Source of the DNA: a virus
Direction: 5' to 3' (one strand)
Length of the DNA: 64,000 nucleotides
IMG/VR virus record: IMGVR_UViG_3300046318_000260
Span: 3,862-67,861 of that record
The notes beneath the pieces were generated by a model, which was given only the letters and a program-made list of their open reading frames with translations, made no database searches and was not told where the DNA came from. This document shows, piece after piece, positions 1-64,000 of the stretch (positions within the stretch are counted from its first letter, which is position 1; each line of letters opens with the position of its first letter). Both the position numbers and the translations under genes were made by a program.

Positions 1-74
1 AGTTTCAGTTAAGTACAAAAAATGAAGTGATGGGATTTCTTCAGACTGTTATTGGACAAGCCCAATATGTATAA
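1..74 (+). CDS. 3' end of a gene truncated by the window edge
   Basis: Open frame from position 3 (FQLSTKNEVMGFLQTVIGQAQYV) ends at TAA 72-74, just before the next ATG at 93. Confidence 0.45.
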   Translation, partial: FQLSTKNEVMGFLQTVIGQAQYV

Positions 75-92
75 CCAACAAATAGTATTTAT

Positions 93-470
93 ATGTTTAC
101 AGTAAAACTGATTAAACAGGATGGTAAATTAGTTTACCCAGATGATAGATCTAAACTAAACTTTCAGATCTTTATTGATAAGTTACCAGAAGGACAAGAG
201 GTGGAGATCTTTATGGGTCCTACCTCAGATAATGCATCTGTAGCTCAATTAGCTAAAGTACATGCATGTATCAGAGAGCTAGCAAAAGAATCCGGTTATA
301 ACTTTGATGAGATGAAGACTCTCATTAAGAGACAGTCTGGTCTATGTTATGACGGAGGAGGTGCTGAATACTGTAAATCATTTGCTGACTGCAGCAAAGA
401 TGAATTAGCATTAGCAATTGAAGCTTGTATAGCAATAGGTAGAGATAACTATAATATGGAGCTTACTTAG
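93..470 (+). CDS. NinB/Orf-like recombination protein
   Basis: Pattern S..Q.AKVHACIRELA..SG....EMK..IK...GL....KS.ADCSK.E....IE resembles the NinB family. Confidence 0.55.
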   Translation: MFTVKLIKQDGKLVYPDDRSKLNFQIFIDKLPEGQEVEIFMGPTSDNASVAQLAKVHACIRELAKESGYNFDEMKTLIKRQSGLCYDGGGAEYCKSFADCSKDELALAIEACIAIGRDNYNMELT

Positions 471-768
471 GCTCCACATAGCCTTCATCACCTGGTTGAA
501 GAACTTCTTTTTCCTCAAACATGTTAGCAGCTATTGATTGTCTTTCAATCTCAGCAAGAAGTAAAGATACAGTATAAAAAGCTTTCTGGAGATCATCCAT
601 TTCTGCATAATCTTTTTGCAAGGTTTCTTTTACAAACTTATCTTTATCCTCTTCTTTAATTTGTGTAAATAAGAAATAAGATAAGCCTTTTACCATAAGG
701 TAATAGCTTTTATTGACTTTTATGTCAATAAGAGCATCTGCTTTTAATTCTTTTACTTTGATAGCCAT
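463..768 (-). CDS. hypothetical protein; the only credible antisense gene in the replication block
   Basis: 101 aa ORF filling the gap between two + strand genes, with a TAAATTTG box just upstream. Confidence 0.75.
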   Translation of the reverse strand: MAIKVKELKADALIDIKVNKSYYLMVKGLSYFLFTQIKEEDKDKFVKETLQKDYAEMDDLQKAFYTVSLLLAEIERQSIAANMFEEKEVLQPGDEGYVEPK

Positions 769-773
769 TGTAA

Positions 774-792
774 TAACTTTGTAACAAATTTA
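774..792. promoter_or_regulatory. two overlapping divergent Bacteroidota-type -7 promoter boxes
   Basis: TAACTTTG at 774-781 (+) and TAAATTTG at 792-785 (-); both match TAnnTTTG. A TTG lies 18 bp upstream of the - strand box (813-811). Confidence 0.6.
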
Positions 793-801
793 ATAAAAAA
801 T

Positions 802-1515
802 ATGAAACAACAACTTGATCTTGAGGATATAAAAGACAAGCTCTACCAAAAGCTAGAGAAATCAGGCTGGGCAGTAAAGCTGAGATCTTTCATCTATAGT
901 AGTGACTTTGATAATATTATCAAACAACTGGCTAGATTATCCACTGATGGCAAAAGATTTACTCCTAAATTAAGCCAAATGTTTAGGGCCTTTGAAGAAT
1001 GTCCTGTAGATCAACTTAAAGTGGTTATTGTTGGACAAGACCCTTATCCACAGTTTGGAGTAGCTGATGGAATTGCTTTCAGTTGTGGTAATACAAAACA
1101 AGCAGAGACTAGTTTAAAGTTTATGCTAGAAGAAGTTAACAGACATGTCTATAAAGGTCATCCCGGATCACTTGATCCAGACTTAACCAGATGGGCAAAT
1201 CAGGGTGTACTGATGCTTAACACAGCTTTGTCTACTACCGTAGGTAAAATAGGCCAGCACTACTCAATCTGGAAGCCTTTTCTTGCATATTTGTTTGACT
1301 ACTTGACCTGGAATGTAAATGGTTTAGTTTTTATCTACATGGGTAAAGAGGCTAAGCTATGGGCAGATGCAGTCAATGAAAACAATTACAAGTTTTATGT
1401 TAGTCATCCAGCAAGTGGTGCATACTCCGGAACAAACACTTGGGATTCTCAGAATGTGTTTAATGAAACCAACAAGATTCTAGAGAATCAGTATGGTACT
1501 AAAATTAAGTGGTGA
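802..1515 (+). CDS. ung: uracil-DNA glycosylase, family 1
   Basis: Motifs VVIVGQDPYP, ADGIAFS, WANQGVLMLNT and SHPAS. Confidence 0.95.
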   Translation: MKQQLDLEDIKDKLYQKLEKSGWAVKLRSFIYSSDFDNIIKQLARLSTDGKRFTPKLSQMFRAFEECPVDQLKVVIVGQDPYPQFGVADGIAFSCGNTKQAETSLKFMLEEVNRHVYKGHPGSLDPDLTRWANQGVLMLNTALSTTVGKIGQHYSIWKPFLAYLFDYLTWNVNGLVFIYMGKEAKLWADAVNENNYKFYVSHPASGAYSGTNTWDSQNVFNETNKILENQYGTKIKW

Positions 1516-2102
1516 TGACTGAGATATTCAACAGACTGATACAAGAAGATCTTACACCCAATGCATACTATGTTTTGCATTGTATAAAAGAGAAGATTGT
1601 ACCAAACAGCTTTGTAAACAAACACTTACAAGTTGAGAAGCTAAAAAGAGATAAATGGCTCAATGAAAACTTGACATTGACAAGTAAAAGCCTTATCTTT
1701 ATGGAAGAAATTAACAGTTTCTTCAAAAAAACCAAGAAGAAAACCACTCAAGCTTTACTAGGTCAGGACTTTATTGACAAAATCCAGGAGTATGTAGAAA
1801 TATTCCCTAATAGGAAACTCTCCTCTGGAAAATATGCAAGAGTCAATGCCAAGAATCTTGAAGTGAGTTTTAGATGGTTCTTTGAGAACTATGACTATGA
1901 TTGGCAAACAATCTTGTTAGCCACAGCAAAGTATGTTGATGAATACAGTGTAAGGAACTATGAGTTTATGAGGACTGCACAATATTTTATCAGGAAGCAA
2001 AACATAGATAAATCTTTTGAATCTGATTTAGCAACATACTGTGATCAAGTTAATAATTCCTCTGATGAAGACACTAACTATTTTAAAGAGAGAGTTGTAT
2101 AA
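1515..2102 (+). CDS. putative replication protein (initiator/helicase-loader-like)
   Basis: ATG at 1515 overlaps the ung TGA; lies upstream of dnaB; F...FP....SG.Y.R pattern; function inferred from position. Confidence 0.5.
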   Translation: MTEIFNRLIQEDLTPNAYYVLHCIKEKIVPNSFVNKHLQVEKLKRDKWLNENLTLTSKSLIFMEEINSFFKKTKKKTTQALLGQDFIDKIQEYVEIFPNRKLSSGKYARVNAKNLEVSFRWFFENYDYDWQTILLATAKYVDEYSVRNYEFMRTAQYFIRKQNIDKSFESDLATYCDQVNNSSDEDTNYFKERVV

Positions 2103-2284
2103 TGGGAATTAGTAAAAATGTGATCTTAACTTTTTTAGCAATACTAGGTACTGTGATATCTTTCTTCATTGTTGACATGTTTATTATACCAATTACACTT
2201 GGTAAATACATTGCAATTGAAGTTGTGATAACTACATTACACTACATGTATAATAAAGCTAAGATCCAGACAATTAACAATTAA
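2102..2284 (+). CDS. small membrane protein
   Basis: 60 aa with two hydrophobic segments; start overlaps the upstream stop. Confidence 0.6.
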   Translation: MGISKNVILTFLAILGTVISFFIVDMFIIPITLGKYIAIEVVITTLHYMYNKAKIQTINN

Positions 2285-2287
2285 GTT

Positions 2288-3289
2288 ATGGCAGATTTAT
2301 TTAATGGTGCCAGGCCTTTACAGCCTGTGAGTGAAAGAGATGCTTTAAGAAAAGCAATCATGAAGATCAAAGCAAGAAGAAAGGGAGATTTAAAGTCTCT
2401 CAGAAGTGCATGGCCCAAATTTAATGATGCTTTTTGTGACGGACTAGAATGGAGAACTATCACTATAGTAGGTGCTAGACCGGGTACAGGGAAAACTTTA
2501 TTCATGGAACAGTTGCTCAGTGATATCATTGATCACAACAAAGACCAAGAGTTTAGAATTCTTAAGTTCCAGATGGAAATGGTTGATGAAACCAATGGTG
2601 TAAGAAAATTGAGTCTGAATACAGGTGCTGATTACAATACTCTGATGAGTAAGGGTGGGATTCCCGTAGATGAAAGGATCTTCTATAAATGTGTTGACTA
2701 TTACAACAAATCTGAGGAAAGTGATTTTATTAATGTAGTCTATGATGCATGTACTGTTGATGAAATGTGTGCTACCATTCATTATGAGATGGAGCAGAAC
2801 AAGAAAGAAGATGGGACATATGTCAATATGCTAGTAACAATAGATCACTCAGCTCTATTTAGAGTAGGTAAAGGACAGAAAGACAAGTTTGAGATGTTAA
2901 ATAGCTTGGGTGAAGCTCTCACCATGATGAAAAAGAAATATCCAGTTGCCTTTGTAGTACTAAGCCAGTTAAACAGAAATATAGATTCTCCAGAAAGACA
3001 ACGGGATGGTGAATATGGCAATTATGTTTTAGATTCTGATATCTACGGGTCAGATGCTTTGTTGCAGCATGCTGATGTAGTTATGGGGATCAACAAACCT
3101 TCTTTAAGAAAGATTAGACAGTATGGGCCTGAAAGATTCATTGTAAATGATGAAGACATGCTTGTATTTCACTTTCTTAAATCAAGAAATGGTACTACTA
3201 GAATTAGCTTTTTCAAGCTAGACAGAAGCACCATGAGAATAGTTGAAATTGACACTCCTGCTCAAGCAACAAAGAAAATGTCAATTTAA
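2288..3289 (+). CDS. dnaB: DnaB-like replicative helicase (ATPase domain only)
   Basis: Walker A GARPGTGKT, QMEM, IDH, LSQLNR, SDIYGSDALLQHAD and LKSRNG motifs. Confidence 0.92.
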   Translation: MADLFNGARPLQPVSERDALRKAIMKIKARRKGDLKSLRSAWPKFNDAFCDGLEWRTITIVGARPGTGKTLFMEQLLSDIIDHNKDQEFRILKFQMEMVDETNGVRKLSLNTGADYNTLMSKGGIPVDERIFYKCVDYYNKSEESDFINVVYDACTVDEMCATIHYEMEQNKKEDGTYVNMLVTIDHSALFRVGKGQKDKFEMLNSLGEALTMMKKKYPVAFVVLSQLNRNIDSPERQRDGEYGNYVLDSDIYGSDALLQHADVVMGINKPSLRKIRQYGPERFIVNDEDMLVFHFLKSRNGTTRISFFKLDRSTMRIVEIDTPAQATKKMSI

Positions 3290-3299
3290 AAAAGAAAAC

Positions 3300-3965
3300 A
3301 TGAATGTAAGAAAAGAAAAAGAAAAAGATTTTTTTGTCCGTCACATGGATACCTTTAGGACTATAGGTCAAGCGGATCCATTTTTTATTATCAAGACTGC
3401 TTTTTTCCAAAAAGGTAAGTTTGGTAGACAAGTTCAGTTCTTTGAGTCTGAGATTGGTAAAGGAGAAGACATTTACCTTGAGTTCTATGATAATGTCATG
3501 GATGATAAGGGAACCATCATTGATGTAGTTCCTTTCTCTGAAGATAGACAATTATTCAAGTACAAGTACAATCCTTTCTATGCAGAGGAATATGAAACAA
3601 AATCTGGTACAAATGTTAAAGGTGATCCTTACATTTTGTATACAGTGCCGGTTTCTGAAATGATTGCTGTTCTTAAAGATGGTACTGAGATTACTCATGC
3701 TCTCTATGAGAAAAGAAAAACTGAAGCTGAAACAAAAGCAAAAGAAGAGGTTGTTGAACTTCCAAGATTACAGAAAAGTTTATTTCCTGATTTTGAAGAA
3801 GAAATGGCACCTAAGAAAGAAGCAGTGTTAGATTTTATTTCAGAGGATGATATTCCTTTATCAGACATGACTTTGAGAGATTTGGCTGCTATTATGCTCA
3901 TGAAGCCTGTGAGTACTAAGCCTTGGTTAAACAATTTAGTTACACAAGTAAAAAGTGAGATATGA
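3300..3965 (+). CDS. hypothetical protein
   Basis: Long ORF; ATG 3300 after an A-rich spacer is the likely start. Confidence 0.75.
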   Translation: MNVRKEKEKDFFVRHMDTFRTIGQADPFFIIKTAFFQKGKFGRQVQFFESEIGKGEDIYLEFYDNVMDDKGTIIDVVPFSEDRQLFKYKYNPFYAEEYETKSGTNVKGDPYILYTVPVSEMIAVLKDGTEITHALYEKRKTEAETKAKEEVVELPRLQKSLFPDFEEEMAPKKEAVLDFISEDDIPLSDMTLRDLAAIMLMKPVSTKPWLNNLVTQVKSEI

Positions 3966-4684
3966 GTATAGTACTTCCAACTAAAAAAGTCAAAGCAGAA
4001 AGAACTAATCCTAAGAGAATGGTTATCTATTCTAAACCAAAGACTGGTAAAACCAGTGCATATGCTGGTTTAGAAGACAATCTAATCATAGATTTAGAGA
4101 ATGGTGCTGACTATGTAGAAGCTTTAAAGATTAAAGTAGGTTCTTTACAGGAGTTACTTGAAGCTGGTAAAGCTATCAAAGAAGCAGGTAAACCATATAA
4201 GTATGTTACGGTAGATACTGTGACTGCATTAGAAGATATGGTTATGCCTCTTGCAATCAAGTTGTATAAACAAACTAGCATGGGTAAAAACTATGATGGA
4301 GATAATGTCTTGTCATTACCAAATGGTGCTGGTTATTTATATTTGAGACAAGCTTTCTTTCAAGTTTTAGATTTTATTGATACTTTAGCTCCCCACATTA
4401 TTTTATCTGGTCACATTAAGGACAAACAGGTAGATGATAAAGGTGAGATGGTATTAGCTGCCAATATTGATTTGACAGGTAAAATCAAGTCTTTGATCTG
4501 TGCAAATGCAGATGCAATTGGTTACATGTATAGAAAAGGTAACAAAACTATTCTATCATTTAAGACTAGTGAAGAAGTGACTTGTGGTGCAAGACCAGAG
4601 CACTTAAGAAATGAAGAAATTGTAGTTTCTGAAATGAATGAGAAAGGTGAACTTGAGTTTCACTGGGATAAAATTTATGTATAA
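3962..4684 (+). CDS. AAA_24/Sak4-like P-loop ATPase (recombination)
   Basis: Walker A YSKPKTGKTS, IIDLENG, Walker B VTVDTVT, ILSGH; adjacent to an SSB-like gene. Confidence 0.8.
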   Translation: MSIVLPTKKVKAERTNPKRMVIYSKPKTGKTSAYAGLEDNLIIDLENGADYVEALKIKVGSLQELLEAGKAIKEAGKPYKYVTVDTVTALEDMVMPLAIKLYKQTSMGKNYDGDNVLSLPNGAGYLYLRQAFFQVLDFIDTLAPHIILSGHIKDKQVDDKGEMVLAANIDLTGKIKSLICANADAIGYMYRKGNKTILSFKTSEEVTCGARPEHLRNEEIVVSEMNEKGELEFHWDKIYV

Positions 4685-4704
4685 CACAAATAAAAAATAG
4701 AAAA

Positions 4705-5391
4705 ATGGCATTAAGTACAACAGACTTAGGAACAGGTGGATCAGGAATGGCAAAAACAATTGCTCCAGGTAACCACACATTGAAAATCAACAGTATCTTC
4801 TTGGAAGATTTTACATTTATTGAAGGTGCTAAGCACTTGATCTTGAATGTAGAAACAGAGCCAATTGAAGGTTTTGAAGGCTTCATGATTGACAAAGATG
4901 ATGAAAGCAAAGGAAGACATGCTGGTCAGATTGGTAGAATTAAAGCAAGTCAATATGCATTTGCTGACGGTGAAACTAAATCTGGTATCAAAATTCAGAG
5001 AGACAGATCTGTCTTAATCTTTTTACAAAACTTGTGTAAAACATTAGGACTAAATGATTGGTTCTCTGCTCAAGATGGTAAGCATGATACTATTGATGAT
5101 TTTATCAATGCTTTCAACAAAACTGCTAAGTTCCAAGATATCTACATTGATTTCTGTGTAGCTGGTAAAGAGTATGTTGGTAAAACAGGTTATACAAACT
5201 ATGACATGTATTTACCAAAAGCTGAAAGAGGTACATATGCATTTGGTGAAGCTGATAGCTCTAAAGTTATCACTTACAATGAAGCAACTCACTTAAAAAG
5301 AGCTGAAGTAAAAGAAGTGAACAAATTTGGTGATGATGATGATAATTTATCTATCCCATCTAAGACATCTTCTGATTTCTCCTTAGATTAA
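4705..5391 (+). CDS. putative single-stranded DNA-binding protein
   Basis: I.PG.H.LKI N-terminus, acidic C-terminal tail (DDDDN...DFSLD), located between the Sak4-like ATPase and primase. Confidence 0.55.
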   Translation: MALSTTDLGTGGSGMAKTIAPGNHTLKINSIFLEDFTFIEGAKHLILNVETEPIEGFEGFMIDKDDESKGRHAGQIGRIKASQYAFADGETKSGIKIQRDRSVLIFLQNLCKTLGLNDWFSAQDGKHDTIDDFINAFNKTAKFQDIYIDFCVAGKEYVGKTGYTNYDMYLPKAERGTYAFGEADSSKVITYNEATHLKRAEVKEVNKFGDDDDNLSIPSKTSSDFSLD

Positions 5392-5400
5392 TATTGATTT

Positions 5401-5440
5401 ATTAATGGGGATGTCAGGAATGGTGTCCCCATTAATTTTT
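5401..5440 (+). terminator. intrinsic terminator-like hairpin
   Basis: ATTAATGGGGA...TCCCCATTAAT stem followed by T-run, directly after the SSB-like gene. Confidence 0.7.
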
Positions 5441-5452
5441 AATTGCCTGTTT

Positions 5453-6433
5453 ATGATTTCAACTAAAAACATAATATCTGATTTGGCTGATGTTCCTAGA
5501 GAATGGGTATTTGAATACTATCTTAATCTAAAAGAGAAACTTACAGGCCAAGATATCAAGATATTGTCTGCATTTAATCCAAAGGATAAAGTGCCTTCCA
5601 TGTATGTTTATTATGATGTAAAGAGCTTGATGTACAAGTTCAAAGATTTCTCTTCTGGTAACCAGGGAGATTCTATTGAGTTAGTTATGCTCTTATTTAA
5701 TCTGAAGACAAGAGGGCAAGCTGTGGGCAAAATCATAGCTGATTATCAAAACTATATTGATTCTAATGTAGCAGCTCCTAAAGCAGAGTTTAAGTTCCAT
5801 GACAAGTTCAAAGTTGTTGACTATGAAATGAGACACTGGAATAACTTAGATGCTGTCTACTGGGGTAGTTATAAGATTGGGTCAGGACTTTTACAAAAGT
5901 ATAATGTTGTTCCCCTGGTACACTTTACTATGGAGAAGAAAGAAGATGATACTACGGTAGCATTTAAGTTCCTCAAACCCTATATGTATGGTTACTTCAG
6001 AGAGGACGGGGAATTATACAAAGTCTACATGCCCAAGATCAAAGAAAAGAAGTTCATCAAAGTCCAAAACTATGTCCAAGGCTTTGATCAACTTAAGTAT
6101 GATTGCAAGTATCTGATTATAACATCTTCTTTAAAAGATCTATTGTGTTTCAAGAAACTTGGAATTAGTAATGTAGAATGCATTGCTCCAGACAGTGAGA
6201 ATACTATGATTGGAGAATCTGTAATTAATAAACTAATACCACACTATACTAAGATCATTGTACTGTTTGATAATGATGAGCCCGGCATAAAAGCTGCTCA
6301 GAGATATAAAGACAAGTATGGTTTTAATTTTGTGGTACTTGACATGTCAAAAGATTTATCAGATTCTGTAAAAGACCATGGTGTTGAAGCTGTGAGAGAT
6401 AGATTATTACCATTATTAAAACAAGCATTATGA
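5453..6433 (+). CDS. dnaG: DnaG-like (TOPRIM) primase
   Basis: FKDFSSG..GD, IITSSLKD, APDSE, LFDNDEPG and KDLSD motifs. Start moved to ATG 5453 because the earlier ATGs lie in the hairpin. Confidence 0.85.
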   Translation: MISTKNIISDLADVPREWVFEYYLNLKEKLTGQDIKILSAFNPKDKVPSMYVYYDVKSLMYKFKDFSSGNQGDSIELVMLLFNLKTRGQAVGKIIADYQNYIDSNVAAPKAEFKFHDKFKVVDYEMRHWNNLDAVYWGSYKIGSGLLQKYNVVPLVHFTMEKKEDDTTVAFKFLKPYMYGYFREDGELYKVYMPKIKEKKFIKVQNYVQGFDQLKYDCKYLIITSSLKDLLCFKKLGISNVECIAPDSENTMIGESVINKLIPHYTKIIVLFDNDEPGIKAAQRYKDKYGFNFVVLDMSKDLSDSVKDHGVEAVRDRLLPLLKQAL

Positions 6434-6696
6434 GTTTAGATAACCAAATGGATGAACTTGAAAAATATCTTGATTATGCAAAGAGTTATTTTGATGATAT
6501 TAAAAGTGAAACTGAGGGTATAATTTCTGATATGAGTCAGACTATACAAATGCTGCAAGAAGAAAAAGAAACACTTGAAGAACAGAATGAACTTCTTGAA
6601 GAACAAGCGGAAGACTTATCTAAGAAGGTGGCTATATTTGAGCTAGAAAACATAGAATTAAGATTAAAGCTAAATGCATATGAGTTGGGTTTATAA
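6430..6696 (+). CDS. acidic coiled-coil hypothetical protein
   Basis: Heptad L/E-rich 88 aa ORF with ATGA overlap. Confidence 0.65.
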   Translation: MSLDNQMDELEKYLDYAKSYFDDIKSETEGIISDMSQTIQMLQEEKETLEEQNELLEEQAEDLSKKVAIFELENIELRLKLNAYELGL

Positions 6697-7105
6697 AGGA
6701 AAAGAGTTTAATCAATTTTGTATCCCAGAAGGAGCAATTGGATTTATTTACTCTATGACAGCTATCATTGATGGCAAGTCTGTTGCATACATTGGCAAGA
6801 AGAACTTCTATGCTAACATCAAGAAACCTCTAGGTAAGAAAGCTTTGGCTATGTCTACTGATAAAAGGCTGAAGAAATACATCCGAGAGCTTAAGCCTGA
6901 CTTTATTAACTACTACAGTAGTAACAAGACTCTTAAAGAAGCTCATAAAGCAGGTGTTGTAATTAAAAGGGAAATTCTAATGATTTGCTACTCAGCAATG
7001 GAATTGACTTATCAAGAAGTAAAGCACCAGTTTAAGTATGAGGTGCTTGAAAAAGAAGAATATCTGAATGCCAACATTCTTGGCCGTTTTTACAAAACAA
7101 AATAG
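6680..7105 (+). CDS. GIY-YIG family nuclease
   Basis: GFIY...YIGKK motif, YYSS, and C-terminal LNANI. Confidence 0.7.
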   Translation: MSWVYKGKEFNQFCIPEGAIGFIYSMTAIIDGKSVAYIGKKNFYANIKKPLGKKALAMSTDKRLKKYIRELKPDFINYYSSNKTLKEAHKAGVVIKREILMICYSAMELTYQEVKHQFKYEVLEKEEYLNANILGRFYKTK

Positions 7106-7107
7106 TT

Positions 7108-7530
7108 ATGACAGAAAATGATATAACAGGCCTTCTTTTACAGTTGGCTGACCGTGGTGTGACCGGAATTAGAGTAGAATATTCTGGTGGTGGAGACAGT
7201 GGTGCTATTGATGGTATCCATTATACTACTGAAACTTTAGATAAAGATGAAGAAGCTGCATTTGAGTTTATTTCAGAATTATCTATTTATGGTGAAGATG
7301 CTGCACCAATATTAAATGATCTTGACAGTGGTATCAGTTCTGATATCCATGATTTTGCCAATGATAAGATTCTTGGTAATATTGAGGATTGGTGGAATAA
7401 TGATGGAGGTTATGGTGTGCTATCTATTTTAGTTCCTTCTGGTAAGTATAAAATTGAAAGTTCAATTTATACTACTAGCACAGAAAACTATATACATGAA
7501 GGTAGTTTAATTAATCAAGCTCTTAAGTAA
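7108..7530 (+). CDS. DUF6878-like acidic protein
   Basis: V.YSGGGDSGAI and DWWNNDGGYG motifs; family assigned from memory. Confidence 0.55.
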   Translation: MTENDITGLLLQLADRGVTGIRVEYSGGGDSGAIDGIHYTTETLDKDEEAAFEFISELSIYGEDAAPILNDLDSGISSDIHDFANDKILGNIEDWWNNDGGYGVLSILVPSGKYKIESSIYTTSTENYIHEGSLINQALK

Positions 7531-7877
7531 TGGCTCATCCATATGAACATGCTAAATCTAGTGCCCGTAAATGGGGCGGAGAACCATCAGAATATATGCA
7601 TATTCATGAATGGTTTGATGCAACTAAGGCTTGGATTGGTCACAGCAAACATAGAATGTTCCGTCACCATAGTGAAGGTATATTTGAATGTGAGGTTCAT
7701 TTTGGAACTCATTTTGTAAATTCTGTAGGCAAAACTGTCTACATAAGATATGTTGGAGAACAACATGTAAAAGAAGACTGCAATGGATACATTCCTACTG
7801 CAAAAGAATGGGTTAAGATGATTGAATCAGGAAAACCTGAATTATGGGCTATAAAAACCATGAAAATTGAAGATTAG
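7530..7877 (+). CDS. DUF6915-like His-rich protein
   Basis: MAHPYEHA.SSA..WGG, IHEWFD.TK, HR..RHHSEGIF and GEQHV.EDC motifs; family assigned from memory. Confidence 0.7.
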   Translation: MAHPYEHAKSSARKWGGEPSEYMHIHEWFDATKAWIGHSKHRMFRHHSEGIFECEVHFGTHFVNSVGKTVYIRYVGEQHVKEDCNGYIPTAKEWVKMIESGKPELWAIKTMKIED

Positions 7878-7939
7878 TTGTTTTTGGTTATATTTATTTG
7901 TATATTTATATATAATATAAACATGTAACAATTACAATT

Positions 7940-8692
7940 ATGAAAATACTTCCTGGTTCAGAACAAGAAAAACAATTGATTACCAAATATTTAAACAGTT
8001 CACTTAGTATGTTAGCTTTTGCAACACAAGAAGGTTTAAAAAGAGGTATAATTGAAAGAATTGTTAAAAGAAATAACTTAGATAAGATTTATGAAAAAGG
8101 TAGAGCTGCTAGTAGTAGAAAAAAATTTGAGCTAAATCAAAAACTTTATACTAAAGATGGAAAACCTACAAAGTTTATATATCTTAATAGAAAAAGTGTT
8201 AAAAAGAACAATAAAACATCAACTTTATTGCATGTACAATGTGAATGTGGAGATCAAAAATGGCTTTCTTATAGTGCAGTTATGACTGGTAATACAAGAA
8301 CTTGTGGTAAATCCCCTTGTTTTCCCTTTGAAGATAAAAAAAATGTGCTTACAAGCCATAAAGGTTTATATAGATCATATGTCTATCATGCAAAGGAAAG
8401 AAATCTTGATTTTAAATTAACAGTTGAAGAGTTAATTGACATTAGTTCTAATAACTGTACATACTGTAACAAACAACCCTCTCAATTATATCAAATATTA
8501 GATGCTAAAACTAAAAGAGTTAGATCTGGAGTTCCGTTTTACTATAACGGAATAGATAGAGTAGACAATAGTATTGGATATACTAAAGAAAATTGTGTTG
8601 CTTGTTGTAAACAATGTAATAGATGTAAAGGCAAAATGACACTTGTAGAATTTAAAGCATGGATAAAGGCTATTCATGATAATTTATTTTAA
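7940..8692 (+). mobile_element. free-standing HNH homing endonuclease
   Basis: CECG, CTYC, NGIDRVDNSIGY...NCVACC..CN..K motifs; AT-rich; flanked by a duplicated 16-nt sequence. Confidence 0.85.
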
Positions 8693-8713
8693 CACTTAAA
8701 ATTGAAGACTAGT

Positions 8714-9124
8714 ATGATTTTTAGCAAAGAAGAAACAAAGAATCTGTTGGGCATGTTACGCTCTTCAGATAATGAAAATGCTGTGGTGGCATTTGAAGCT
8801 CTTAAAGGAGTTGACACAGAAAAATATTTAGGTGAACTTATTGTACTGTACAAGTATGGTAAGAGATCCATAAAAGAATGGGAAGTAGCATGTCCTGGTT
8901 GTGAAATAGCAATCAGAAATGCTGTGACTAAATTCACTAAAGAAGAAGGTGCTGAGTTAAGCACTGGTTCTTGTTTATCAGCAATGACTGAAGGTAAAGC
9001 TAGTAATGAGTCTATTGAACTTTTCATGGAGTTATTTACTGAGAATATGATTAGCTTCTTAGGTCAGTTAGGATATCCTGCTGAGAAGTTTGAGATTTCC
9101 ATTAAATTAAAGGAAAATGACTAA
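8714..9124 (+). CDS. hypothetical protein
   Basis: ATG 8714 is the likely start; overlaps the downstream VWA gene. Confidence 0.7.
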   Translation: MIFSKEETKNLLGMLRSSDNENAVVAFEALKGVDTEKYLGELIVLYKYGKRSIKEWEVACPGCEIAIRNAVTKFTKEEGAELSTGSCLSAMTEGKASNESIELFMELFTENMISFLGQLGYPAEKFEISIKLKEND

Positions 9125-10430
9125 ACAACAAAGTCTTAGTAAAACAGGTAAAGACCTGATGCTGAAAGAGCCCTATTACGGGTTCTTTCTCATTATGTTA
9201 AACAAGCTTTGGGATGACAGAAGAGTCCCAACTGCTGATGTAAGTAAAAATGGTATCAATTATCAGTTATGTATAAATGAAACCTTTTGGATGAGTCTTA
9301 GTGAAGAACATAGACTTGGTCTACTTAAGCATGAGCTATTGCATATTGCATTTGGTCACTTGACTACTTACTTTAAGTATTCAGATAAGAGACTGGCAAA
9401 CATTGCTATGGACATGGAAATCAATCAGTATATTGATAGATCATGGCTTCCTGGAGCCGAATTATCAGCTGCTGAATTTACTGAGCTTAAAGAAGCTGTA
9501 AAAGCAGAATTAGAACAAGCTGAAGAAAACAATGCAACACAGGAAGAGTTAAAAGCAATTGCTGATAAACTTCCGCCAAGAGGTGTAATGTTGGAAGATT
9601 ATGCTGATCTAAATCTGGATGTTAAAGCTGGTGCAAATTATTATTATGAAAAGCTAAGAGAAGCTAAAGATAAGAAAGATCAAACCGGTACTTCAGGTGA
9701 TGCTAACTTTGATGCTCTATGTGATCAAATGGATCAAGGAGACAATGATGGCATGCCTGATCATAGTACATGGGAAGACTTTGAAAATCTTACTGAAGCT
9801 GAGCAAAAGCTGATTGATAAGCAATTGCAGAAAGTATTATCTGATGCTAAAGAACAGACTGTCAAGAAAAGAGGTACTGTACCTGGAGAAATTGAAGGTG
9901 TTATTATAGTAGAAGAGATTACTGCAGCTAAGTTTGACTGGAGAGGATACATCAGAAGATTTACTGGTGTTAGTACTAAAGTCTATACTAAGAAGATTAG
10001 GAGAAAAGAGAATAGAAGATTCTCTGATAATCCTGGTATGAAAGTAAAGATGAAACAGCACATGCTATTGGCTATTGATACATCTGGTTCTGTTAGTAAT
10101 GATGAGTTGGTTGAGTTTATGTCAGAGATTCATCATATCTATAAAGCAGGTGTGGATATTACGATAGTACAGTGTGATACCATGATCCGTGATATTTCAG
10201 CTTACAGAGGTAAAAATGAACTTAAGATTCATGGTAGAGGAGGAACTTATTTTGATCCTGTCCTTGAATATTATAATGAGCATCAGAGACAGTTCACCAG
10301 TCTAGTATATTTTACTGATGGGGAATGTGATGCTTCAGTAAAACCTAAAGGAAATGTCCTATGGGTTTTGTCAGAAAGATCAAGTATGAATAATGACCTT
10401 CCGGGGAAAATTATCAAGTTAGAATTATAA
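9117..10430 (+). CDS. metallopeptidase-VWA domain protein (DUF2201-like)
   Basis: HELLH zincin motif followed by NIAMDMEINQ; MIDAS DTSGS, GRGGT and FTDG motifs. Confidence 0.88.
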   Translation: MTKQQSLSKTGKDLMLKEPYYGFFLIMLNKLWDDRRVPTADVSKNGINYQLCINETFWMSLSEEHRLGLLKHELLHIAFGHLTTYFKYSDKRLANIAMDMEINQYIDRSWLPGAELSAAEFTELKEAVKAELEQAEENNATQEELKAIADKLPPRGVMLEDYADLNLDVKAGANYYYEKLREAKDKKDQTGTSGDANFDALCDQMDQGDNDGMPDHSTWEDFENLTEAEQKLIDKQLQKVLSDAKEQTVKKRGTVPGEIEGVIIVEEITAAKFDWRGYIRRFTGVSTKVYTKKIRRKENRRFSDNPGMKVKMKQHMLLAIDTSGSVSNDELVEFMSEIHHIYKAGVDITIVQCDTMIRDISAYRGKNELKIHGRGGTYFDPVLEYYNEHQRQFTSLVYFTDGECDASVKPKGNVLWVLSERSSMNNDLPGKIIKLEL

Positions 10431-10441
10431 AAAGAAAAGTT

Positions 10442-11611
10442 ATGAGTCAAGTACAATTGAATGTAGAAGAATTAAAAAGTTTTATCAAACACATGGTTAA
10501 GAATAACCAGCATATTCAAGCTGAAGGAAAAGTTCCTGTAGCAATTAATATAGAAGGTGATGCGGGTCTTGGTAAGACTTCAGCTATCATGCAACTAGGT
10601 AAAGAGCTGAATATGCAAGTTGTAAAACTTAATTTATCTCAGTTGGAAGAATTAGGTGACTTAGTAGGTTTTCCTGTGAAAGAATTTCAGATTCAGAATG
10701 CTGAAGGGCAAACTAAGTGGATTAATGAAGCTCAGATTGCTGCAGCTCAAAAAGCAGGATTCAAAATTGTAGATAAGCGCATGTCTCATGCTGCTCCGGA
10801 ATGGATTCAAGGTAAAGGTGAAGGTGGTTTCTTGGTATTGGATGATTATACCAGAGCTGACCACAGATTCATGCAAGCAACCATGGAAATCTTAGATAGA
10901 CAAGAATATGTTTCTTGGAAGCTACCTAAGAACTGGCATGTTATTTTGACTACTAATCCAGACAATGGTGACTATAATGTTACTAGTCTTGACGTAGCTC
11001 AGAAGACCAGATTTATTTCTGTTGAGTTGAAGTATGATGTAAAAGTGTGGGCTAAATGGGCTGAGCAAGCACAGATTGATGGTAGATGTATCAACTTCAT
11101 GTTGATGAACCCAGAATTGGTAACTCAAAGAGTTAATCCAAGATCTGTGACTACTTTCTTCAATGCAATTAGTTCAATCCCTAAGTTTGAGGATGATCTT
11201 CCATTAATCCAAATGATTGGTGAAGGTTCAGTTGGTGTTGATTTCTCTAGCATGTTTACTATGTTTATTAATAACAAGCTGGACAGAATCATTTCACCTG
11301 AAGACACCTTTACAAAAGATGAAGCTTATGTAATGGGAGCTTTGACAGGTGCTGTTGGTAAAGATGATGACTTTAGAGCTGATATCTCAAGTGTTATTGC
11401 AACCAGATTGATCAACTATTCATTAATGCATGCTGAAACTAAGCCTGTACCTGATGCAATGATTGGTAGAATTATTAAGCTTACAACAGACTGTGATGCC
11501 TTTACAAATGACCTAAGATATTACATGGTCAAAGAAATTGTGAATGGTAACAAAAACAAATTCTCTAAGCTAATGATGAATACTGACGTGGTGAAGATGG
11601 CTGTCCAATAA
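10442..11611 (+). CDS. MoxR-like AAA+ ATPase
   Basis: Walker A GDAGLGKT, GDLVGFP, Walker B LVLDDYTRA, LTTNP and TRF motifs; adjacent to the VWA gene. Confidence 0.88.
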   Translation: MSQVQLNVEELKSFIKHMVKNNQHIQAEGKVPVAINIEGDAGLGKTSAIMQLGKELNMQVVKLNLSQLEELGDLVGFPVKEFQIQNAEGQTKWINEAQIAAAQKAGFKIVDKRMSHAAPEWIQGKGEGGFLVLDDYTRADHRFMQATMEILDRQEYVSWKLPKNWHVILTTNPDNGDYNVTSLDVAQKTRFISVELKYDVKVWAKWAEQAQIDGRCINFMLMNPELVTQRVNPRSVTTFFNAISSIPKFEDDLPLIQMIGEGSVGVDFSSMFTMFINNKLDRIISPEDTFTKDEAYVMGALTGAVGKDDDFRADISSVIATRLINYSLMHAETKPVPDAMIGRIIKLTTDCDAFTNDLRYYMVKEIVNGNKNKFSKLMMNTDVVKMAVQ

Positions 11612-11668
11612 GACAAAGCTTAATCATTTTCCCACTAAATAATACATTTAGCTAGTTAAGTCTAACAT

Positions 11669-11694
11669 AAGGGGGGATTAGTCTCCCCTTTTTT
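11669..11694 (+). terminator. intrinsic terminator
   Basis: AAGGGGGGA-TTAG-TCTCCCCTT followed by T-run. Confidence 0.75.
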
Positions 11695-11705
11695 AAAATG
11701 ATACA

Positions 11706-13106
11706 ATGAATATATTGCAAATAAGATCCGGAATCTCATCATGGGATTATAAAAGAGGTATGATTCCTACATTCAGTTTTAAATTACACATAGGAGGTTT
11801 TGGACAAGACATCATAGATGATTTATCTCTAACTAAAACACCTTATGTACCTACCAAAGGAGATAAAATCTACTTTTTACCAAATGTAAATGTACCCAGA
11901 GTAAAGTTCAAGAATGTATGTGTAGAGCATAATGTAAAAAATGTAAGAGACTTCTTTCAAGCAACTGTTTTCTTTGGTTCAAAGAAAAGTCTTAATGAAA
12001 TGACAGATACTCATTGGTTATACAAATGCTCAACTAAATACTTTGTGGAATTTTTTGAGCTTGTTAAACACAAAATGGATGAGTATGATGTAGAGAAAAC
12101 AGAGACAGCTCTTGAATATTATACTGAAGAATTTGTAGCCTTAGATAGTAACTTGTTACAGATTATTAATGAGGAGGAATCTATTATTACAGATGATGAT
12201 TTTGGATTCAGTGAAAATCTTATGACTGTTAAAGAAGAGTATCAAGACTTGTATAATCACCTTAAGGGTAAAGTTATTCTTGATGAGTCATGTGTAATTA
12301 ATGTCCTCAATGGTGAAGATGCTACAGAAATTGATGTAAACATGTATAATCATTTGTGTGAGATGTTTGACAGTTCAGACACTGATAATCATGTACTTGC
12401 TATGGAAATCATGGCCAACTCTAAGTATGTAGAAAGTCTTGTTTATCTTGAGTTATTGTTCTATAAGTATTATAGTGCAATATCTGATAGACACACCAAG
12501 AACCATGTCAACTTCAAATCTTTAGTTAGTTACTTAGGTAAAGACAAAGCTTACATGTCAACTGATATTGATGACATTGCAAAGAGTTTGATTGATAAAG
12601 ATCAATTCACTACAGATAAGATTGACATTGTCATGAGCTATCTGTCTGATGATATCAAGCTTAGAGGTACTAGTAAGTATTTTGCAGTAAAGACTATTAC
12701 CGTCCACCCGGATTTTGCTCATGTCTTAAACAAGAACTATGAGTATGAAGTTCAAGCAGATTTTGTACCTACGGTAGTAGAAAGTCCTGAAGTAGAAGAG
12801 CTCCCAGCTTATGAGGGGTCAGAGGGACCAATAGGACCACAAGGACATGCTGATCCAGTAGGAGAACTTGGAGCCCCAGGAGTGGATGGAATTGAATCTG
12901 TAGAGTCTGAGTTTGCAGCTGAAGACAACTTTGAAGAAGAAGTTGAATGGCCTGTGGAAGAACCAGTCTTTACTGAAGAGGAAGATGAAGCTATAGGAGA
13001 AGCAATTGCTGAATTAGAACCAGAATCTATTACTGTACTTTCCGAATCCAAATCAAATAACAATCAAATAGCAACAAATGGCCCTGATGACTTTGAGTGG
13101 TTCTGA
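11706..13106 (+). CDS. hypothetical protein; possible BRCT-like N-terminal segment, acidic tail with short G-x-y repeat
   Basis: KIYFLPNVNVPRVK...VRD segment; GSEGPIGPQG...GELGAPGVDG; very acidic C-terminus. Confidence 0.65.
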   Translation: MNILQIRSGISSWDYKRGMIPTFSFKLHIGGFGQDIIDDLSLTKTPYVPTKGDKIYFLPNVNVPRVKFKNVCVEHNVKNVRDFFQATVFFGSKKSLNEMTDTHWLYKCSTKYFVEFFELVKHKMDEYDVEKTETALEYYTEEFVALDSNLLQIINEEESIITDDDFGFSENLMTVKEEYQDLYNHLKGKVILDESCVINVLNGEDATEIDVNMYNHLCEMFDSSDTDNHVLAMEIMANSKYVESLVYLELLFYKYYSAISDRHTKNHVNFKSLVSYLGKDKAYMSTDIDDIAKSLIDKDQFTTDKIDIVMSYLSDDIKLRGTSKYFAVKTITVHPDFAHVLNKNYEYEVQADFVPTVVESPEVEELPAYEGSEGPIGPQGHADPVGELGAPGVDGIESVESEFAAEDNFEEEVEWPVEEPVFTEEEDEAIGEAIAELEPESITVLSESKSNNNQIATNGPDDFEWF

Positions 13107-14085
13107 TGAACTTGAACTTTTCTACAAGAAAAAGTTTTACTTTAGTTACAGTGGGATTAATAAGTTATTATTCTCCCCTGTAATGTTTTATAATCATTAT
13201 GTGCTCAACCAAAGAGAAGATAGTACAGACGCGCACCTGGTAGCAGGGCGTGTCTTGCACTGTCTGTTACTTGAGGAAGAGAACTTTGATGAACAATTTG
13301 TATTAATGCCTGGTAAAATCCCAACAGATAGCCAGAAGAAAATTATAGATAATATTTTCAAATATCATTTGACATTAGGAAATAATACCTTAAATTTGTC
13401 TGATTACTCTCAGGAAATTCTTACACAACTTCTTACTGTTAACTTATATCAATCTCTCAAGACTGATCAGCAAAGAATTGACAAGATTTTAACTCAGGAA
13501 AACATTGATTATTTTCAATTCCTTAAGACTAGTTTAGACAAAACTATAGTTGATGAGCCCACTTTAGCTGCATGTAGAACATCAGTTGAAGTCCTAAGAG
13601 CTAATCAAGATATTAGAGCACTGTTACAACTAGACAAAGATGAATTTGACCATACTATTGAAGTTTACAATGAGTTATTTATTAAAGCCGAACCGAGTGA
13701 ACAACCATTTGGCTTTCATGGAATGCTTGACAATGTTGTTATAGATCACAATACAAAGACTATCTTTATAAATGATTTAAAGACTCTTGGTAAGTCCATA
13801 CAAGATTTCCCAGATTCTGTAGAGTACTATAGGTATTGGATTCAAGCCATTATTTATATACAGTTGGTTAAACACCACTTTGCAGAGTTTGCAAGCTATG
13901 ACTTCCAGATTACTTTTATAGTAATTGATAAGTATAATCAAGTTTATCCTTACCAAGTGTCACAAGAAACACTAGACAAATGGAAGTCTGATTTTGATGA
14001 AGTGGTGACTAAAGTGGCTTGGCACTACAACAACAAAAGATATGACCTTCCTTATGAACTAGCATTGGGTAATGTAAAATTATAA
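13078..14085 (+). CDS. PD-(D/E)XK exonuclease (RecE/DUF3799-like)
   Basis: FSYSGI, G..LHCLLLE, HGMLD...INDLKT and YWIQA..Y motifs. Confidence 0.8.
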   Translation: MALMTLSGSDELELFYKKKFYFSYSGINKLLFSPVMFYNHYVLNQREDSTDAHLVAGRVLHCLLLEEENFDEQFVLMPGKIPTDSQKKIIDNIFKYHLTLGNNTLNLSDYSQEILTQLLTVNLYQSLKTDQQRIDKILTQENIDYFQFLKTSLDKTIVDEPTLAACRTSVEVLRANQDIRALLQLDKDEFDHTIEVYNELFIKAEPSEQPFGFHGMLDNVVIDHNTKTIFINDLKTLGKSIQDFPDSVEYYRYWIQAIIYIQLVKHHFAEFASYDFQITFIVIDKYNQVYPYQVSQETLDKWKSDFDEVVTKVAWHYNNKRYDLPYELALGNVKL

Positions 14086-14088
14086 GTT

Positions 14089-14655
14089 ATGGCTTTGAAC
14101 GCGCTTTATAGGAAGTACTTCCAAAAATCTAAGATCTTTATGTATCCGCTCTTAGATATACCAAGAGGGTCTCTTGCTGTTCCAACTGAAACATATGTCA
14201 GTTGGGAAGGTAAGTATACCTCTGAGGATGCAAAACTTGTTTGTGTCTATCATACAAGTAGTTCTCCTGAGTACATTAACTTTGAAAATAATGTTCTTAT
14301 GAGACATACTAGACTTTGTGATTATATCAAAGTAGATAGCACAACCAGTATATTTATATTTGACTTTTCTGATTTAAAGGATGATTGGGGCCATTTTATA
14401 AATGGTCATTATAGCAAAATCAGTGATAAACTAAAGCGCAAAATTCTGAACTATTTCAATGACAACAGTGCAAATCATGTTTATGTAGAGAGTTATTTGT
14501 TCCCTGAAAAGTACAGAAAAGACTATGCAGACCTATTGGCTGTAGATGTTGAATTACTTGAAGAGACCGGTGAGCTCTGTGATAAACCTGATATACTGAA
14601 AGAAGAATTATTAATTAAGGTTCCAGATTTGGAAAACTTGAAAATTCTAGATTAA
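14089..14655 (+). CDS. hypothetical protein
   Basis: 188 aa ORF with tight operon spacing; F..G.YSK motif. Confidence 0.75.
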   Translation: MALNALYRKYFQKSKIFMYPLLDIPRGSLAVPTETYVSWEGKYTSEDAKLVCVYHTSSSPEYINFENNVLMRHTRLCDYIKVDSTTSIFIFDFSDLKDDWGHFINGHYSKISDKLKRKILNYFNDNSANHVYVESYLFPEKYRKDYADLLAVDVELLEETGELCDKPDILKEELLIKVPDLENLKILD

Positions 14656-14682
14656 TTTGTACTAAATTTAAAAAAACTAACA

Positions 14683-15051
14683 ATGAGTCAAAACACAATG
14701 ATGCTTGTCCAAGCCACATGGCAAGACACCCAAACCTTTAGAATGATTCCTGTATCAACTGAATGCCCTTATGTTGAGTGCATCTTTGATCCAGCAACAA
14801 AAGTATTTGTTATCATTTCTAAGATCAAAAGAACATCTTTACAGATGCTACCTAAGTTGGATGAGTATGGTCAACCAGCAACTGGTTCAAAAGGCCGTAA
14901 AGAAGAGAGACATAAAGTTGAGGTCTTCCAAGAGTTTTATGTAGAGCATACAAGTGCTGTGAAAGAGTTAGTAGAGTTGTTTGCAATCAATGCAAAAAGC
15001 TTTGACTACAACCAATTTTTGGGTGAACCAGAAAAGAAAAAAGCAAAGTAA
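14683..15051 (+). CDS. hypothetical protein
   Basis: 122 aa ORF with A-rich upstream region, followed by a terminator. Confidence 0.75.
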   Translation: MSQNTMMLVQATWQDTQTFRMIPVSTECPYVECIFDPATKVFVIISKIKRTSLQMLPKLDEYGQPATGSKGRKEERHKVEVFQEFYVEHTSAVKELVELFAINAKSFDYNQFLGEPEKKKAK

Positions 15052-15069
15052 TAAACTACAACTAGATAG

Positions 15070-15100
15070 AAAGGGAGTGGTTTGACTACTCCCTTTTTTT
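15070..15100 (+). terminator. intrinsic terminator
   Basis: AAAGGGAGT...ACTCCCTTT followed by T-run. Confidence 0.8.
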
Positions 15101-15142
15101 ATTAACCAAAAAGGGGGAACAGCTTAACTGAACAAATCTATT

Positions 15143-15370
15143 ATGGGACATGTTGAATTTGGCCGATGTGATGTGTGTAAAAAAGACGGACCATTAGTAA
15201 GAACATATTGGCATTATCCAATTGCATGTGAATGTCATGGGCCTACACATAATGAAATGAGAAGACATTGTAATACATGTGTACCTCATCCACCACTTTA
15301 TACAGAGATAAGTGTATCTACAGCAAAATTGCTTGATCCAATCCATGAAGGTTTATTTAAAAAAAGATAG
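15143..15370 (+). CDS. small Cys/His-rich putative zinc-binding protein
   Basis: CDVC, CECH and HCNTC motifs; ends 2 nt before the polB start. Confidence 0.6.
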   Translation: MGHVEFGRCDVCKKDGPLVRTYWHYPIACECHGPTHNEMRRHCNTCVPHPPLYTEISVSTAKLLDPIHEGLFKKR

Positions 15371-15372
15371 AA

Positions 15373-17280
15373 ATGAGTAGTACTAGAACCCATTGGGTAA
15401 TGGATTATGAAACTTTAAGTAATTGTTTCATAGCAGTGTTTGAAGACATTAAGTCTGAGCATCAAGAAGTGTTTGTAATACATGAGAGTCAAAATGATCT
15501 TATTCCTTTCTTAAGTTTCCTTGACAGAAATATTGTACAGGAAGAGTGGCATGTAAGTTTCAATGGTATTGGCTTTGACAGTCAGATTACTGAGTATATT
15601 CTACATAATCAAGAGCAACTTGCATTTATGACTGCTACCGAAGTAGCTAATTTTATTTATGGAAAAGCACAAGAAGTAATTAGAAGACAGAATGAAGGAG
15701 AGTTCCTTGAGTTCAGTCCTAGAGATTTGCAGATCAGACAGGTGGATGTATTCAAACTTAATCACTGGGATAATCCAGCTAAGAGAAGTTCATTAAAGTG
15801 GATTCAGTACACAATGGATTGGCATAATATTATTGACATGCCTATTCATCACAGCAGTGATATAAAAACAGAACAGATTCCAAGTATCATTACTTACTGT
15901 ATCAATGATGTCAAGTCTACCAAGCAAATTATGATGCTTAGCAAGGATCAGATAGCTTTAAGAAAGACTTTGACAGAAGAGTATAACATTGATCTATTCA
16001 GTGCTTCTGAGCCAAGAATTTCCAAAGAGTTATTCTTACACTTCTTGAGCAAACAGACTGGAATTAAGAAGTATGATCTTAAGCAGATGAGAACTCATAG
16101 GCCTAAGATTGTAGTAAAAGATCTTATCTTACCTTACATTGATTTTAAGACAGCTACATTTCAGAATCTTCTAAGAAAGTTTCAGGATGTAGTTATCTAT
16201 CCAGGTGAGACTAAAGGAGGCTTTAAGTATTCTGTACAGTATAAAGGAGTCAAAACAGACTATGGTCTTGGTGGTATTCATGGCGCAAGGTCTGCTAAGG
16301 TATACAAATCTGATGCTGATATGGTTATTATGACCTCTGATGTTACCAGTTTTTATCCTAATCTAGCTATTAGGAATAAGTGGGCACCGGGTCATTTACC
16401 ACAGAAGGACTTTTGTGATCTGTATGAGTGGTTCTTTGAAGAAAGAAAGAAGATACCAAAGAAAGATCCAAGAAACTATGTGTACAAGATTATCCTGAAT
16501 TCAACTTATGGTTTATCCAATGATGCTAATTCATTCTTGTATGATCCAGAGTTTACTATGAGGATTACTATCAATGGTCAGTTGAGTCTGACTATGTTGT
16601 ATGAAATGATTTGTGAAGAGATTCCGGGTGCTGTACCTCTAATGCAAAATACAGATGGTCTTGAGACAATGATCCCAAGAGAGTATGTAGATAAGTATAT
16701 GGAGATATGCGCGCGCTGGGAAAAACAAACATTACTGCAGCTTGAGCATGACACTTATAGTAAAATAATCTTAGGTGACGTTAATAACTATATTGCTGTT
16801 ACTGAAGATGGAAAATCTAAATGCAAAGGTAGATTTGAGTATAAAGATTTAGCTCTTCATAAAAACAAGAGCTTCTTGATTATACCAAAAGCTTTGCATG
16901 CATACTTTGTAGAAGGAATTGAACCTGAAGATTTTCTTGCACAGAATGAAAATATCTTTGATTACTGTGGAGGAGTGAAAATTAAAGGAGACTGGAAGTT
17001 TGTAGAACATGCTATTGTAGATTCTGTTTATCAAAAACAAAACTTGCAACACACTATTAGATATTTTGTATCTAACAAAGGCAGCAAGATTATCAAGACT
17101 AACTTGCTTGATGACAGAGAGATACAAGTTGAGTCTGGAAAATGGCTACAGTCTGTATTCATTGACTACAAAGAAAAACCTTTTGCTGAATACAATGTAG
17201 ATAAAAGATTCTATCTTGAGAAGATCAAGAAAGAGATTCAAAACTTAGAACCAAATAGAAACCAATTAAGCTTATTTTAA
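15373..17280 (+). CDS. polB: family B DNA polymerase
   Basis: ExoI DYET, ExoII FNGIGFD, ExoIII YCINDV; polymerase motifs SDVTSFYPN, YKIILNSTYG and NTDG. Confidence 0.95.
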   Translation: MSSTRTHWVMDYETLSNCFIAVFEDIKSEHQEVFVIHESQNDLIPFLSFLDRNIVQEEWHVSFNGIGFDSQITEYILHNQEQLAFMTATEVANFIYGKAQEVIRRQNEGEFLEFSPRDLQIRQVDVFKLNHWDNPAKRSSLKWIQYTMDWHNIIDMPIHHSSDIKTEQIPSIITYCINDVKSTKQIMMLSKDQIALRKTLTEEYNIDLFSASEPRISKELFLHFLSKQTGIKKYDLKQMRTHRPKIVVKDLILPYIDFKTATFQNLLRKFQDVVIYPGETKGGFKYSVQYKGVKTDYGLGGIHGARSAKVYKSDADMVIMTSDVTSFYPNLAIRNKWAPGHLPQKDFCDLYEWFFEERKKIPKKDPRNYVYKIILNSTYGLSNDANSFLYDPEFTMRITINGQLSLTMLYEMICEEIPGAVPLMQNTDGLETMIPREYVDKYMEICARWEKQTLLQLEHDTYSKIILGDVNNYIAVTEDGKSKCKGRFEYKDLALHKNKSFLIIPKALHAYFVEGIEPEDFLAQNENIFDYCGGVKIKGDWKFVEHAIVDSVYQKQNLQHTIRYFVSNKGSKIIKTNLLDDREIQVESGKWLQSVFIDYKEKPFAEYNVDKRFYLEKIKKEIQNLEPNRNQLSLF

Positions 17281-17281
17281 G

Positions 17282-18481
17282 ATGCCAAAGAAAATACAAG
17301 ATTGCACAAAAGCACACTTAATTAGTATTGATTTACCGGTCCATGGTGATAGCTATACAGTTATCAGCCATGAGTCAGTTATGGATATGTCAACAAATGC
17401 TCTTACTACAGCAGGATTTACAATTGCTGATGAAGAATACAGAGCTACTGCTGATGGAAATATTGCTCAGGGTATTTATAGATTGACCTATAATAGTGAT
17501 CCTGAGTTATCTATGATGTTTGCATGGACAAACAGTTACAACAAACAAGTGAGATTCAAATGTGGAGTAGGTGCTTATATCAATAAGACAGGAACTGTAA
17601 TGGTTTGTGGAGATATGGGTAGCTGGGCCAGAAAACATACTGGAACTGCAGATGAAGAAACACTTAAAACTATCACAGACCAAATTACTAATGCACAGAT
17701 GTATTATAATCAATTGGTCTCTGATAAGAACTCTATGAAAGATATCTCAATGAATAAGAGAAAGCAAGCTCAAATGCTTGGGATCTTATTTGCTGAATAT
17801 CAGATTCTTACAACAGAACAAGCTAGTTTTATTAGACAACAGATGGATAAACCAAGTCATGTGTTTGAGGATTCTAATAGCTTATGGGCATTCTACAATT
17901 ATGTCACATTAGCTTTACAGCTTTCTCATCCTAAGACTTGGATGGAAGATCAGCGCATCTTGCATTATTTTATCTCAAGCATTAACAACTTTGCTCAACC
18001 TGCTCCAGTAGCTGCACCAGTTGTGATAACTGAGCCTGAAGTATTTGTTGATCCTAATCAAACAAGTTTGTTAGATCAAATTGCAGAAGTTGAAGCTGAA
18101 GAAGTCTCGGAGTATCAAGTCAAGGAAGAACAGGAAGACAAGGTATGTGATGAAACCATCATTTACACCGATCAAGCTGGTAATACATTTGAGACAACTT
18201 CAATTGCTCCATGTGTTGGACATGATGCAGAGACTGAGAAAGACTTGGAAGAAGAGATTCTGGCTACCGAAGTAGAGAATTTCTTTGAGGCAGTTGCTCC
18301 AGTTCCTTCGTTAGAACCAACTCCAGAACAGTATGAGCAGTTTGAAGCAGAACAAGCAAATCTTGATATTGTTCCTGTTGCTCAAGAACCGGTTATTGTC
18401 AATGATGAAGCTGATTTTGATTTAGACTTCAGAGTTGAAGCAGAAGAAGAGGATGAAGAAGACAATGTCTTTGAATTCTAA
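17282..18481 (+). CDS. DUF932-like protein with long acidic tail
   Basis: Y..ISH, NSYNK..RF...G, RKHTG and SLWAFYN motifs; E/D-rich C-terminal region. Confidence 0.6.
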   Translation: MPKKIQDCTKAHLISIDLPVHGDSYTVISHESVMDMSTNALTTAGFTIADEEYRATADGNIAQGIYRLTYNSDPELSMMFAWTNSYNKQVRFKCGVGAYINKTGTVMVCGDMGSWARKHTGTADEETLKTITDQITNAQMYYNQLVSDKNSMKDISMNKRKQAQMLGILFAEYQILTTEQASFIRQQMDKPSHVFEDSNSLWAFYNYVTLALQLSHPKTWMEDQRILHYFISSINNFAQPAPVAAPVVITEPEVFVDPNQTSLLDQIAEVEAEEVSEYQVKEEQEDKVCDETIIYTDQAGNTFETTSIAPCVGHDAETEKDLEEEILATEVENFFEAVAPVPSLEPTPEQYEQFEAEQANLDIVPVAQEPVIVNDEADFDLDFRVEAEEEDEEDNVFEF

Positions 18482-18496
18482 GACTGATTACTAACT

Positions 18497-18527
18497 AAAG
18501 AGGTAGCATTTGTTACCTCTTTTTTTT
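18497..18527 (+). terminator. intrinsic terminator
   Basis: AAAGAGGTAGC-ATTT-GTTACCTCTTT followed by T-run. Confidence 0.75.
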
Positions 18528-18539
18528 ATCTTTAACCCC

Positions 18540-18671
18540 ATGAAAAAGTATAATCAACCAGAAGATCAAAGATCTAGAGAAAAGTATGAGTTTGCAATGG
18601 CGGCCACTAGTATATCTTTTATTGCTATGGTGCTTATACTAATTTGTTACGCCTTATACTCCGCACTATGA
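18540..18671 (+). CDS. 43 aa single-pass membrane protein (not in ORF track)
   Basis: Translates to MKKYNQPEDQRSREKYEFAMAATSISFIAMVLILICYALYSAL*; its TGA overlaps the next ATG at 18668. Confidence 0.6.
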   Translation: MKKYNQPEDQRSREKYEFAMAATSISFIAMVLILICYALYSAL

Positions 18672-18967
18672 AAGATGCAGAATGGTCAGGACTTATGAAA
18701 ATTCCTGATGAAGTTGTTATAAGTGAACTTAGAATTAAAGTTGGACAACTTGAGTCATATGTTGAAGAACTTGAAGAGCAAGTAAAAGAAAGAGCTCTTA
18801 AAAATGTGAAGCTTACTAAGTTAGAACATCTAGAAAGAGACAATGAGAGACTCAAAGGTTTATTAATGGATGCACAAAATAGACTTGGTGATCTTGGCAA
18901 AAGAAATCAAAGATTAGAAACAGAATTATTTAAACACTTAAAACAACAAAATGAAAAAACAGATTGA
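18668..18967 (+). CDS. coiled-coil hypothetical protein
   Basis: ATGA overlap at 18668 gives the likely start; heptad pattern. Confidence 0.65.
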   Translation: MKDAEWSGLMKIPDEVVISELRIKVGQLESYVEELEEQVKERALKNVKLTKLEHLERDNERLKGLLMDAQNRLGDLGKRNQRLETELFKHLKQQNEKTD

Positions 18968-19337
18968 AGCAGTTGAAGCATTTCACAATGCATTTGGACA
19001 AGACAATGGTAAATACCCAAGACCTCTTACTAAAGATGAGTATGAACTTAGACACAACTTAATGCAAGAAGAAAATGAAGAGTATTTAACAGCATGTGAT
19101 GATAACTCTTTAGTAGAAATTGCTGATGCTTTAGGTGATCAATTGTATATCTTGTGCGGAACTATTCTTAGACATGGTATGCAACATATCATTGAAGATG
19201 TGTTTGATGAAATTCAAGCAAGTAACATGAGCAAGTTAGGTGAGGATGGAAAACCAGTACTTAGAGAAGATGGAAAAATCTTAAAGGGCCCTGGATTCTT
19301 CAGACCAGACTTGACAAAGTTTATTAAAGTTGACTAA
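18951..19337 (+). CDS. MazG-like NTP pyrophosphohydrolase (dUTPase-like)
   Basis: FH.AFG, EE.EE, EIADALGD.LY, SNMSK and REDGKILKGP motifs. Confidence 0.88.
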   Translation: MKKQIEAVEAFHNAFGQDNGKYPRPLTKDEYELRHNLMQEENEEYLTACDDNSLVEIADALGDQLYILCGTILRHGMQHIIEDVFDEIQASNMSKLGEDGKPVLREDGKILKGPGFFRPDLTKFIKVD

Positions 19338-19339
19338 AG

Positions 19340-19954
19340 ATGTTTAAGATTAATCCTGCACAAAACAAAAGATTTTTTGTAGTAGATAACTTCTATGAAG
19401 ATCCTATGGCTGTAAGAGAGCATGCATTGGTTCAAACTTATTTTCCTGGTGAAGGTGCTGTTGGTGAAAGAACCCGTGAGCAGTTTCTGTTTGAAGGAGT
19501 CAAAGAAAAGTTTGAAGAAATTATGCAAATCAAAATTGCTGACCATACTGATGATGGCTTTGGCTGGTATGATGTAGGCATCAATGGCAGATACCAATCT
19601 TGTATCGCAGGAGTACCTCAAGTATTCCATTGTGATGCACAACAATGGGCTGCTGTACTTTTCCTTACACCAGATGCTCCACCTCAATCAGGTACAAGCT
19701 TTTATAGAAACAAACAGTCTAAAGTATTTCATAATGAGCAGATAGATTGGTCTGTTGGTGAGAATGGTAATGCATTTTCTAAACATACCTTTCTTGATCC
19801 AACTCCTTTTGAAAGACAAGATACTGTAGGAAATGTCTTTAATAGACTTGTGATCTTTGATGGAGGCCTAATACATTCTGGTAATGATTATTTTGGTCAC
19901 AATAGAGAAACAGGAAGGTTGTTTCAAATATTCTTTTTTAATGAGAAAAAATAA
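19340..19954 (+). CDS. 2OG-Fe(II) oxygenase (DUF6445-like)
   Basis: VVDNFY.DP..VR, HxD (FHCD), WAAVLFLTP, GTSFY, NRLVIF, distal His (IHS) and R..Q.FF motifs. Confidence 0.8.
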   Translation: MFKINPAQNKRFFVVDNFYEDPMAVREHALVQTYFPGEGAVGERTREQFLFEGVKEKFEEIMQIKIADHTDDGFGWYDVGINGRYQSCIAGVPQVFHCDAQQWAAVLFLTPDAPPQSGTSFYRNKQSKVFHNEQIDWSVGENGNAFSKHTFLDPTPFERQDTVGNVFNRLVIFDGGLIHSGNDYFGHNRETGRLFQIFFFNEKK

Positions 19955-20337
19955 TGAGTGAAGAACAAGAAGTATCTCAAGACCTGATAACATATATTAC
20001 TTTGTTATCTGCTATGCAAGTTGTACAGAATTGTACACTTGAGCTAGAAGGCACAATGTATGATCAAGGTAGAGTAAAAGTAAAAACAAAAGAGGCTCTT
20101 ATTGCCATGACTCAAGCTAATGATAAAAGAAAAAGAAAAATGTGGGAAAATGATTCTCTCATGTCTGCAACTTTTATGCAAGCTATTCATATCATAGGAG
20201 AGCAATTAGCAAAAGGTGATGGTACAGCATTAGCAAACATCACAGCTCTGACAAGACAAGGAATTGATTTATCAAAATACAAACTAGTAGAAATTGAAGA
20301 TGGAACTACTGAACACACACCCGATCAAGAAATCTGA
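19954..20337 (+). CDS. hypothetical protein
   Basis: 127 aa ORF; start overlaps the upstream stop. Confidence 0.65.
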   Translation: MSEEQEVSQDLITYITLLSAMQVVQNCTLELEGTMYDQGRVKVKTKEALIAMTQANDKRKRKMWENDSLMSATFMQAIHIIGEQLAKGDGTALANITALTRQGIDLSKYKLVEIEDGTTEHTPDQEI

Positions 20338-20725
20338 TTTAGGCTTTCATGGAAATTTATTTGGAGGTAAACTCCTAGCATGGATTGATGCTGCTGCTGC
20401 AGGTTACTCTATGCAATTATGTGACACGCCAAGAATGGTTACTGTGTCTATTGACAAGTGTAATTTTGAAAAGCCGGCAAGAGAGAGTCAATTGCTTAAG
20501 ATTTATGGTTATCCTACTAAGTTAGGTAATGCTTCTGTTACTCTTTACATGGAGGCAAGAGCTCATAATGTGTACACCGGTAACCAGGCTCTTGTTTTAA
20601 AGACCCACATTACTTTTGTACATATTGATGAAGAAGGTAATCCTATTCCAATTGCAGAGAAGGGCAGAAAAAGAATTCAAAAACTTATTGAAACAATAGA
20701 ATCAAATGAACAAAGCAACTCTTAA
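20300..20725 (+). CDS. acyl-CoA thioesterase (hotdog fold, YciA-like)
   Basis: D...HGNLFGG.LLAWID, VTVSID...F..P and FVHIDEEG.P.P motifs. Confidence 0.85.
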   Translation: MELLNTHPIKKSDLGFHGNLFGGKLLAWIDAAAAGYSMQLCDTPRMVTVSIDKCNFEKPARESQLLKIYGYPTKLGNASVTLYMEARAHNVYTGNQALVLKTHITFVHIDEEGNPIPIAEKGRKRIQKLIETIESNEQSNS

Positions 20726-20885
20726 AAAACTATTGATTGATGCTTACATGTCTGGAGCTGAATCAGTTTACTGTGGATGCTATGCTAGGCCTACAAAGAC
20801 AGAAGCTAGAGATTGGTATGACCAAGAATTTGGTGTAGAAGAAATACCGGAGTGTGAATGTTGTGATGATGATGATGATGAGTGA
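20706..20885 (+). CDS. 59 aa Cys/Asp-rich protein (not in ORF track)
   Basis: Translates to MNKATLKKLLIDAYMSGAESVYCGCYARPTKTEARDWYDQEFGVEEIPECECCDDDDDE*; overlaps both neighbours. Confidence 0.6.
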   Translation: MNKATLKKLLIDAYMSGAESVYCGCYARPTKTEARDWYDQEFGVEEIPECECCDDDDDE

Positions 20886-21132
20886 GACTCTTAAATGCTT
20901 TACATGTAAGGTTGAAAAACCTCTTGAAAAATATAAACCTAACAGAAGGAAGTATCAGACTAAAGCTTACAAAGGAGTGTGCATGGTTTGTAAAAAATGC
21001 AGTCTTCACAAAGCTCTTGTAGAACTACAGATTGTTAGGTATGACTATGAAGAAAATAAGTTTATTATCATCAACTTTAAAGATGCTAATGAAGTTATGG
21101 AATTTTTTAACCAAGAAGAAGGAGAATATTAA
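20878..21132 (+). CDS. small zinc-finger protein
   Basis: CFTC.VEKPL..Y...C..CKKC; likely start is ATG 20878. Confidence 0.6.
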   Translation: MSETLKCFTCKVEKPLEKYKPNRRKYQTKAYKGVCMVCKKCSLHKALVELQIVRYDYEENKFIIINFKDANEVMEFFNQEEGEY

Positions 21133-21135
21133 TTA

Positions 21136-21165
21136 GGGGGACTGTAATGGTCCCCCTTTTTTTTT
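21136..21165. terminator. terminator at the convergence of the replication and virion blocks
   Basis: GGGGGAC-TGTAATG-GTCCCCC followed by T9; lies between convergent genes. Confidence 0.85.
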
Positions 21166-21166
21166 C

Positions 21167-21304
21167 TTACCTACCTTGAGCTTTATAACTTTTCTTGTAG
21201 TTCTTTGAGCTCTTCATTTTTGAAGTCTTAGTTTTTGCATGCACTCCTGGACGGGATACTTTGACTTTGCTGTAAGCTTTCAGTGGTGTTGTTGCCTTTG
21301 CCAT
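21167..21304 (-). CDS. 45 aa very basic small protein (not in ORF track)
   Basis: Translates to MAKATTPLKAYSKVKVSRPGVHAKTKTSKMKSSKNYKKSYKAQGR*; A-rich upstream spacer; fills the gap after the 1951 aa gene. Confidence 0.75.
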   Translation of the reverse strand: MAKATTPLKAYSKVKVSRPGVHAKTKTSKMKSSKNYKKSYKAQGR

Positions 21305-21321
21305 TGTTTATTATTTATTGT

Positions 21322-24300
21322 TTAACCTTTAAGATTTGTGAAAATCTCATTCTTCTTAATTGCCCAGTAAGGACTTGCATTCTTACCAGATAAACCAAAT
21401 ATACTACCTAAATGATTCCAAAGTTTATATTTACCTTCTTCTTGCCATGAGTATGGACCAACTTCTTGTTTATAAATAGCTTTGTCACTACCTGTGATCA
21501 TGTATCCTAAGTCTTTAAAGATTTTAAGATAAAGATCTAATGTAGGACCCATTACAATGTTACTAGTCTTAGTAAAGTCTAACCACTCACCTACTCCTAA
21601 TGGAGTCATAGTACTGTTTTCTTTTTGTACCATCATTACTTGATAAAGCATATGATTAGCTACCCAACCTGCATAACCATATTTTGCTTCTCTTTCTTTA
21701 AGTTTTTGGAATCTATCTTCATCATCCCCAGAAAAGCCAAACAAAAATATAATTGCCATAGTTGATAATGCAAGTAACATACCTTCTGTAACTATTTCAT
21801 AAAATGCAGATTTTTCATCTTGAGTCATAATAGGCCAGTAGTTTCTACCGTCTCTTATAAGCTTCACTCCATTTTGTAAGAATGTAACATACTTACCTCT
21901 AGTAGCCTCATCTAAATCCCAATCCCATACTTTACCTCCAAAGTTATCTCTAGAAGTATCCATCTGGAATCTTGATAAGAACATACCTGTACCAAACTTT
22001 CTAGAGAATGAAGCTACATCATATAACAAGTACTTCTCTGCAGTTGGTGATTCAATTGCTGCTACTGTACCGTTCAATTTTTTGTTAGCACTAGCCATTC
22101 TAAGTTTCATCATATTGAACTTAGTATTTCTAGATATAATCAAAGACTGTCCTTCTTTAATATCAGCTCCTTCTTCTAGTTTGTTTTTCTTTAACAACTC
22201 TTCAGAAGTCATGTTATATTTCTTAGCAATTGATTCAATAGTTTCTCCTGCTTGTACAATATAATCAGTATAGTTCATTCCCCATTCAGGATTGATACCA
22301 TCTTTTAATTTAACAATACCATTGTCTCCAACTTCAAATGCATCTATATATCTAATTGGTGTAACAGATCCATCCGGTTGAATTTGATCAACCATTTGCC
22401 AATCCATTAAACTAAAGCCTAATTCAAGGGCCCCTTGTACTTCAGTAAGTTTTCTATCTGAGTACATCCAAGCACCATCAATTAAATTTTTGACAGCTGT
22501 ATTTGTATGAGATCTGTTAGCATCTTTCTTAGTCTTACCTGGAGACATATCAAATGCATCCATTAACTGCATGTCCAAGCTTTTTACACCAGTAGTGTAT
22601 GTACCAGAAGTAGCATACTCAAATGTTGCTTTAGTAGCTCTTATCTGACCTCTTGCCATTGAAGGAAAGCTAATGTGTTTTCCTCCTGCGGTATAGACAA
22701 GTTTCTGGAAAGTCATCCCGGCCTTATTCTTGATAGTTGATACAGGGTTAACATTATAGAAAGCAAAGCTTGCCCCACCCATTAAACCTCTTGTAATTTT
22801 AGATACCGTAGGATTCTCTTGCTGATATTCACTTACATTTTCACCATGGAAAGTTCTATTGATAAAGTCTTGTGCTAACTGTAATCTTTTGTTAGTACTT
22901 CTTTTTAAGAATACAGCTGTTTTATCCTGAGCTCTTGATAATTTACTACTTGCTCTATCCAATCTATCTAGTGCATTATCTGGATCACCAAGTACACCAA
23001 GAAGAGCATTAGCTGAAGGAAGGGCATCAATTAAAACTTTCTGCATATCCAAGGAACTTAAATAATTCAACTCAGATGTAATTACATCTTGTGACACCGC
23101 ACTAAGTGGCATTTTATATAGACCGTTTACTGGAACTTTTGGTAATGGTTTACCTTGAAGATCTGTTGGTACATATAAGAAAGCCGGATCAAAGTTAGCT
23201 TCTCCTCTTGCAGCATCATCAGCTGCTCTTGTAACAGATGCTTTTAATGCTTCTTTTAATGAATTGCCTTTATCTTTAGCATCCTGTGCTAATTTTCCAG
23301 ACTGTCCATACTCAAGATTAGTGCTTATTCTAAATCTTGGGAAATCTAAATACATCCTTGATGAATACGGAGACTCTTCTTGAACTTTAAGTCTTTGTTT
23401 TTTCATCTTCTCAAGTAACTGATACTCAGGAGTATTTGCTTTTTGCATATCAAGAAATCTCTGATTCATGTATCTTGCATCAATAGCACCTGAACTATCT
23501 CCTGGAATATATTCTTTAGGTAAGAAGTTTCCACGGTTATCAATATGTTTACCAACTTCAAGTTCTACTTTACCAGTCTTTGGATTGTATCCAGTTTTAT
23601 ACTTGTCTTTGATTTTAGTATATGAATACTTAGCAATAGGCACACCATCAAAAGTAATTTCCTTACCTGTAATAGGATCAGTTATTGTTGTTTTCTTAAA
23701 GTATTTTGGATTAGCCGGTTTAGATACTGTCCAAGCTTTTGTTCTGAAGAATCTTGTTTCATACATACCAAGCTCAGGACTAAACACATTTTTCTCATAG
23801 TGATTTCTATCAAACCACTCAGAGAATCTTGGATTATCAGCTCTAGCTTTAAGTACTTTTTCTGAATTGATCCATTCATCTGCAGTTTCCATTGTGATTG
23901 GTTCAATCTCAAGATCTTCCAATGCAGTATTAAATGAACTAACATAATAGTCAGTAGCTACATTATCTGTAAGCTCAGCTAATTTTTTAAACTTGCTTCT
24001 TAGATAAACAACTTCTTGCTCTGATAAACCAAATGCTGTTTTATTAGCTACAAGTGATTGATACTCAGCTTTTTGATCAGCTGTCATTTGCGCAGCTTTA
24101 CCCGCACCAATTACTTTTTCTTCATAGTACCTTAGCTTGTAAGCTTCATCTTTAGACAAACCAGTCTTTCTATCAAACTCATCATTTAACTTTACTATCT
24201 CTTCTTCTATTTCTTTCAATTTTTTAAGAGACTCAATACCAAGTTCAGTACCATTAGGTTCACCGTCTTTATCAGTTACTCTATTAGTAATATTGTATCT

Positions 24301-27177
24301 TTGTTCATAAAGACTAGCTAGTTTTTTAGATATCTCAGCTCCTTTTGCTTTTTCATTAATAGCATTGATCTCTGTAAGAATCTCATTTTTCTCCTGATAG
24401 TATTCATCTGTATAAGCAATTCTGGTATTTTTTTCCATGAATTTCTTAATTTCAGCTGTATATCTATCTGGTGTAGCATCTGCTGTGATACCTAAACTTG
24501 CAAGCTCATTATTTATAAAGTGCTCAAAGTCTTTTTGGAACCTCACTGTGTTTGGAACAGACTCATTAAACTTTCTAGACTCTTGTCTATAGTATCTTCT
24601 TACAAGAACTTTTTGTAATTCAACTCCTTGTTTGTAGTTACCATTATTATCATAAAGGTTATATAAGTTGTTGTATTTAACCTTAGCTTCCGCAGAAGGT
24701 GTGAATTCCAACAAGTCATCTAACGTAGTAAACTCATTAGAATTAGAGTAAGTAGCAAGATCATCCATTGCTGCTTTTCTTTCATTGTAAGCTTCTAATG
24801 AAACTTCTGCTGATATAGTAACTGTTTTTTTAGTAGTAGGATCATATACATTGTTGTCTTGAAGCCAGATATCCTGAACTTTATAAACTTCATCAGTATA
24901 CTTTCTTACTTTAAAGTCTTTCTCAAAATCTCTGACAGCTTGCATAGCAGCTTTAATTGCATCTTTATCTCCACTAAGCTTAGCTTTTTTAAGAGCCCCT
25001 TTTAATTTAGCTTCATCAAGTTCCCAATTCTGAAACTTATCTAAATAAGCATAAGCCTCGTATTCTTCAACATCACCTTGTTCATTGATAACACCTTTCT
25101 TATCAACAAACAATACTTTATCTGCTAAATCTGTAGTTTTGTTTGGATTCCAACCAATAGCATCTAGATAAGGTCTAAGACTTTCAACATATAACATATT
25201 CTCTTGTTGTGTTTTTACTTCAGCATCTGAGATTTTATTTCTCATGTACTTAACAAAAGCACCAAACATATCATTTACATTACCTAAAGGGTTAAGCATT
25301 GCCCCTCCAACACCAATATCTTTTACATGACCTCTTAAGTATTCATCAACAGCTTGTTCTGTTATTTTATTACTATTGTATTCTTTAATAGCTTCTAAAA
25401 TATACTTTTCTTTTGGAGATTTTCTTGGTAACTTAAAGTCAGCAGCAGATATACTTCTTACTTGATCTACATCTAGTTTGTCAAAAAGATCTTGTTTAAA
25501 GTCTTCTATCTCTGCCTCAGTAAAACCATCTACAGTTAATATCTGGTCAATTCTTTCAGAAAGAGATGCTTTTACATTTTCTTGCATGCTAGCTCCACTT
25601 GCAACAAGTAAATCTTTAGCATACTCAAATGTCATATCTTTAGCTGCTTCAGAATTATTTTCCATCTGCAGTTTTATACTCTGAATTTTTTTTATTAATT
25701 CATTAGATGGATCTAAACCAAGTTCTCTAGTAACATCTCTTAAGAACTGTATTTCTCTTTCCATGAATTGTTTAAAGTACTGTATCTTTTGATTTCCTTC
25801 TTCAGTCAAGTACTCTTTGGAACTTCTTATGTCTTTTAAAACATTCTTGATTTTATCAGCAAATAGATTCAACTCAGTTAAACTATTAATAAAAGATAAG
25901 GCTCTTGCATTCAAATCAGCTTCATCTTTTATTAAAGCATCAACTAAATCTTTTAACTCTTCATCAGTAATATCTTTATCTGTCTTGTAGCCATTTACAT
26001 ATTCTCTTATGTTACGGATACTTTCCTCAGCATCTTTACCCAAGGTCTCTTTAAGCTTCTTTGGTGAGTTTCTTAATTCTTCCAACTGGAAAGACATCTC
26101 AGTATGAAACTTATTGATAGTATTAAGTACTTTCTTAGGGGCTACTGTTTTAAGTTCTTCAAGATACTGATCTGTATCCTTCTTGAACTCAGCAAAGAGA
26201 CTTGTCTGATAATTAAGATCTTCAATAACAAAGTCTTCATTAACCATCATGTTGACTAATTCATCTCTGGTTGTTGTTGCACTCAAGTTCTTAAGGTTAA
26301 CTTTCTTTGTCAGAGCTTGAATAACTTTCTTAAGTGCAAACATTAAGTTCTGCATGAACTTATCAAATAAACTATCTGAAGCTTTGATATTATCCAACTT
26401 CAACTCAGCATCTAACTCTATAGCAGTTACAATAGCTTCTTCCTTAAATCTTTCAGTATCAATTTCTAACTCTGGATACTTAGTTTGTACTCTTGCTAAA
26501 GCTTCTTGTCCTGTGACAGAGGCTGATAGTTGTGAGTATAAGTTGTCAAATAACTTTTTGTTCTGGAATGATATAGCTTTTACCAATGGGTGTGCAAACT
26601 CATGTACTACTGCGTTAGAGTTAAAGTTGCCCTGCACAAAGTAAACCTGATTTCCATAAAAGAATGCGGCTGTGCCCGGTGAATATGGTGTTGGACTTAA
26701 CTGTAATAACAATGCAGCATCTGCAGGAGTAATGATCTGGTAGTCAATACCAAAAGCTTTTCTGTACTTCTCTCCTAACTTAACTGCTATATCATAGTCT
26801 CTTGCTCCTTGAAATTGTTTCTCAAGAAACTCTTCATCTTTTTCAGCATTATCAAATAGATAATCATCACCATAAGGTACTCCAGCTCTCTCAGCATCTT
26901 CTTCTTGAATAGCTCTAGCTTCTCTTTCAGCTTTTTCTGCCTCAGCAATCTCAAGTTCTAACTCACTAGCATAGTACTTGTCAATTAATGCTTTAGGTAC
27001 ATACACAGTAACATCTAATGTGTCACCTACAATTAGTCTAGCAACCTCATCACCATATGTTCTGTTAACAGATTTGATCAAGTTTTGGGCATTCTGTAGT
27101 GACATACCCATAGCTGGACTAGCAGCATTATATATTTGTTCATTTAAGAACTCTTCTATTTTGATTACACAAGGCAT
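21322..27177 (-). CDS. giant virion/ejection protein with zincin motif and LysM domain
   Basis: HEFAH..EEA motif (~26590-26604); LysM YIVQAGETIESIAKKYNMT.EEL...N.L....I..GQ.L.I (~22135-22265); hydrophobic segment near the C-terminus. Confidence 0.75.
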   Translation of the reverse strand: MPCVIKIEEFLNEQIYNAASPAMGMSLQNAQNLIKSVNRTYGDEVARLIVGDTLDVTVYVPKALIDKYYASELELEIAEAEKAEREARAIQEEDAERAGVPYGDDYLFDNAEKDEEFLEKQFQGARDYDIAVKLGEKYRKAFGIDYQIITPADAALLLQLSPTPYSPGTAAFFYGNQVYFVQGNFNSNAVVHEFAHPLVKAISFQNKKLFDNLYSQLSASVTGQEALARVQTKYPELEIDTERFKEEAIVTAIELDAELKLDNIKASDSLFDKFMQNLMFALKKVIQALTKKVNLKNLSATTTRDELVNMMVNEDFVIEDLNYQTSLFAEFKKDTDQYLEELKTVAPKKVLNTINKFHTEMSFQLEELRNSPKKLKETLGKDAEESIRNIREYVNGYKTDKDITDEELKDLVDALIKDEADLNARALSFINSLTELNLFADKIKNVLKDIRSSKEYLTEEGNQKIQYFKQFMEREIQFLRDVTRELGLDPSNELIKKIQSIKLQMENNSEAAKDMTFEYAKDLLVASGASMQENVKASLSERIDQILTVDGFTEAEIEDFKQDLFDKLDVDQVRSISAADFKLPRKSPKEKYILEAIKEYNSNKITEQAVDEYLRGHVKDIGVGGAMLNPLGNVNDMFGAFVKYMRNKISDAEVKTQQENMLYVESLRPYLDAIGWNPNKTTDLADKVLFVDKKGVINEQGDVEEYEAYAYLDKFQNWELDEAKLKGALKKAKLSGDKDAIKAAMQAVRDFEKDFKVRKYTDEVYKVQDIWLQDNNVYDPTTKKTVTISAEVSLEAYNERKAAMDDLATYSNSNEFTTLDDLLEFTPSAEAKVKYNNLYNLYDNNGNYKQGVELQKVLVRRYYRQESRKFNESVPNTVRFQKDFEHFINNELASLGITADATPDRYTAEIKKFMEKNTRIAYTDEYYQEKNEILTEINAINEKAKGAEISKKLASLYEQRYNITNRVTDKDGEPNGTELGIESLKKLKEIEEEIVKLNDEFDRKTGLSKDEAYKLRYYEEKVIGAGKAAQMTADQKAEYQSLVANKTAFGLSEQEVVYLRSKFKKLAELTDNVATDYYVSSFNTALEDLEIEPITMETADEWINSEKVLKARADNPRFSEWFDRNHYEKNVFSPELGMYETRFFRTKAWTVSKPANPKYFKKTTITDPITGKEITFDGVPIAKYSYTKIKDKYKTGYNPKTGKVELEVGKHIDNRGNFLPKEYIPGDSSGAIDARYMNQRFLDMQKANTPEYQLLEKMKKQRLKVQEESPYSSRMYLDFPRFRISTNLEYGQSGKLAQDAKDKGNSLKEALKASVTRAADDAARGEANFDPAFLYVPTDLQGKPLPKVPVNGLYKMPLSAVSQDVITSELNYLSSLDMQKVLIDALPSANALLGVLGDPDNALDRLDRASSKLSRAQDKTAVFLKRSTNKRLQLAQDFINRTFHGENVSEYQQENPTVSKITRGLMGGASFAFYNVNPVSTIKNKAGMTFQKLVYTAGGKHISFPSMARGQIRATKATFEYATSGTYTTGVKSLDMQLMDAFDMSPGKTKKDANRSHTNTAVKNLIDGAWMYSDRKLTEVQGALELGFSLMDWQMVDQIQPDGSVTPIRYIDAFEVGDNGIVKLKDGINPEWGMNYTDYIVQAGETIESIAKKYNMTSEELLKKNKLEEGADIKEGQSLIISRNTKFNMMKLRMASANKKLNGTVAAIESPTAEKYLLYDVASFSRKFGTGMFLSRFQMDTSRDNFGGKVWDWDLDEATRGKYVTFLQNGVKLIRDGRNYWPIMTQDEKSAFYEIVTEGMLLALSTMAIIFLFGFSGDDEDRFQKLKEREAKYGYAGWVANHMLYQVMMVQKENSTMTPLGVGEWLDFTKTSNIVMGPTLDLYLKIFKDLGYMITGSDKAIYKQEVGPYSWQEEGKYKLWNHLGSIFGLSGKNASPYWAIKKNEIFTNLKG

Positions 27178-27195
27178 AATATTATCTATATTTTA

Positions 27196-27206
27196 AATAT
27201 ACTAAA
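27196..27206 (-). promoter_or_regulatory. putative phage late-promoter motif
   Basis: TTTAGTATATT on the - strand, 19 nt before the ATG; shared with other structural-gene leaders. Confidence 0.5.
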
Positions 27207-27208
27207 TT

Positions 27209-30200
27209 TTATTGACAATCAGATGATGATCTTGGTATACCAGGTAAGCCCTCTGGAGCATTTACATCTGTGATTTTACCTGTTATGGTTTCATCACTTT
27301 CTGGTTTAACTTCTGTTTCAATTACTTGTTCTTCAGCAGTATCTGCTTCTTCAACAGATTGAACACCCAATCTTTCTAACAATGCTCCAGCTTCTTCTTC
27401 AGAGATTGTATCCTCTACCGGAGCAGAGGCAACTGGTGAATTATAAGTTTTAACTGATACCACAAAATCTTTGAAGTTTTTGTTTTTTGGATCCATAAGC
27501 TTTTCATAGACAGTGTCAAGACTAGCATTATTTAACTGATTCTTCATAAATATTTCTGAAGCAGATTGCATTACTCCAACAAATCCTTCATAAGGTAAAG
27601 CTTTGTTAAAACCATATTTGCTGTAACCAATACCATGTTGATAGATAGCTACTAGTGGTAACATGCTAAACAACTTGCTAATTCTCTTATTGTCTTCTGG
27701 GTCAGATACTTTCTTAACAGTTTCATCAGCTAAGTCTTTCAAGTTCTGGTGATAAATCTCAGCTATCTCAGCATCCTTTAACGCAGCAGTATCATTCAAT
27801 GAAAGAACTTCCTCTCCAGTTGCAATCTTAGGTTTAGTAAACTGTGTAAGAATACTATACTTTCTTGACAAAGATGGATAGTCTTCAATCATATTCAAGA
27901 CTAAGTCTGTGTATGACTGACCATCAAGATCCATAAGAGCCTTTCTATTGAATGCATTAATCAAAGCTCTTTGATTTAAGTATGCTTCATAAGCTTGTTT
28001 CTCATCTTTAATCAACTCTTTTAATCTGATGTAGTCTTTGTTGTTTTGAACAGACTCTAAAGGATACATGTCCCTCTGGCGTTCTCTTTCAAACACATAC
28101 TTAAAGTATGTAGACTCATTAGGGAAAAGTCCTTCTACGGTACCAAAACCTCTCAAACCATTTTGACTATATGCTAATGGACTTGTGTTACCTCTTAAGT
28201 ACATTTTTCCATTGTACTCATTAGCCAATTTGTTCTTGTCTACATATAGAGTTCCCTCAATAATCTCAGCACCATTTTTAATACCAGCCTTTTCAACTAT
28301 AGGCATCTCTTTATAACTTTCCGGCATTGAGGTTATGTTACCTTTTTCATCAATAAGATTAGTCATATAGTTTTGGAAGATGTATGTAGGTACAGCATTT
28401 TTAAATGAAGTAATAAACTTTCTAACACCATCTTGACCTGGGCCAAACACTCTTACAATATCTGAGCTTTTTGTTTGTGCCTTATCAAGGATGTAATTAG
28501 TTACAGTGTCATTATTTCTTAATGGGAATACTGGTACAATCAAATCACCAATAAGCTTGTTGTCAAAGAATGTACCTAGAATTGAATCTTGCATAGCTTC
28601 AACTGTACCTTTCTCTAAACTAGACAAAGCTTTAGCATCTTCTACATTCAAGTTTCTTCTTAGTATCTCTTGAAGAGTCTTAGATGTTTTAGTATCTGGA
28701 TTAGATAAAAACTTCAATGATGTAAATCCACGGCTAGCTTTTTCTAACTCAATAAAGTGTAAGAACATAGCAATAGCATGATCTTTTAACTCAGGTGCAT
28801 TTGGATTATTAACAAGTTTTCTCATAAGAGCAATATCAAACTCTTTATCATTGTTTAATATGCCTGACTTAGATGTAGCTAACGTAACTGCATCATAGTA
28901 CTTTTTATTACTCACTTTGTTTTTGCCCTTGTCATCACCAAATTTTTCTAATGCATTAACTGCAGCTTGATACTTAACTAAAGTATTTTCAAAATCTTCT
29001 TCAACAGTCCCTGTAACTTTAGCATAAGCACTCTTAAGCATGCGTTGTTGTTTTGCATACTCTCTAACAATTGGGTTAGATACAAACAAGATAGCATGTT
29101 CTTTTGGTACACCTGCTTTCAACAAGAATGTAATCATAGGAGTAATCTCATAATTACCTTGAATAAAGAATATCCATGCATCTTTCTCAACATCCACAGC
29201 ACCATTCATCATTTGTGAGAATAATTCCGCTATGTTGTCAAGTCCATCTGCAGTATCAGTACCAGAAAGAGAAACTCTTCCATCTTTAGTTTTGTTGTGA
29301 GGCAACATTAATCTTACTTGATAATCTTTTTTACCTTCAACATTTCTCTTTAAGTTTGGACTGTACTGTACATTTTTATATGTAGATGGTAATGAAGCTC
29401 CTATAGAATTCATTACTGGGTGTAATGAGTTTTCCACAGCAATCATTCCAAGTACTTTTTTACCAATCATATTAACCTCATGTTTATGTAGGTTATATGC
29501 TGCTTCTAAAGTTCTTGTTGGGCTAATTACTTTGTTACCTTTCTTACCTAATCTATCAGATTCTTTATGCATGTTCTGGAATCTGTTGTAGTCAATTACA
29601 TTGTCCTGGATTTTATCAGCAATGTCATCTTTCAATAAGTATGTATCATTTGGTTTTACCAATGCTGCATAATTATCATTAAGCTCAAGGATACCTCTGA
29701 TTGAACTTATAAGTTCATTTTCCAATGCAGCTTTTTGGTTCTTGATTAAACCAGCAGCTACTTTTGGATCTTCAGCATTTCTTACTTTCTTAAGAACATC
29801 TTCATTAGATAAACCAGTCTCTACAAACTCACCATTACTATCAAGTGTAGGCATGAATGTAGTCAACTTATCAACGTCAAAGTCAGCTCCTGATTTAGCA
29901 ACAATCTCAGTTGGAGGAATAATAATATTACCTGCAGCCGGATCTAAGAACTCATACACTTCCATAAACTCCATAGAGTTAAGACCCTGCACTGGAATCC
30001 TCACAGCTGATAACGTAACAGCTTTTCTGTTATTACCAATGTTCAACCAGTCTTCACTCTTAATCATATCATTCAATCTAGCTCTTGTACCAATTGGTTG
30101 ACCATCTAAGTGTTTAACTTTAAGCAACTTAGAGAAATCACCTTGTAAAGCAATAGCAACTTTCATTGCATTTGTTTTACCTTCAGCACTTTCTCTATTG

Positions 30201-33200
30201 TAGAAAGGTAAGTTGTTTGTTCCTAAGAATTGTCTTATCTCAGCATCTGTACCTTTTTTAAGCTTAGCGTCCCATAATCCATTAGACATAGAACTAGCAA
30301 CTTGTACTAGGGCTTCACCTTTAACTTTTTGTTTGATGAGTCTCTTCTCAACAAGGGATACTAAGATAGCCTCAATTTCATCTGCCACTAAGTGGATAGA
30401 TAAATCTGTCTTGAGTGAATTATCTCTATTAAGTCCAACCAGTTGTACCAAGTGCTCAGGAAGATCTCTTCTGTCTAGTTCTCTTTGAACTACATTCAAG
30501 AAGTTCTCAATGTCTCCTGTGTACTTTTTTGTTTCTTCATTGTACTCATAACCAATCTCATGTAATAATTCTAACTTCAATATGTTAGTGTAGTTATCTA
30601 CAGCTTTTTCATATCTGTTTACAGTTTCTGTATTATCAGAATTGATTATTTCACCATTACGGTACATGCCTCCCAAAATAAGTTTTCTTAACTGAGTTGA
30701 GAATACAGTTTTGTTTTTGAATTTGCTTGGTACATTAGTTACATTCTTAAGATTCTCAAGATAGATTGTGTTTGGAGTAAACTTAATGTCTTTCTTCAAA
30801 GTCTTTTGATCAGACTTAGGAGTATAGATTTCATCTGCTGCTCCATTAGAAGTAACACTACCTACTTTAGAACCAGTTTGGAATGTAACATACTGAATGT
30901 TATTCTTCATCATTTGCTCATGCAAAGACTGAAGATCAGATCCTTCAATTACTGAAGGGATTAATGGAGCCAATGCAAATTTATGCATAGCATTTACAGG
31001 TAAAGCTGTGTTAGCTAGATTACCAAAGTTTTGTACTTTGTATACTGGGAATAACTCAGTGACATCAGATGCTTTAACTTCTTCTCCATTCTTAATTCTT
31101 TGGAATAAGATCTCTTGCTCATTTGACCAGGCATTCTCAAGATACTTTAAAGTTCTGTAAGCATCAAAACTAACAAATCCTTGACCATCACCTTCTTCCA
31201 TATCTTTGTATTTGGAAAGTTCTATTTCAACTCTTCTGTTAATTTCTGCTTGTGCATTTTTAACACCAGCATCTTTGTATCTTTTCTCATAATCTTGTCT
31301 AAGACCTTTTTCAATCTCTCCAAGATATACTGAGTTTCTTTTTACATCCTGTACAATTGCGGTATTAAATGTACCATTGTATGCAATTGGAGCCATGCCA
31401 GCTTTTTTAGCAAAAGATGATTTAGCTAAGAAATCATTTACAAAGTTTCTTGCTGCAATATCAGTTCTGAAAGCACGGCCTCCAGATGTAGCACCTGTGT
31501 TTCTTTTATGAAGCTCTTCTTTATCATGGTTATATTGTGACATATCACCATAGAACAAGATTGCCATCTCAAAGTTTTGAATCCATGAGTTGTATGTGTA
31601 AGCCTCAACAAGTTTTTGTTCAACTTGATTATCTGCTACACCAGCATCTGTCATTCTATCAGTAAGTTCTTTGTCAATATATTTTGACTCCTGTAAAGCT
31701 GCATTGTTTATTTTAGTTTGCTCAGCAAAATAAAATCTGACATTCTCTCTTACAGTGTTTAATAAACCTGTAGTATCATTTTTAAGAAACTCTCTTAAGT
31801 CAAAGTTTTTGTTTTCTGCAATTGCTTGATCAATAGCAGTATAAATTTTGTTTTTAGTTGGTGTAGTTAACACATTATCAAATGCAGTAAATACTTCACC
31901 AGCCATAACACCATTACCTAAGTCTCTATTGTACCCGGCATATTTTGAAAACTCTGATTTGTTCTGTCTGAACTTAAAGATTCTTTCAGCCTCTGCTTCC
32001 ATATATGGTAGGAAATGGGCCTCAAATGCATAGTTATCTGCAGTATTGTTAGCAAACATATCTAAGTCAACCCATAGATTTGCATCAGTTCCTGTTTTAC
32101 CAGGTCGACCTATAATACCTCCTTCAATTCTTGCTCCAAATGAAGATGATTTAGAGGCATGTCTCATGAATTCTTGTACACCATCTTTCAATAGTGTATT
32201 CATTTCCTGAAGCATTTTACTGTTAACATCTAAGCTAGTAGTATTCAAACCTGTAATGTCTTCTACTTGTGTTCCAGAATTCATAAACAACATCAAAGAT
32301 CTATCAGCTCTTCTTTTTTGATCTGCTCCATTCAATTCAAACAATGATCTCATGGTTGCTAATCTCTTTGTGTAAGGATTAATTGTAGGATTCATATAAG
32401 ACATGTACTGATACTGATCAGTTGTCCATAAATCAGAAAGCTTCTTAGCATTATTTAATGCATAAACTTGTTTGCTGATTGTGTTATTTTCAATAAACTC
32501 AGAGACAAGATTTCTTTCTGCATTAAGCACCATATTGTTTGAGGTACCTAAACCGTATCTTGACTGTAAACCAGCAAGAGCAATAATCTTATTTTTTTGG
32601 TTCATGTTTTTTAAACCTGGTACATCTACAATTTTCTTATTCATCATAGTTGCAATAGGTTCAGTCTTAAACTTAGCTATCAAAGTATTAACAGTGCTAC
32701 TGTTATTACTGCCTTCTTTTTCACTAAGATTTTTTACTAAGTCAAAGATATATGGTAGTCCAAATTGCTCAATAGTTTTATTGTCTTTCTTAAGTGTGTT
32801 TTTAATAATGCTTAAGTCATCCAAGTATATACCAATTGCTCTAGCAAATTCATATGATTGGTTAGTGTCTAACTTACCATTAACTCCAAAGTCTTCAACA
32901 ATTTTTTGAAGATTAAGTGTAGGCACATTTTCTTTACCCACTCTTTGTACATATGCATTATCAGTAGTTGCTTTAAACTTGTCCTGAAATCTTTTGATTA
33001 CATTAAGTGTTTCATTGCTTGCTTCTGTAACTGCAGATGATGAATAGTCATAAACAGGAAGTGTTTTACTAACCTCACCTGTAAATGGATTCATTCTTTC
33101 AATTACTTTACCAGTATCAGTTCTGAAAATAGTCAACTGAATATAAGGTACTCTAGACTTACTAAAGTCTTGCCATATAGATGTAGTTGCCTGGAACTCA

Positions 33201-36200
33201 TACAGATTATTAGACATAGCAGGATTTGCTATCTTAGTATCTACAAGCTGTCTTAACTGAGGATTTTTTTCTCCAGCTTTAACCAACTTATCATACATCT
33301 CTTGTGGATCCTGAATACCTCCAATTTCTCTAACAGTAGTATTCCATGTAGATCTAAAATCAGCAAGTTTTCTAAAACCAAGTTCATTGTATTGATACTC
33401 AAGCTGATTAGTATTTTTATTGATTGTAGCTTGGTGCAAACTCTTAAGAATATAGAGAGTCTCTTTACCAGCAAGTTCAATTAAAGATTTGTCACCTACT
33501 TTTTTGTCACCATATCTTTCTGTGTTCTCAATATTCTCTGGCTCAAATAAGTTACCCTCTTCATCTAATTCAAGAGCTGTGTACTTTTGCTTCATCAAAT
33601 CATATGCACTATTCTCAACATGATAAGCAATTGCGCCTGTCTTAGTATCACCATAGTTGTCAATACCAGCTTGTAAAATTCTAATTCTGTTTTCTAACAG
33701 TTCTATCTTGAATTCATTTTGAGGAGTATTGTCAGTAGCTGCAAGTTGTTCTTTGTAGTTATCCAATCTTGCTTCTAACTTAATTTTAACAAGCTTGTAT
33801 AAAGGTTCTCTGTTTCTTGAGTCTAATAAAATACTTAGTGTACCAGATTTTATTCCTTTAAGCTGTACTTGCTCATCAATGATATCAGAGATGATTGAGT
33901 CCATACTGTCTTTCAACAAGTTTGAGTCTTGTCTATTAAGTGCTTGTTGGTCTCTTGTACCTACTTTAACAATACCAATGTTTCTGTTCAATACATCAAA
34001 CATTACATTGTCAATTGCCGGTGTGTACTGATTAAGTTCAGTTCCTAAGTAAAGCTTGTCAAACAAATCCTTTACAGATTTGATTTCACTTACATCTGTT
34101 ATTGCACCTTTACCAAAAAGTTCTCTTAAGAAGTTAAGGATCTTTCTGAATATGCTATTTGTTTTAGGAGCTCCTTTTTTAGCTTTACCTGTTCTTACAT
34201 ATTCACGGAATGATTCTGCTAGCTCTTCTTCAATATCAAAGAAGTCTGCGGTAGAACCCATTCTTTTTTGTACTTCTTTGTACAATGCTTTTTTCTCAGC
34301 TCTGCTTAAGTATAGTTGAGAGAACCCGTGCCACGCTTCATGATACACATCTACCATAGAACCTTTACCTGCAAGATCAATAATACCCATGTTTCCATTA
34401 AGAGTAGCACCATATGCAGTAAATCTAGCAAAGGCATCAGAGTTTACTATGTTAGCAACTTCTCTAAAACCAATATATTTATTTAGTGGGGAATTGTTCC
34501 ACCATTGTTTAGCTTCATCAATCTGCTCTTCTGTTACATTTGATGGCAAATCTCCTTTTCTAAAGAAAAAGATATCTGCAGCACCGCCATCTTCTGGTGT
34601 TGCTTGACCTCTTGCATCAACAGCTTCATTTATCTCAGCTTCAATTTCTTCAAATGTTTTTGTTGGAGCTGTTTGTTTTGGAGTATTAAAGTCTTCAGTC
34701 TCTCTTACATAACCAAGAAACTTCTCTCCAGCTCTTACTTCAATTACATTAGTGAACTTTTTACCTGCAAACTCAGTTTCAGGAATCAAAGCTAACGTAA
34801 CCTCCGTTGCGATATCTTCTGCAGTAATATCATTTGCTTTATTGTAAAACTCAATGATGTTACCTTTTGGTGTTGTAATATGCCATCTGGTCATAGAACC
34901 AAACGGTTTAGAGATAGTACCCTTAACTTGCTTACCACTTTCAAGAACACTAATTATCTTCTCTCTAGTTTCTTTAACTCCAAGAAGTGGAGCAGCATTT
35001 TCAGGATCTGTTAATGTCTCAAATAAATCATCCTTAACAATCTCATCAGTATTTTCTTGTGCTTTTGCTAACTGCTCAGTAAATTGATTAGGTAAAGCAA
35101 AGCCCACATAACTGTTAAATGATCTACTTGTAGGAGCAACATCCACAAAGATTTTTGTGTTTGGTAAACCTTTCAAGAACTCAATGTAATTTGAGTAATC
35201 ATCATTTAACTCACCAGTCTCCATGTTAAAGTCTTGGTATCCATTGCGGTCAAGAGCCTCTTTGTTAAAGGTCATCTTAGCAGAAAAGTATTTACCTGGT
35301 TTACCTGAAGCCTGCATCAATGAGTTATAAATTTCATCAACTGCTTTTTGAGTATCTAAATTTACAGGAACCATTTCACTCAACCCTTCTTGTAACGTAG
35401 TTGGAGAGTATGAGTATAACAACTGATTAGTATTTGGCAAATACTGCAGACTGTGTTTTCTTGTAGCTTGAGATGCATTGTCTGCTAGAAACTGACTAAC
35501 AAAAGCATACTTCTCTTTGTTAGTCATGTTCTTATTAGTCAATACAGTAGCAATCTTTCTTGCTAGGTCAGAAGTAAGATTTGGTCTGTCTACCTTGTAC
35601 TCTGTACCTTTGATGGTAATTACAGCCTCACCTTTTCCTAATCCAGCACGTGGAGATTTTACTGTGTCTAATGTTCTAATAGCATCATCATTATCCTCCA
35701 ATGTAAGTGTTACATTTGAAAGATTCATAGTCTCTGGTTTGTTATCACTAACACCAGTACTTACACCAATAATGTCTACTAATGGTGCTTCCTCACCTGC
35801 AATTAGTTTTTCTCTAAAGTTATAGAGCTCTTCAAATTCTTTTTGTTGTCTCTCTGTTGCTTCCTCTAATGTAATACCAGCTTTTTCTGCTATGATAGAG
35901 GGGTCAATGATCTGGTCTCTTTTTCCATAGATATCAGTCACTCTGTATTTTCCTTCTTCTTTTCTAACCTCTCTCAAGAATTGGTAAACTAATGTACCAC
36001 CAAGTTCTTTGGTAGTAATGTTACCTTTCTCATCAAAGAACAGTTGATTACCCGCATTATCTGTAACTACCATTAAAAAGATTTTATCTGGTGTAGTTAC
36101 ATTTGGTTGAGCCTTACCTGATTTAATTAAAAAGCCTGCCCGGTTTAGTAATCTCTTTGTAGTTTTATCCAGTGTCTCAGGGTCTACTTCAGACAATCTT

Positions 36201-36820
36201 GTAGGCTTTAACTTAAGAATAGTATCTTGGTAGATCAACTCTTTAAGTGGAGTATTATTGTTTGCATTATCTCTAATAGCATTCAATGTAGTATAGATAG
36301 TTCTTTTCCCCGGATCCAAAGTTTCTGTTTGGATATCTTTGTTTGGGTCTAAAGAAATAAACTCTTGGAATGTAGTTGATAACGCAGAGTATGGTTGATA
36401 GTTAAATGGATCAACAGGAACAGAACTTGATGTCTCTTCCTTAATCTCAAAAGCATCATTAGCTTTTTTATTAACCAACTCTTTCTTAACTTCTGGATTT
36501 AAACTTGCATTAAAATAGTTTACAGTATTGATCAAACCATTCTCATCTTTCTTAAACTGTTTGATAAGAGGTCTAAGCATATCCGTGCTTATCTCAAACT
36601 CTTCAAGACTAGGTCTAAATGATGCAGTACCAATTAAAGATGGTACTTGTTGCAAGAACTTAGCTGCAGTATCTACATCTTTTTTCTTTGCAATCTTATT
36701 AAATAGATCTGTCATGTATTGTTTTGCATCAAATGCTTCACCTTGGTTTAGCATGTGACCATAAACATTAGCATATAATTTCTCAATTTGTGATTGAGAT
36801 AAAGCACAAGTTACTTTCAT
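27209..36820 (-). CDS. crAss-like virion RNA polymerase (two-barrel, single polypeptide) with N-terminal zincin motif
   Basis: Catalytic GADFDVDKL (~29870-29884) preceded by RIPVQGLNSM; DGQG motif; HEAWH..EELAE (~34330); start moved to ATG 36820. Confidence 0.9.
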   Translation of the reverse strand: MKVTCALSQSQIEKLYANVYGHMLNQGEAFDAKQYMTDLFNKIAKKKDVDTAAKFLQQVPSLIGTASFRPSLEEFEISTDMLRPLIKQFKKDENGLINTVNYFNASLNPEVKKELVNKKANDAFEIKEETSSSVPVDPFNYQPYSALSTTFQEFISLDPNKDIQTETLDPGKRTIYTTLNAIRDNANNNTPLKELIYQDTILKLKPTRLSEVDPETLDKTTKRLLNRAGFLIKSGKAQPNVTTPDKIFLMVVTDNAGNQLFFDEKGNITTKELGGTLVYQFLREVRKEEGKYRVTDIYGKRDQIIDPSIIAEKAGITLEEATERQQKEFEELYNFREKLIAGEEAPLVDIIGVSTGVSDNKPETMNLSNVTLTLEDNDDAIRTLDTVKSPRAGLGKGEAVITIKGTEYKVDRPNLTSDLARKIATVLTNKNMTNKEKYAFVSQFLADNASQATRKHSLQYLPNTNQLLYSYSPTTLQEGLSEMVPVNLDTQKAVDEIYNSLMQASGKPGKYFSAKMTFNKEALDRNGYQDFNMETGELNDDYSNYIEFLKGLPNTKIFVDVAPTSRSFNSYVGFALPNQFTEQLAKAQENTDEIVKDDLFETLTDPENAAPLLGVKETREKIISVLESGKQVKGTISKPFGSMTRWHITTPKGNIIEFYNKANDITAEDIATEVTLALIPETEFAGKKFTNVIEVRAGEKFLGYVRETEDFNTPKQTAPTKTFEEIEAEINEAVDARGQATPEDGGAADIFFFRKGDLPSNVTEEQIDEAKQWWNNSPLNKYIGFREVANIVNSDAFARFTAYGATLNGNMGIIDLAGKGSMVDVYHEAWHGFSQLYLSRAEKKALYKEVQKRMGSTADFFDIEEELAESFREYVRTGKAKKGAPKTNSIFRKILNFLRELFGKGAITDVSEIKSVKDLFDKLYLGTELNQYTPAIDNVMFDVLNRNIGIVKVGTRDQQALNRQDSNLLKDSMDSIISDIIDEQVQLKGIKSGTLSILLDSRNREPLYKLVKIKLEARLDNYKEQLAATDNTPQNEFKIELLENRIRILQAGIDNYGDTKTGAIAYHVENSAYDLMKQKYTALELDEEGNLFEPENIENTERYGDKKVGDKSLIELAGKETLYILKSLHQATINKNTNQLEYQYNELGFRKLADFRSTWNTTVREIGGIQDPQEMYDKLVKAGEKNPQLRQLVDTKIANPAMSNNLYEFQATTSIWQDFSKSRVPYIQLTIFRTDTGKVIERMNPFTGEVSKTLPVYDYSSSAVTEASNETLNVIKRFQDKFKATTDNAYVQRVGKENVPTLNLQKIVEDFGVNGKLDTNQSYEFARAIGIYLDDLSIIKNTLKKDNKTIEQFGLPYIFDLVKNLSEKEGSNNSSTVNTLIAKFKTEPIATMMNKKIVDVPGLKNMNQKNKIIALAGLQSRYGLGTSNNMVLNAERNLVSEFIENNTISKQVYALNNAKKLSDLWTTDQYQYMSYMNPTINPYTKRLATMRSLFELNGADQKRRADRSLMLFMNSGTQVEDITGLNTTSLDVNSKMLQEMNTLLKDGVQEFMRHASKSSSFGARIEGGIIGRPGKTGTDANLWVDLDMFANNTADNYAFEAHFLPYMEAEAERIFKFRQNKSEFSKYAGYNRDLGNGVMAGEVFTAFDNVLTTPTKNKIYTAIDQAIAENKNFDLREFLKNDTTGLLNTVRENVRFYFAEQTKINNAALQESKYIDKELTDRMTDAGVADNQVEQKLVEAYTYNSWIQNFEMAILFYGDMSQYNHDKEELHKRNTGATSGGRAFRTDIAARNFVNDFLAKSSFAKKAGMAPIAYNGTFNTAIVQDVKRNSVYLGEIEKGLRQDYEKRYKDAGVKNAQAEINRRVEIELSKYKDMEEGDGQGFVSFDAYRTLKYLENAWSNEQEILFQRIKNGEEVKASDVTELFPVYKVQNFGNLANTALPVNAMHKFALAPLIPSVIEGSDLQSLHEQMMKNNIQYVTFQTGSKVGSVTSNGAADEIYTPKSDQKTLKKDIKFTPNTIYLENLKNVTNVPSKFKNKTVFSTQLRKLILGGMYRNGEIINSDNTETVNRYEKAVDNYTNILKLELLHEIGYEYNEETKKYTGDIENFLNVVQRELDRRDLPEHLVQLVGLNRDNSLKTDLSIHLVADEIEAILVSLVEKRLIKQKVKGEALVQVASSMSNGLWDAKLKKGTDAEIRQFLGTNNLPFYNRESAEGKTNAMKVAIALQGDFSKLLKVKHLDGQPIGTRARLNDMIKSEDWLNIGNNRKAVTLSAVRIPVQGLNSMEFMEVYEFLDPAAGNIIIPPTEIVAKSGADFDVDKLTTFMPTLDSNGEFVETGLSNEDVLKKVRNAEDPKVAAGLIKNQKAALENELISSIRGILELNDNYAALVKPNDTYLLKDDIADKIQDNVIDYNRFQNMHKESDRLGKKGNKVISPTRTLEAAYNLHKHEVNMIGKKVLGMIAVENSLHPVMNSIGASLPSTYKNVQYSPNLKRNVEGKKDYQVRLMLPHNKTKDGRVSLSGTDTADGLDNIAELFSQMMNGAVDVEKDAWIFFIQGNYEITPMITFLLKAGVPKEHAILFVSNPIVREYAKQQRMLKSAYAKVTGTVEEDFENTLVKYQAAVNALEKFGDDKGKNKVSNKKYYDAVTLATSKSGILNNDKEFDIALMRKLVNNPNAPELKDHAIAMFLHFIELEKASRGFTSLKFLSNPDTKTSKTLQEILRRNLNVEDAKALSSLEKGTVEAMQDSILGTFFDNKLIGDLIVPVFPLRNNDTVTNYILDKAQTKSSDIVRVFGPGQDGVRKFITSFKNAVPTYIFQNYMTNLIDEKGNITSMPESYKEMPIVEKAGIKNGAEIIEGTLYVDKNKLANEYNGKMYLRGNTSPLAYSQNGLRGFGTVEGLFPNESTYFKYVFERERQRDMYPLESVQNNKDYIRLKELIKDEKQAYEAYLNQRALINAFNRKALMDLDGQSYTDLVLNMIEDYPSLSRKYSILTQFTKPKIATGEEVLSLNDTAALKDAEIAEIYHQNLKDLADETVKKVSDPEDNKRISKLFSMLPLVAIYQHGIGYSKYGFNKALPYEGFVGVMQSASEIFMKNQLNNASLDTVYEKLMDPKNKNFKDFVVSVKTYNSPVASAPVEDTISEEEAGALLERLGVQSVEEADTAEEQVIETEVKPESDETITGKITDVNAPEGLPGIPRSSSDCQ

Positions 36821-36824
36821 AGTT

Positions 36825-39800
36825 TTAACATTCAATGTCTTCCAATAATTCTTCATCTAACTCTTCTAGTGATTTACTAGAAGCTGTTCCTTCAACTTTA
36901 TCAAGTTGTGTGGAGTCTTTAACAAAGGCATCAGCTAAGTCTGTTGACTCATTAATTTTTGCTTTGTCTTCTGTTGTTATAGTTTGTGCTGGTTGTTGTG
37001 TTGCATCCATGACTACATCTTTTAATGTGAATAGATTATTTAGCTCATTAAAGCCAATTGTCATTTTAGTCAAAGCCCCTAAAGATGAGACAGTTACAGT
37101 CTTGTTTGTATTATTGATTGAGTCAATAATAACCGTATCATTTGCCTCTGCAAACACTCCACTTTTTTGATTTCCTGGCTGGGTAAAGATAGTATTTTTT
37201 GCAACAAATTGACTTTCTTTAGTCAATGATTCTGGTACAATTTTGACCATTTCAACAGTGTTTAAACTATTAGCTTTTTCTTGAGCTAACTTGGCCATTT
37301 CTTGTAGATCTTCTAATGCTACTTTCTCATCACTATTCTTAATACTTAATTCAGTAAGTAAGTTTTGTAACTCTTCTTTTGTATTTATTTTAGCTAAGTC
37401 AGATTTAAAATCACTTACTCTGTATCTAGTTGCATCATCAATAACTTGTACTTTTCTTTCTTGCTCACCCGCTTCAACAGCTGGAGACTGTACATCATCA
37501 CTTGATTCAGCATCTGTAGGAACTACATTCCCTGGTTTTACTTCTACAGCTTTTTCAGCAATAGGAACAATACCATTAGCTTGTTCTTGTACATCTACTG
37601 TATTCAAGTTAATCAAATAGTCTGTAGCTAGTAATGTAGCTGAAGAAGGTTTATTTGCAAGAAGTATTTTATTGTCTGTAGTAGTTATACTCATCTCAAT
37701 AGGTAAGACTGATACCTTAGCATCCACACCAATTGTATTTTTCAATAAATTGGCTTTAGTTGCCATAAGCAATTTAGTCTGCTCTAGTTTAGACTTTGGA
37801 TTATCTTTTTTCTTGAATACCTCCCAGTTGCTTTTTGAATCTGGGATAACATCTACGATAGTAAGATTACCACTTGTATCTGCTACTAGTAGCCCTATAG
37901 TACTTGCTACCTTAGATTCTGGGTCATATACAACAAGGTCTTGAGAAATAATTGCTAACTCTCCGTTCTCTACTCTTTTTTTCAATGTAGTAAGATATCC
38001 TTTAGGCCCAAATAAATTATCATAAGCTTCTTGTGTTATCCTAGCTTCATCAAACATAGGTTCACCTTCTTCACCAAATAAATCATTTACCTGCTCAGCT
38101 ATGTATTGATTGTATTCTTCTTCTGATTTAGGTTGCCCAAGAACATCTTCGGCATTCCTATACATCTCACCATCTATGATGATGCCTTCTGGAATAACTT
38201 GAATATCTTTTTGTTTATCTTTAAGAACTTCTGCTTTATCCATTGCTTCTCTCAATTCAGGAGTTAATCCTTTTCTTGATCTAGTTGCAATTAACTTTTC
38301 AAAGTCAGTAATTAAGACTTTATATCTGCTTCTATCTGTAAGATCTTCTGCAGTTGGTTCTTCCATTACATCTATTACTTTAGCTAAAGCTTTGAACCTT
38401 CTCTGAGTTCTTCTAAGTTCTGTTACAGTTTTAATATCTGCAGTGTTTTTCTTTTTACCTTGGTAGATATATTCAAACTCACCTTTTTCACCAGTCTCTT
38501 TTGTAGCTTCTTGCAGTTTTTGATTTTTGTTAAAGTTGTCTATTTCAATTTTAGCATCTTTATCAGTTTGCAAAAACTTGTTAAATAAATTTTCTTGTTG
38601 TTCTTCAGTCAAGTTTACAAACTCATCATCAGGTATTTTTGCAAGAACTTTTTCTTCAAAAGATTTGTACAGAGTATTATACAAAACAGGATACTCATAT
38701 ATACTATCTACAGTAGTTGTAATAGGAACAAAATCAGCAATTGGAGCTCTTTCTTTTTCTGCTAATGCTTCAGTTGCAGAAGCATAATCTTCTCTTATTT
38801 GATTTTTAAGAGCTTCATATTTTTCAGTAATAGGTTTAACCAATTCAGGATCAGGTTGTTCACTCAATGTATATATGTCAGCTTTAATAAAGTCAAATGC
38901 AATCTTGTAATTTTTAAATGCTTCTCCTTCTGGGCCATCTAACTTTATAGCTCCTTCATCATTATATACTGTCAACGGAAATTCTGCATCTTCATCATAA
39001 ATTCCATCAGCATACTGACCTGGTTCTAAACTATCTGCAATTTGAGCAAGAGTAACTTTAACACCATTCTTAGTTTTAAGAGTTTCAATTGGAACTTTTA
39101 CTTCCTTCTTGGGTAAGTTTTCTATCACCCTCTGCATATCAGCATCAGCTTTTTCTAAATCAGTTCTTAATGCTGAGTCTAATGTTTCAGATACACTTGA
39201 TGTTCTTTGATCTTTTAAAGTAGCTGCTTGCTCAAAGAGAACATAATAGTCCTCATACCGTAGTGATCCTTCAGGTATAATAATCTTTAAACTATTATCA
39301 AAAAATTCTGAAGGAGGAGTACCATCTTTTTGCCATTGAGCAAACTCATCAAGACTAATGTAAATACCTTTATTAGCTAATTGATTTAGTAAAGCATTAT
39401 CAATAACAATATCAAGTTGCTCTTTGATCATTTTTTCATAGATTTCTCCTCTTCTATTATAAAGGTCCTTCATCCATTTTCTATTTCTATCAGCCGCTTC
39501 CATGAAAGCCTTTGGATCATGTAAAAGATTTACATACCTCATTAGTTTATCAGCTTCAAGACCTAGTTTATAGTGGTCAGCTAATATCTCATAAGATTCT
39601 TGAACATCTTTATCAAAAACATGTCCACCATTAGCTTCAGCAAGTGCATTTAGATAATCTTTATAAGCACTAGAATGTTCTGAAAATACTTTTGTTTTAT
39701 TCTCATCTGTAAACTCACCAAAGATATTATTCATTACAGCTTGTACTTCTTCATCAGTTACAGGTACATCACCTTTTTGTTTTTGAAGTTCATCTTTAAT

Positions 39801-42422
39801 AATACCAGCTTTTTCATATCTGTTAAAGAAGTTACTAAAGTTAGCAGTCTTTTCTCCTAATTTACTCAGTGCTGCTAATTTTTTTGATTTAAGAGCATAC
39901 TGTCTTTGAGATTCAGGATCTTTAAGATCTTTTAGTAACTCTACTTCATCCTTAAGCATTACTTCTTCATTCCGTAGCTTATTGTAATCAAAAATAACTT
40001 CAGAATCTCTCTGAGACATTCCTTTTAAAGGAGCCTGTGAGACATACTTAGCCATGATATCTCTTTTTCTACGTATAGTATCTTCAAAAGATTGTTTAAA
40101 ATAAACAGCATTGTGTACTGCTTTTTGCCAACCTTTTTGTAATACCACAGCATCTCTATAATCAGGACTATCTTTTGGAGGCATGTTTTCTTCTGTTACC
40201 GGATTTGGATATCTGGCATTAATGTCATTATAATCTTTTTCTACTGATTCTAATTTCTTAAGAGTATCCGGAATTTTAGCTTGATATTTTGCTCCTTCTC
40301 CTTTTGGTACAGTAGGAATAGCTTCTTCAAATTCTTCTGGAGTCATTTCAGCAAAGTGAGACATCTTTTCTTTAAACAAGTCAGTGCCCCCTCTATTATA
40401 TAAGTACTCCATTTGACTTACAATAGCTTCTAAGTCAGCATCATTTGCTTCTTTTGGTGTTCCTCTTTCTTTTACATTAGCAACTCCTTCTTGAGCAGCA
40501 TAGTTAAATGTTTTAGAATCTAAAAATTCTTGGATATCAACTGCATTTAACTGATTAACTAGACCTTGAGTAGCTTCTATTTTTTCTGTCTTAAATTTTT
40601 CATAAGCTTCTTTGTTAAATACTCTATTGTATCCAACAACTAAGTTATTAAACACAGCATTAACTGGTGTTGCTAATGCACCCATTGCAAAACCTGAAGC
40701 AAATGTTTCAAATCCTGTAGCCGTAAACTGTTTACCTAACTCATTACCAAAGTAGTCTACTTGTTTTGCTTCATTATATTTTGCTACTGCTTTAGAATAC
40801 TCATGAGAACCTAATGCTTTACTAGAAAATGTATCCACATAGTACTTCTCATTAGCTCCAGCAATAACTTCTTGTAAGTTTTCTTGAATACCTTCTGTAA
40901 AGTTTGATTTGAAATAACCTAATGTACCTAAACCTGCTTTATGCAATGGTTTACTTCCATAAGCTTTAATCATATTTTTAAAGGTACTAGCTTCAAACTC
41001 AAACTGTTTTTTTGCTTGGTTGTACATTACTTTACCTATATCACCAAACTTGCCACCTTTAATTGTTTTAAATTCTTTTATAGAATTTTGCAAATAGCCT
41101 TTGATACCACCTTTAGGTCCCATGATATTTGGAAAGGTGATTGCGTTACTACCATAGATAAGTCCTGCATTCCAAAGCACAGTATTAAGTGAAGCTTTCT
41201 CAGATTGTTTAATCATTTCATACTGTTCTGCATCACTTGGAGCTTCACCATTTCTAGCATAGTATTGATTGTATAACTTATCATATACTTCATTCTTAAC
41301 CATACCTCCTTCAAGTCTAGCTTCTGATAAAGCCATATTGACTCTTACTACATCTCTATAAAAACCTCCGGCTGTTTTATAAGCCATAGCAAGGTTACTT
41401 ATATTGTCTGTAGCTTTTGCAACTTTTGCTGCTTCATATGCGCGAACAGTTCCGCCTATTGGGCTAAGTGTCATTTTACCAACATTTCTTGCATTTTGCC
41501 AAAAGTTTCTAGCACCATTCATGCTATCTACAGCGTTCAATGCAGTATTAACAGCTTTGTAACCATCTACCGCAGTATCCAAACCTTTAAAGGCTCTTCC
41601 CATATTCTTAAAAAAATTAGCAGATGTTGCAATAAAACTTCCTCCCAATGTTTCAGGAGCAAGTAATATACCACCAATCTCTTCTAGAATAGCTTCAGAC
41701 ATAATACCCGCTGAGTATCCAAAGTTCATTATAGTATTATTTGCAAAAGCTCCAAGACCTTTTTTAGTAGATTGACCTATTGCAGCAGCTTCTTTATAAA
41801 ATGCAGCATCTTCACTATCACTACTGGTAAAATCTCCTGTAAGCATTTTACCTAAACTCTTAGGTCCGGAAACAAAACCTCTTCCAAACAATGGCCAAAA
41901 GGACTGTGTCATCATTCTTTTATGATCATCCCACCAAGTTGTATTTTCATTAAATAAAGCTTCATTATCTCTTAAAGGAGAAAAACCTATTTCATCAAAT
42001 TTTTCTTGACCGTAAGCTTGGTATCTTTTATAAAAAGCATTACTGTCTGGTCCAGCATCATAAGAATAAACTTTAGCATAAGCATTATTATCTTGCTGTG
42101 TCTGTAACTGAGTTCTTATACCGTTTCTCCATCCATTAACATATGCATCAAAGTCAAAGTTTTTTTTATTTATTCCAGGTTTATTTGGTGCACTCCCAAC
42201 TACTTGTTGTCTAACTTGTTTTTGTGGAGAATTTAAAGCACCTGCATTTGGTAAAACTGGAAAAAAACTATCCTGGTCTGGAAAGTTTATTTTTGGCATC
42301 TCAAGTTTGTCTCCCTCAAATGCAGATAAACCTTTACTGTCTAGTAAAGGTTGATTAATTCTTCCATACTCCGGTCCTAATGGATCTAATGAGCTGAAAC
42401 CTTCGTCCTTACCAGTTGCCAT
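36825..42422 (-). CDS. giant ejection/cargo protein with degenerate PD-(D/E)XK-like domain
   Basis: Gly/Ala-rich hydrophobic N-terminal region, EGIQENLQE motif, coiled coils; adjacent to the RNAP gene. Confidence 0.65.
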   Translation of the reverse strand: MATGKDEGFSSLDPLGPEYGRINQPLLDSKGLSAFEGDKLEMPKINFPDQDSFFPVLPNAGALNSPQKQVRQQVVGSAPNKPGINKKNFDFDAYVNGWRNGIRTQLQTQQDNNAYAKVYSYDAGPDSNAFYKRYQAYGQEKFDEIGFSPLRDNEALFNENTTWWDDHKRMMTQSFWPLFGRGFVSGPKSLGKMLTGDFTSSDSEDAAFYKEAAAIGQSTKKGLGAFANNTIMNFGYSAGIMSEAILEEIGGILLAPETLGGSFIATSANFFKNMGRAFKGLDTAVDGYKAVNTALNAVDSMNGARNFWQNARNVGKMTLSPIGGTVRAYEAAKVAKATDNISNLAMAYKTAGGFYRDVVRVNMALSEARLEGGMVKNEVYDKLYNQYYARNGEAPSDAEQYEMIKQSEKASLNTVLWNAGLIYGSNAITFPNIMGPKGGIKGYLQNSIKEFKTIKGGKFGDIGKVMYNQAKKQFEFEASTFKNMIKAYGSKPLHKAGLGTLGYFKSNFTEGIQENLQEVIAGANEKYYVDTFSSKALGSHEYSKAVAKYNEAKQVDYFGNELGKQFTATGFETFASGFAMGALATPVNAVFNNLVVGYNRVFNKEAYEKFKTEKIEATQGLVNQLNAVDIQEFLDSKTFNYAAQEGVANVKERGTPKEANDADLEAIVSQMEYLYNRGGTDLFKEKMSHFAEMTPEEFEEAIPTVPKGEGAKYQAKIPDTLKKLESVEKDYNDINARYPNPVTEENMPPKDSPDYRDAVVLQKGWQKAVHNAVYFKQSFEDTIRRKRDIMAKYVSQAPLKGMSQRDSEVIFDYNKLRNEEVMLKDEVELLKDLKDPESQRQYALKSKKLAALSKLGEKTANFSNFFNRYEKAGIIKDELQKQKGDVPVTDEEVQAVMNNIFGEFTDENKTKVFSEHSSAYKDYLNALAEANGGHVFDKDVQESYEILADHYKLGLEADKLMRYVNLLHDPKAFMEAADRNRKWMKDLYNRRGEIYEKMIKEQLDIVIDNALLNQLANKGIYISLDEFAQWQKDGTPPSEFFDNSLKIIIPEGSLRYEDYYVLFEQAATLKDQRTSSVSETLDSALRTDLEKADADMQRVIENLPKKEVKVPIETLKTKNGVKVTLAQIADSLEPGQYADGIYDEDAEFPLTVYNDEGAIKLDGPEGEAFKNYKIAFDFIKADIYTLSEQPDPELVKPITEKYEALKNQIREDYASATEALAEKERAPIADFVPITTTVDSIYEYPVLYNTLYKSFEEKVLAKIPDDEFVNLTEEQQENLFNKFLQTDKDAKIEIDNFNKNQKLQEATKETGEKGEFEYIYQGKKKNTADIKTVTELRRTQRRFKALAKVIDVMEEPTAEDLTDRSRYKVLITDFEKLIATRSRKGLTPELREAMDKAEVLKDKQKDIQVIPEGIIIDGEMYRNAEDVLGQPKSEEEYNQYIAEQVNDLFGEEGEPMFDEARITQEAYDNLFGPKGYLTTLKKRVENGELAIISQDLVVYDPESKVASTIGLLVADTSGNLTIVDVIPDSKSNWEVFKKKDNPKSKLEQTKLLMATKANLLKNTIGVDAKVSVLPIEMSITTTDNKILLANKPSSATLLATDYLINLNTVDVQEQANGIVPIAEKAVEVKPGNVVPTDAESSDDVQSPAVEAGEQERKVQVIDDATRYRVSDFKSDLAKINTKEELQNLLTELSIKNSDEKVALEDLQEMAKLAQEKANSLNTVEMVKIVPESLTKESQFVAKNTIFTQPGNQKSGVFAEANDTVIIDSINNTNKTVTVSSLGALTKMTIGFNELNNLFTLKDVVMDATQQPAQTITTEDKAKINESTDLADAFVKDSTQLDKVEGTASSKSLEELDEELLEDIEC

Positions 42423-45336
42423 TATATAACAGTTTATTTTGTTCTTTAGTTAAAGAAAATTGATTTATCAACATATCTCTTGCATCTTCTAAATTGGCAC
42501 CAAAAGTTGTTACATTATCAGTTACCTTTTTATACTCATAAGCCTTTGTATTAGGGTTCCAAATTGGAGCTCCAAGTGTAACTGAATAATCTCCTGCACC
42601 TAACTTATTTTTATTGATTGTAAATTTATAATTAGGATTAGTTGGATCAGTATAAGTATATGACTTAAAGTAATCAACATAAGATGCTAAAGGACTTTGA
42701 AATGAATTTGTATACATAGAATTAGTCATATCACTTGAGTTTGTAATATATGATATACCATTTTTCAAAATCAGTTCATATTCACCAGCTGTAATAAGAC
42801 CAGGTCCAGTACCATTTTTACCAGATTTAACTTGACTCTTTAACCATTCTGCATCTGGATGAATAATAATTGCTGCCTTGTTTAATGATCCAATAGCAAT
42901 AGGAGCAACTCCTAAACGAAAATTACCCATTTTATTTTTTGGGTTATTTATCTCAGCTTTCATTGCATCAAATAATGCTCTACCAACATCATTTTTAAAA
43001 CCTAGTTCACCTCTTTTATTCCAGTTATCTTTACTGATACCACCAAATGTAACACGGTTTTTATCAGTAGCACCCCAATCCAGCTTATTAAGATCATTGA
43101 AGACTTCTCCCATCCATGCAGAACTTTTAGAGCCATGAGCTTTAGGATTTACCCAAGTAGTTGTTGCTCCCATAGTGAACTTACCACTTCCATCTTTTGT
43201 AAATAATGTTGGACTAAAACCAATAGGGCTTTTAATTCTACCTGATGTATAAACTTTTCCTGCTGCTTTTACTAAAGCATCATAATTAATCTCACGTTGA
43301 AATCCAGACTGAGCTTCCATAGATCCTGATGTACCCATTGTAAGAGGACTTCCAATAACAACTGTTCTACCTGTACGTTTTGAATCTAGATATTTCTTAG
43401 GGATTTTTGCATAGAATTCATCCTCACTTCTTAAGTTACCTTTCTCATCATATAGATAATCCACATACTTAAAGCCTTGTCTTCTTAAATCTTTTTCTAC
43501 TTCATAAGAAGTTTTCTTTCTCCAATCAGCATCTGCTTTAAGATAGTTAGTATAGTCACCAAACTTAGATGAAGCTTTTTGATAGTTCACATACTCTTGA
43601 TCTGTAAGACCGCTTAATGCACCATTTTGACCCAACCAAGTATTCATTCTTGTCTGAATTTTTTGTAGATCATTTGCTCCTACTTCTGCACGTAACCACT
43701 CAGAACCATACTTATTAAGCTTAGCATCAAATTTACTCATGCTGATTTTTGGATTCTTACCATACGCTAGAATCTTACTTGCTTCCTCCTGAGTCATGCT
43801 TCCTTGTTGTACTAATCTTTCCATTAAAGCTAATGTACTTGTTAAGTATGGTTTAGCAACTGTTTCAGTTTGTAACTTATTGATCATTCTACTGGCTTCT
43901 TTCATATTTAATTTATCAGTAGAAGTACCTTTAGTATTAGTCTCAATAAATGTTTCATTTAATGCTTCCACAGGAACTACTTCTCCTGTTTCTTCATTAA
44001 GATAATGAGTACCAGCTTTAATTCTGGCCTCATCAAGTTTGTTTTTTCTTTCACCCTCATTACGGATTCTAGCTGCATTTGCTAAACCAGCATTTCTAGC
44101 AGCAACTTCTTGCATACTATACCGGTGTTTATCTGCAAGTACAGCATATGGATTAGCATCAATATCTGATTTTGCATCTTTAAATGCAAAGATATTAGCA
44201 GCTTCATCTAAATCCTTTTGCATAAGTATAGATGCCATACCATTATCAACCTTATACCGTAGTGATTTAATATCACCATAAGGATTAATAAATCCAGTAG
44301 TTGTTGTTTCAGTACTTTGACTAGTGCTTAATTCTTTTTGTTCATTCTCTGCTCTAGCTAATACTTGATCATTGATATCCTTATTCATCTTGTACTGCTG
44401 CAATGCAGCTTGAGCTTCCGGAGAAGCTGTACCATCTTTAATTTGTTTTTCAATGTCTTGAATCTTAGTATCATAAGAAACAGATTGTGCTTTAAGTGCT
44501 TGGTATCTTGCTACATTTTGAGCTTTCAACATGTTGTAACTATTCTCTAGATACTTCATCTCTGCAGCATTTTTATCTCCTCCAAATTGTGCAGCAGTTG
44601 ACTCTGCATAATTTTTTCTATTTACATAAGATTGTGTTTTGTAAACAGCTTGGATACCTGGGTCATTACCCAATCTAGCTTCAAATAACTTTTGTAAAGG
44701 TTCAATTAATTGTTCACCATTCTTTGTCTTAACAATCCATCTTCCATCTTTACTCAAGTCAGCTGACTCAATAGATAGACCAGCTTCTTTTGCAACCTCT
44801 TGTGCTTTAGCTACAGTATTTACATATGGAGTATACTCAACACTTTCCATAGACATTGCATCTTCGATAGAAGCTTCTTTGAACTCCTGTCTTTTAAACT
44901 GCAATTCTGCAATACCATCTGCCCAATACTGATCTCTTTGTTTTTGATCATATGCATTTTTTAAGCCTTCACCATAACTAACATTATTCATGAAATTTTT
45001 AGTGTAAGCCATATCTTTCATCAGCCCTTTATCCTCATAAAAAGGTTTAAAGATCTGAGTTGCTTGATCTACATTTTGCTCCAATGATAAATCTAACTGA
45101 GATACTCTTTGTAGATTAAACTCAATTTGATTAAGATAGTTATCTTTTTTTGCAATATTATCATCTCTTGTTAAATCAGCATGATAATACTGACCATACA
45201 TTTTATTTAAAGCTTTCCAGTTTGTGTCATACTGGGTCTGCTTTGTCTGCATTATATTGCCATAAAAATTTAGATCAGGCTGAAAAGGCTGAAACTGCGG
45301 AATATAATCTGTGACACCTTGTAGATACGTTGCCAT
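42409..45336 (-). CDS. virion cargo/ejection protein
   Basis: N-terminal YIPQFQPFQPDLNF, helical Q/K-rich body; position upstream of the RNAP cluster. Confidence 0.6.
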   Translation of the reverse strand: MATYLQGVTDYIPQFQPFQPDLNFYGNIMQTKQTQYDTNWKALNKMYGQYYHADLTRDDNIAKKDNYLNQIEFNLQRVSQLDLSLEQNVDQATQIFKPFYEDKGLMKDMAYTKNFMNNVSYGEGLKNAYDQKQRDQYWADGIAELQFKRQEFKEASIEDAMSMESVEYTPYVNTVAKAQEVAKEAGLSIESADLSKDGRWIVKTKNGEQLIEPLQKLFEARLGNDPGIQAVYKTQSYVNRKNYAESTAAQFGGDKNAAEMKYLENSYNMLKAQNVARYQALKAQSVSYDTKIQDIEKQIKDGTASPEAQAALQQYKMNKDINDQVLARAENEQKELSTSQSTETTTTGFINPYGDIKSLRYKVDNGMASILMQKDLDEAANIFAFKDAKSDIDANPYAVLADKHRYSMQEVAARNAGLANAARIRNEGERKNKLDEARIKAGTHYLNEETGEVVPVEALNETFIETNTKGTSTDKLNMKEASRMINKLQTETVAKPYLTSTLALMERLVQQGSMTQEEASKILAYGKNPKISMSKFDAKLNKYGSEWLRAEVGANDLQKIQTRMNTWLGQNGALSGLTDQEYVNYQKASSKFGDYTNYLKADADWRKKTSYEVEKDLRRQGFKYVDYLYDEKGNLRSEDEFYAKIPKKYLDSKRTGRTVVIGSPLTMGTSGSMEAQSGFQREINYDALVKAAGKVYTSGRIKSPIGFSPTLFTKDGSGKFTMGATTTWVNPKAHGSKSSAWMGEVFNDLNKLDWGATDKNRVTFGGISKDNWNKRGELGFKNDVGRALFDAMKAEINNPKNKMGNFRLGVAPIAIGSLNKAAIIIHPDAEWLKSQVKSGKNGTGPGLITAGEYELILKNGISYITNSSDMTNSMYTNSFQSPLASYVDYFKSYTYTDPTNPNYKFTINKNKLGAGDYSVTLGAPIWNPNTKAYEYKKVTDNVTTFGANLEDARDMLINQFSLTKEQNKLLYNGNW

Positions 45337-45359
45337 ATTTTATCTTTGTCTATATTGTA

Positions 45360-45402
45360 AATATATTAAAATTTTATAAGTTTAGTAAACCTATAAAGTT
45401 TA
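45360..45402 (-). promoter_or_regulatory. putative late promoter with upstream palindrome
   Basis: TTTAATATATT (-) at 45360-45370 and TAAACCT-ATA-AAGTTTA at 45386-45402. Confidence 0.5.
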
Positions 45403-47688
45403 GAGTGTCACTATTGGAAACACAGAATATACAAATCCTCCTTTTTGAAAAACTTGACCACCTGCTTTTTTACCATACTTTTGTTGCCATAAAAGTTTTT
45501 GTGTAGCCTCTGGATACTTCATAATTGAGTTAGCAAACTCAATTGCGCTTGCCTCATCAGCTCCTGGATCAACTTTCTTTTCAGTTGGTGTATAATTTAC
45601 AAATCCTCCTGTTGATGGATCAGTCTGATAGTTAGGATACATTTGATTCAATGCATCTGTCTTAGCTCTATTAGTAACAGCTGTATTGTATGCTTGACGC
45701 ATATTAGCTCTACCTGCTTTTTGAGCATTATCAAACTGTTGATTAGCAATAACATTTTTATCATAAACTCTATTGGCCATTTGCTGGTTCAACATGTTCT
45801 CTTGATTTCTTACACCTACCTGGTTAGCTTCAAATTGATTAGCAATGTTTACATTCTGATTATTAATTCTAGATAATACATCAGCTGCACCTTTTGCACC
45901 TTGACCTTGTATTTGTGAAAGTCTTGCATTTAATGCTTGTGGTCCTGCAAATGAAGCTGCAGCTTGAGCAGCAATATTAGCTTGCTCTGATTGTGCAGCA
46001 AGTTCTCTTGTAGGATCTAAGAAAGTAGGTCTTGGTTCTTCAAGATCAACTCTTCCTTCCCAAGGCATGTATTTCTTATTAGTCATTAAATCTCCAAATG
46101 CACCCATAGTATTTACAGTATCCTGTAACCACCATGCAGCAGGTTGTTTTTGTGGAGGATTTATTCCTGTATCTGGAATCTCTTTAGTACACTCATTACA
46201 GTTACCATTAACATCTTTTCCTGGATCATATGTTTCACCTGTTTCTGGATCTTTACATTCACATCTATCTTCAGGTGGTTTAGAACATGGTAAACAGTTA
46301 CCTTTATCATCTTTTTTAGCTACCTCTGGTGTACCATCAGCTTTTAAAACAGGCTTACCTGCTGCATCAACACAAGGACAGTCTTTAGTAGTCTCTGGTT
46401 CTAATTGAACAAAGTCTACTTCTTCTGATCCTGTTGAACGTGCTTCTTCACCTTTTTTAATGCAACTTGCAAATTTAGCTTTAATACCTGCTACCGTACC
46501 ATGTCCTTGTGCTGCTAATTCTTCAGGAGTAACTCCTTTAGATAATTCAGCACAAATAGTTTTACCCCAAGCAGCATTAGGTGCACCTGTTCCTGGTTTA
46601 GCTTTTCCTAAACTACTTCCTGGTGCAGCACCTTGACTAACCGTACCTCTACCATAAACATTGTTTCCAAGATCAGTATATCCTTCAGGAGCTTTTGTTC
46701 CTTTTTGTTTTTTAATCTCAGTTTGTTTCTTTTGTCTTTCTTGTAACTCAGCAGTAGTAAGTGCTCTTCCAGTTGTAGTTACTTTAGGTTTTGGATCTCC
46801 TCCAGTTTGATATCTTGAGATACCACCATAAGCCATTTCATTTGGATCATCATAGAAAGGTATATTAAAGCCACCCATCTGCATTCCATACATAGCCATA
46901 GGAGCTCCTTGCATCATCTCTGGAGACATTTGTTCCATCTCTTGAGGCATTGCAACCGGTTGACCATTTGGCATCTGTGTAGGAGCTTCATTCATTTGTT
47001 GCATCATAGGATTCATTTCTTCTCCTTGAGGCATACCTTGTCCTTGTGGTTGTTGTTCCTGCGGTATAAGATCTTCTTCAGCAATTCCATTTGCTTCCAT
47101 GTATGGTTTAGCAATCTCTGGAATACCTTGAGGAAATCCTTTCTTAGACTCTTGTGCTAATGCTAAAGCTCCTAACTTAAGAGTATAGGTTTTAATCATT
47201 AACTCAGCAGTCTTTCTATCAATAGCATCAGAATCAGAGTTTTGTAAAATCTCTCTGTACTTTTGAATATCAAACTTTTTGGATAACTCAGCTGGTGTGT
47301 AACCACCTTTCTTTGCAGGCTTATTAAACATCTTTAAGATATGAGCATCATTGATCTTCATATCTTTAGTGTCACTATAGATAAAACTATCATCTGGTAA
47401 GTTCAAAGGAACTCCGCCATTAGTATGTCTTGGGCCTTTAATTGTTTTAAATGAAGGCATCATACTTCCATCAAGATTACCAACCACAGTTTCTCCACCT
47501 TCAGCCTCAAGATTTGCTTCCTCTCTTGGTACTGCGGTTAAAGTTCTTGAAGCTTTTGGATTTGGTTTTCCAATGTAAGCATTATAGTCTGCTCCACCCA
47601 GTGCAGGTACATCATTTACTAAGGCACCTTTAACTTGGTATCCGGTTCTTGCTTGAGGAACACTTTTGATTCTAACTCTTCTTAACAT
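45400..47688 (-). CDS. virion cargo protein with repeated xxGG motifs
   Basis: EAEGGE...GPRHTNGGVP domain, Q/M-rich linker, Cys-rich insert and Q/N/A-rich helical C-terminus; start ATG 47688. Confidence 0.65.
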   Translation of the reverse strand: MLRRVRIKSVPQARTGYQVKGALVNDVPALGGADYNAYIGKPNPKASRTLTAVPREEANLEAEGGETVVGNLDGSMMPSFKTIKGPRHTNGGVPLNLPDDSFIYSDTKDMKINDAHILKMFNKPAKKGGYTPAELSKKFDIQKYREILQNSDSDAIDRKTAELMIKTYTLKLGALALAQESKKGFPQGIPEIAKPYMEANGIAEEDLIPQEQQPQGQGMPQGEEMNPMMQQMNEAPTQMPNGQPVAMPQEMEQMSPEMMQGAPMAMYGMQMGGFNIPFYDDPNEMAYGGISRYQTGGDPKPKVTTTGRALTTAELQERQKKQTEIKKQKGTKAPEGYTDLGNNVYGRGTVSQGAAPGSSLGKAKPGTGAPNAAWGKTICAELSKGVTPEELAAQGHGTVAGIKAKFASCIKKGEEARSTGSEEVDFVQLEPETTKDCPCVDAAGKPVLKADGTPEVAKKDDKGNCLPCSKPPEDRCECKDPETGETYDPGKDVNGNCNECTKEIPDTGINPPQKQPAAWWLQDTVNTMGAFGDLMTNKKYMPWEGRVDLEEPRPTFLDPTRELAAQSEQANIAAQAAASFAGPQALNARLSQIQGQGAKGAADVLSRINNQNVNIANQFEANQVGVRNQENMLNQQMANRVYDKNVIANQQFDNAQKAGRANMRQAYNTAVTNRAKTDALNQMYPNYQTDPSTGGFVNYTPTEKKVDPGADEASAIEFANSIMKYPEATQKLLWQQKYGKKAGGQVFQKGGFVYSVFPIVTL

Positions 47689-47697
47689 CTTGTACAA

Positions 47698-50600
47698 TTA
47701 TATAAATTCTAAATCTCCTCCGTTTGCAAGGAACTCTTGTATCTCTTCATCAGTCATGAATACTTCATCACCTTCAACCATTCCACCATCTTGATAGATA
47801 TTACCACCATATTGTTTAGAACGGCTATTCCATTTTTGACCCATTTCATCTGGTCTGTATAAACCAGAGTTACTTTCATAATCTCCACGGTCTTTACTAG
47901 GATCAGAAGCATAAAGATTATCTGCAGTTAAGTTATCTGACATCTTAGCCTCTTGTCTAGCTGCATCTCTTCTATTTAAAATACCTGTGATACCTCTTAT
48001 ACCTGCATTAGCAACATTTACATATGCTTCAGGATCAACAGAGTTTTTAACTTTATAATCTACAGCTACATCTTCACCAGGTCCTGCATAAACATTTTCT
48101 GCTTGATGACTTCCGATTTGTGTTGGATCAATTGTTTGTTCTTTTGGATCATTAGATGTATCTCTAGTAGGTATATTTTTATTCATAAAACCCATGTCTA
48201 ATGAACCAGTGCCTGAACCTTGGATACCAGGGTTAAGAGAAATCATATCTACCTGACTCATACCATGCATTGCTGGATTATTTGTGTAAACTACAGGACT
48301 TTGAAAACCATCTTGAGCTTTTGCAATAAATCTTTGTAAGTCACCTCCATATTGCATTTCTACATCTGCTCTTGGACCAGACATATTATATAACATATCT
48401 GCTGAAAAAGGAGTTCCTTGTGGAGCTGTTTCAGGAAGATTTGGTACAGTCAAAGATTGACGCATATAATCCATAGCTTTTTGTGCATCAAATCCTGGAG
48501 TTGTTCCTATAGGATCTGCTCCTGGATAACCAATATTTTCCATAGTTGGTGTATTCCAATATTCAGGATGTCTAGCTAATCTTTTATCATTTCTGTAAGC
48601 TTGTCTTTCACCTTTTCTAACAGCCATTGCAGCTCTCATTCTTAAGTCACTTACATCAGTTCTTTGTCTTTGTGGAGCTCTTACTTGTGACTCAACTGTT
48701 TCTGTACCAGATCCAGGAAGAGTAATAAGATTTTGTTTTCTAGGGTCCATCTCTTGTGTACCATAGGTAACTGTATACTTCTTAGGTCTACCTGTTAACC
48801 AGCTAGATTTAGTAACATCAATCTTTTTAATTCCAGTACCTACACCAGGCATATAATTAGCAACCGGTTTTCCTGTTCTAGGATCATATGGTACACCTTT
48901 CATTTTTGCATACTGAGTAGGCATAACATTAGCAGGAAATAGATTCTGTACAGCATATCCATACTGAGCCATTGGAAAATCTCCATTAGCTGTATCTTTA
49001 GAATATACATCATCTAAGTCACCTTGAGTAAAGTCTTCATTACCACCACCAATAAATTTCTGAAGATCACCATACTGATTTGCTATAGGGTTATTAATTG
49101 AACCACCCATTTGATGAATTGCTCCACCATTTTTTTTCTGACCTTGTGGTAGATCTTCCCATGGAACATAAATTACTCCACCATAGTCTTGAGACTGTGT
49201 AACAGCTGCAAAACTTTTTTTAGGTATTATCTTACCATTTTTATCTTTTACAATTTGATATCTTGCTGGTACAACTTGACCTAAAGTTGTTGTATATGTT
49301 CCTTGATAAGATGTAGCTTTTCCACCATCTTCTGTTGTCCAATTTTTTTCTTGTCTAGTATCTGGCTTAGGTGCTTTAGCTGATGGATTAATATCTGGTG
49401 CAGACATGATCTCGTTATTCAGATAATCTATTGTTTTTTCATCAGTTATTACAGCTGTTGCTTTTTTACCTGAGTAATGCTTTTTAGGATCACCTTCAAA
49501 TTTTTCATAAGACCCATCATTCCTTTGTCTATAATAGTAACCAGGTTTTGATTCTAAAGTAAGTAGACTTTGGCTTTTACTACCTTTACCTGATCTAGGA
49601 TCATTGGCTAAAATTTTTAATGTTTCAGGATTGGTAACAAGATTCCAATTATCAGCATTATCATCTACATAACCAGCTTTAGTTCTTGGAGCATCAGCAG
49701 ATTGAAATTCCCATTCACCATATTTATTTCTTTTATAGTTAAAGTCTTTTCCTGGAATATACTGGTAATTTAAAGTTTGATCTCCTTTGAATTTTTTAAT
49801 ATTCTCTATTCTTTTAGGATCTGTAACCTCATATGATACATCATAATTATTTTCATCTGGGATAACATAATACTTACCATCTTTTTGATAAAAGGCTGCA
49901 CCTTTTCTATCTTTTGTATATGTTAACTCTATACCAGTCTCTGGTGTTTTAACTGCTCCTCCTGGTTTGATTTCAGTTTCCACTTCTGTTTCTGTTACAG
50001 TAGGTTTTACTACGGTAGGATTAACTGGAGTTGTTTCAGTTTTACCCTCTGTAGTTACAGTTTGTGTAGGCTGCGTGTTTCCTGGTACAGTAGAAGAAGC
50101 AACTGTTCCTTGTGTACTTGTAGATACCGTAGTAGTTACATCTGTCTTAGCTGCATCTGTTGTAGCTTTAGAGTCAGGAGTAGTAGCTGCAATTTCTTCT
50201 TTTGCTTTGTTATTAACTGAAGCTGCTTCTGATTCTACTTTGATTCTTGTAGCAGGATACTTAATTGTTCTCGCACCATAACCATAGAAACCTACACCTT
50301 GTCCAGGCATACCCATTCCAGGCATTGGACTTCCTTGCCCAAACTCAATAGAGTATTCTTTAGGTTTACCAAACCAACCAGATCTTCTTACATCCATTTT
50401 AGTAATAGGAGGCATACCTTGAAAACCTCTAGGCATATTATAACCACCTGTATATGCATTTAATCTATTTCTTCTACCTCCAAATAAACCACCAAACTGA
50501 GCTTGTGTAATTTGATTCTGCTCATCTTGGAATACATCACCTGTTGCTTGTGAAAATAAAGCTAAGTGATGCATTGGATTTTCAAAATCTTGACCGGCAT

Positions 50601-51567
50601 AAATATCTTGTTCTCCTCCTTGTTGTGCAATAGGAAATTGTGGAGCAGGTGCTTGTTGCATCTGCATCATTTGATCATAATTTTGTTCTGCTTGTTTTTT
50701 AGCAAAAGCCATAGCAGATTGATTTTTAACAGAACCAATAAACTTGTCTAATGATTTCTTTCTTACATTAGCTCCTGTTGGATCTGCATTATCATCATCA
50801 AACTTAGCCGATGCTGGAGCAGCACTATCACCACCCATCTGTTTCTTAACTAGTTTAAGTACAGAGTTTACATAACTTCTTTTACTAGGCATTCCACCCA
50901 TTCTGTATTCTTCTGGTAATTGAGGTTCTGCATAATCAGAAAATACAGTTTCATCTTCTTCTGTTGCAGATGGTGCACTCCATGCAAGATCTGCATAAGG
51001 ATTAGTAGCACCTCCTAAATAATCACCCATGCTTTCTGGTAAGTATGCACTAACATCAGGCATTTGAATAGGCACTTCCATTCCTTCTTGAGCTCTTGGA
51101 TAACCTCCATAACGCATGATAATATCTGCAGCTACTTGAGAATCATCATCACTTGAATCATTCCACTCATCAATAATCTCATTAGACATTTCTGTTCCAG
51201 TAGGCGTTTGTCTAACTTGCTCTACCTCAGCTTCTTCAATAGTATCTGTACCAGCAGTTACTGCTTCAGAATCATCATCTTCTTCTTCAGCATCATCAAT
51301 TTCTGATTGTTTTTGTTGTTCTACATATTGGTATATTTGATCTACAAACTGTTGTGCCTCCATTGGATCTTTACCATAGGTATTAACCAGTTTGATTATG
51401 ATTCTTTCTCTAGGTTCTGAATTACCAATATCTGTTAGAACAGCTGAAGCTAATTGATTATCATCTATTTCTTGCATTTGTTGACTACCAGCACCTGGAT
51501 AACCCATAGTATCTACGTTAGGCATACCACCTTCCTGTGCTTTGTAAATCCTTACTCTTTTTTTCAT
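47698..51567 (-). CDS. virion cargo protein with many xxGG motifs and internal repeats
   Basis: About 13 [MYFAK]xxGG motifs, a T-rich linker and two classes of internal repeat. Confidence 0.65.
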   Translation of the reverse strand: MKKRVRIYKAQEGGMPNVDTMGYPGAGSQQMQEIDDNQLASAVLTDIGNSEPRERIIIKLVNTYGKDPMEAQQFVDQIYQYVEQQKQSEIDDAEEEDDDSEAVTAGTDTIEEAEVEQVRQTPTGTEMSNEIIDEWNDSSDDDSQVAADIIMRYGGYPRAQEGMEVPIQMPDVSAYLPESMGDYLGGATNPYADLAWSAPSATEEDETVFSDYAEPQLPEEYRMGGMPSKRSYVNSVLKLVKKQMGGDSAAPASAKFDDDNADPTGANVRKKSLDKFIGSVKNQSAMAFAKKQAEQNYDQMMQMQQAPAPQFPIAQQGGEQDIYAGQDFENPMHHLALFSQATGDVFQDEQNQITQAQFGGLFGGRRNRLNAYTGGYNMPRGFQGMPPITKMDVRRSGWFGKPKEYSIEFGQGSPMPGMGMPGQGVGFYGYGARTIKYPATRIKVESEAASVNNKAKEEIAATTPDSKATTDAAKTDVTTTVSTSTQGTVASSTVPGNTQPTQTVTTEGKTETTPVNPTVVKPTVTETEVETEIKPGGAVKTPETGIELTYTKDRKGAAFYQKDGKYYVIPDENNYDVSYEVTDPKRIENIKKFKGDQTLNYQYIPGKDFNYKRNKYGEWEFQSADAPRTKAGYVDDNADNWNLVTNPETLKILANDPRSGKGSKSQSLLTLESKPGYYYRQRNDGSYEKFEGDPKKHYSGKKATAVITDEKTIDYLNNEIMSAPDINPSAKAPKPDTRQEKNWTTEDGGKATSYQGTYTTTLGQVVPARYQIVKDKNGKIIPKKSFAAVTQSQDYGGVIYVPWEDLPQGQKKNGGAIHQMGGSINNPIANQYGDLQKFIGGGNEDFTQGDLDDVYSKDTANGDFPMAQYGYAVQNLFPANVMPTQYAKMKGVPYDPRTGKPVANYMPGVGTGIKKIDVTKSSWLTGRPKKYTVTYGTQEMDPRKQNLITLPGSGTETVESQVRAPQRQRTDVSDLRMRAAMAVRKGERQAYRNDKRLARHPEYWNTPTMENIGYPGADPIGTTPGFDAQKAMDYMRQSLTVPNLPETAPQGTPFSADMLYNMSGPRADVEMQYGGDLQRFIAKAQDGFQSPVVYTNNPAMHGMSQVDMISLNPGIQGSGTGSLDMGFMNKNIPTRDTSNDPKEQTIDPTQIGSHQAENVYAGPGEDVAVDYKVKNSVDPEAYVNVANAGIRGITGILNRRDAARQEAKMSDNLTADNLYASDPSKDRGDYESNSGLYRPDEMGQKWNSRSKQYGGNIYQDGGMVEGDEVFMTDEEIQEFLANGGDLEFI

Positions 51568-51584
51568 ATAACTAGTTATAATTA

Positions 51585-51627
51585 AATATAGTAAATTTTA
51601 AGTTATCACTTAAACTTAATAAGTTTA
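51585..51627 (-). promoter_or_regulatory. putative late promoter with upstream palindrome
   Basis: TTTACTATATT (-) at 51585-51595 and a perfect inverted repeat TAAACTT-AAT-AAGTTTA at 51611-51627. Confidence 0.55.
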
Positions 51628-51640
51628 GCTCTGTCTTCTA

Positions 51641-52975
51641 TTATTGATTCAATGAAGGTACAGATATATCATTCATGGTACTACCACCATTTGCATAAGC
51701 TGGACCATTTGGACCTACAGTTCCATCAGCACTTACCCAAGCATCTCTAGAGTCATCATAGTATGCACCACCTTTTTCATAGTGTTGCTTTTTGGCTTTT
51801 TCAAATTTATCATACTGTTGTTTTAAGTTTATGACATCACTCATAACTGAAAACGGAGCTACTTTTGTTTTAGAACTTTTTAAAGGAGACAAGATATCAC
51901 TAGCAACACTTAACTTGTTACTTTCATTGTTAGGATCTTGTGCATAGTCATATGCATCAGATGCATTTAATAAATAGTTTATACCCGTTTTAACTGCACC
52001 AGGCATAAAGTATTTACCTACTGTAAGCATAGTATTTCCTATAGCTTCCATTTGGTCTATTCTTGGAGTATTCTTTAGTTTGTCCTTGTGCTTTGCTTCT
52101 AGTTCAACAATTTGTTCATAGATTCTACCTCTTTCAGACATGTCTGACATTTTGGTTGGACCTAGTCCATCATTTTGAGAATCATACTTTTCTAGTTTTT
52201 TTCTTAAATAGTTTAATTTTTTAGTAATAGGATTTACCCGAGGTGTTTTAACAATAACTTCTTTATTAGTTGTAATTGGTATACAGTTTCCAAACTCATC
52301 TTTTCTAAGTCCTGGAGGACATCCTAATACACCACCTTTTTCAGCATGTATTAATCCTTCACCACCACATTTATGACATGTAGTAATATCCTTACCTCCA
52401 TCTGCAGCATTCCATTCCCAACCACATTTTTTACAAGTTACTTTCTTAGTAAGTAAAGCTCCTCCTTGTTTATAATCATCCAGTTCTTCTACTACATAAC
52501 CACCATCTTTATAAGCTTGTATTTCTTCAGGAGTTAACTCAAGTTCAATATAATCTTGAGCTTGTCCACCATCTTGATAGAAGCTAGCATTAGGATCATA
52601 GATCTGTTTTTTCTTAGGTTTTTTAAACAAAGGATTCACTGCAAAAAACTTATTCATAGCAGTAATGTTTCTAGTATATTTTTTACTAGGTTTTTTACCA
52701 CCCTTTTTCATCTGCGGATATTCATCAACATACTCAGCATCTGGAAAATTATAGTCTTGACCAGGTTGCATCATAACACCAGGCCCAACACTTGGTTGAG
52801 CCCATACTGGATAATTTACACCTTGCATTGTGATATCACCTCCAGGTATTCTTGTATTTTGACCAGGATACTTCCACTGTCCCATAGGATCAGTAATTAT
52901 ATCTTTTGGTTTTGCTGGAGCCTTTGCTTTATCTAATTCAGATACTGCTTTAGACAGAACTCTTTTATTATTCAT
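51641..52975 (-). CDS. modular virion protein with seven xxGG motifs and a Zn-ribbon module
   Basis: MKKGG, YQDGG, YKDGG, YKQGG, AEKGG, YEKGG and YANGG; CKKC...CHKC module. Confidence 0.65.
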   Translation of the reverse strand: MNNKRVLSKAVSELDKAKAPAKPKDIITDPMGQWKYPGQNTRIPGGDITMQGVNYPVWAQPSVGPGVMMQPGQDYNFPDAEYVDEYPQMKKGGKKPSKKYTRNITAMNKFFAVNPLFKKPKKKQIYDPNASFYQDGGQAQDYIELELTPEEIQAYKDGGYVVEELDDYKQGGALLTKKVTCKKCGWEWNAADGGKDITTCHKCGGEGLIHAEKGGVLGCPPGLRKDEFGNCIPITTNKEVIVKTPRVNPITKKLNYLRKKLEKYDSQNDGLGPTKMSDMSERGRIYEQIVELEAKHKDKLKNTPRIDQMEAIGNTMLTVGKYFMPGAVKTGINYLLNASDAYDYAQDPNNESNKLSVASDILSPLKSSKTKVAPFSVMSDVINLKQQYDKFEKAKKQHYEKGGAYYDDSRDAWVSADGTVGPNGPAYANGGSTMNDISVPSLNQ

Positions 52976-55900
52976 TACCTATTGGATAATTGATTTTTAG
53001 TACTAGTTAATTTCAAGATCATGTTGACATCACCTGACACATCTCTTCTTAAATGTAAGAAGTTCAAGTAGTGTCTGAATTTCTTTCTTTGAAGGAATGG
53101 TTTAGTGATATCCATATTATTAGGATTCAGTGTTTTAATATAACCATTAGGTTGTGTAACCCACAAATACTCTTGTGTATAGTTACCTAATAATTCTGTA
53201 GTTCCTGGTACTAACGGTCCTTGTGGAGGATAACCAGCACCTACAGGGAATTCACCTCTGTCTCTTGTAATATCCCAGAACTGGTTAAATCTATACTTGT
53301 TCTCTTCTTTAGAGAATAGTATTTCAAATCCCGGTAATGGTTGCACATTAGGTTCAATAATTTGATTAGGTGCAGGTTTTGGATATTCTAAACTTAATGA
53401 TACATTATTCTTAGGGAATATGTTCAAAGCAAGATATCCAGATACTTGCTCCATATTAAACACAACAGCTTTATCAAAGTTATAGTCTAATACTTGGAAT
53501 TGATCAACACAGTTGTAACTATCTCTTTTGTAACACTCAAGAATATACTGAACAGATTTTACTGTAGTAACAGTTTCTCCTGTGATTACTGGTATCTCAA
53601 CTTCAAAAGGATAATCTTTTCCATAATAGTTACAATAGCCATCACAGATGTAATTGTGTTTCCATAATGTATTATCCTTAGTTGTGATAAAATATGCTTT
53701 TGTTCCTAATGAAAAGTCAGGATGCCAGTCATGATAACTAATCCAAAACTGATTCTTAGGGTCATAGCTTAATGTCCATGAAGCATCTTCAAATAAGAAT
53801 GGGTCACCTAATAAATATCTAGCTCCGCCATTTAAAACAAAATAGTCACCTTGACCTTTTTGTCTACCAAAAGTTATTAATGGCACATACTCTACTTGAC
53901 CAACATATTCTTTTCTTAACTGGTAATCCTTCTTAGTAAAATAGATGATTGAGTTTGTATTGTCATACATTGCTTGGCAACCAATTCCAGATACTGGATT
54001 ATCTTGATATGGATAATCTGGGAAGTCTTCAGTTAGTTTATACGGTAGGAACAAAGTAAACCACCATTTTAATCCTGTCTGTGAAATTTCTTTTAAGCCT
54101 CCAGCATAGTTAAATATCTTAGCCTGGTTTTCAGACATGTAGAATAATCCAGCAGGTGTAGAAATTACAGCAAGTCTACTTTGTGAAGAACCATACTCAT
54201 ATGGTTTATCAGCATTAGTTACAGACTGACCTGGTTGACTAAATAAACCTCCGTCACCTATAGTTACCTTAGTACCTAAATCAGTTTGAAGTGTGTCAAC
54301 CCCTTGGTACATTAATGGGCTATCATTTTTAAAAGTGATGAATAAACCACTCTTGTTAATTGACTTAACACCACTAACTTGAGACTTAAACTCTTTATAG
54401 TTGTTTGGTAAGTATATAAACCAACTGTCTTTTAATGATTCATCCTGCTGCTGTAGAGAATAATAAATTCTATCAGGGTAGTAGGTGTAACATAACTTAG
54501 CTACATTAGGATCATAGTATCTGCTTTGTAAAGAACCCTGTGAAAAATACTGAGTAAATGCTTTTGATATACTAAGTGAATAGTCATATCTATATACATT
54601 ACCTCTAGTAATAATGTTAGGATTCATATTAAACATTGCAGGATAGTCTGTATATCTATATGGATCATAGTGTTTATCTCCTTCCTCAAGACCTTGTTGT
54701 CTAAAGTCAACTAACACATCAGATTCAACAAAAAAGTCTCTTACAGCTGAGTTTGCTAAATAAAACTTAGCTTCTTTTGCACCAAACAAACCAGGATAAT
54801 TTCCTGGATCATTATTAGCATAGTTATAACCAGACCAATCTAAATTATAAAATCTAGATGGAAGAGCTCCTGTTCCTGGAGGACTAACTGAACCAATAGA
54901 AATACTTGATGTCAAATCTGACACATCATACTTAATACTGTTTACTGCAAACTTAGGTGAAGGAATCATTTGGTGCAAATAGTAGTTATACTCAAAACCA
55001 TCTGGTTGACCATATAACCAATCATAGAAATAGAAGAATGTATTCTTTTCTGTGTATCTATTTATAAATGTATCACCTCCAAAAAAGATAGGAGTTCTTT
55101 GTAATGTCTTTTGGATCAGCACACTTCCTTGTGTAGTTGTAATGCTTTGACAAACAATACCTGTATTTACAGAAGCAAAGTTATTACCCGCACTTCCTAT
55201 TTTTTGCTCACATGGAGTAATTGGAATTTGTTTAATACCTTGTAACTGCCCATACTGATTTCTTAATCTAACTTTTAAAGCACCATAGTGACTAGCAATT
55301 GGTAAACTAAATGGAATATCAATATTAACAAAGTCTGGTTTTTCTCCAGGCAATACAGCAGGATCACTTAAACTTTGTAATAAAGAACCCATTGTCACCA
55401 AAGACTTATCAATATTGATAAAGTTAGGTCCATCACTTACACCTGTTCCAGTTAAAGTTCTTACTGTAACTGCATCAGATCTTTTTAAGTTATTGATAGT
55501 ATAAGATCTAAATACACCCGTACTATCTTGATACTTAGGAATCTCTTGTATGTTGTCTCTTATGTAGAAACTATCTGGAGTTTTGAACCTTACAATATTA
55601 GCCTGTACATTTTCAGGAGTCATACTACTATAGAATCCATGAGCTATAGCTTGCATTGCAAACTGTCTATATGGTAGTAGTGCTTGTATTAAACCTAAAG
55701 TTGCATCAGCTCCTTCTGAGAAATAAAATAAAAATTGATTCAAACCACCAAGTATTCTTAATGGCCCAGGAAGATAAGCATAACTTGGATATTCAATAGT
55801 CCCTGATAAAGATGGTATATAACCATAACCTGAACCAGGAATAATAGCTTGAGTATTTATTGATGAAGCTAAAAGTGATCCAGCTATATTTTGAACACTT

Positions 55901-58422
55901 GAATCTATACCACCAACTAATACAGCAAAAGCATCTAACATATATCCACCTAAACTATTATAGTAAGTTTCAATTGTATTGTTATAGACTGCAGTAGCTG
56001 CACCAACAATTGGTATTGATGCTGTAGCAATAGCTCCTGGAGATAAAGCAGAAGCTGCTGTTGTATATGCCTGTGAAGTATCTTGCCATTGTATAGTGTT
56101 CATGGTTCTTTTTCCAATCATAGAAGCAATAGCTTCTGCCACACCAACAATAAACATTGGGATAATAGCAAGATCAGAAAGTAACTTAAACTTAGGATGT
56201 TGATCCGGATCTTGGAAACTTTGTGTAGAATAACCTGATAAATATCCATACAGTTTTAATTCTGTAGTGGATAAGAATGGTGTTCTAAACATTGTATCAG
56301 GTGAATGGAATGTTATAATATCTTTTGGTACTGTTTGATTCAATATAGTAGATGAACCTGTAGGGGTCATAAGTATATAAGGATCATTATATGCATAGTT
56401 ACCAGATCCATTTGGTCCATAGTTATTTAAAGGAACAATAGTATTAAATGGATAGTTAGGATATAATCCAGTTCTACCTCTTCCCGCAGATCCTTTGATT
56501 ACATAAGATCTAACATTATTAATCATTCCTTTTGCAATGATAGTCTTATTACCTTCTCTAGATCCTCTTAATATTTCATATCCAACAATACCTGGTATGT
56601 CATTACCATCATTATCTTTTGGTGTAAGAATGTTTTCAAAGTATACCCCCATCACTCTAATGTTCAACTGATCCCCAATTGTAGCAGCATTAGGATTACT
56701 TGCAAAGTGAGTAGTGTTTATGCTCAAACAGTTATCTGGAAACTTGTGATGTCTAATAGGCAGACCACATAAGTCATATGCTTGACTAGGTATATTTTCT
56801 TTTCCAGTCCAGCAATGAGCACTTGCGTTCCAAATATAGTCTTGATTATCAGGATAAGTTTCTGATGATTCCCAGTAACCCATATCACCTACAGCAATAA
56901 TTTTACCACCATCATCAAGTGTAGTACCTACTAAACCAGGAGCTGTTGTAATACTTGCTGTATTGTATACTTCAAATACTTGATCATCTGGAGCTAATGT
57001 GTTCTGATCTGTTGGTAATAAAGCCATTTCATTTACGGTAGCACCTGTTGTTGGTACTGTGTAATTTCTTGCAGCTCTACCCGGAATATGATAAGAAGAA
57101 GATTTATCTCCAGTATCATATACCCAACGGATAAAGAATGTATATACTTCATCTCTTAAGTAACTTCCTTTCCAACCCCCTTTTACATAATAGTCAGCTG
57201 GATATTGTACTGAAGCCCACTTAGCTCTAATTAAATTAGCAAGTGGTTGATAGTTAAAGTCAAACTTAGATGTAGGCCCTACTCTAAGCAAGTAACCATT
57301 TACTTCAGCCATTTGATCTGACTTTTCAAACACAGGAGTTTGAATTGGTAAATTCTCTACAGGAACTGTAATAAGATCTTCTTTAATTTGATCTAATTCA
57401 ATTCTTGTTGTTTTTGTTGAGTATAAACCAATCTGTCTTGCAACAGTACCTTGGTTAATATTTTGTACAATGACAAGTAAGAACTCATCAAAGTTTATGA
57501 AATCAGCTTCTACTGTGAGTGTAAGTGAACTTTCAGAATCATTCACTGTCCATAAAGGTTGTGTATTACTATTAGAGAAATAGTCTGTAACCTTTTGACC
57601 TTTGATAGCATATGCTATAGTAGCATAATAAGTACCATTTCTTAAAGTACCACCCGATGAACCAGGAGTTAATTTAAGACATGGTGTAGTCATTAGTCTA
57701 GCCAATCTTATTTTATCACAGTCAAGTGAATTAAGATCTTTACAAGTTACACATCCGATTGGGTGACCTGCTGGCCAAGTATCAGGTGCTGTTTCTGTTG
57801 TACCTGTTGAGTCAGTACATAACTGATTCCATCTTACACCAGGCCAAAGAATTTTATCTACACCATTAGTGTAATAATTCATATCAGCAGTTGTACCAAT
57901 CCAAGTATAATTACTTGATGGCCAAGTTTGAGGATCTCCTACATTAAGATATCTATCTGGATTTAATCCATCAGCAAAATAACCTTGCCATGTGCAATCT
58001 TCTTTTTCTCTAGATACACCAGAAATCAAATATCTTTTGTCAAAACCTAAACATGCGTCTTGTACAATTGGTCTATAGATACATCTTTCTTCTTCTAGCA
58101 AACCAATTTCTGACATAGCCGGCTGACCTTGAGCATTATGACCTGCTGTAAAGATTAACCATTTATCTGAAAACAATTGAATAGCACCAATAATATATTT
58201 GTGTGTAACAAATGCAGGCATAGCAGCTCCAGTTGTTGCACATAACATGTTTGAAGTTTCATTTGAGATAGCACCCAAATCCCCCTCTACCGTATTGTTA
58301 GTTGCATTACGCGCATGTGTCCACATTCCATCTTGTACAAAAGATGGATCAGAATCTTTATTTAACCCTTTAGTAAAACTATGGTTAATATTTTGAGATG
58401 TGTTTTGTATTTTGCCTGCCAT
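52975..58422 (-). CDS. tail stabilisation/muzzle protein (P22 gp10-like, crAss type)
   Basis: N-terminal FTKGLNKD, FGGDTFI, YGSSQS and WTLSYDP....WISYHDW.P motifs; beta-rich; follows the ring genes. Confidence 0.8.
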   Translation of the reverse strand: MAGKIQNTSQNINHSFTKGLNKDSDPSFVQDGMWTHARNATNNTVEGDLGAISNETSNMLCATTGAAMPAFVTHKYIIGAIQLFSDKWLIFTAGHNAQGQPAMSEIGLLEEERCIYRPIVQDACLGFDKRYLISGVSREKEDCTWQGYFADGLNPDRYLNVGDPQTWPSSNYTWIGTTADMNYYTNGVDKILWPGVRWNQLCTDSTGTTETAPDTWPAGHPIGCVTCKDLNSLDCDKIRLARLMTTPCLKLTPGSSGGTLRNGTYYATIAYAIKGQKVTDYFSNSNTQPLWTVNDSESSLTLTVEADFINFDEFLLVIVQNINQGTVARQIGLYSTKTTRIELDQIKEDLITVPVENLPIQTPVFEKSDQMAEVNGYLLRVGPTSKFDFNYQPLANLIRAKWASVQYPADYYVKGGWKGSYLRDEVYTFFIRWVYDTGDKSSSYHIPGRAARNYTVPTTGATVNEMALLPTDQNTLAPDDQVFEVYNTASITTAPGLVGTTLDDGGKIIAVGDMGYWESSETYPDNQDYIWNASAHCWTGKENIPSQAYDLCGLPIRHHKFPDNCLSINTTHFASNPNAATIGDQLNIRVMGVYFENILTPKDNDGNDIPGIVGYEILRGSREGNKTIIAKGMINNVRSYVIKGSAGRGRTGLYPNYPFNTIVPLNNYGPNGSGNYAYNDPYILMTPTGSSTILNQTVPKDIITFHSPDTMFRTPFLSTTELKLYGYLSGYSTQSFQDPDQHPKFKLLSDLAIIPMFIVGVAEAIASMIGKRTMNTIQWQDTSQAYTTAASALSPGAIATASIPIVGAATAVYNNTIETYYNSLGGYMLDAFAVLVGGIDSSVQNIAGSLLASSINTQAIIPGSGYGYIPSLSGTIEYPSYAYLPGPLRILGGLNQFLFYFSEGADATLGLIQALLPYRQFAMQAIAHGFYSSMTPENVQANIVRFKTPDSFYIRDNIQEIPKYQDSTGVFRSYTINNLKRSDAVTVRTLTGTGVSDGPNFINIDKSLVTMGSLLQSLSDPAVLPGEKPDFVNIDIPFSLPIASHYGALKVRLRNQYGQLQGIKQIPITPCEQKIGSAGNNFASVNTGIVCQSITTTQGSVLIQKTLQRTPIFFGGDTFINRYTEKNTFFYFYDWLYGQPDGFEYNYYLHQMIPSPKFAVNSIKYDVSDLTSSISIGSVSPPGTGALPSRFYNLDWSGYNYANNDPGNYPGLFGAKEAKFYLANSAVRDFFVESDVLVDFRQQGLEEGDKHYDPYRYTDYPAMFNMNPNIITRGNVYRYDYSLSISKAFTQYFSQGSLQSRYYDPNVAKLCYTYYPDRIYYSLQQQDESLKDSWFIYLPNNYKEFKSQVSGVKSINKSGLFITFKNDSPLMYQGVDTLQTDLGTKVTIGDGGLFSQPGQSVTNADKPYEYGSSQSRLAVISTPAGLFYMSENQAKIFNYAGGLKEISQTGLKWWFTLFLPYKLTEDFPDYPYQDNPVSGIGCQAMYDNTNSIIYFTKKDYQLRKEYVGQVEYVPLITFGRQKGQGDYFVLNGGARYLLGDPFLFEDASWTLSYDPKNQFWISYHDWHPDFSLGTKAYFITTKDNTLWKHNYICDGYCNYYGKDYPFEVEIPVITGETVTTVKSVQYILECYKRDSYNCVDQFQVLDYNFDKAVVFNMEQVSGYLALNIFPKNNVSLSLEYPKPAPNQIIEPNVQPLPGFEILFSKEENKYRFNQFWDITRDRGEFPVGAGYPPQGPLVPGTTELLGNYTQEYLWVTQPNGYIKTLNPNNMDITKPFLQRKKFRHYLNFLHLRRDVSGDVNMILKLTSTKNQLSNR

Positions 58423-58424
58423 GA

Positions 58425-59525
58425 TTATCTACCTGTTCCGTTTGGATTATACCCATATCTATTTACTGGACCAACTACTCTTGTAGCATTAGGATTTTCA
58501 GGATATGCATTAGCTGGAATATATGAATTGAACATATCATAGTATTTAGAATACTGCGCTCTTCTATTTTTCCACCATATCTCATATAGTTCTCTAAAGT
58601 TAGGAGTGTTAACCAAGCTAAGTGCTTGATTTCTAGCAGCTTTTAATCTTTGTTCTACCAATCCCATTCTCTGAGCAACATCTTCACCATTTAGATAAAG
58701 GTTCTCCATGATTCTTAACTTCAATGCATACTCATAATATTCATTTAATAAGTCATGATCCGGTACCATTAAGTTACCATTCTCATCTTCCATTTGACCC
58801 TGGTAATTTACATACACAGTACCTTCCTGAAAATTTGTAAACAAGTAACCACCTTTAATAAATCCTGCATTAAGAACATTGATGCCTACATTAGGACAAC
58901 CTCTTTCTACACCCTGGCCTTCTGCCATTCTTAAAGGAACCAGTTGTCTATAAACTCTTGTTTGAGTTGGATTAATTACTTGTACTAATTCCCATTCTTC
59001 ACCCTTACAGTTCATAAATACTCTTGGGCGGATACATGTATCACCATAAGGAGTAATAGGATCATATGCATTTGGTACAATAGGATCTGGACATGTTGAT
59101 GAACATGAGTTAGTAGGACATGCTGCAGTGTGATTACATGGATTAGAATTACATACTGCACAGTTGACTGTTATTGGAGCACATACATCTACGGTAGCAG
59201 GGACTTCTTGGTAGCGTACTTCTTGCATATTTGTTCCAGAAGCAAATCCACCATATCCTGTAGCTACTGTATACTCTCCACAAACTAATCCAAAGTTCCA
59301 TGTATAAAAATCATCTGGTAGTTTTACTTTACCATGACATACATCTAATGCAACTTCTTTAGTTTGATTGATTCTAAGACCTAAATCATAATTGATCTTC
59401 TTAGCTAACTTGATAAGCTGTTGTGGCTCAATCATGTTTTCTAAAGCAAATGTATTTAAGTCAATAGTAACATCTTCCAGCATCTGGTCAAATGTTCTAT
59501 ATCTCAGTGTGTAATTGTAGTCCAT
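58425..59525 (-). CDS. tail tubular/ring protein (P22 gp4-like) with Cys-rich insert
   Basis: LPDDF and TNF.EG.V..NY....D..G...VPD motifs; directly upstream of the muzzle gene. Confidence 0.7.
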   Translation of the reverse strand: MDYNYTLRYRTFDQMLEDVTIDLNTFALENMIEPQQLIKLAKKINYDLGLRINQTKEVALDVCHGKVKLPDDFYTWNFGLVCGEYTVATGYGGFASGTNMQEVRYQEVPATVDVCAPITVNCAVCNSNPCNHTAACPTNSCSSTCPDPIVPNAYDPITPYGDTCIRPRVFMNCKGEEWELVQVINPTQTRVYRQLVPLRMAEGQGVERGCPNVGINVLNAGFIKGGYLFTNFQEGTVYVNYQGQMEDENGNLMVPDHDLLNEYYEYALKLRIMENLYLNGEDVAQRMGLVEQRLKAARNQALSLVNTPNFRELYEIWWKNRRAQYSKYYDMFNSYIPANAYPENPNATRVVGPVNRYGYNPNGTGR

Positions 59526-60187
59526 TATCTAAGTGCATTTTGTCCATCATCTGAACCATCACCTGGTACAGATAAAGACATTGTTAATTCTTTTACTACA
59601 AACTGTTCTACTTCAGAAAATAAATATTCAGGTAAAACAAATTCATCATCTTGTCTTATCAAACAAGGATCAGTTTCACATGTCTCAACTTGACCATCAA
59701 AGATTGCTTCAATTCTAATAGCATCCCAATCTACATTAGGACAATAGATATAACCATTAAGATACCAGAAGTATTGTTTTCTGTTATACTTAAATGTTGT
59801 TGATCTTGTAATAGATGCCCATGTTCCAGGATCTGTTCTAAACATTTCAATTGTACCATCTATTGATGATGTGGTACGGATAAGTGGCCCAAACATTCCA
59901 TTAAGAATAGTTGGTAGTTTTTCTTTTGACCTTTTGAAGTAACACTCAGAGTAAACCCCAATACAACCTGCCTCAACTTTATCAACATCAATCAGCTCCA
60001 CATAAGGCATGACCTTAAAGATCTGACTCATCTTCATAAGTCTAAATTGATTATCTTCTCTCTTGATTAATGTCTGTGCATACTTCATTAGAGAATAGTA
60101 GATTGTTCTATCAGTTAAGAAGGGATCTTCTTTAACTGCTTTCAGGGTATTCCTTACTCTTGATATTGCCTCACCTATTGTTGTCAT
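59525..60187 (-). CDS. tail ring/structural protein
   Basis: RS..KLP, YFWYLNGYIY and I.IEAIF motifs; position in the tail module. Confidence 0.6.
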   Translation of the reverse strand: MTTIGEAISRVRNTLKAVKEDPFLTDRTIYYSLMKYAQTLIKREDNQFRLMKMSQIFKVMPYVELIDVDKVEAGCIGVYSECYFKRSKEKLPTILNGMFGPLIRTTSSIDGTIEMFRTDPGTWASITRSTTFKYNRKQYFWYLNGYIYCPNVDWDAIRIEAIFDGQVETCETDPCLIRQDDEFVLPEYLFSEVEQFVVKELTMSLSVPGDGSDDGQNALR

Positions 60188-60765
60188 AAGTCAAATTCAT
60201 TATAATTTTGCAAAGCCTTAGCTGTTTCTTTAGCTTTTATTTCTTTATAAACTGATCTACCATATGCCCATTGTAACTTAGTCGTTGGATCAGCAGCTAT
60301 ATACATTTGCCAGTTCTCAGGATAGGCTTTTGCTACGGCTCTTTTAAATTCCCTACAGGCTACAAAACTCCAGAACTCTCTATTCTTTATTCTGTGCTTT
60401 GGTGCATGATTGGAAAAAAAGATCTTAGCTAGCTTGCCATCTGAGTCCCAATTCTTGTTAGTTACTCTTACACCATATTTTAATGACTTAGAGTAATCAA
60501 CATTTTCTTTTTTACTTTGCTGACATGTTCCAATAAACAGCCAACCAATTTGTTCTGGTAATTGAACCCCATCCCTAGTTTCAATAACTGTCTGATACAC
60601 TGTCTGATTAAACTTCTTAATGATAGTTCTAATCTGTGTTTCATCCATGCTTTTGTACTTAGGGAACTTTTCTTTAAACAGTTTGAAAAACTCTTTATCT
60701 AGAACATTCTTTACTTCCGGTCTAAATCTAGGAGCCTTTACATCTGGTTTTTTAAATTCCTTCAT
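60184..60765 (-). CDS. IHF/HU-like basic DNA-binding protein
   Basis: II..FN......IE..DGV.LP..IG.LFI and F.ACREFKR motifs; crAss-like phages carry an IHF-like gene at the head of the tail module. Confidence 0.55.
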   Translation of the reverse strand: MKEFKKPDVKAPRFRPEVKNVLDKEFFKLFKEKFPKYKSMDETQIRTIIKKFNQTVYQTVIETRDGVQLPEQIGWLFIGTCQQSKKENVDYSKSLKYGVRVTNKNWDSDGKLAKIFFSNHAPKHRIKNREFWSFVACREFKRAVAKAYPENWQMYIAADPTTKLQWAYGRSVYKEIKAKETAKALQNYNEFDL

Positions 60766-60777
60766 ACCATATATATT

Positions 60778-60788
60778 AATATACTAAA
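60778..60788 (-). promoter_or_regulatory. putative late-promoter motif
   Basis: TTTAGTATATT, identical to 27196-27206; lies downstream of a terminator and 13 nt before the ATG. Confidence 0.55.
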
Positions 60789-60814
60789 AATTAATGAGAC
60801 TAGCAAATGTAAGT

Positions 60815-60848
60815 AAAAAACAAAGCCCCTGCAAGTGCAGAGGCTATG
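60815..60848 (-). terminator. intrinsic terminator
   Basis: Minus strand reads AGCCTCTGCA-CT-TGCAGGGGCT followed by TTGTTTTTT. Confidence 0.75.
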
Positions 60849-60887
60849 CCGTTGTTGTCACAGAAACCAACAAACTGTAACTTCTTT

Positions 60888-61526
60888 TTATCCAATAATT
60901 GTTACTCTTACGGTAACTCCTGGATCAATTGGGGTAATGTCTAAGATTACTGAAATATTTCCTGTGGTATTGTTTACTTCAACACTTACTCCTGTTTCAT
61001 TTGTAAGACCAATCCAAACACCATTTAGAAGATACATTATGTTAAATGTAAAATCAGAAACTCTATTGTTTGGATTTCCACATGCATCTGTTAATAAACC
61101 ACAAGCAGCAAGTTCAGCACCTGTGATTGTTAATGTCACATTATCAAAGACTACTCCTGTAAATTCTTTTACAAACTTTTTAACTCCTGTAGCTGTAACT
61201 GTATATTCTGTATTAATACCTACAACAGTTTCAGTAACTTCAATCCCATCACCAGCAACTACTGTACTACTAAATGTAGGTAGACTTGCAATAACTTCAC
61301 AAAAATAACTTACTATATTATCAATAGCTGCCGCCATGTTTGTATCTGTAGGAACTACTAAGTCATCTCCACATGAGATATCACCACTTGTATACATAAT
61401 ACATTGTGCATATTGAATCTCAGCACATTCATCAAAAGGGCATCCTACCGCAGTAGGACATGGAGGAGGTGTAGTTAAGTAACTATCCTCACATCCACAT
61501 TTTGCACATTTATTTTGTAAACTCAT
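60888..61526 (-). CDS. Cys-rich structural protein
   Basis: CAKCGC...C.E...AQCI.Y...DI.C N-terminus and beta-rich C-terminus; start ATG 61526. Confidence 0.6.
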   Translation of the reverse strand: MSLQNKCAKCGCEDSYLTTPPPCPTAVGCPFDECAEIQYAQCIMYTSGDISCGDDLVVPTDTNMAAAIDNIVSYFCEVIASLPTFSSTVVAGDGIEVTETVVGINTEYTVTATGVKKFVKEFTGVVFDNVTLTITGAELAACGLLTDACGNPNNRVSDFTFNIMYLLNGVWIGLTNETGVSVEVNNTTGNISVILDITPIDPGVTVRVTIIG

Positions 61527-61536
61527 CTCTATAATT

Positions 61537-63243
61537 TTATGTAGTTGCACATCCTGTACATGGATCAGTTGGTGTAGGAATTAATGTACCACATGGTGAT
61601 ATAAATGCTGTTAAGCCATTAAGAGAAACTTGGAAACCTCCAATTTCATTTTCATCATTTGCATTGCAAGTGAATGGATACTCATATGCAGTAAAGTCAA
61701 TGTCCACACTTTGAACACCAGAAGTAGGATCACTATAAACTGTTGTACCAGAAGCATCAAAATTAGGAACTTGTTCTGTTTCAGCCACATGAGAAATTAA
61801 ATAATTAATGTGTGCTGAACTATATGCTGTACCGCTTTCACTAATTACTCCTTCTTCAGCATCTTTTACTAGACCTAATCTTAAAATACCATTTGCGTCA
61901 ATTGATATTGAAAATAATGTAGTTAATATTGTACTAGCATCACCAACATCAATTACTCTTTGTGCAATTTTAAATCCAGAAGGATGTGCATATGTACCAT
62001 CAATTGCATAACCAACTGGTAATACACTGGTTGGAATTACACTTAAATTATTATTTGTTGTAGTATCCCAATTAAATGCTAATGAACCATTACTGTTTAA
62101 TTTAACACCACCATCTCCTGTATATGGAGTTACAGTAGTATTACCATAATAAGTATCTACTCCAGGGCTTAAACTCCAAGCTAATGCACCTCCACCACCA
62201 TTTATCAGTGGAACAATTACATTACCTTTAAAATGTAATTGATTACCAATTCTTCTTACTTGTGGATATATGTATGCGTTACCAGTACCCATAAAGGTAT
62301 TAAAGCCTTCTAAACATTTCCAACCACTATCTTGTACAGCAGCTGATAATACACCTGAAGTATAAGTAAGGTTTACAGTAGTAGTATCTTCTACACTTAA
62401 TTCATTGTTTGCTAAATATGTAAATGCATCACATAATGCAAGCCATAAATTTGTAATAGCATCAGCAATTGTTTGTGGATCATTCACCCATGTTTCAGCA
62501 TAAGCAGTTCCCATTGGTGTTCCATATACTAATGAATCTGTAGCAGATGTAATACATTCAGAATTAACAGCTGCAAGAATATCAGCTGGTAAACCTGTTG
62601 CTGTTCTTAAAGCACAATATCCATAAGTATCGTCATTAATTAATGCACTTAACACAGTGTTAATTGGTGTAGCTCCTCCTCCATTACCAATAAGTGGACT
62701 AGCTTGTAATGTGCAGTCTACTAAGATTGATGGTAAAGTAAATGTTGGAGCTGGAGCATTTTCTAAAACAGTAACTCTTGTGTCTATACTGGTTATCTGT
62801 GTTTGTAAGTTTGCAATACTAAGCAATATATTACACACTCTATCAGCAATTGCTGTTACATAATCTACTAATTGCATTGTAGTTTGAGTACCTTGTATAA
62901 AACAAGATGCTACAGATACTACACAATCAGGACAACCAGATGTACCACTAGTAGTATCAGTTGGTGTTATTCCTTCTAATGCACAAATGTGATTAATCAA
63001 GAATTGAATCAATGCTTGAAAATCAACTGGAGGACATGCTGTTGAATTAAAGCATGAAAGATCATAGTTGTTTACATTAAGCTGATCTAAGATTGTACAT
63101 AACTCAGTAGCTAACTTTGCTACAACATCTGATACAGTATCTCCTTTGCATAATTTTATGCATGCTAAGTCCGGTCCTTGCCAAATAACACAGTTACTTG
63201 ATGTTGGGCTACACGGTGAGTTATCTAAATTTAAAGGCTTCAT
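61537..63243 (-). CDS. Cys-rich tail fibre-like structural protein
   Basis: SSNCVIWQGPD..CI.LC.GD N-terminus, a coiled coil (LQTQITSIDTRVTVLE) and a DSGW...RRIGNQL..KG fibre-tip-like motif. Confidence 0.6.
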   Translation of the reverse strand: MKPLNLDNSPCSPTSSNCVIWQGPDLACIKLCKGDTVSDVVAKLATELCTILDQLNVNNYDLSCFNSTACPPVDFQALIQFLINHICALEGITPTDTTSGTSGCPDCVVSVASCFIQGTQTTMQLVDYVTAIADRVCNILLSIANLQTQITSIDTRVTVLENAPAPTFTLPSILVDCTLQASPLIGNGGGATPINTVLSALINDDTYGYCALRTATGLPADILAAVNSECITSATDSLVYGTPMGTAYAETWVNDPQTIADAITNLWLALCDAFTYLANNELSVEDTTTVNLTYTSGVLSAAVQDSGWKCLEGFNTFMGTGNAYIYPQVRRIGNQLHFKGNVIVPLINGGGGALAWSLSPGVDTYYGNTTVTPYTGDGGVKLNSNGSLAFNWDTTTNNNLSVIPTSVLPVGYAIDGTYAHPSGFKIAQRVIDVGDASTILTTLFSISIDANGILRLGLVKDAEEGVISESGTAYSSAHINYLISHVAETEQVPNFDASGTTVYSDPTSGVQSVDIDFTAYEYPFTCNANDENEIGGFQVSLNGLTAFISPCGTLIPTPTDPCTGCATT

Positions 63244-63260
63244 ACTTTTTCTATTAATAT

Positions 63261-63271
63261 AATATACAAAT
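63261..63271 (-). promoter_or_regulatory. putative late-promoter motif
   Basis: ATTTGTATATT (-), 18 nt before the ATG; identical to 7896-7906 (+). Confidence 0.5.
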
Positions 63272-63276
63272 TATAA

Positions 63277-64000
63277 TTAAGAATTGCAAGTTCTAGGACC
63301 ACTACATGAGCAACCACATGATTGACCACATCCGCAGTCACATCCAGAGTTGTTTCCACATCCACATCCCGATGGTGAACATGGGAAATCTGGATTGTAT
63401 AAAGCAGCTAAGTCTATTAATTCTTTTTTAATCAACCAGTACTCATCATTTTCTGGACAGCAATTACTAATTCCATATCTTAATGTAAGTACTTCTCTGT
63501 AAAGGATCTGTGCAGACTTACATGAAATCTCTTCATACTTTTCTGCACTACAAGCTGGTGTATTGTAACCTGGCTTAATTCCTCTCTTAGGATATATTGG
63601 AGCAGGGCATACTCCGTTATTACAGTCTCCAAAGAATTGGTAAAAACTTTGACAAGAGACTGTTGATATTACGGTAGGTGTAACTTCTGGAATGCTTGAG
63701 AAAGGTCTCCAGATTCCTGCTGGACAATCAGATTTTGATGGTGCTAAATAGTACTGAGGATTACCCTGAGTATCATTCATAATCCATTGTGTACCATTGT
63801 AGTAAATATACAGTGTGGTATTATTATACCATGATTGTTTATGGTTAATTAAACTTCCTGAAGCAACTTTAATAACTGAAGTAACACTTGACCCTACCGT
63901 AGTAGTCTGTACTAAACAATTACATCCTTCTGGCTCTAACCATTTAATCAAACAAATCTTAGGGCTTGTTTCTCCTGGTTGTACAGTTACTGATTGAGTA
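63277..64000 (-). CDS. Cys-rich structural protein, 5'-truncated by the window edge
   Basis: Frame stays open to the window end; RYGISNCC motif and a CGC-repeat C-terminus. Confidence 0.65.
   Translation of the reverse strand, partial: TQSVTVQPGETSPKICLIKWLEPEGCNCLVQTTTVGSSVTSVIKVASGSLINHKQSWYNNTTLYIYYNGTQWIMNDTQGNPQYYLAPSKSDCPAGIWRPFSSIPEVTPTVISTVSCQSFYQFFGDCNNGVCPAPIYPKRGIKPGYNTPACSAEKYEEISCKSAQILYREVLTLRYGISNCCPENDEYWLIKKELIDLAALYNPDFPCSPSGCGCGNNSGCDCGCGQSCGCSCSGPRTCNS

What the first reader, a model, noticed from the sequence alone, without database searches (positions are those of the whole stretch)
45400..52975. Three adjacent cargo proteins segmented by ~25 [MYFAK]-x-x-G-G motifs: candidate processed-polyprotein delivery system
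Seen in sequence: the 444 aa protein has MKKGG, YQDGG, YKDGG, YKQGG, AEKGG, YEKGG and YANGG. The 1289 aa protein has AQEGG, MRYGG, YRMGG, KQMGG, AQQGG, AQFGG, KKNGG, HQMGG, FIGGG, MQYGG, KQYGG, YQDGG and LANGG, plus variants AQEGM, AQYGY and AQDGF. The 765 aa protein has MQMGG, MAYGG, YQTGG, KKAGG and FQKGG. Motifs often come in tandem pairs and sit at boundaries between compositionally distinct modules (acidic, T-rich, Zn ribbon, Cys-rich, hydrophobic). The much longer flanking proteins do not show this density. Established: di-glycine sites are cleavage determinants for C39, ubiquitin-like and adenoviral proteases. Inference: these are polyproteins packaged into the head and cut into small effectors that are injected along with the virion RNAP.
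Basis: partly seen in the sequence, partly recalled or inferred. Interest (0 to 1): 0.85.

Follow-up and report, generated by a model that had tools for sequence, protein, structure and literature searches.

The report
Gly-Gly motifs punctuating crassvirus cargo proteins

Summary

The window is a crAss-like phage. The genes follow ring proteins R2 and R1 and the muzzle gene, which is the cargo-protein position of PhicrAss001.

The motif, refined to [YFMAKH][QKRE]xGG, persists in hundreds of homologues, and GG pairs make up 14 of 57 invariant columns. It lies in low-confidence linkers. It flanks swapped lysozyme, amidase and VanY modules.

Cleavage is not shown. No GG-specific or prohead protease was found in a complete relative. 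Only zincin-like candidates exist. The tails after the last GG are conserved, and no P0001 or P0002 homologue ends at GG.

My best reading is a selected recognition and docking motif specific to packaged proteins (0.45). The processed-polyprotein reading stands at 0.33.

The parts
51641..52975 (-). Cargo protein A (444 aa, P0001). It has a confident N-terminal beta domain (about residues 25-88), 7 GG motifs, a Zn-ribbon and a helical domain.
   Evidence: Homologues carry GH24 lysozyme, Amidase_2, VanY and DUF6782 modules.
47698..51567 (-). Cargo protein B (1289 aa, P0002). It has 13 GG motifs and 3 degenerate ones, with GG pairs invariant in 29 homologues.
45400..47697 (-). Cargo protein C (765 aa from the TTG; the likely true start is the ATG at 47688, giving 762 aa; P0003). 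It resembles C1 (gp45) by position and has 5 GG motifs.
47701..47802 (-). C-terminal element of protein B (residues 1256-1289: ...YQDGG...MTDEEIQEFLANGG-DLEFI). It is absent from fused B+C homologues.
   Evidence: AlphaFold2 predicts a helix at 1273-1281 with pLDDT 64-68.
52451..52579 (-). Internal copy of the same mini-module in protein A (residues 133-175: YQDGG...ELTPEEIQAYKDGGYVVEEL..YKQGG).
   Evidence: The helix at 149-157 ends at the GG.
52975..58422 (-). Muzzle protein (1815 aa).
   Evidence: It is 61% identical over its full length to the G001 protein that matches Pfam crAss_MUZ at 1.5e-23. PHROG virion structural protein hits.
58425..59525 (-). Tail ring protein R1.
   Evidence: Pfam CrAss_Ring_1, 4.8e-09.
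59525..60187 (-). Tail ring protein R2.
   Evidence: Pfam CrAss_Ring_2, 2e-20.
42409..45336 (-). Next virion protein (975 aa, at the C2 position). It has a single AQFGG, and its homologues are almost free of the motif.
   Evidence: 1 motif in 8,282 aa of 9 homologues.
33977..34639 (-). Segment of the 3215-aa giant protein with a zincin-like motif, YHEAWH...EExLAExFR (HEAWH at residues 839-843). A candidate co-packaged metallopeptidase.
   Evidence: The motif is invariant in 6 of 6 genomes. Pfam is negative.
26188..26880 (-). Segment of the 1951-aa LysM protein with a conserved VHEF[AS]HP motif (residues 192-196).
   Evidence: Conserved in the 3 of 3 genomes that have a match. The nearest ESM Atlas clusters carry LPD23 and LPD1 polyvalent-protein domains, which is a lead only. 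Pfam is negative.
9117..10430 (+). DUF2201_N putative metallopeptidase (HELLH) plus a VWA-like domain. This is the only Pfam-supported peptidase-like gene.
   Evidence: A homologue is present in G001.
10442..11611 (+). MoxR-like AAA_5 ATPase next to the DUF2201 gene.
   Evidence: E 3.7e-4, just below the Pfam cut-off.

Best explanation
The three genes encode the cargo (ejection) proteins of a crAss-like podophage. These proteins are stored inside the capsid and tail and are expelled ahead of the DNA.

They are strings of exchangeable modules joined by a selected short linear motif. The motif is a hydrophobic or aromatic residue, then Q/K/R/E, then any residue, then Gly-Gly. It often caps an amphipathic helix and lies in a flexible linker or a few residues from a chain end.

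I read the motif as a recognition and docking signal that is specific to proteins destined for the virion interior. Many weak copies would let a common partner (portal, ring, inner capsid, scaffold or loading factor) recruit and order the modules. The Gly-Gly would give the joint that allows extended storage and threading from N- to C-terminus.

Shown here: the motif, its conservation, its restriction to cargo-type proteins, its linker location and the module swapping. Inferred: that it binds a partner and stays uncut in the virion.
For: 1. Enrichment and conservation.
- Window.
- 120 homologues of P0002 carry 988 motifs against 75 expected.
- 119 homologues of P0001 carry 507 against 34 expected.
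- 150 representatives of the P0003 family carry 333 against 70 expected.
- 14 of the 57 invariant columns in the 29-sequence alignment are GG pairs.

2. Restriction to internal proteins.
- In 11 related loci the motif density per 1000 aa is 3.2-4.8 in the three cargo families. It is 0-0.37 in muzzle, ring, p975 and p1865 homologues.
- In the complete relative G001 there are 16 motifs in 2,306 cargo aa and 9 in 35,748 other aa. Six of those 9 are in three small Lys-rich proteins, two of them near the capsid gene.
- In that family of small proteins, 68 of 77 members have GG in the last 20 residues.

3. Linker location.
- 5 of 7 motifs in P0001 lie in segments with pLDDT below 50.
- A sixth ends the confident N-terminal domain and the seventh ends a helix.

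4. Chain-end elements behave as functional parts.
- 112 of 119 P0002 homologues end exactly 5 residues after the last GG, as GG[DEQ][LVI]E[FY][IL], and E1287 is invariant.
- Fused B+C proteins keep the junction GG motifs. They lose the C-terminal element of B and the basic N-terminus of C together.

5. PhicrAss001 C1 (gp45).
- It has 21 GG in 842 aa.
- The cryo-EM-resolved docked segments 214-245 (on R1/R2) and 425-552 (on the portal) begin at or just after SAYGG(206-210) and NAFGG(424-428) (passages of PMC10172136; sequence).
- The resolved stretch 425-552 runs through three GG pairs.

6. Cellulophaga phage phi4:1 gp040 is annotated as a virion structural protein from MS/MS proteomics. It is the second ORF after the muzzle gene and has 5 motifs against 0.53 expected.
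Against: - No partner is identified, and no binding was shown by any search.
- In PhicrAss001 the residues just before GG(209-210) lie outside the resolved stretch 214-245, which is odd for a docking motif.
- The information in the motif is confined to the three residues before GG, with a weak prime side.
- Pro is 2- to 4.5-fold depleted right after GG but not one position later.
- Both of those features are typical of protease sites.
- PhicrAss001 gp45 carries a looser version of the motif (A[YF]GG; only 2 strict motifs against 0.88 expected), so transfer from that structure is indirect.
- The AlphaFold2 model of the C-terminal 500 aa of P0002 was too poor (mean pLDDT 40.8, 12-sequence alignment) to test linker location there.
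Confidence: 0.45

Rival explanations
1. Processed polyproteins. The motifs are cleavage sites, with the cut after Gly-Gly, for a phage-encoded or host protease. Cutting would release lysozyme, amidase and other modules and remove short leaders, inside the head or after ejection.
For: - The information lies on one side, at P5-P1, with invariant GG.
- Pro is depleted at P1': 8 observed against 26 expected, 8 against 36, and 10 against 19. It is not depleted at P2': 21 against 26, 92 against 36, and 24 against 19.
- The motifs lie in flexible linkers and flank enzyme modules.
- Motifs sit 5-45 residues from N-termini, like leaders.
- B and C occur fused or separate with the motifs kept at the junction.
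- Candidate zincins exist. HEAWH...EExLAExF in the 3215-aa protein is invariant in 6 of 6 genomes, VHEF[AS]HP is found in the 1951-aa protein, and DUF2201_N carries HELLH.
- Precedents in print: polyvalent proteins predicted to be processed by zincin-like peptidases, and P1 DdrB processed before packaging (passages of PMC5512222). P22 gp20 may need cleavage by a host enzyme (passage of PMC8954989).
- Cleavage would explain how parts of gp45 come to lie in both capsid and tail of PhicrAss001.
Against: - No C48 protease in 0 of 5 relatives.
- The 109 ORFs of a 100%-complete relative contain no C39, adenain or prohead protease family. Their only peptidase-like hit is the DUF2201_N/PhageMetallopep zincin gene.
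- Pfam does not support the two HExxH segments.
- The same paper states that N4 virion RNAP, which has such a domain, is packaged unprocessed.
- Tails after the last GG have conserved length and sequence. 0 of 238 P0001 and P0002 homologues and 2 of 150 P0003 representatives end at GG.
- Tandem sites 7 residues apart would yield useless heptapeptides.
- The capsid, portal and scaffold-like proteins of G001 lack the motif.
- The resolved stretch 425-552 of gp45 includes three GG pairs.
Confidence: 0.33
2. Ordinary structural repeat. The motifs are turns of small folded units (beta-hairpins, or strand-helix-GG-strand mini-domains), with no recognition role.
For: - A recurring module of about 35 aa, [YF]xxGG-x(3-6)-ELTxEEIxx[YF]xxGG[YF][IV]xE[ED]L, is found inside proteins and at their C-termini.
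- GGx[IV][YF]QxGG has a fixed 7-residue spacing.
- Helices end at GG in both models.
Against: - In the one usable model, 5 of 7 motifs are in segments with pLDDT below 50, not in packed repeats.
- Conservation before GG does not extend into a repeat-length unit at most sites.
- Many sites are followed by Pro or by variable insertions.
Confidence: 0.1
3. Compositional by-product of Gly-, Gln- and Lys-rich, low-complexity cargo proteins.
For: The three proteins have 9.2-9.5% Gly against 1-11% elsewhere, and long parts are predicted with low confidence.
Against: - 0 of 2000 composition-preserving shuffles reach the observed counts.
- GG pairs are invariant at fixed columns down to 37% identity.
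Confidence: 0.02

Closest known systems
Crassvirus cargo protein C1 (PhicrAss001 gp45; PDB 7QOG and related entries; Pfam crAss_CARG1)
   Same: - Gene position after the muzzle gene.
- Rich in GG (21 in 842 aa).
- Basic N-terminus, and a K-rich C-terminal tail containing GG.
- The resolved docked segments begin at GG motifs.
- A N/Q/A-rich helical C-terminal region.

   Different: - No significant sequence match: BLASTP gave nothing, hhalign gave E 0.12, and 0 of 40 family members hit PF25725.
- Here the role is spread over three proteins.
- The motif here is sharper ([YFM][QK]xGG rather than A[YF]GG).
Polyvalent proteins of phages and conjugative elements (Iyer, Burroughs, Anand, de Souza, Aravind 2017; PMC5512222; passages read)
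   Same: - Packaged multidomain proteins with lysozyme or amidase modules and module shuffling.
- Zincin-like HExxH elements nearby.
- Processing predicted but untested.

   Different: A word search of that paper's text found neither 'glycine' nor 'crAss'. No MPTase domain is supported by Pfam here.
Gly-Gly-directed viral and bacterial processing: adenovirus protease (M/L/I)XGG-X, ASFV pS273R GG-X, Ulp1/SUMO QxGG, and C39 double-glycine leaders LSxxELxxIxGG (all consensus patterns recalled, from no call)
   Same: - GG preceded by a hydrophobic residue and often by an amphipathic helix (for example LTPEEIQAYKDGG).
- The substrates would be internal virion proteins, as in adenovirus and ASFV.
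   Different: - The hydrophobic residue is one position further from GG.
- Sites are internal, tandem and also C-terminal.
- No such protease was found.
T4 capsid-targeting sequence and prohead protease gp21 (recalled)
   Same: A short N-terminal signal on internal proteins that marks them for the head interior.
   Different: - T4 sites are L/I-x-E and are cut by a prohead protease encoded in the head module.
- No prohead protease was found here.
- The motif here is also internal and C-terminal.
T7 gp16 and other podovirus ejection proteins (review PMC8954989, passages read)
   Same: Ejected multidomain proteins carrying a peptidoglycan hydrolase module, stored in the virion and threaded through the tail.
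   Different: I found no report of a repeated Gly-Gly motif in them (search).

Membership tests
Crassvirales-type virion module | Paralogous tail ring proteins R1 and R2 | tested here: met
   Pfam CrAss_Ring_1 at 4.8e-09 and CrAss_Ring_2 at 2e-20.
Crassvirales-type virion module | Muzzle protein next to the ring genes | tested here: met
   The window protein itself has no Pfam hit at 0.01. It is 61% identical over its full length to the G001 protein that matches crAss_MUZ at 1.5e-23.
Crassvirus cargo protein 1 (Pfam PF25725 crAss_CARG1) | Sequence match to the family model | tested here: not met
   P0003 has no hit and 0 of 40 family members hit at E<=0.1. The ESM Atlas gives a named cluster at 0.90, which is a lead only. 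hhalign against gp45 gives E 0.12.
Crassvirus cargo protein 1 | Gene directly downstream of the muzzle gene, upstream of the RNAP-type giants | tested here: met
   The same order holds in 11 related loci and in G001.
Crassvirus cargo protein 1 | Presence in virions, docked to portal and tail barrel | not testable with these tools
   The only related evidence is that Cellulophaga phi4:1 gp040 is annotated as a virion protein from MS/MS.
Double-glycine (C39) leader peptides | N-terminal leader with hydrophobic residues at -4, -7 and -12 before GG (consensus recalled) | tested here: not met
   The hydrophobic residue lies three residues before the first Gly, that is at -5. Sites are mostly internal or C-terminal.
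Double-glycine (C39) leader peptides | A cognate C39 peptidase or PCAT transporter encoded nearby | tested here: not met
   There is no such family among the 43 window ORFs scanned or the 109 ORFs of G001. Host genes could not be examined.
Clan CE substrates (adenain, Ulp1, ASFV pS273R) | A clan CE cysteine protease in the genome | tested here: not met
   PF02902 matched in 0 of 5 related records at E<=1. No C5, C48 or C57 hit was found in the Pfam scan of G001.
Polyvalent proteins (Iyer et al. 2017) | Several unrelated effector domains in one packaged polypeptide | tested here: met
   Relatives of P0001 combine lysozyme with Amidase_2 or Amidase_6, or carry VanY or DUF6782. P0001 itself has no Pfam domain.
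Polyvalent proteins (Iyer et al. 2017) | Zincin-like MPTase domain (HExxH plus a downstream Glu) | tested here: inconclusive
   The motifs are conserved in the neighbouring 3215-aa protein (6 of 6 genomes) and 1951-aa protein (3 of 3). Pfam is negative. No such motif exists in the three GG proteins.
Prohead-protease-processed internal proteins (T4, phiKZ type) | A prohead protease gene in the head module | tested here: not met
   The G001 head module (terminase, portal, a 417-aa acidic protein, capsid protein) has no protease family. The capsid, portal and 417-aa proteins lack the motif.

The most novel reading that the evidence does not exclude
A very large group of crAss-like phages uses a Gly-Gly-directed processing system analogous to those of adenovirus and ASFV. 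The P0003 family alone has 1,857 cluster representatives.

On this reading, cargo polyproteins and small Lys-rich core proteins are cut after [YFM][QK]xGG by a protease of a kind not yet recognised. The protease might be the conserved HEAWH zincin-like element of the co-packaged giant RNAP-type protein, or the DUF2201_N/MoxR pair. Cutting would release peptidoglycan hydrolases and other effectors.

This would also change the published picture of PhicrAss001 C1. Separate fragments in tail and capsid would replace a single chain threaded through the portal.
Probability: 0.3. Interest if true: 0.85.

Novelty: new variant of a known kind. Interest (0 to 1): 0.6.

Why it matters
Crassviruses and their environmental relatives are among the most abundant phages. 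How about 5 MDa of cargo protein is chosen, loaded, stored unfolded and expelled in order is an open question (PMC10172136, passages).

A motif that is specific to the packaged proteins, invariant at fixed joints and present in a cultured phage (Cellulophaga phi4:1 gp040) gives that question a concrete handle. One can mutate the motif, look for termini at it, or use it as a tag to load foreign proteins.

If the sites are cut, it would be a phage counterpart of adenovirus and ASFV core maturation, and it would point to an unrecognised protease.

Five literature searches found no description of the motif. The searched library lacks most subscription-journal papers.

Tried and rejected
- Structure prediction was not ready and was accepted.

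Searches with no match:
- Megablast of the region against phages: no match.
- tblastn of P0002 and of P0003 against phages: no match.
- The search for related loci with the single protein: none. The alignment query then worked.
- PDB sequence searches with P0003, with the P0002-family profile and with the DUF2201 protein: nothing credible.

Homology to PhicrAss001 cargo proteins:
- BLASTP of P0003 and P0002 against gp45, and of p975 against gp46: nothing significant.
- hhalign of the P0003 family against gp45: E 0.12.
- Pfam crAss_CARG1: 0 of 40 members.

Domain searches on short segments:
- Pfam on the mini-module: only sub-threshold DUF7210 in one relative.
- Pfam on the two HExxH segments: negative.

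Structure:
- Foldseek of the P0001 model against the PDB: best E 0.14, small cupin-like barrels, not used.
- AlphaFold2 of P0002 residues 790-1289: mean pLDDT 40.8, too poor to use beyond two helices.

Docking idea:
- The idea was that the C-terminal element of protein B binds the basic N-terminus of protein C.
- The complex-prediction job gave no verdict (score 0.20, mark 0.32).
- The idea rests only on the two elements being lost together in fused forms.

Other checks:
- The median-distance test of indels against GG was not significant (686 of 2000). The region-based test was (88 of 5000).
- More distant cultured relatives (Flavobacterium Fpv1, Leptolyngbya Lbo-JY46) show only 1-2 motifs per post-muzzle ORF.
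- The PhicrAss001 gel paper gives band sizes but not which band held gp45. Its figure and PDF supplements could not be read.

Subsets used:
- Searches used 30 of the 120 listed homologues.
- Alignment A1 used 29 of those 120 homologues.
- Alignment A2 used P0001 plus 83 of its 120 listed homologues.
- Alignment A3 used P0003 plus 39 of its 150 listed representatives.
- Searches used 11 of 14 loci. L008 was analysed separately as G001. L012 and L013 hold only a C-terminal piece.

Full report
WHAT IS THERE

The window is part of a 67.9-kb contig of a phage with about 34% G+C. On the minus strand the gene order runs as follows:
- Tail ring protein R2 and tail ring protein R1 (Pfam CrAss_Ring_2 at 2e-20 and CrAss_Ring_1 at 4.8e-09).
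- An 1815-aa protein. It is 61% identical over its full length to a protein of a complete relative that matches Pfam crAss_MUZ at 1.5e-23.
- The three ORFs of the finding, of 444, 1289 and 765 aa.
- Proteins of 975, 1865, 3215 and 1951 aa.

[quoted passage not shown] All were detected in virions (passages of PMC10172136; gene table). By position, then, the three ORFs are cargo or ejection proteins.

The 765-aa ORF most likely starts at its fourth codon, an ATG at 47688. The ESM Atlas holds the sequence from that residue on, and the relative's protein starts MLRRVKIK.

THE OBSERVATION

- It occurs 27 times in 2,498 aa.
- Composition-preserving shuffles give 6.0, and 0 of 2000 reach 27.
- It occurs 13 times in the remaining 18,277 aa of the window.

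Position-specific counts led me to a narrower pattern, [YFMAKH][QKRE]xGG. It gives 23 hits against 1.5 expected, and 2 elsewhere. This pattern was defined after seeing the data, so its statistics in the window are optimistic. It was then tested on other sequences.

CONSERVATION

- 120 homologues of the 1289-aa protein carry 988 strict motifs against 75 expected.
- 119 homologues of the 444-aa protein carry 507 against 34 expected.
- 150 cluster representatives of the 765-aa family carry 333 against 70 expected. This family has 1,857 representatives at E<=0.001.
- In a 29-sequence alignment reaching down to 37% identity, 14 of the 57 invariant columns are seven GG pairs, and two more pairs are at least 90% conserved.
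- In a 30-sequence alignment, the sites at residues 13, 154, 224, 245, 821, 840, 1074, 1254 and 1283 keep GG in 28-30 sequences.
- Sequence information is concentrated in the three residues before GG and is weak after it.

These counts are not phylogenetically independent.

SPECIFICITY FOR PACKAGED PROTEINS

In 11 related loci:
- Homologues of the three proteins have 3.7, 4.8 and 3.2 motifs per 1000 aa.
- Muzzle homologues have 0.37 and p975 homologues 0.12.
- p1865, R1, R2 and p193 homologues have none.

In the complete relative G001 (122 kb, CheckV 100%):
- The three cargo proteins hold 16 motifs in 2,306 aa.
- The other 106 ORFs hold 9 in 35,748 aa.
- Six of those nine are in three small Lys-rich proteins, two of them beside the capsid gene.
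- One of these small proteins has 77 homologues. 68 of them have GG within the last 20 residues (tails such as KKKGGIIKTKKK), and 43 have GG within the first 30.

The capsid, portal and the 417-aa acidic, scaffold-like protein of G001 lack the motif context.

Cellulophaga phage phi4:1 gp040 is annotated as a virion structural protein from MS/MS proteomics. It is the second ORF after its muzzle homologue and has 5 motifs against 0.53 expected. More distant Flavobacterium and Leptolyngbya phages have only 1-2.

PhicrAss001 gp45 has 21 GG in 842 aa, but of a looser A[YF]GG type. gp44, gp46, gp47, gp49 and gp50 are not enriched.

MODULES AND LINKERS

Homologues of the 444-aa protein share the N-terminal part of about 200 residues. 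After it they carry different modules:
- GH24 lysozyme
- Amidase_2
- Amidase_6
- VanY
- a DUF6782 metallopeptidase-like domain

The first cargo ORF ranges from 427 to 2102 aa in length. GG motifs flank these enzyme domains, often in pairs.

AlphaFold2 with an 84-sequence alignment gives the 444-aa protein these features:
- a confident beta domain (about residues 25-88, pLDDT 81-96)
- a Zn-ribbon hairpin
- a helical domain (249-400)

Five of its seven motifs fall in segments with pLDDT below 50, which cover 24% of the residues (253 of 20000 random placements match this). One motif ends the N-terminal domain and one ends a helix.

In the 1289-aa family, 6 of 12 indel hot-spot regions touch a GG (88 of 5000 random). 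A median-distance version of this test was not significant. The model of residues 790-1289 was poor (mean pLDDT 40.8, 12 sequences).

A recurring module of about 35 residues, [YF]xxGG...ELTxEEIxx[YF]xxGG[YF][IV]xE[ED]L, occurs inside proteins and at their C-termini.

CHAIN ENDS AND FUSIONS

Distance from the last GG to the C-terminus:
- 112 of 119 homologues of the 1289-aa protein end exactly five residues after the last GG, as GG[DEQ][LVI]E[FY][IL].
- Homologues of the 444-aa protein end 6-7 or 23-29 residues after it, with ...GGYIVEELD-type tails.
- None of these 238 proteins ends at GG.
- 2 of 150 representatives of the 765-aa family end at GG.

Eight long representatives are apparent fusions of the 1289-type and 765-type proteins. 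All eight align to the 765-aa protein from residues 12-24 onward, and five also align to parts of the 1289-aa protein. In three of them the alignment to the 1289-aa protein runs to residues 1248-1255 and resumes in the 765-aa protein at residues 14-17. The C-terminal element of the first protein and the basic N-terminus (MLRRVRIK...) of the second are therefore lost together, while GG motifs remain at the junction.

SEARCH FOR A PROTEASE

What was not found:
- Pfam Peptidase_C48 was not found in 5 related records.
- A Pfam scan of all 109 ORFs of at least 70 aa in G001 gave no protease family.
- A PHROG scan of 21 G001 virion-region proteins, including its head module, gave none either.

The candidates that remain:
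- The one exception to the negative Pfam scan is a DUF2201_N putative metallopeptidase fused to a VWA-like domain. The window homologue (9117-10430) carries HELLH and sits beside a MoxR-like AAA_5 gene in the replication module.
- The 3215-aa protein contains YHEAWH...EExLAExFR. The motif is invariant in the window and in five relatives at 42-78% identity.
- The 1951-aa LysM protein contains VHEF[AS]HP, conserved in the three genomes that have a match.

These two motifs fit the description of zincin-like peptidase domains of polyvalent proteins: HExxH in one helix and a Glu in the next (passages of PMC5512222). Pfam does not support them. The same paper notes that N4 virion RNAP, which has such a domain, is packaged unprocessed. 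The ESM Atlas places the 1951-aa segment near clusters with LPD23 and LPD1 polyvalent-protein domains, which is a lead only.

WEIGHING THE READINGS

In favour of cleavage:
- The information in the motif is on one side of GG.
- Pro is depleted immediately after GG but not one residue later.
- The motifs lie in linkers and flank enzyme modules.
- Some motifs sit near N-termini, like leaders.
- Fusion or separation of the proteins seems not to matter.
- Zincin-like candidates are present.
- There are published precedents: P1 DdrB, predicted polyvalent-protein processing, and possible host cleavage of P22 gp20.

Against cleavage:
- No recognisable GG-directed or prohead protease is present.
- The tails after the final GG are conserved, and no P0001 or P0002 homologue ends at GG.
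- Tandem sites lie seven residues apart.
- The register differs from the adenain and double-glycine consensus, which I recall from memory.
- The PhicrAss001 paper reports gp45 residues 425-552 as one compact resolved domain, and that stretch contains three GG pairs. Its docked segments begin at or just after GG motifs.

My conclusion is that the motif is a selected recognition and docking signal of packaged proteins, placed at joints and chain ends (0.45). Cleavage at some or all sites is a serious rival (0.33). The two are not exclusive, as the T4 capsid-targeting sequence shows (recalled).

An ordinary folded repeat (0.10) is disfavoured by the usable model. A compositional artefact (0.02) is excluded.

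COMPARISON WITH WHAT IS KNOWN, AND NOVELTY

The proteins work like crassvirus cargo protein C1, like podovirus ejection proteins, and like polyvalent proteins. Membership in Pfam crAss_CARG1 was tested and not met.

Five full-text searches found no description of a Gly-Gly motif in crassvirus cargo or podovirus ejection proteins. Most subscription-journal papers are not in the library, and the supplements of the PhicrAss001 papers could not be read.

I rate this a new variant of a known kind, with interest 0.6.

Noticed in passing
window 47688-47700: The 765-aa ORF, counted from its TTG, directly abuts the TAA stop of the 1289-aa ORF and is in the same frame. An ATG lies three codons further on. 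In G001 the two genes are in different frames, so the arrangement here is probably chance. Even so, fused B+C proteins do exist elsewhere.
   Followed up: partly
window 52711-52900 (P0001 residues about 25-88): The confident N-terminal beta domain of the first cargo protein matches the C-terminal half of Pfam SET in more than ten homologues (about 25-34 bits, cut-off 22.4). P0001 itself does not match. Foldseek gave only weak cupin-like hits (best E 0.14).
   Followed up: partly
window 47370-47510 (P0003 residues about 64-108): The conserved N-domain of the 765-aa family has invariant E64, E66, E69, G88, H91, G94, G95 and S108 (ANLEAExGE...GxRHSxGGxPLNLPDxSFIFSD). This could be a metal or catalytic site. 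It aligns weakly with the portal-bound domain of PhicrAss001 gp45.
   Followed up: partly
G001 (L021) 14334-16052; G001 (L020) 12205-12510: Small, very Lys-rich proteins, two of them beside the capsid gene of the complete relative, carry the same motif at both ends (MQYGG..MQKGG...KKKGGIIKTKK). They may be DNA-associated core proteins. Between the two lie DUF5872 and DUF6321 proteins. The window's contig ends before this region.
   Followed up: partly
window 9117-11611: A DUF2201_N zincin (HELLH) plus VWA gene lies next to a MoxR-like AAA gene in the replication module. The zincin-VWA gene is also found in G001. The PhicrAss001 record annotates gp77 as containing a metalloprotease domain.
   Followed up: partly
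G001 (L026) 4640-15826: The relative's homologue of the 3215-aa giant protein carries a 2OG-Fe(II) oxygenase domain (residues 3187-3402, E 1.8e-12). No Pfam family was found in the window's copy.
   Followed up: no
window 21322-27177: The 1951-aa protein has a LysM domain (residues 1639-1681). This suggests that a peptidoglycan-binding or peptidoglycan-degrading part travels with the virion.
   Followed up: no
window 6674-7105: A SegE-like GIY-YIG homing endonuclease ORF sits among the replication genes.
   Followed up: no
window 51526-51567 (P0002 N-terminus): Compared with 27 of 30 homologues, the window's 1289-aa protein lacks about 18 residues (PDGEGKFINKTAQFLQKA) between RIYKA and QEGG. 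The deletion preserves the first GG motif.
   Followed up: no
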